Origin: Promethearchaeota archaeon
Lineage (GTDB): Archaea; Asgardarchaeota; Lokiarchaeia; Sigyniarchaeales; SOKP01
Assembly: GCA_019058245.1 (NCBI GenBank)
Contig: JAHPZJ010000014.1
Coordinates: forward strand, 115,185-132,582
Reading direction: 5' to 3'
DNA length: 17,398 nt
In this document: positions 1 to 17,398 of the stretch, piece after piece
Layout: each line of letters starts with the position of its first letter
How positions within the stretch are numbered: the first letter of the stretch is position 1
Translations under genes and position numbers: made by a program
The notes under the pieces: generated by a model
The model's database searches: none
What the model was told of the DNA's origin: nothing
Seen by the model: only the letters and a program-made list of their open reading frames with translations

Positions 1-105
1 CTCTCCCAGAATCCATAGGCAACTTAGAATCCCTTACATCTCTAGATTTATATTTTAATAAATTAAAAGCTCTCCCAGAATCCATAGGTAACTTAGAATC
101 CCTTA
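1..105 (+). repeat. Near-identical LRR-coding direct repeat, 69-nt period
   Basis: 1-36 ctctcccagaatccataggcaacttagaatccctta vs 70-105 ctctcccagaatccataggtaacttagaatccctta: 35/36 identical. Confidence 0.9.
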
Positions 106-413
106 AGTATCTAAGCTTATCAGGAAATCATTTTATACGTCTTCCGGAGTCAATAGGAAATTTAAAGTCACTAGTAGGTTTAAATCTTTCGGATACTACA
201 AAATCTCGTTTACCCAATTCTTTTAAAAATTTACAAGCTCTGGAATCCTTGAATATTAGTAATAATTTTTTTAGAACTATTCCTGATCAATTATTTTTCT
301 TAAAATCTTTAAAACATTTAGATATTAGCCGTAATGATGTACATAAATATAGAGGATATCAAGCTAGGAAAAGGGAACTAATAAGATTGTATCATGTAAT
401 GATAAAAGATTGA
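1..413 (+). CDS. Leucine-rich repeat protein, C-terminal part (5' end outside the window; frame begins at base 3)
   Basis: Manual translation from base 3: LPESIGNLESLTSLDLYFNKLKALPESIGNLESLKYLSLSGNHFIRLPESIGNLKSLVGLNLSD...IPDQLFFLKSLKHLDISRN...IKD*, with TGA at 411-413. About five 23-aa LxxLxLxxN/LPxxIGxL repeats. Not in the ORF track because it has no start in the window. Confidence 0.93.
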   Translation, partial: LPESIGNLESLTSLDLYFNKLKALPESIGNLESLKYLSLSGNHFIRLPESIGNLKSLVGLNLSDTTKSRLPNSFKNLQALESLNISNNFFRTIPDQLFFLKSLKHLDISRNDVHKYRGYQARKRELIRLYHVMIKD

Positions 414-752
414 TGATCCTTTTGGTTTTTTATAAATATTATTGATTCATGCGTCAACTCTTCGAGAAATTGATTATCATTTTGTAGTTTTTCTGAAATC
501 TGTGGATTACTAGCTGTATTACTAGAAATGTATTGATCAATTGCCATTTCAAATAATTATTCCATATTAAATAATTTATAACCTTCTAATTATATCTAAA
601 GAATTGATAATTATGGCCTATTATAAATTCTATTAAAAAAATTAACACTTAATATATAAAATTCTTTATCTGAATAAATGGACAAAAATTTTAGAACTAG
701 GATTTTTAATAATAAATTAATAATAAATTCACATAAAAACATATGATTTATT

Positions 753-1958
753 ATGGTAGTCTATTTTGCGTTTTTATTTCATATCTATCAACCGCCTGTA
801 CAAATTCCCTCAGTCATCAACCAAATCGTGAATGAATCCTATCGACCAATTATTGACGCAATGATGGAACACCCTGACGCGAAGATTACTTTAAATATTA
901 ACGGAACGTTAACGGAGCAATTACATGATTTTGGATATGATGACTTAATTGGATTGATGACTACCCTTGCCTCACGGGGGCAAATCGAATTTACGGGATC
1001 CGCAAAATTTCATCCTTTGCTTCCCCTTATTCCTGAACCTGAAATTAACCGTCAAATCGAATTAAATAATAAAACGAATCAATATTTTTTTGGGAAATTG
1101 TATAAACCACGGGGGTTTTTTCCCCCAGAAATGGCGGTCTCAGAAGAAGTGTTTAAAACTGTGAAAAAGGCGGGTTTTGACTGGATGATCATGAGTGGAA
1201 TTGCCAATACATTGCCAGAATTTCCCACTGACAATATTTCAATCCACCCAAATGGGTTAAAAGTGCTATTTAGGGATGATTATATATCGATCGATTGTGC
1301 CTTCGATAAAATTAATAATGTAGAAACATTTGCCAATCGATTAAAATATAAGGGAACAAAAGAAAATGTGTATATTATCACCGCAATGGATGGTGAAACC
1401 TTCGGGCACCATGTAAAACACGCTATAAAAAATTTTCTGATACCTCTTTTTCAAGCCTTACCTCACAGAGATGATATAAAATTATGCAATGTCTCAGAAA
1501 TTGTAGATAGATTCCCCAAGGGATTCACTCAGGTTCCAAGGGATTCCAGCTGGTCGACCATGCCCTACGATATTGCCCATGATGTACCCTTTCCCCTCTG
1601 GTTCGACCCCCACAATGAGATCCACCGAGAACAGCATAAATTCTTTATGTATGCCCTCACTCTCATTCACTTATCAGCAAAATACCGGGATAGCATGAAT
1701 GATGAGAAGAAAAGGATATTTGATAACGCCAGAAATTTATTAGATCGTGGTATACATTCCTGTTCTCAATGGTGGGCATCAAAACGCCCCTGGTACAGTC
1801 CTGACATGATTCTCCGTGGGTTAAATGAAGTATTGATGGCGAGTGTCAATGCGAAACGGAGTATTCCTGATAATATCCCTGACATTAAAGATGCGATGGA
1901 GCTTATTATGGGAGATATGCTCAAAGCGCAAAATAAAATTGTACTGTCTTTAATGTAA
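753..1958 (+). CDS. Glycoside hydrolase family 57 protein (alpha-amylase/amylopullulanase-like)
   Basis: GH57 conserved regions: FHIYQP, GSAKFHPLLPLIP, GFFPPEMAVS (nucleophile Glu), AMDGETFGHH (acid/base Asp), SSW, HSCSQWW. Confidence 0.9.
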   Translation: MVVYFAFLFHIYQPPVQIPSVINQIVNESYRPIIDAMMEHPDAKITLNINGTLTEQLHDFGYDDLIGLMTTLASRGQIEFTGSAKFHPLLPLIPEPEINRQIELNNKTNQYFFGKLYKPRGFFPPEMAVSEEVFKTVKKAGFDWMIMSGIANTLPEFPTDNISIHPNGLKVLFRDDYISIDCAFDKINNVETFANRLKYKGTKENVYIITAMDGETFGHHVKHAIKNFLIPLFQALPHRDDIKLCNVSEIVDRFPKGFTQVPRDSSWSTMPYDIAHDVPFPLWFDPHNEIHREQHKFFMYALTLIHLSAKYRDSMNDEKKRIFDNARNLLDRGIHSCSQWWASKRPWYSPDMILRGLNEVLMASVNAKRSIPDNIPDIKDAMELIMGDMLKAQNKIVLSLM

Positions 1959-1980
1959 GATTTAGAATTAAATAATAAGT

Positions 1981-2328
1981 TCAATCATTCCTAGAACGAA
2001 TTGCATAAAACCATTGATTCCAAATATTTAATAATTTCACAAACGTTTCTCTGTAAATTGAATATTCCTTGAATTTACCTTTTTTATAACTATAGATTAA
2101 TTTATGTTGCTCCAAAATTCTAATGTGATGGGAGATGGAAGGCTGACTTCTATTCAACTTATTTTCAATATCAGAAAGTAAACATGGCTTTTTATTTAAA
2201 AGGTTTAAAATTATAAATCTGTCTTCATTCCCTATAATTTCCATACATTGTTGTAGGAATTTATATGCTGTATTATTCTTGAATTTTTTTTTAATGGTCT
2301 TAATTTTATTCTTTGTTAATTCATTCAT
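1981..2328 (-). CDS. ArsR/SmtB-family winged-helix transcriptional regulator
   Basis: GNEDRFIILNLL...LNRSQPSISHHIRILEQHKLI...KKGKFKEYSI fits the ArsR wHTH pattern; 115 aa. Confidence 0.88.
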   Translation of the reverse strand: MNELTKNKIKTIKKKFKNNTAYKFLQQCMEIIGNEDRFIILNLLNKKPCLLSDIENKLNRSQPSISHHIRILEQHKLIYSYKKGKFKEYSIYRETFVKLLNIWNQWFYAIRSRND

Positions 2329-2369
2329 GTTTTTCTTCTTATTCTTTCTTTTATAATATTTTTAAAAAG

Positions 2370-3194
2370 TTATGATGAGAGTTTTTTAATCCAATTCTCC
2401 CATAAATACACAAATTCCATTATTTTTGACATATTTAATGAGTAATAAATATATTTTCCATCTTTCCACCCTTTAATCAATCCGGTTCTCTCTAATTTCT
2501 TAATATGATGTGAAGAAGTAGATTGAGATTTCCCAATAGACATCTGTATCTCATCCAATTTTAATGGTTGAGATTTTAATAGTTCTAATATTAAAAATCT
2601 TTCAGGATTAGAGAAAGATTTCAACCAATCAATTAAATTGATTTTTGAATCGAAAACTTCAATCTCAAGCATAGGATCTATTTCTTCATTTTGATTTTCA
2701 AGATAAGTTGCGTTTTCTAAGTTACTAATAACCTGGGACGATAAAATAGCTTTATCTGGTTGAATTAGCTGTTTAATCTGTTCAAATTTCTCATTACCTT
2801 TCTTAAGTTTATTTTTCACTTGATGATTATACATCGCAAGTTCTATCGTAGGTAGAAGGTCATCTTCACTTGTGATAGGTTTTACTATGTATCCATAGGG
2901 TTCTGATAATTTCGCTCTATCTAAAGTTTTTTTATCTCCATATGCAGTGATAAATATTATAGGGATGTTATAGTCTCTGTTAATAATTTTCGCTGTTTCA
3001 ATTCCATCCATCGTACCAGCTAGAATTATATCCATCAATATTAAATCTAGATTTAAAATCTCTATTTTAGAAAGTGCTTCTTCTCCTGAAGGAACAATGG
3101 CAATTGGATTATAATTTAATTTTTTTAGAAGAACTGCTATCGCCTCAGCGGTTATTAATTCATCTTCAACAATCATAACGTTTAATTGCGCCAT
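2370..3194 (-). CDS. Response regulator, N-terminal receiver domain plus C-terminal ArsR-type HTH
   Basis: REC residues intact: IVEDE, LILMD55, FIT83AY, IVK105P. C-terminal SNPERFLILELL...SQSTSSHHIKKLERTGLI...KDGKYIYYSL is an ArsR wHTH. Confidence 0.9.
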   Translation of the reverse strand: MAQLNVMIVEDELITAEAIAVLLKKLNYNPIAIVPSGEEALSKIEILNLDLILMDIILAGTMDGIETAKIINRDYNIPIIFITAYGDKKTLDRAKLSEPYGYIVKPITSEDDLLPTIELAMYNHQVKNKLKKGNEKFEQIKQLIQPDKAILSSQVISNLENATYLENQNEEIDPMLEIEVFDSKINLIDWLKSFSNPERFLILELLKSQPLKLDEIQMSIGKSQSTSSHHIKKLERTGLIKGWKDGKYIYYSLNMSKIMEFVYLWENWIKKLSS

Positions 3195-3223
3195 TCTACT
3201 ATATCATAAAATAGTTTTTAAAA

Positions 3224-5134
3224 TTACCAGGTAATTACTACATGAGTCCCATTATTTTTTTTAATAGAAATCTTCCCATCCATTTGTTTGGTTATAGTGG
3301 ATATAAGTTTCAAACCTAATGTATCTGATGTTTTAAAATCTACATCATTGGGAAAACCAATTCCGTTATCATATACCTCTAATAATATTCTATTGTTTAT
3401 GGTTTTCTTTAGGGTTACATCAATTTTTCCATTATAATTTTTAGGAAATGCATGTTTTAATGAGTTAGATACAAGTTCATTTATAATTAAACCACAAGAC
3501 ATAGCTTTGTCTAGACTAAGATCAACATTTTCAATATTCAACTCTAGTTTAATCTGCTTGGAATTTGCTAAATAAGCTTTAAATAGATTATTGACAAGGT
3601 TTTTTATATAATTAGAAAGATGAATATTATTCAAGTTTTCAGAGTTATATAATGTTTGATGTATTAACGCCATAACTTTAATACGATTTTGGAAATCCTT
3701 AAAAATATGAAGAATTCTATCATCTTTAACATATTGTTCTTGTAGTAATATTAAGCTTGAAATTATTTGCAAATTATTTTTTACTCTATGATGAATTTCT
3801 TTTAGAAGTATTTCTTTTTCCGCTAGCGAGGATTCTAAGAGAAATTCATTCTTTTTCTGCTCAGATATATCAATTATATTTATATGTAAAGCGGTAGTAC
3901 CTTGAAATTGAATCGTTTTAAAATATTGCCGTATATATAAATAACTCTCATCTTTCTTCTTCATTCGTATTTCGGATTGAAATGAGGATATTTCATTTTT
4001 TATAATTTTATTATAATTTTCAATAGTCATTTGTAAATCTTCAGGATGAATATGTTGGGTTATTTTGTTTAAATTCCAGGATAATAATTTATTTATTGAA
4101 AATCCTAAAATGTTAGATATACCCCTATTTGCAAATACTATCCGTCCATTAGCAATTATAAGTGTGCCTAATAAGGATTGTTCTGTAAGCATTCGATATT
4201 TTTCTTCACTTTTTCTTAACTCTTTTTCAGCAGAATCACGAACAATAACACTTGCAAGAACATTGGCTATAGATTGTAAAAAATTAATATCGTCTTTTGA
4301 AAATATTCGATGTTTACTTGTATGAGCTCCTAATATCCCAAAAGGACTGTTTTTTCCTTGTATAATTACACTCATTCCACTAATAACATCATGATCAGCA
4401 AGAAGTTTAGGGGCGAAGAATCTGGTTTCAGTTTTTAAATTTTCTACAATTACTGGAGTAGTTGTTAATAATGTAAAACCTGCTTGTGAATTCTTATTAT
4501 TTTCAACAGTTGCTTTTCCAACCAACCCCTCATGCCAACCAACTCCTGCTCGTAACTTCAAAAATTTCTTATCAGGAAGAATTTCAAGTACCTTTGTAAA
4601 CTCAACATCCAATATTTTTGCAAGCAATAATGTTGCTCGTTTAAATGAATTATCAATATTTTTCTCTGTAATAGTTTCCAAGCCAAATTGCGCAATCAAA
4701 GCTTGTCTATGGATATGGTTTTCAATAAATTGCTCAGTTTTTCTGGATTTCGTTAAATCTTCGGAAACACAGAGTATTCCGATAATTTTGTGTTCTTTAT
4801 TTGAAATTGGTGCTTGATTTGATGAAAGTTGAATATAGATTCCATTCTTTTTTTTAAAACGATATTCAATATCTTTTACCACTCTTCCCTCCATTACTTC
4901 TTTAATTCCTTTAGCAAAAATCACTTGATCATCAGGATGAATTAATTCAAAAACTTCTAATGAATTAAGGATTTCTTCTTTATTATATCCTAAAATTTCA
5001 ATAAATGAATTATTAACTTCAATAAAATTCAAGTTTATATCTAATTTATAAACCATACACTTTGAAATATTAAGCAGTGTCTGAAATATCTCTTCTGGTA
5101 AACATTGAGAACAATTAACATCCTTTTTGTTCAT
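3224..5134 (-). CDS. Cytoplasmic sensor histidine kinase, PAS-GAF-PAS-HisKA_2-HATPase
   Basis: Two PAS domains (LIHPDD, HIHPED, PAC-like RFKKKNG / RMKKKD), a GAF domain (LRAGVGW...SQAGFTL...FLQSIANVLA), HisKA_2 H-box LKEIHHRVKNNLQ, N-box NELVSNSLKHAF, G-boxes DNGIG and LGLKLI. No TM segment. Confidence 0.93.
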   Translation of the reverse strand: MNKKDVNCSQCLPEEIFQTLLNISKCMVYKLDINLNFIEVNNSFIEILGYNKEEILNSLEVFELIHPDDQVIFAKGIKEVMEGRVVKDIEYRFKKKNGIYIQLSSNQAPISNKEHKIIGILCVSEDLTKSRKTEQFIENHIHRQALIAQFGLETITEKNIDNSFKRATLLLAKILDVEFTKVLEILPDKKFLKLRAGVGWHEGLVGKATVENNKNSQAGFTLLTTTPVIVENLKTETRFFAPKLLADHDVISGMSVIIQGKNSPFGILGAHTSKHRIFSKDDINFLQSIANVLASVIVRDSAEKELRKSEEKYRMLTEQSLLGTLIIANGRIVFANRGISNILGFSINKLLSWNLNKITQHIHPEDLQMTIENYNKIIKNEISSFQSEIRMKKKDESYLYIRQYFKTIQFQGTTALHINIIDISEQKKNEFLLESSLAEKEILLKEIHHRVKNNLQIISSLILLQEQYVKDDRILHIFKDFQNRIKVMALIHQTLYNSENLNNIHLSNYIKNLVNNLFKAYLANSKQIKLELNIENVDLSLDKAMSCGLIINELVSNSLKHAFPKNYNGKIDVTLKKTINNRILLEVYDNGIGFPNDVDFKTSDTLGLKLISTITKQMDGKISIKKNNGTHVVITW

Positions 5135-5358
5135 AATATTTGATTTGAAATTTTATTTAATTTTAATAATCTAAGTGTTTTAATATATTTTCGTTAAAAA
5201 ATCTCAAGATATAAGTTCTTTCTATACTTAAATATAACTTCTAATAATATTATATGGAATAATAAAAATAAGGTTTATGAATATAAATCGAAATGATTTA
5301 ATATTAATCTTTATTTGAGAATCTAAAAAATTAAATGAAGACTTATTTTTTAATCAAA

Positions 5359-5397
5359 CGAAGGATTTTTATATAAATAATGAATTATTTTATTCAT
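5359..5397 (+). promoter_or_regulatory. Putative archaeal BRE/TATA promoter of the redox operon, followed by an inverted repeat
   Basis: cgaagga-tttttatataaa (TATA-like at 5368-5377), followed by ATGAAT-N6-ATTCAT at 5380-5397, about 75 nt before the ATG at 5472. The region is very AT-rich, so a chance match is possible. Confidence 0.4.
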
Positions 5398-5471
5398 ATA
5401 AAAAACTTTGATTCTTTATTCATTGTTTTTTATTTCAAATATTTTAAATTTAAAAATATAGGAGAAATAAA

Positions 5472-5957
5472 ATGGTAAAACTAACAAGTGAAATGAAAGA
5501 TGGTTTAAGAGTCCCCGGAAAAGGGGGCAGCTTGGTGTATTTGGCAACATCATCCGTCGATGGTAAACCAAATATTGCTGCTATGCGTTACGTGGATTCT
5601 TATAAAGATGATAAGATCTTAATTTCAGATATGTTTTTGTTGAAAACTAAAACAAACCTTAAAGAGAATCCCGAATGCATTATAGCAATATGCCATCCCA
5701 TGGATTCTGGAAGAGATTGGGTTTTTAAAGGAAAAGCTATTGATATTGAATATGGGTTTCCTCCAGATTTTGATTGGTATGGGATCAAAGCTAAAGAAAT
5801 TTTAGATGGTTGGGGTGATTGGCATCATAAAGAACCTCCAGATGAAGTTCCTCCTGATGTAGTATACTCTAAACCAGCTCAGCGTGGAGTTGTAGTATTA
5901 CATGTAGAAAAAATTTATTCAATAGAAAAAAGTAAAGTAGGAGAAAAAATACAATAG
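5472..5957 (+). CDS. Pyridoxamine 5'-phosphate oxidase-like (split-barrel, FMN-binding) protein
   Basis: YLATSSVDGKPN...ISDMFLLKTKTNLKENP...VFKGKA pattern; SD-like aggaga at 5460-5465. Confidence 0.8.
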   Translation: MVKLTSEMKDGLRVPGKGGSLVYLATSSVDGKPNIAAMRYVDSYKDDKILISDMFLLKTKTNLKENPECIIAICHPMDSGRDWVFKGKAIDIEYGFPPDFDWYGIKAKEILDGWGDWHHKEPPDEVPPDVVYSKPAQRGVVVLHVEKIYSIEKSKVGEKIQ

Positions 5958-5969
5958 GAGGAGAAAAAA

Positions 5970-6386
5970 ATGGTATTAAAACTAACTGAAAGAATGAAAG
6001 CTTGGATTAAAACTGGTTGTCATTTAAATGTGGCAACAAAAAATGGAATCCCTTTCCTCACTGTATCAAGAAACGTAAAATCTGTTTCGGACGATGAAAT
6101 TGTCTTTGCTTTATCTCAAGATGAATATTTTGTAATTAAGTCTGCTTTTTCCGAAAATCCGTGGGTTGCTATTGGAGTGTCTAAAGCAGGAGGTATCCGG
6201 GCATGTTATCAATTCAAAGGTAAAGGAACAGTTGATAAAGAAGGAGGTATTTATAACTTAAAAGTAAATCTCTCAGAAGTTTACTGTACTAAACCAGGTT
6301 GCTATGCTGGACAAAGACTTGATACTAAACCCGCTCAAGAATGTGAAGAATGGGAACATGGTCTTTGGACCGATTTACCAAAATAA
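5970..6386 (+). CDS. Second PNPOx-like split-barrel protein (paralogue of the upstream gene)
   Basis: LNVATKNGIP...ENPWVAI...YQFKGKG...EVYCTKPGCYAGQRL; strong SD aggaggag immediately upstream. Confidence 0.75.
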   Translation: MVLKLTERMKAWIKTGCHLNVATKNGIPFLTVSRNVKSVSDDEIVFALSQDEYFVIKSAFSENPWVAIGVSKAGGIRACYQFKGKGTVDKEGGIYNLKVNLSEVYCTKPGCYAGQRLDTKPAQECEEWEHGLWTDLPK

Positions 6387-6476
6387 AATATTTTTTTTTG
6401 AATTTCAAATGTAATAAAATTTGAATTTTATTGGATTAGAGAATTTGCAGTAAATATTGGATGTATGGTGAAATAA

Positions 6477-6785
6477 TTGGTAGTTGAAAAAGATATTGAA
6501 GAGAAAATTATTGGTAAGAAGAAACCAAAGAAGCTTCCTAAAAAAATGCCTTGGTTTATGCCTTTCATGTGTGATGGATGTGGTGATTGTGTTAAAGTTT
6601 GCCCTCAAGGTGGAATCAAATTATTAGGTCTTGAAAGAAAAGTTCCATCTGCATGGCTAATATATCCTGATTACTGCATTGGATGTGCGAAATGTGCAGA
6701 AGCTTGTCAAAGTTCAGCGGTTCAAATGACATCATATGTAGAAAAAGCTATTGAAAGATATAAGACTAAAAAACCCTTCCAATAA
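6477..6785 (+). CDS. 2[4Fe-4S] ferredoxin-like protein (TTG start)
   Basis: CDGCGDCVKVCP and CIGCAKCAEAC motifs; ggtga SD-like element upstream of the TTG. Confidence 0.88.
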   Translation: MVVEKDIEEKIIGKKKPKKLPKKMPWFMPFMCDGCGDCVKVCPQGGIKLLGLERKVPSAWLIYPDYCIGCAKCAEACQSSAVQMTSYVEKAIERYKTKKPFQ

Positions 6786-6832
6786 AGTTTAAAAAAAAAT
6801 GAATTAAAACTAAAAAAAAGAGGAAATTTGAA

Positions 6833-7903
6833 ATGGTTATTTTTGATCTAAGAAGATGTGATTTTTCAAAATGCAAAGGTGAATGTTTAGCAAATTGTCT
6901 TTTTGTCGATTATGACGAGAAAAAGGCAAAAGAAGACATTGCTAAATTAATTCGCCAAGAACCTGCAGATATACTAGCAAAATGTGTTACCTGTTATGCC
7001 TGTAATGAGTTTTGTCCAACTGGGGCAAACCCTTGGGAGTTAATTAATGCTATGCAGCAAAAAACTGGACTATATTTGTACCCTGACAAAGCTAAAAAAA
7101 CAGCAAGAGGATGGGCAACAAAAGAGGACCGTATTATTAAAGGTGACCCAGATAAACCGGCAATTTCTTTAGGAGGTTTTATGGATGTACTTCCTTGGGA
7201 TAAAGTCTTTAGAGGAAAATTATTTGAAGATTTGACTATGATTATGGGAGGATCATATTGTTGCAGAATGGGAGCAACTCATATGGGAGAAAGAGACCCT
7301 CCGTTTAAATATCTTCCTACCTTAGTAAAAAATTTAGCTGAAACAGGTCAGAAAGAAATAATTTTTTACCATGATGCATGTTATAGCCTATTAACTTCTG
7401 AAGCTTTAGCTCAAATGATTGAAGTCCCTTTTAAGCCTGTACATTATATTGAATATATAAGAAATTGGCTTCGGGAACATACGGATGAGTTAACTCCCTT
7501 AAATATTAAAGTGGCTTATCAACGTCCCTGTACTTCTAGATATAATCCACATGGTGATATGGATGAAACTGTATATGATTGGATCGAAGAGATCTTTGAA
7601 TTACTTGGTGTAGAACTCGTAAAACGTAAATATGAAAAAGAAAATTCAATGTGTTGCAGTTCAGGAATATTTCCAACTCAAAGGGAAAGAGCAATGGATT
7701 ATGTTCATATGAATTTGCAAGATGCTAAAGATGCTGGAGCAGAAGCTTATATTTTCTTCTGTCCTATTTGTGCTGCTGTGATGAGACAACCCTCCAAAAA
7801 AGAATTTGGAATGGAACCATATCATGTGATAATGCTAGTACAAAAAGCTTTAGGAGAAGATTTGCCAGTAGGTGGAGCAGCTATAGGGATACCAGCCCAT
7901 TAA
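6833..7903 (+). CDS. Fe-S oxidoreductase with an N-terminal 4Fe-4S dicluster and two CCG-like domains (HdrD/GlpC-like)
   Basis: CDFSKCKGECLANC and CVTCYACNEFCP; cysteine-rich domains YCCRMG...HDACY and YQRPC...MCCSSG...CPIC. Confidence 0.82.
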   Translation: MVIFDLRRCDFSKCKGECLANCLFVDYDEKKAKEDIAKLIRQEPADILAKCVTCYACNEFCPTGANPWELINAMQQKTGLYLYPDKAKKTARGWATKEDRIIKGDPDKPAISLGGFMDVLPWDKVFRGKLFEDLTMIMGGSYCCRMGATHMGERDPPFKYLPTLVKNLAETGQKEIIFYHDACYSLLTSEALAQMIEVPFKPVHYIEYIRNWLREHTDELTPLNIKVAYQRPCTSRYNPHGDMDETVYDWIEEIFELLGVELVKRKYEKENSMCCSSGIFPTQRERAMDYVHMNLQDAKDAGAEAYIFFCPICAAVMRQPSKKEFGMEPYHVIMLVQKALGEDLPVGGAAIGIPAH

Positions 7904-7942
7904 ATTCTTTATTTTTTTCTTTAAATTAATAGGTGTTTAATT

Positions 7943-8692
7943 TTGAGAATTTTGATTAGTATCCGTTCCTTTGAAGAGTTGAAATCTGCTATTGATGGAG
8001 GAGCTGATATAATAGATTTAAAAAATCCCGATGAAGGATCACTAGGGGCACCATTTCCATGGTTAATTAAAAAAATTAGAAATTATAGCAATGATTTTAC
8101 TTTAAGTGTTGCTATTGGTGATATGCCCAATTTACCTGGAACTGCCTCTCTCGCTTCTTCTGGAGCAGCTTTATGTGGTGCAGATATAATTAAATTAGGG
8201 CTTTATGGACCTCGTAATTTTAAAGAAGCTGTAAAATTATTAAAAAGTGTACGGAAAGCAATAAAAGACATAAATCAGAATATTATTGTTGTAGGTGCCG
8301 GTTATGCAGATTTTACTTCTTTTAATGGTATAGATTCCTTAGATATCCCAACGATATGCAATCAAGCTGGAGCAGATATTGCTATGTTAGATACATATTC
8401 GAAAAATGGTCAAAAATTATTTGACTTTATAAATTCTGATAAATTACGAATTTTTATTGATAAAACTCATCAGAGTGGCTTATTAGCAGCTCTAGCTGGA
8501 TCACTCGGATTAAATGATATAATAAAAGTCAATGAATTAGGAGCAGATATTATTGGCTTTAGAGGTGCTGCTTGCAGTGAGTCTGATAGGAAGAATGGAG
8601 TAGTTGAACTTAATAGAGTAAGAAAAATTGTAAGGATATCACAGAATCAAAATACTTATAAGAGAGTTATAAGTTCTACTTCAATAAAATAA
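7943..8692 (+). CDS. mfnB: (5-formylfuran-3-yl)methyl phosphate synthase (4-HFC-P synthase, methanofuran biosynthesis; TTG start)
   Basis: Signature GGADIIDLKNPDEGSLGAPFPW (Schiff-base Lys27), SVAIGDMP..PGTASLA, IKLGLYG, MLDT..K.G, LAGSL, DIIGFRGAAC; TIM-barrel length (249 aa). Confidence 0.9.
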   Translation: MRILISIRSFEELKSAIDGGADIIDLKNPDEGSLGAPFPWLIKKIRNYSNDFTLSVAIGDMPNLPGTASLASSGAALCGADIIKLGLYGPRNFKEAVKLLKSVRKAIKDINQNIIVVGAGYADFTSFNGIDSLDIPTICNQAGADIAMLDTYSKNGQKLFDFINSDKLRIFIDKTHQSGLLAALAGSLGLNDIIKVNELGADIIGFRGAACSESDRKNGVVELNRVRKIVRISQNQNTYKRVISSTSIK

Positions 8693-8760
8693 AATTATTT
8701 TAAAAAAATAAGTTACTATATAAAAAGTTAATAAATTTAGAAAGTATCGGTTGTAAAAGT

Positions 8761-9015
8761 ATGAGTACTATTAAAATTAAACATTCTCCTGAAAAATGTT
8801 ATGCTTGTAAAACATGTGAATTAATATGTTCTTATCATCATACAAAAACGTTTCAACCATCAGTTTCAAGTATTTCTGTTGAGAGAGACCATATTAATGG
8901 GAATTGGTATTGGATATTAAAGGATAATTGTGATAAATGTCAGGGTGAAGAACAACCTTTATGTGTAAAATTTTGTTTTTATGATGCTATTACTGTTGAG
9001 GAGGGTGAAGATTAA
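8761..9015 (+). CDS. Small 4Fe-4S ferredoxin-like partner of the AOR
   Basis: CYACKTCELICS and CDKC...PLCVKFC; its stop lies 1 nt before the AOR start. Confidence 0.85.
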   Translation: MSTIKIKHSPEKCYACKTCELICSYHHTKTFQPSVSSISVERDHINGNWYWILKDNCDKCQGEEQPLCVKFCFYDAITVEEGED

Positions 9016-9016
9016 G

Positions 9017-10936
9017 GTGAGTAGATATGATATAAAGGGTAGTATTACTGGAAAAATACTTAGAGTAAATTTAAGTGATGAAAAAGTAAGAGTAGAAGAT
9101 AATATATATGCAGAGAGATGGATTGGAGGGAGAGCATTAAGTAGTTGGATTCTTCTAAATGAATTGGTTCCTAATTTAAAGTGGTCTGATCCAGATAACT
9201 ATCTTATTTTTGGTGCGGGTGCTCTTGTGGGAACGATTCTCCCAGCAGCATGCCGAATGAATATTGATACTCTAAATGTTTTTAATAATGGTAAAGGATC
9301 ATCGAATCTTGGTGGTCATTTTAGTCCTGAAATGAAATTTTCCGGTTTTGATCAGATAATTATCAGTGGGAAATCAGATAACCCCATTTATCTCTTAGTA
9401 AAGGATGGAAATGCAGAAATCCGTGATGCTACTCATTTATGGGGAAAAAATACATATGAGACAGAACAAATCCTTAAAACTGAATTAAACGATAATAAAA
9501 TCGAGATTGCCTCAATAGGACCAGCAGGAGAAAATTTAGTTCGTGGATCTGCAATCATAGCGGATTGTGGTCGGACAGCTGGAGGATCTGGTGTAGGTTG
9601 TGTTATGGGTGATAAAAAAATAAAAGCTATTGTAATTCGCGGTAGTAAGGAGATTAAAGTTGCTCACCCTGAGAAATTTATTGAAAGAGTATATGAGGCA
9701 TATCAAAAAATTATAAATCGTCCTACAGCTAAGCTGTTTAGAAGAAAAACACTTGGAGGATTAGTATATAATGATTCTGAGCAATTTGATGCATTGTGGG
9801 AGATGATGCACACCGTTAGAAATGCACAAGATGTGCATTGGTCTCGTGATAAAAGATCCAAGATAATGGGAAAGAATGGTGTAGGAAGATTTTTCAAAAA
9901 ACTTCAGGCGTGTTATGTTTGTCCAGTAGGATGTCAACCATATTCAGAAATTAATGAAGGAAAATATAAAGGAACTAAAGGACTTGGATATTGGATAAAT
10001 TCTGTTATGTGGTCAGGTAAAATGGATGTTGCTGATCCTGATGCCTCATTAAAATATCATATTCGTGCCAACCAGTTAGGTTTAGATGGAGATAATTCTT
10101 CTGTTGCGATGGCATGGGCGTTTGAGGCATATGAGAAAGGATTACTAACTAAAGAGGATACCGATGGTTTAGAATTAGTATGGGGAAATATTGATGCTAT
10201 GTTAGAATTACAAGAAAAGATCGCGTATCGCGACGGATTTGGAGAATATCTCGCAAACGGTGTTGTTGAAGCATCAAAAAAACTTGGAAAAGATTCTGAA
10301 AGGTTTGCTACTCACCAAAAATATCAAGATACTCTTGATCCTTATAGAATTGCTAAAGGTTGGTCTCTAGCATGTGCAACATCACCAGTAGCGGGACGTC
10401 ATATGAGAGGTAGTGTTAATTTACCTATTGTTTTTGGTCCTAAAGGAGTTAAATTCAATCCATATTCATATGAAGATCAACCCCCCATAGTATTCTGGGA
10501 ATTACGTTCAAAAGAAATAGAGGATATAATTGGTATTTGCGTCTATGTTGGAACTTGGTCTGGCGTCTATGCTCTTGAACCCTCTGATTATGTTGATTTA
10601 ACCAATTTAGCACTTGGAACTAATTTGAATGAAGAGGAATTCATGTTACTTGGACAGAAATCATATAATCTAGAAAAAGCTTTTAATACATTACATGTAG
10701 GGTTCACACGGAAGGACGATTTACCACATCGAAGATTTTTTGAAGATCCAATCCAATCTGGACCCCATAAAGGCGAGAAATTAGATATAAATAAATATAA
10801 TTCGATGTTGGATAAGTTTTATGAGCTTCATGGTTGGGACTTAAAAACTGGATGGCAAACTCGTGAAACGTTAGAAAAATTAGGATTGAAAGATATAGCT
10901 GAAAAATTAGCTAAAGCGGGACGATTAATTGAATAA
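9017..10936 (+). CDS. Tungsten/molybdenum aldehyde:ferredoxin oxidoreductase family protein (start revised to GTG 9017; 639 aa)
   Basis: GKILRVNLS, SSNLGGHFSPEMKFSGFD, SIGPAGENLV, G.G.VMG.K..KAI, CYVCPVGC, NQLGLD, DIIGIC, YELHGWD..TG. GTG 9017 follows SD-like gagggtga (9001-9008) and avoids overlap with the ferredoxin gene. Confidence 0.92.
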   Translation: MSRYDIKGSITGKILRVNLSDEKVRVEDNIYAERWIGGRALSSWILLNELVPNLKWSDPDNYLIFGAGALVGTILPAACRMNIDTLNVFNNGKGSSNLGGHFSPEMKFSGFDQIIISGKSDNPIYLLVKDGNAEIRDATHLWGKNTYETEQILKTELNDNKIEIASIGPAGENLVRGSAIIADCGRTAGGSGVGCVMGDKKIKAIVIRGSKEIKVAHPEKFIERVYEAYQKIINRPTAKLFRRKTLGGLVYNDSEQFDALWEMMHTVRNAQDVHWSRDKRSKIMGKNGVGRFFKKLQACYVCPVGCQPYSEINEGKYKGTKGLGYWINSVMWSGKMDVADPDASLKYHIRANQLGLDGDNSSVAMAWAFEAYEKGLLTKEDTDGLELVWGNIDAMLELQEKIAYRDGFGEYLANGVVEASKKLGKDSERFATHQKYQDTLDPYRIAKGWSLACATSPVAGRHMRGSVNLPIVFGPKGVKFNPYSYEDQPPIVFWELRSKEIEDIIGICVYVGTWSGVYALEPSDYVDLTNLALGTNLNEEEFMLLGQKSYNLEKAFNTLHVGFTRKDDLPHRRFFEDPIQSGPHKGEKLDINKYNSMLDKFYELHGWDLKTGWQTRETLEKLGLKDIAEKLAKAGRLIE

Positions 10937-10939
10937 TAA

Positions 10940-10956
10940 TTTTTTTCATTTTTTTT
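10940..10956 (+). terminator. Oligo-T tract, probable archaeal intrinsic terminator of the redox operon
   Basis: tttttttcatttttttt directly after the AOR stop, in the 36-nt gap between convergent genes. Confidence 0.45.
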
Positions 10957-10972
10957 CCAATCATATTAGTTT

Positions 10973-12667
10973 TTAGTTAGATGTCTTTATAACTTCTATT
11001 TTTAAAACTAATTTGAAAGTACTACCTTTCCCAGGTGTGCTTTTTACTGTTATATCCCCACCGAGTAGATTTGCTAACTTCTTAGAAAGATGAAGTCCTA
11101 AACCACTTCCCTCTTTATACTTCCCAGGTTCAAGAATTCGACTAAATGGTTTGAATAATTTATTTAAATCTTCTTTTTGTATTCCAGAACCAGTATCTTT
11201 AACTGAAATTACAAGCTGTTCTTTTTTTCCTTTAATTTTTATGGAAATCCTTCCACTGTCAGTGAATTTTATTGCATTTCCAATTAGATTTATTAGAATT
11301 TGATTTACCCTTTGCTTATCATTGTAAATTATAAGGTTTTCGGGAGCATCAATAAAAAGGTCAAGACCTTTTTTCTTCGCAGCAACGCTAAAGGTTTCTT
11401 TCAAATGTATTAACTCATCTACGAGATTAAAGTTATCTTTTCTTATGGGTAATTTACTTATTTCTATTTTAGTCATATCAATTACATCAGTTATTAAATC
11501 ATCTAAATAAGTTGCACTGTTGAGAATAATATTAAGTTGGTTTTCTTGTTCTTCATTTATCCTTCCAGTTCTTCCCTTCAATATTGTTCTAGTAAAACCT
11601 ATTATAGAGGTTAATGGAGTTTTTAACTCATGAGTTATACTTGCTAAAAAGCTAACTTGTTGTGGTCTCGTAAACATTGCTAAAAAATCGGCTTTATAGG
11701 CTTCATCCTCTTTTAATTTTTCTTCACTTACTGAGAGTATTTCAGAACGTATGTTTTTTATTATGAGATTCAGTAATATGGAAAAATATATGATTGATCC
11801 TATATATGCTCCAATAAAATATCCCCACATGTGTTTACCCCACAAATCTTTTTCAAATAGCTTTATTATATCTACTAATGTTATAGCTATGAGTAAGGTA
11901 ATAGTTAAAATAGCAAATAAGACCCAATAGGTTAAAGGACGAAAAACCATTTTAGGATTAATAATTACTGGAATTATAATGATACAACAACCTCCAATTA
12001 AAAAAAGTGGTCCCATGAATAAGGGGTAGGTATTGAGGGTTTTATGAACTCTCTCAGTTAGAATTAATGAAATCATGAATAAGATAAATCCAAAGAAAAG
12101 GAATGACGAAACAGCTTTAAACTCAAAACGAGACCATTTGGTATAACGAAATAATACAAACGGAACTAAAATTACTAATGATAGGATTAAAGGAAAATTA
12201 AATACAATTCTTGCCCATTTATAATCGAAAGGAAAACTTACTATTATTAGTATAATTATAATCATGAATATAATTGTAAGAATATATTTCGTGCGCTTTA
12301 CGATTATATCAAAAGCTAAAACAAAGAACATTCCTCCAATTCCAAGTGAGATGTAACTTAATCTGCCAAGAAATTCATAGTTATCTGAAACGAGATCATA
12401 ATCTCCGCAAAATGTTAATAAATAGTTACTAGAATTTCCTAGAGCTGGAGGGACTTGAAGAATTTGAAAAAAAGTGAAGAATAGGCTAAAAGCAAAGCCA
12501 AGGAGTAAACTTGCTAGTCCTAACATAATGATTCTTTCATTAAAGATTACTCTTTTTCTAGCTATATGTATAAAATATATACCACAAATTATTGCTATTG
12601 CTATAGCAATTCCCCATAAAAATCGTTCATAGGGATCCCAAATCATTACTCCATTATCGCATTCCAT
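10973..12667 (-). CDS. Polytopic membrane sensor histidine kinase (about 9 TM helices + HisKA + HATPase)
   Basis: About nine hydrophobic segments in residues ~16-303; H-box FLASITHELKTPLTSIIG, N-box QILINLIGNAIKFT, G1 DTGSGI, F-box LFKPF, G2 GSGLGL. Confidence 0.92.
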   Translation of the reverse strand: MECDNGVMIWDPYERFLWGIAIAIAIICGIYFIHIARKRVIFNERIIMLGLASLLLGFAFSLFFTFFQILQVPPALGNSSNYLLTFCGDYDLVSDNYEFLGRLSYISLGIGGMFFVLAFDIIVKRTKYILTIIFMIIIILIIVSFPFDYKWARIVFNFPLILSLVILVPFVLFRYTKWSRFEFKAVSSFLFFGFILFMISLILTERVHKTLNTYPLFMGPLFLIGGCCIIIIPVIINPKMVFRPLTYWVLFAILTITLLIAITLVDIIKLFEKDLWGKHMWGYFIGAYIGSIIYFSILLNLIIKNIRSEILSVSEEKLKEDEAYKADFLAMFTRPQQVSFLASITHELKTPLTSIIGFTRTILKGRTGRINEEQENQLNIILNSATYLDDLITDVIDMTKIEISKLPIRKDNFNLVDELIHLKETFSVAAKKKGLDLFIDAPENLIIYNDKQRVNQILINLIGNAIKFTDSGRISIKIKGKKEQLVISVKDTGSGIQKEDLNKLFKPFSRILEPGKYKEGSGLGLHLSKKLANLLGGDITVKSTPGKGSTFKLVLKIEVIKTSN

Positions 12668-12759
12668 ATTTTCATCTTCTCGTTGTAAGTTAATGTTTTA
12701 ATTAATAGCTTTCAACTTTTCAAATTAATATTACACTTAAATTTAAGAAAACATAAATA

Positions 12760-12788
12760 TTAATTACTTTATTGTCAAATATTTAAAT
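12760..12788 (+). promoter_or_regulatory. 29-nt element, copy 1 (contains a TATA-like TTTAAAT), upstream of the response regulator
   Basis: ttaattactttattgtcaaatatttaaat; 27/29 identical to 13708-13736; the TATA-like core ends about 30 nt before ATG 12818. Confidence 0.65.
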
Positions 12789-12817
12789 CTTATTTATTTA
12801 TTCATAAGAGAGTTAAA

Positions 12818-13711
12818 ATGAAACCCTTGATACTTGTGGTTGAGGATGATCCAAATATCTTAAAATATCTGAAAATAACTTTAGAATTTAATGAATGTAA
12901 AGTAATTACAGCCGAAAACGGAAAAATTAGTTTAAAAGTTCTTTCAGAGCTAAAAGAATCTCTTGATCTTATTATTAGTGATATTATGATGCCTGAGATG
13001 AATGGATACGACTTTTTTGATGCTGTTTCTAATGACTCCACCTATTATCAGGTTCCATTTATCTTTCTTTCCGCTCTGGATTCTCCAGAAGATATTCGAT
13101 TTGGAAAGATGCTTGGCGTGGATGACTATATCACTAAACCTATTGATGAAGAAGACTTTCTAGCAACCATTTTTGGTAAAATTAAACGTGGCAAAACAAT
13201 TAGCTTGATTAATGAAAAAATAAATGAGATTTATTCTTCCTATGGGATCTCAGATGTATTAGTTCCTAAGGAAAGGGAAGATTTAATTTTATTAATTGAA
13301 GTAAACTGGGATGATGTAGTAGGTCCAAAGTTAATAAAATATTATCCTAAAGATATTGAATTAGATGTATCGCTTAATAATATTAGTGATCAACTTTATG
13401 ATGGTGTTAAAGCAATGTATGGTCAAGATGCCATTTTAACTGGAGAAGGAATCTTAATTAATTTAAAAAACTTAAATGTTAGTGCATATGTCTTTTTTGA
13501 TTCATATGTTGATAAATCTTATAGAGGAGGAAGAAAAGATTACATGTTTTCGCTAATTGCATCCACTATAACATATTTTCAATCTCTAAAAATTAAACAA
13601 GTTTTTATAGAACTATCGTCTTTATATAAAAAACAGGAAAAATGGGATATAGAAAAGTTTTGGAACAAATTTTATGAGATCCTTTCAAAACCATCACTAA
13701 TATCTAGTTAA
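12818..13711 (+). CDS. Response regulator: receiver domain fused to a longin/uDENN-like C-terminal domain
   Basis: REC: VVEDD, IISD55IMMP, FLS85A, ITK107P. C-terminal domain IEVNWDDVVGPKLIKYYP...AYVFFDSYVDKSYRGGRKDYMFSLI resembles uDENN/longin signatures. The REC call is firm; the longin call is pattern-based. Confidence 0.85.
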   Translation: MKPLILVVEDDPNILKYLKITLEFNECKVITAENGKISLKVLSELKESLDLIISDIMMPEMNGYDFFDAVSNDSTYYQVPFIFLSALDSPEDIRFGKMLGVDDYITKPIDEEDFLATIFGKIKRGKTISLINEKINEIYSSYGISDVLVPKEREDLILLIEVNWDDVVGPKLIKYYPKDIELDVSLNNISDQLYDGVKAMYGQDAILTGEGILINLKNLNVSAYVFFDSYVDKSYRGGRKDYMFSLIASTITYFQSLKIKQVFIELSSLYKKQEKWDIEKFWNKFYEILSKPSLISS

Positions 13712-13736
13712 TTACTTTTCTGTCAAATATTTAAAT
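13708..13736 (+). promoter_or_regulatory. 29-nt element, copy 2, overlapping the regulator stop codon and upstream of the GTPase
   Basis: ttaattacttttctgtcaaatatttaaat; 27/29 identical to 12760-12788. Confidence 0.65.
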
Positions 13737-13814
13737 AACTTCAAAAATTCTTTCATTTCAAAGCATTGATTTTTTAAAACCTATTGTTATTTTAAACAAA
13801 GAGATGAATTATTA

Positions 13815-14366
13815 ATGATTAATAAAGAAAATGAAGAACAACCAATAAAACTTGTAATCATTGGAATGGAAAATGCTGGAAAAACCACGATATTGGACGT
13901 ACTCACGGGAAAAATTAATCAAGAAACTAATAAACCACCCAGTATGAATCCTACCAAAGGTGTTGATAGAAGTGTTGTGTTATTTTTTGAGAAAGAAACT
14001 AAGGTTTGGGATTTTGGTGGACAAGAATCTTTTCGCAATGAATATACGTCAAATCCAAAGAAATATTTTTACTCAATCTCGTTTTTTTATTATGTCGTAG
14101 ATATTCAGGATTATTACCGACTTATACAATCTGTAATGTACTTTAAAGGAATTTTTAATTTAATTAGAAAATACAGCCCAGAAGCAAAAATCATTTTCCT
14201 TTTTCATAAAATGGACCCTGATTATGATCCAGATGAGAGAAATCTAAAAGGAAAATTCTTAGAAAAGGTTGAGTTAGATTTAAAGTTAGAAAATATACCT
14301 TATACAATGTATGACACTACGATTTTTGATATTAAAACTATTAAAACTGCTTTTGGTCAAGAATAG
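13815..14366 (+). CDS. Small GTPase, Rag/Gtr-like (Arf-related) G domain
   Basis: G1 GMENAGKT, G2 PT47KG, G3 WDFGGQ70, G4 HKMD (His-type, as in Rag GTPases), G5-like TTIFD; 183 aa with no C-terminal roadblock domain. Confidence 0.9.
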   Translation: MINKENEEQPIKLVIIGMENAGKTTILDVLTGKINQETNKPPSMNPTKGVDRSVVLFFEKETKVWDFGGQESFRNEYTSNPKKYFYSISFFYYVVDIQDYYRLIQSVMYFKGIFNLIRKYSPEAKIIFLFHKMDPDYDPDERNLKGKFLEKVELDLKLENIPYTMYDTTIFDIKTIKTAFGQE

Positions 14367-14534
14367 TAAAGCAGATTTTAAAATTTTATATTTTTTATTA
14401 TGAATTTTTCCTGCATTTAAATATAAAAAAGATTTTAAATCGCATTTTTTTTGTTTTAACTAATTACACAGATCGAGTGAAACAAAAATTAAAAAGAAAT
14501 CTAAATCGATTAATTGCTAATAAAAAGTATTATT

Positions 14535-14639
14535 GCACAATGCAGCATTCCTGAAAATAACCCTGATCTTAAAGATGCCATGGAGCTTATTATGGGAGAT
14601 ATGTTAAAAGCACAAAATAAAATCATTTTATCTCTTTAA
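14535..14639 (+). pseudogene. Orphan copy of the GH57 gene 3' end
   Basis: Translates AQCSIPENNPDLKDAMELIMGDMLKAQNKIILSL* vs GH57 AKRSIPDNIPDIKDAMELIMGDMLKAQNKIVLSLM*. 14544-14636 vs 1860-1952 is 77/93 nt identical by hand count. An in-frame stop lies upstream at 14511-14513. Confidence 0.9.
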
Positions 14640-15108
14640 CGTGAAAATCAAAAAAGAAGAAATAATTTTTGAAAAACCTAGGACGAAATTATGAGAACTT
14701 TTAAAAACGATTGAAGATAAAGATGAAAATCATTCCGTATTTAAACTAAAATTTGATAAACTTTACGGATATAGAATTATTCACGATAAAATATGATATT
14801 CAATAACGCACTTAAAAAATATCGATTTAAAAAATGCCAAATTTTTGTTAGTCTCTTATAATTCTTTTATTAACTAATTAAAAGAAAAAGCTATTCAATT
14901 AAAAATCAATCTTAAAGAAACTTAGAGATTTTAAAAAAAGGTTTTTATTAATCATCTCATTTTTTAAATAATTTATGTTAGGTGCTTCAAATATATGAAA
15001 TTTTTTTCTCTTCAATAATAGGAGAATTATAATGTCATAATTAAAAAATATTATATATTAAAATACTTTTCTTTGCATAATATTAATTTACAATTTTGGC
15101 GAAATTAA

Positions 15109-17398
15109 ATGACAAAATTCATAAAAAGAAATTTAATAACTTTTTTTCTTGTGACCGTTCTTTTTGGAATAACTCTGATGAATTCTTTTTTCATCTTTAG
15201 AGCTGAAAATTTACCAAATCGAAATGAATACAGAGAGCAAATTAAAGTTTTACCTAAAAGTAGTGCACAGTCGATATCACCCACATTACTTGGCAAGTTT
15301 AGTGATATTTCTGATGAATCTCAAGATGTATATATTTCCGGTAATATTGCATATGTAGCTGATGGGAGTGATGGACTAAAAATTATTAATGTAAGTGATC
15401 CTGCCCATCCCGTATTGCTGGGCAGGTTTGGCGATTCTTACAATAACTCTTTGGGTATATATGTTTCTGGTAATGTCGCATATATAGCTGATTGGACTGA
15501 TGGACTGGAAATTATTGATGTAAGCGATCCTACTAATCCTACATTGCTGGGTAAGTACGGCGATTATTGCAATTATTCTAGCAGTGTATATGTTTCTGGT
15601 AATATTGCATATGTAGCTGATGGGATGGATGGACTGGAAATGATTGATATAAGCGATCCTGCTCACCCTGCATCGCTGGGCAAATATATAACTACTAATG
15701 ATTCTTTGGATGTATATATTTCCGGAACTATTGCATATGTAGCTATTTGGTTTTACGGGCTGGAAATTATTGATGTAAGTGACCCTATTCACCCCGCATT
15801 ACTGGGTAGTTATCACGATTCTTTGGATAATTCTAGTGGTGTATATATTTCCGATAATATTGCATATGTAGCTGATAGGGAGGATGGACTGGAAATAATT
15901 GATGTGAGTGACTCCGCTCACCCCACCTTGCTAAGTAAATATGGCGATTCTTACAATAATTCTCAGCACGTATATGTTTTTGGCAATGTAGCATATGTAG
16001 CTGATGGGGCTGATGGATTGGAAATTATTGATGTGAGCGATCCTGCTCACCCCGCATCACTGGGTAGTTATCACGATTCTTTGGATAGTTCTAATGGTGT
16101 AATTATTTCCGGTAATACTGTATATGTAACTGATGGGACTGATGGACTGGAAATTATTGATATCGGTTTAGTAAGTGGGCAATGGTTAACGCCATCATTA
16201 TTAGGTAAATATGGAGATTATGACAATTTATCTTACGATGTCTATGTTTTTGGTAATGTTGCATATGTAGCTGATGGGTGGAATGGACTGGAAATTATTA
16301 ATGTAAGTGACCCTTCTCATCCTGTGTTGTTGGGCAGGTATGGTGATTCTACCAATAACTCTTACAGTGTATATGTTTCCGATAATATTGCATATGTAGC
16401 TGATAAGGAGGATGGACTGGAAATTATTGATGTAAGCGATCCTATTCAACCAGCGTCGTTGGGCAAGTTTGGCGATTCTTACAATAATTCTGGAGATCTA
16501 TATGTTTCCGGTAATATTGCATATGTAGCTGATGGGAATGATGGACTGGAAATTATTGATGTGAGTGACCCCACTAACCCTACATTAGTGGGTAAGTATG
16601 GTGATTCTTCCAATAATTCTGTAGATGTATATATTTCCGGTACTATTGCATATGTAGCTGATGTGTGGGATGGACTGGAAATTATTGATGTAAGTGACCC
16701 TATTCACCCCACATTGCTGGGTAGGTATGGCGATTCTTACAATAATTCTGACAGTGTATATATTTCCGGTACTATCGCATATGTAGCTGGTGGGATTGAT
16801 GGATTGGAAATTATTGATGTAAGCGATCCTGCTAATCCCGCGTTGTTGGGCAGGTATGGCGATTATTGCAATCAATCTTATGACGTATATGTTTCCGGTA
16901 CTATCGCATATGTAGCTGATTGGATTGATGGATTGGAAATTATTGATGTAAGCGATCCTATTCACCCAGCGTCGTTGGGCAAGTTTGGCGATTCTTCCAA
17001 TTTTTCTTGCGGCGTATATGTTTCCGGTAATATCGCCTATGTAGCTGATCAGATTAATGGACTGGAAATAATTGATCCTGGGGTAGATAACGATGATGAT
17101 GATCTAACAAATGTTCAAGAGATGTATTTTTATTTTACAAATCTAAATAATCCAGACACGGATTATGATAATATGCCTGATGGTTGGGAACTATCTAATA
17201 GTTTAAATCCTCTTGTAGATGATGCGATGGATGATCCTGATTTTGATGAACTAAAAAATCTTTATGAATATTTAAGTGGGACAAAACCTCAAATTAATGA
17301 TACTGAATCTGATAATATGCCTGACGGTTGGGAAGTCTTTCATGGATTAGATCCATTATCAGATGATACCAATAGTGATCATGATAAAGATGGACTTT
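15109..17398 (+). CDS. Secreted/surface protein with 14 LVIVD repeats (two 7-bladed beta-propellers) followed by Asp-rich Ca-binding TSP3-like repeats; 3' end outside the window
   Basis: ATG 15109; MTKFIKRNLITFFLVTVLFGITLMNSFFIF (signal/TM); open to the window end. Repeats S-x-x-VYVSGNIAYVADxxDGLEIIDVSDPxxPxLLG, then DNDDDDLTN..E, DTDYDNMPDGWE, DPDFDELKN..E, DTESDNMPDGWE, DHDKDGL. Missing from the ORF track. Confidence 0.93.
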   Translation, partial: MTKFIKRNLITFFLVTVLFGITLMNSFFIFRAENLPNRNEYREQIKVLPKSSAQSISPTLLGKFSDISDESQDVYISGNIAYVADGSDGLKIINVSDPAHPVLLGRFGDSYNNSLGIYVSGNVAYIADWTDGLEIIDVSDPTNPTLLGKYGDYCNYSSSVYVSGNIAYVADGMDGLEMIDISDPAHPASLGKYITTNDSLDVYISGTIAYVAIWFYGLEIIDVSDPIHPALLGSYHDSLDNSSGVYISDNIAYVADREDGLEIIDVSDSAHPTLLSKYGDSYNNSQHVYVFGNVAYVADGADGLEIIDVSDPAHPASLGSYHDSLDSSNGVIISGNTVYVTDGTDGLEIIDIGLVSGQWLTPSLLGKYGDYDNLSYDVYVFGNVAYVADGWNGLEIINVSDPSHPVLLGRYGDSTNNSYSVYVSDNIAYVADKEDGLEIIDVSDPIQPASLGKFGDSYNNSGDLYVSGNIAYVADGNDGLEIIDVSDPTNPTLVGKYGDSSNNSVDVYISGTIAYVADVWDGLEIIDVSDPIHPTLLGRYGDSYNNSDSVYISGTIAYVAGGIDGLEIIDVSDPANPALLGRYGDYCNQSYDVYVSGTIAYVADWIDGLEIIDVSDPIHPASLGKFGDSSNFSCGVYVSGNIAYVADQINGLEIIDPGVDNDDDDLTNVQEMYFYFTNLNNPDTDYDNMPDGWELSNSLNPLVDDAMDDPDFDELKNLYEYLSGTKPQINDTESDNMPDGWEVFHGLDPLSDDTNSDHDKDGL
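15280..17076 (+). repeat. Tandem coding repeat array, ~129-nt (43-aa) unit, 14 copies
   Basis: The (g/a)tagct codons of the (V/I)A motif recur at 15355, 15484, 15613, 15739, 15868 and onward (129-nt period, one 126-nt unit). Confidence 0.92.

Follow-up and report, generated by a model that had tools for sequence, protein, structure and literature searches.

Truncated copies of a GH57 gene border separately acquired gene modules at an insertion hot spot in a Lokiarchaeia genome

Asgard archaea possess large, gene-rich genomes with much horizontally acquired DNA, and its route of entry is poorly known. Campbell-type insertion-duplication and homology-facilitated illegitimate recombination are known mainly from engineered plasmids and transformation assays in bacteria. 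Tycheposons reportedly carry or depend on dedicated recombinases and are said to have tRNA genes as their main targets. Tycheposons and additive flexible genomic islands (bioRxiv 10.1101/2020.12.28.424599) are a system for comparison, with hypervariable islands between conserved genes and side-by-side cargo modules bounded by partial target-gene copies. Stacking of integrase-mediated islands and integrative mobilizable elements is exemplified by tandem SGI1 arrays (PMC2297512).

The locus described here lies in a 17,398-nt stretch of Lokiarchaeia DNA, referred to as the window, and is anchored at a gene for a GH57 glycoside hydrolase. Like integrase-mediated islands (tRNA/tmRNA genes, SGI1), it shows an insertion targeted to the 3′ end of a gene that stays intact, with the displaced end on the far side. 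It also shares with them tandem modules each accompanied by a repeat, and empty sites in relatives. Unlike such islands, the GH57 modules have no integrase inside or nearby in a genus in which recombinases are scarce, the repeats measure from about 60 to about 550 nt with homology on both sides of the core, some joins lack a duplication, and the cargo consists of ordinary regulatory and metabolic genes. As in Campbell-type insertion, an intact gene and a truncated direct copy flank the insert, the truncated copy is joined to the old downstream sequence, a dedicated recombinase is unnecessary and diverged homology provides the anchor. In contrast to the laboratory cases, the process is read from natural scars in uncultured Asgard archaea and is serial at one locus. 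The tycheposon-like layout differs in that the target is a protein-coding gene and a recombinase is not evident. The features of the window are as follows.

3..413, plus strand: final portion of an LRR protein gene, belonging to a ~7-kb insertion located between aroD and GH57
753..1958, plus strand: intact GH57 glycoside hydrolase gene, 401 aa (Pfam Glyco_hydro_57, E = 7e-41), the anchor gene of the hot spot
1842..1958, plus strand: copy A, the last ~115 nt of GH57 with the stop codon (repeat search, blastn)
1896..1919, plus strand: 24-nt perfect core in copy A (ATGGAGCTTATTATGGGAGATATG)
1981..10936, no strand assigned: cargo module 1 (Pfam; recurs alone in G005), with genes for ArsR, a REC-ArsR regulator, a PAS/GAF histidine kinase, a PNPOx-like protein, an unknown ORF, Fer4, CCG, MfnB, Fer4 and AOR
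10973..14366, no strand assigned: cargo module 2 (Pfam; a unit without module 1 in G024 and G008), with genes for a membrane histidine kinase (minus), a REC protein (plus) and a Gtr1/RagA-like GTPase (plus)
14509..14676, plus strand: fragment B, a dead GH57 3′ end with an in-frame remnant at 14514-14639
14580..14603, plus strand: 24-nt perfect core in fragment B
14677..15108, no strand assigned: non-coding right flank of B, absent from G024, which arrived with the LVIVD gene
15109..17398, plus strand: LVIVD/TSP3 repeat surface-protein gene (Pfam LVIVD), continuing into contig C1 (C1:62-886)

A repeat search of the window aligned 1842-1939 with 14526-14623, a 98-nt match of 84% identity in which the two copies have the same orientation and lie 12684 nt from each other. 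Using blastn the match was lengthened to 117 nt (1842-1956 versus 14526-14642), in which the GH57 3′ end (copy A, 1842-1958) is repeated as copy B at 14526-14642 (E = 7e-24 against the whole 3.09-Mb genome). Recalculation for 1860-1952 versus 14544-14636 reproduced the values of the first-pass annotation: 77 of 93 nucleotides and 27 of 31 amino acids are identical, eight codons carry only synonymous and four non-synonymous differences, and a 24-nt perfect core is present (1896-1919 and 14580-14603). Copy B is located within a 41-codon stop-to-stop frame (14514-14639), in which the GH57 register is kept and the stop lies one codon ahead of the GH57 stop position. The view that both ends evolved as functional coding sequence was substantiated by a pS of 0.56, a pN of 0.08 and a resulting pN/pS of 0.14 (p = 1.7e-4 for synonymous bias). 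Comparison of A with a further 3′ copy, fragment C, revealed a pN/pS of 0.13. The mostly synonymous change in both pairs indicates that the copies diverged while part of functional genes, not as a local duplicate that decayed, as is consistent with an origin from different functional alleles, one of the donor and one of the resident. Later allelic replacement could yield an equal pS and pN/pS signal.

Which 3′ end is nearer to the orthologues, a check proposed beforehand, had no clear answer, A being 82-88% and B 84-89% identical to full-length orthologue ends; as GH57 is a fine mosaic, such identities do not tell the native end. The 24-nt core was weighed as evidence that would prove an att site, and rejected. 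It has the highest conservation within the segment (82% versus 73% among orthologues), contains three Met codons and is identical in only 1 of 39 full-length orthologues, and a perfect 24-nt run in a pair of 83% identity is by itself not significant. The core is still compatible with a crossover or conversion tract. A CCTAG(A/G)ACGAA motif about 45 nt past both stops was considered as the remnant of an ArsR gene beside B and discarded, the best tblastn hit for such a remnant having E = 0.67 and blastn detecting nothing beyond the 117-nt repeat.

The ancestral order in this Lokiarchaeia genus is aroD, GH57, shikimate kinase (SK), and it is kept in ~20 genomes. The distance from the GH57 stop codon to SK amounts to 300-363 nt, an empty site, in seven genomes (G006, G015, G016, G014, G010, G009 and G020), to 1-3 kb in G003, G007, G017, G011 and G012, to about 10 kb in G005, G008 and G024, and to more than 20 kb in the genome under study. 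Content at this fixed site between core genes varies from 0 to >20 kb of cargo, with modules common to several genomes in different combinations. The spacers on both sides of GH57 are insertion hot spots; upstream, the ~7-kb aroD-GH57 insertion also contains a GH57 5′ fragment outside the window (C14:112688-112747, ~3.2 kb upstream of GH57). With direct repeats at both ends (A/B) and empty sites in seven genomes of the same genus, the initial proposal that the repeat marks an insertion at the GH57 3′ end was supported. Its prediction that GH57 is followed in empty-site genomes by sequence like that from 14640 onward applied in part: empty sites exist, but they continue with the GH57-SK spacer, which in this genome comes after fragment D, a fourth GH57 copy on contig C1. 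What lies from 14640 onward (the LVIVD gene) is itself an insertion, absent from G024.

Contig C1 is the continuation of the window, as the end of contig C14 and the start of C1 overlap by 113 nt at 94.7% identity, with synteny to every relative in agreement. Downstream of the end of the LVIVD gene, which has TSP3 repeats and a membrane anchor on its C1 part, C1 carries the third GH57 3′ copy (fragment C, C1:1179-1359), followed by the decayed fourth one (fragment D, C1:4832-5212). Neither these two nor the 5′ fragment had been reported in the first-pass annotation. The order in this genome is GH57, modules 1 and 2, B, LVIVD, C, AOR/FeADH, D, spacer, SK. The order in G024 is GH57, SIR2-TPR, f1, HK/RR/GTPase, f2, AOR/FeADH, f3, spacer, SK, with a GH57 fragment at the boundary of every cargo module. 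The right side of each fragment represents an earlier downstream state: D-type fragments lead into the ancestral spacer and SK, and C-type fragments into the AOR_c1 end. The locus displays the intact gene and the truncated direct copy joined to former downstream DNA that characterize a Campbell-type insertion.

Fragment B extends from about -130 to +35 counted from the last sense codon. Its left flank and left part are orthologous to f2 of G024; on its right, f2 carries the flank found beside C in this genome. The LVIVD gene, missing between the GTPase gene and AOR_c1 in G024, was inserted later, into a single older fragment whose two parts are now B and C. A donor arrangement of a GH57 end followed by LVIVD was sought in 54 genomes of the genus; the only match was a 262-nt stretch of B's right flank (14661-14922) in G069, 74% identical. 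It adjoins a homologue of the ORF after GH57 in G018, a hint at a donor that is suggestive only.

The left ends of the fragments vary (about -59, -135, -150, -360 and -550), and homology is present to the left as well as to the right of the core. A left boundary at about -150 shared by B, C and D was considered and dropped, since it is clear in C alone and the ends of B and D have decayed too far to be placed. Some relatives contain longer stretches of GH57 (aa 1-215 in G024, aa 219-401 in G018 and aa 282-401 in G041), and in G018 and G041 the intact GH57 gene is inverted between fragments. Clean joins at +4 to +17 past the stop codon were found in G005, G011 and G008, and modules 1 and 2 are separated by a gap of 37 nt that harbors no GH57 fragment. 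The clean joins and the fragment-free gap show that not every insertion left a duplication.

The same architecture was found elsewhere in the genome. At a second locus, a Pyr_redox gene is followed by a 1335-aa ORF and then by a 3′ fragment; this fragment includes a perfect tract of 65 nt, over which orthologues show 6-16 differences, and G009 has the empty site. Furthermore, an inserted PFL gene has a UvrA 5′ fragment on its upstream side. A genome-wide test of the geometry of gene-end fragments, a weak one, gave 10 of 13 (p = 0.046). Within GH57, whose orthologues in the genus share 83-95% amino acid identity, the nearest neighbour switches every 100-200 nt. Copy A is 94% identical to the G041 orthologue in the flanks and 85% in the region -135 to -25, a region over which B and the G041 copy agree at 92% (Fisher p = 0.014). 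The A/G041 pattern and the GH57 mosaicism are signs of ongoing homologous exchange. G041 was rejected as closest relative, with 95% amino acid but 83% nucleotide identity in GH57 and 78-94% in control regions; no single closest genome is usable to polarise events.

From these scars we infer that the locus probably arose by homology-anchored insertion of the Campbell type, which brought in DNA of related Lokiarchaeia serially and independently of an integrase. Copy B would then in all likelihood be a dead, displaced GH57 3′ end, one of the scars B, C and D that, together with the upstream 5′ scar, successive insertions left behind. Donor DNA from a related Lokiarchaeon would carry cargo genes beside part or all of a GH57 homologue, and a homologous single crossover would occur between this homologue and the resident GH57, either by Campbell-type integration of a circularised fragment or by one-sided homology combined with an illegitimate join. 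The product would be an intact chimeric GH57 followed by the cargo, beyond which a redundant GH57 end would remain joined to the sequence that lay downstream beforehand. Erosion of the redundant copy by deletion would account for the differing fragment lengths. Repeated rounds would stack the modules, and old fragments might be reused as targets, as when the LVIVD gene entered one to give B and C. A site-specific recombinase would not be required.

Several observations speak against this scheme, among them the clean joins and the fragment-free gap between modules 1 and 2. A simple Campbell event does not give the inverted intact GH57 of G018 and G041. Efficient homologous recombination would normally call for longer homology than 100-200 nt at 80-85% identity. 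Moreover, all genomes are MAGs, in which chimeric binning or assembly could cause some of the mosaic pattern.

A purely internal history appears rather unlikely. In this view, local segmental duplications of the GH57 region were followed by deletions and inversions without any foreign contribution; the fragments would be what erosion left of paralogues, and the copies would look diverged owing to subsequent allelic recombination. Such a history would accommodate the larger GH57 pieces in G024, G018 and G041, the inverted full-length copies in G018 and G041 and the fine-scale mosaicism, which speaks for frequent allelic exchange. However, cargo at the same site is wholly different between species and seven genomes are empty, which means that DNA was gained. 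The A/B values for pS and pN/pS are unexpected for a decaying local duplicate, and fragment C matches a G018 copy at 91% in its left part, although two control regions give about 72-75% identity between these genomes. None of the relatives possesses a second intact GH57 in tandem, named earlier as an observation that would speak against insertion; only fragments were found there, and A and B differ mostly by synonymous change. The GC content of the block (24-38%) is not distinct from that of the genome (29%), so that composition is silent on a foreign origin.

Site-specific integration with the recombinase acting in trans, encoded elsewhere, on the unassembled part or by a helper element, would turn the GH57 core into an att site and the modules into integrase-less satellites. 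We regard this as quite improbable. It agrees with the direct repeats, with the perfect 24-nt core common to A, B and the G041 fragment, with one fragment class (G024 f1, G008 f1) that begins exactly at the core, and with tandem stacking as at tRNA att sites; in addition, the genome is only 76% complete and a recombinase could be located on the missing part. Against it, the lack of integrase and transposase genes noted in the first pass held in the modules by Pfam, and neither integrase, transposase nor viral families were detected in any module ORF by Pfam and PHROGs. No site-specific recombinase gene lies in or next to the element, and none of about ten modules or the surroundings of the three loci revealed an integrase. 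The one tyrosine recombinase (PF00589) of this genome is the XerA equivalog on contig C24. XerA is typically the sole recombinase of the genus, serine recombinases being rare (5 of 54 genomes), and no PF00589 or PF00239 recombinase was found on the GH57 contigs examined in these 54 genomes. At the junctions, tRNA genes, Rfam families and terminator-like sites were absent. Fragment boundaries spread from -59 to -550, homology reaches leftward past the core although an att site would not require it there, and independent insertions do not share a single crossover site, since left ends vary and some insertions are clean joins past the stop codon. Finally, the same architecture at Pyr_redox and UvrA involves genes of unrelated sequence.

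The first-pass annotation had interpreted the block as one island of ~12.6 kb, integrated once at GH57 with A and B as attL and attR, in which both two-component systems, the redox operon and the GTPase arrived as one unit. Insertion at GH57, empty sites and the missing integrase survived scrutiny, while the single unit did not, and a one-time integration is very improbable even though A and B are the nearest repeat pair and enclose the block. Module 1 stands alone between GH57 and SK in G005 (67-93% amino acid identity), without module 2, and in G041 it is joined to a remnant of the kinase gene. Conversely, G024 and G008 have module 2 but lack module 1; in G024 module 2 is flanked by its own GH57 fragments f1, on the left, and f2, and SIR2-TPR occupies the position that module 1 has here. 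The HK/RR/GTPase set does move as one unit. As B is orthologous to f2 of G024, it is older than the arrival of module 1 at this position. The A-B interval is a patchwork of at least two separately acquired modules and not one island. Because the genes are not one co-transferred unit, the adjacency of the two-component systems, the redox operon and the GTPase is no evidence of shared function.

A MAG assembly or binning artefact, to which the window end as a contig break inside a repeat-rich gene might point, is hardly credible, given that the copies are 80-84% and not fully identical and that G024, G041 and G018, which are independent assemblies, contain orthologous fragments with matching flanks; the G024 fragment likewise follows the GTPase gene, shares the left flank of copy B and is 93% identical to it over the last 103 nt.

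With serial homology-anchored insertion as the preferred reading, the GH57 locus comprises at least four stacked acquisitions at one gene end in a genus nearly without integrases. As relatives keep intermediate stages and the empty site, this route of gene gain is testable with existing metagenomic reads and complete genomes. It is a tentative idea that Lokiarchaeia, which have very few integrases, may routinely gain multi-gene cargo by integrase-free, homology-anchored loop-in, with scars as portable attachment sites: homologous recombination between the scars on either side might release a module, which could then enter the orthologous gene end of another species. Routine loop-in would leave gene-end scars across the genome and, if true, would mean recombinase-independent mobility of islands in the closest archaeal relatives of eukaryotes.

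A repeat search detected a direct repeat of 98 nt with 84% identity between the 3′ end of the intact GH57 gene (copy A, 1842-1939) and a second site (copy B, 14526-14623), which was lengthened to 117 nt by blastn and gave E = 7e-24 in a search against the whole genome (G000). The figures of the first-pass annotation for 1860-1952 and 14544-14636 were reproduced (77/93 nt and 27/31 aa identical; eight codons with synonymous differences only, four with non-synonymous ones), as was the perfect 24-nt core (1896-1919 and 14580-14603), which is not significant on its own. Copy B resides within a stop-to-stop frame of 41 codons (14514-14639) without a plausible start, in the 740 nt that separate the GTPase and LVIVD genes; neither a tRNA nor an Rfam family nor a terminator-like site was found there. 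The repeat is real and represents an insertion scar. Differences between A and B were mainly synonymous (pS 0.56, pN 0.08, p = 1.7e-4), and comparison of A with a third copy (C) displayed the same bias. Because the divergence is concentrated at synonymous sites, A, B and C appear to descend from distinct functional alleles rather than from a decaying local duplicate.

Besides A and B, the G000 assembly (3.09 Mb, 31 contigs, 29% GC, 76% complete; its order also takes in P. syntrophicum MK-D1 and Harpocratesius) contains three further GH57 fragments.

Additional GH57 fragments in G000
C14:112688-112747 (L001:7612-7747), 5′ fragment comprising the first 20 codons (MVIYFASLFHIYQPPVQIPS) and ~75 nt of upstream sequence
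C1:1179-1359, third 3′ copy (fragment C)
C1:4832-5212, fourth, decayed 3′ copy (fragment D)

The right edge of the window (C14:115185-132582) is the end of contig C14, the last 113 nt of which (window 17286-17398) overlap C1:1-113 with 94.7% identity. The break interrupts the LVIVD surface-protein gene within its TSP3 repeats; the gene runs on over C1:62-886 with TSP3 repeats and a membrane anchor, and all genes of C1 are syntenic with the downstream side of GH57 in every relative. Contig C1 thus continues the window.

GH57-orthologue regions were compared over ~39 kb in 10 genomes of the same genus and over ~21-39 kb in 7 more, together with the available contigs of G041; all compared genomes are MAGs. 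Ancestrally, the genes are arranged as [195 aa][214 aa][aroD] -> GH57 -> <- shikimate kinase (SK) <- flavin reductase -> further aro genes. Seven genomes (G006, with a complete chromosome, G015, G016, G014, G010, G009 and G020) have 300-363 nt between the GH57 stop codon and SK. This gap measures 1-3 kb in five others, where it contains a 183-aa ORF, an MFS transporter or an Rce1-like protease, ~10 kb in G005, G008 and G024, and >20 kb in G000. The aroD-GH57 spacer is ~85 nt long in most genomes and enlarged in G012, G005, G008, G024, G018 and G000 (~7 kb in the latter). As the gaps vary on both flanks of GH57, both sides are hot spots. Ordinary or defence-like genes make up their cargo (sensor kinases, SIR2_2-TPR, Hypoth_Ymh, FG-GAP, LRR, MFS, M28 and AOR/Fe-ADH). 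The defence-like part is deduced from a SIR2_2 and TPR protein (723 aa) with a 115-aa partner, encoded downstream of GH57 in G024 (L024:1753-3921) and G008 and upstream in G005, and from a Hypoth_Ymh gene in the G018 hot spot. In G003:C28 (merged coordinates 20295-20411), the duplicated 3′ end belongs to SK (aa 138-176), not to GH57; the small insertion beside it is the 183-aa ORF, which G007 and G017 also carry.

The whole ~12.6-kb block between A and B had been taken for one island integrated at the GH57 3′ end. Its two modules, however, occur separately. In G005, module 1 (1981-10936, ArsR to AOR; 67-93% aa identity) is the only cargo separating GH57 from the ancestral spacer, and module 2 (10973-14366), whose kinase, REC protein and Rag-like GTPase form one unit with 66-97% aa identity, is present without module 1 in G024 and G008. 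G041 has lost module 2 by deletion, apart from the kinase 3′ end (54 codons). At the nucleotide level, G024 reads GH57-[SIR2-TPR]-f1-[HK/RR/GTPase]-f2-[AOR/FeADH]-f3-spacer-SK, where the GH57 fragments f1, f2 and f3 each span the stop codon and ~35-57 nt past it; the order in G000 is GH57(A)-[module 1][module 2]-B-[LVIVD/TSP3]-C-[AOR/FeADH]-D-spacer-SK, with no GH57 fragment between modules 1 and 2. Given these gene orders, the single-island reading is wrong.

Alignment of all GH57 fragments and their flanks defined classes by the right flank. D-type fragments (D in G000, f3 in G024 and fS in G018) are old and decayed, have a common left flank and continue directly into the ancestral spacer and SK, while C-type fragments (C in G000, f2 in G024 and those of G041 and G018) continue into the AOR_c1 3′ end. 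Fragment f2 combines the left flank of B with the right flank of C, which implies that a single ancestral fragment underwent splitting and duplication in G000 at the LVIVD insertion. The resident sequence is found in the left part of B (93% identity to f2 across the last 103 nt); the left part of C corresponds to intact, G018-like GH57 sequence (91% identity). Two control regions of G000 and G018 are ~72-75% identical.

In G018:C35 (L025/L026) and G041:C2 (L143), the intact GH57 gene is inverted. On one side it is flanked by a 5′ fragment or by the upstream genes, on the other by a long 3′ fragment (aa 219-401 in G018; aa 282-401 in G041), which is adjoined by the same 81-aa ORF in both. To explain this orientation, an additional inversion or a different way of insertion is required.

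The first-pass annotation had seen no integrase or transposase, and Pfam and PHROGs revealed no site-specific recombinase in any module; none was found on the GH57 contigs examined in the genus. The single tyrosine recombinase of G000 is a XerA equivalog on contig C24; most of 54 same-genus genomes possess a XerA-type tyrosine recombinase only, and serine recombinases occur in 5/54. A single att site is disfavoured because the left ends of the fragments vary (about -59, -135, -150, -360 and -550 nt relative to the GH57 end), several insertions are clean joins at +4 to +17, and homology reaches beyond the core on both sides. The scars fit a homology-anchored insertion, in which a circularised or one-sided donor bearing a GH57 homologue would undergo one crossover with the resident gene. 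The product would be an intact chimeric GH57 followed by the cargo and a redundant end joined to the old downstream DNA. Over time, the redundant copy would erode, since the 5′ fragment comprises aa 1-215 in G024 and only the first 20 aa in its G000 orthologue, located 3.2 kb ahead of the intact gene and upstream of the window.

Signs of homologous exchange were found in GH57 itself. Copy A and its G041 orthologue share 94% identity in the flanks but only 85% at -135 to -25, a stretch in which the copy of G041 matches B at 92% identity (Fisher p = 0.014), and the nearest neighbour of GH57 switches every 100-200 nt. In control regions L175 and L176, compared with G041 and G024, identity between G000 and G041 ranged from 78% to 94% between neighbouring segments. 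Such swings suggest that mosaicism between the species of this genus extends across the genome, or that the MAGs are chimeric.

A rough survey of 2238 ORFs in G000 yielded ~13 terminal fragments sharing contig and strand with their parent gene, 10/13 of which lie outward of it (p = 0.046). Two such loci are listed.

Similar scars elsewhere in G000
C6:129575-131056, Pyr_redox (dihydrolipoamide dehydrogenase-like) gene, within locus C6:129575-135780 (L146)
C26:3457-9109 (L147), copy of the UvrA N-terminus (37 aa, 86% identity) upstream of a pyruvate formate-lyase-like (PFL) gene

Downstream of the Pyr_redox gene come a 1335-aa ORF on the opposite strand and then the Pyr_redox 3′ fragment. Gene and fragment are 80.6% identical over 217 nt, including a 65-nt perfect tract in which orthologues differ at 6-16 positions, and G009 displays the empty site. 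The ORF has no Pfam match and carries an HNH-endonuclease-like region at residues 905-1183 (PHROG 2255). At the second locus, the PFL gene, a putative insert, directly precedes intact UvrA, and the UvrA 5′ fragment lies upstream of PFL. This arrangement is the mirror image of the GH57 3′ scars.

Integrated Asgard elements described in studies of mobile elements and gene flow possess integrases and short att motifs (PMC11529989, PMC13247210). Gene-end scars or integrase-free hot spots are not described in these two papers, and no earlier description was found in the literature searched. The locus is an integrase-free hot spot that was filled serially, and it is best placed among known islands and hot spots as a variant form.

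Follow-up and report, generated by a model that had tools for sequence, protein, structure and literature searches.

A receiver-longin protein with a candidate arginine finger, encoded beside a Rag-like GTPase in a Promethearchaeota archaeon

Results

A receiver domain joined to a GAP-type longin domain

Sequence motifs, modelled structures and gene neighbourhood suggest that a receiver-longin fusion protein of a Promethearchaeota archaeon (P0001) is a phosphorylation-controlled GTPase-activating protein (GAP), probably homodimeric, for the Rag-like GTPase encoded beside it (P0002); we hold this reading to be likely. The genes lie in a 17,398-nucleotide stretch of DNA, the whole of which was analysed and is called the window here (Table 1).

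Table 1. Features of the window, with positions counted from its first nucleotide
Feature	Position	Strand	Evidence and remarks
GH57 gene	753-1958		
Second two-component set	1981-5134	-	PAS-GAF-PAS HisKA_2 kinase, receiver-ArsR HTH fusion, small ArsR protein
Metabolic run	5472-10936	+	PNPOx-like proteins, ferredoxins, Fe-S oxidoreductase-like, 4-HFC-P synthase (Pfam), aldehyde:ferredoxin oxidoreductase-like (by eye)
Membrane histidine kinase	10973-12667	-	Hydrophobic N-terminal region; PF00512 (HisKA) E 2.6e-15; PF02518 (HATPase_c) E 4.3e-28
29-nt direct repeat, copy 1	12760-12788	+	Upstream of receiver gene
Response regulator-longin fusion P0001, 297 aa	12818-13711	+	Full-length model pLDDT 86, pTM 0.82
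Receiver domain of P0001, residues 5-118	12830-13171	+	PF00072 E 7.7e-23, 81 bits
Receiver residues E9-D10-D11, phospho-acceptor D55, S85, K107	12980-12982 (D55)		
Receiver helix 5, about 30 residues (111-141), then flexible linker	13148-13240	+	DSSP on model
GAP-type longin domain of P0001, residues 157-290	13286-13687	+	Fold searches
W164-D165 ... G169-P170, beta1-beta2 loop of longin	13307-13327	+	
R236, candidate arginine finger, beta4-beta5 loop	13523-13525	+	Codon AGA; D232-x3-R236-G237
29-nt direct repeat, copy 2 (93%)	13708-13736	+	At receiver stop codon, upstream of GTPase
Rag-like small GTPase P0002, 183 aa, G domain only	13815-14366	+	PF04670 E 8e-19; Arf E 4e-16
P0002 motifs: G1, T47, catalytic Gln Q70, HKxD G4	13863-13886 (G1); 14022-14024 (Q70)		
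Open-ended ORF, at least 763 aa	15110-17398	+	Hydrophobic N-terminus, many repeats of about 45 aa, LVIVD-like (by eye), then acidic repeats

The receiver of P0001 is intact, with acidic pocket, phospho-Asp, Ser/Thr and Lys all present, and D55 is kept in 61 of the 74 close homologues of the protein. In the model, the extended helix 5 that follows is likely to be a signal-transmitting or dimerising element. Outside the receiver no Pfam match was found, and the longin-containing part, compared alone or as a family profile with the PDB and Pfam, gave nothing significant; bridging profiles were required to reach human proteins from it. P0001 ends at residue 297, straight after the longin. Lacking a DENN module, it falls outside FLCN and SMCR8 proper.

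A preliminary description of this DNA had proposed a Folliculin/SMCR8-like motif with a putative arginine finger at 13286-13561, which corresponds to residues 157-248 of P0001. Both peptides that it quoted are present in the ORF, starting at residues 163 and 223; they lie 60 residues apart, start to start, where the description had about 55. Its codon for R236 (13523-13525) does read AGA. With up to 4 mismatches allowed, the genome holds no further copy of the 29-nt direct repeat that brackets the gene, which is possibly a shared promoter or operator; the twin arrangement recurs at two other loci (L001 and L075).

The longin fold

An exhaustive homologue search yielded 156 representative proteins, and a model of the longin was built from a 130-row alignment. 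The model (pLDDT 91) has the five-stranded longin topology, in which G169-P170 opens beta2 and R236 sits between beta4 and beta5. Its best Foldseek matches are FLCN-FNIP2, GATOR1, Lst4 and a lokiarchaeal longin. Z scores (VIA) are 14.0 for the lokiarchaeal roadblock-longin protein 8yqg (rmsd 2.6, 130 residues aligned), 13.0 for Lst4, 11.8 for FLCN in the active GAP complex 8dhb (rmsd 3.1, 133 aligned), 11.6 for C9orf72, 10.6 for SMCR8, and 10.1 for both a GATOR1 chain and DENND1; the longins of DENND1, TRAPP and Mon1 lie at 8-10. An atlas search gave TM 0.78 to clusters of SMCR8 and FLCN and TM 0.73 to a cluster with 39% Avl9.

Longins that are not GAPs are nearly equal in score (Lst4 at Z 13, DENND1 at Z 10), and the modelled fold by itself places the domain among longins of the uDENN/GAP neighbourhood rather than proving a GAP. 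The GP motif is reported to be specific to GAP longins, with adaptin, TRAPP and DENND longins lacking it (PMC12290439). The analysis supports classing the domain with the longins of FLCN, SMCR8, C9orf72 and NPRL2. The longin fold itself was obtained without use of the motif.

R236 in register with known arginine fingers

Register was taken from profile alignments. Compared by hhalign with an alignment of Asgard proteins matching the Folliculin Pfam model PF11704 (A2), the P0001 family profile gave a probability of 98.2 (E 4e-14), with R236 on the nearly invariant Arg of D-x3-R-G. A2 in turn reaches human FLCN (E 0.003), the Arg column falling on R164 (counted from residue 143), and a joint profile reaches C9orf72 (E 7.6e-4) and SMCR8 (E 0.027). 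In the joint-profile register, the Arg column lies on SMCR8 R147 and on an Asn in C9orf72; GP lies on SMCR8 G68-P69, and W164-D165...G169-P170 on C9orf72 W33-D34...G38-P39. These matches to human proteins are weak and, since the bridging profiles are enriched by selection (PF11704 matches, Arg-bearing members), partly circular. On their own, the alignments fix the register of R236 and do not prove homology; the fold is the independent part.

Structures show FLCN R164 and SMCR8 R147 to be fingers, and activity requires C9orf72 W33/D34 as a substrate grip (PMC9473554, PMC8213707). Positional homology of R236 to these two arginines is supported by the aligned sequences, and R236 is a good candidate arginine finger. 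Because the N-terminal WD...GP matches C9orf72, one P0001 chain would, in this register, unite the two half-sites that a eukaryotic heterodimeric GAP spreads over its subunits, a C9orf72-type WD and an SMCR8-type Arg.

P0001 itself does not match PF11704, and 4 of 130 family members match it weakly (best E 0.0018). Taken alone, D-x3-R-G is weak by the standard of chance, since 88 of the genome's 2398 ORFs contain it (3.7%), and the combined pattern GP ... D-x3-R is found in only 4 of the 2398: P0001, its paralogue on C5 and two ORFs that look longin-like by eye. The FLCN/SMCR8-type assignment made in the preliminary description is borne out, both by the fold and by the profile register of R236 on R164/R147; catalysis by R236 and its control by the receiver are the predicted part of that interpretation. 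Among the sequences that it cited, the FLCN and SMCR8 loops, the SMCR8 GP segment and the R164/R147 numbering agree with PDB sequences and papers, the comparison of the FLCN N-terminal GP segment covering F10, L13 and H14. The C9orf72-like WD character of the N-terminal motif had been absent from it.

Conservation and distribution

Conservation in homologues had been suggested as a check on R236, and it was found: all 74 close homologues have the residue, as do 84 of 116 distant ones (representatives clustered at 50% identity), 28% of the latter lacking it. Among the longin residues of these 116 representatives, W164 (93%), G169 (92%) and P170 (92%) are highly conserved and R236 ranks 19th. 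Absence of the Arg accompanies decay of both other motifs: GP is intact in 80 of 82 Arg-bearing domains as against 23 of 31 Arg-less ones, and WD in 70 of 82 as against 14 of 31. In a FastTree phylogeny of 166 domains, which is poorly resolved and contains no eukaryotic sequences, Arg losses are scattered and no order of events is supported.

The longin family occurs in 51 of the 201 Asgard genomes searched, mostly of two families, and named homologues of P0001 are mostly from Promethearchaeota. Fusion to a receiver is found mainly in two Asgard families and is therefore not necessarily ancestral to eukaryotes. Separately, proteins of about 1140 residues (G000:C8:122800-126225; P0185, P0198) weakly match the longin family, P0185 and P0198 with eight matched stretches.

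A kinase and a GTPase accompany the receiver-longin gene

The membrane histidine kinase gene, whose His346 lies near position 11632, is divergent from the receiver gene, and its product is a candidate for the cognate sensor of the P0001 receiver. P0002 begins 103 nt past the receiver-longin gene. Its best PDB matches are a Loki Rag-like GTPase (8zla/9m28, E 3e-28), the GTP-binding protein 8yl2 and then RagA; a C-terminal roadblock domain is absent from P0002 and from the family of neighbouring GTPases. P0002 keeps Q70 and has no Arg immediately before switch-I T47. We regard it as a candidate substrate of P0001.

A similar neighbourhood is found elsewhere. Of 39 distinct Arg-bearing loci, picked by domain match rather than by neighbourhood, 35 have a small GTPase no more than 3.1 kb away and 32 include a kinase, in several gene orders. 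These counts overstate independence, the loci being kin, and Fisher tests on them, which inflate significance for that reason, are given no weight. The background in the P0001 genome is a GTPase within 3 kb of 273 of 1921 ORFs (14%) and of 4 of 20 other receivers. At 31 loci the neighbouring GTPase is Rag/Arf-like; at 4 others it is Rab-like, and because of these four the substrate class is not fixed. The P0001 genome holds two such modules (on C14 and C5), each keeping its own GTPase clade, and the identities of longin and GTPase co-vary (rho 0.63).

In four proteins, a GTPase is fused directly to a P0001-type longin in place of the receiver (P0035 and P0038, both Rab-like, P0077 and P0124). 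Lokiarchaeal proteins of about 470-500 residues (G000:C13:296786-298261; L091-L106) also join a longin with GP and Arg to a Rag-like GTPase domain, and these are possible built-in GAPs. At two loci, in two genomes, genes for KaiB and a KaiC-like ATPase lie near a GTPase/receiver-longin module (L109:1036-2787 and L117:1-1714).

Loci with Arg-less copies

A simple rule of 'no Arg, no GTPase neighbour' does not hold cleanly across the Arg-less loci, in a survey where five cases lay on contigs too short to judge. The Arg-less copies of two clades, L070/L071/L113 and L072-L074/C16, and the one at L116 have no GTPase neighbour. Arg-less copies lie beside a GTPase at L068, L107, L109, L115 and L117, and at L118 a distance of 5.7 kb separates the Arg-less copy from the GTPase, which adjoins an Arg-bearing one. 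In this small sample, 5 of the 6 loci that combine an Arg-less copy with a GTPase hold an intact Arg-bearing paralogue; the paralogue at L117 is frameshifted, with a doubtful Arg. The two-gene loci L068, L107, L109, L115 and L118 are candidate heterodimeric GAPs, and by analogy the pairing of Arg-bearing and Arg-less copies recalls the catalytic and non-catalytic pairs of eukaryotes.

A predicted longin-GTPase complex

The complex of two longin copies with the GTPase, GTP and Mg was predicted in three runs, alongside three controls. The 2:1 complex scored 0.81 and the best control 0.00; 58 of 80 solved pairs and 2 of 110 mismatched ones attain the mark for this score, counts that apply only roughly here. 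At least 96% of contacts are shared between the runs, and partner pLDDT is at least 88. In the model, the two longins cup the GTPase, and the WD..GP loop of copy 1 lies on switch II (Q70). G169 of this copy contacts Q70 with an expected error of 0.9 A, and its R236 contacts switch-I P46 (1.3 A) and P-loop N20 (1.5 A). Copy 2 contacts the N-terminal strand and the interswitch, so that both copies touch the GTPase; the score does not cover the longin-longin dimer.

The arrangement resembles that of FLCN-RagC, where a single chain reaches RagC with its 10-16 loop and R164 (PMC9473554). Because such complexes are already solved, the pass may stem from likeness to the FLCN-RagC and C9orf72-SMCR8-ARF1 structures. 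The model thus supports the plausibility of the complex, not binding or catalysis.

The rest of the window

Past the GTPase gene lies a copy of about 100 nt (14545-14640) that is roughly 80% identical to the 3' end of the GH57 gene (1860-1958), stop codon included. The two copies bracket a block from 2 to 14.5 kb and could be an insertion or duplication scar. The open-ended ORF at the right end likely encodes a surface protein, and minus-strand ORFs at 15376 and 16585 are shadows of it. An ArsR gene, like that of the second two-component set, is likewise found next to the GTPase in the C5 module and at L107, L109, L115 and L117.

Discussion

The protein type to which P0001 belongs is published: Asgard longins with GP and Arg, and fusions of longins to two-component domains, are both already known. 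Novak Vanclova, Jackson and Dacks (2025, PMC12290439) described Asgard longins of FLCN/SMCR8 type that share with P0001 the longin fold, the GP and the Arg in the same arrangement, and proposed GAP activity for them. In its accessible text, that paper leaves the partner GTPase as a question, highlights Heimdallarchaeia, and makes no mention of a receiver fusion, a kinase/GTPase neighbourhood or an archaeal WD motif. The idea in the preliminary description that the longin-GAP arginine predates eukaryotes had therefore appeared in that source for Asgard longins; its substance agrees with published work and its novelty was overstated. Liu et al. (10.1101/2020.10.19.343400, Fig. 5c) reported that many Asgard NPRL2-like longins are fused to two-component domains, and proposed that prokaryotic signalling is linked to eukaryote-type regulators. 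P0001, in which one Asgard chain holds a GAP-class longin and a two-component domain, belongs to that class, and the exact receiver-longin architecture is likely drawn in their Fig. 5c; the sections of their preprint consulted differ in giving no catalytic residue, GTPase partner or mechanism. Our literature search, which covered few subscription journals, returned no paper on the GTPase partner, a receiver-specific residue mapping, WD plus Arg in one chain or an assay, and none for 8yqg or LokiRagM. The literature covered contains no demonstration of GAP activity for an Asgard longin.

The known eukaryotic longin GAPs are C9orf72-SMCR8, which acts on ARF, FLCN-FNIP2 (RagC/D) and NPRL2-NPRL3 of GATOR1 (RagA/B). 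P0001 shares with them the longin fold, the aligned Arg, GP and WD positions and a Rag/Arf-like GTPase; it differs in having an N-terminal receiver in place of the DENN module and accessory subunits, and in placing WD and Arg on a single chain, which the eukaryotic GAPs split over two subunits. P0002 is a bare G domain, whereas the Rags carry a roadblock domain. The monomeric DENN GAPs Avl9 and DENND6A, whose activity was shown on Arf-family GTPases, likewise have their Arg finger between longin beta4 and beta5 (10.64898/2026.01.05.697756). They hold the substrate by the cDENN subdomain, however, and the absence of cDENN from P0001 argues for a longin dimer. The dimeric longin of 8yqg, the best structural match, is fused to a roadblock domain and has 10% identity to P0001.

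How might such a protein work? The membrane kinase would phosphorylate D55. This could alter receiver dimerisation and, via the long helix 5, the assembly or exposure of a longin pair, after which R236 and Q70 would stabilise the transition state of hydrolysis in the GTPase. With the WD grip and the catalytic Arg in one chain, a homodimer could replace the eukaryotic heterodimer. The direction of control, on by dimerisation, is a guess. The full version of this scheme, a symmetric homodimeric GAP in which each chain gives a C9orf72-type WD grip and an SMCR8/FLCN-type arginine and which is switched by kinase-driven receiver dimerisation, we put forward only tentatively, as a possibility that may well prove wrong.

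The longin might instead bind the GTPase without catalysis, as an effector, a sequestering factor or an exchange factor, with R236 serving binding or loop structure. Longin dimers mostly serve as GEFs or platforms (PMC10933270), the longins of DENND1, TRAPP and Mon1 come close to P0001 in fold, and synteny and the predicted interface indicate partnership rather than catalysis. Against this stand the reported specificity of GP for GAP longins, the alignment of R236 with two demonstrated fingers and its modelled place at the P-loop and switch I, and a GTPase with Q70 retained and without an Arg immediately ahead of T47; we judge a purely binding role unlikely, though deserving of some weight. 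P0001 could also be one subunit of a GAP that needs a different longin partner, or could act on another of the roughly 70 small GTPases of the genome. All three eukaryotic longin GAPs are heterodimeric, Arg-less and Arg-bearing receiver-longins occur together at L068, L107, L109, L115 and L118, the P0001 genome has an Arg-less paralogue on C16, and the class of the neighbouring GTPase varies. Yet no second longin gene was seen beside P0001 and most loci are single-copy, WD and Arg stand on the same chain, and the covariation of longin and GTPase and the paralogous modules, each with its own GTPase, speak for the adjacent partner, so that a different partner or substrate seems to us fairly improbable.

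Signal flow might also run in reverse, the nucleotide state of the GTPase controlling localisation or phosphorylation of the receiver, with the longin as input domain. Gene order does not give the direction, P0001 has no other output domain, and a receiver can serve as a phosphate sink or kinase modulator. An N-terminal receiver, long helix and C-terminal domain is nevertheless the usual layout from input to output, and reverse flow has no need for a conserved Arg at the finger position; we think this scheme quite improbable. That the motif match arose by chance in a domain unrelated to FLCN/SMCR8 might be argued from the frequency of D-x3-R-G alone and from the failure of the longin domain to give a direct phmmer or Pfam match. 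The fold, two spaced motifs, profile matches and GTPase context nevertheless concur, and the fold searches largely refute this explanation, to which we attach hardly any credence.

A phosphorylation-controlled GAP acting on the adjacent Rag-like GTPase is thus the reading that we favour. According to Tran et al. (PMC10933270), pairing Asgard GTPases with their GAPs or GEFs is hard from genome layout. The fixed module offers a candidate for each role, as kinase, regulator, catalytic residue or substrate, and the regulator and the GTPase are small and soluble, which makes the proposal directly testable. If GAP activity were found, the chemistry of FLCN, GATOR1 and C9orf72-SMCR8 would work in archaea, and a prokaryotic phosphorelay would drive a eukaryote-type GTPase switch. 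A GAP assay would also test a homodimer-to-heterodimer origin of the FLCN, GATOR1 and C9orf72-SMCR8 complexes. Should the homodimer reading be true, P0001 would serve as a present-day model for the stage that preceded the division of eukaryotic longin GAPs into catalytic and non-catalytic subunits, and the two-gene loci would be independent repeats of that split.
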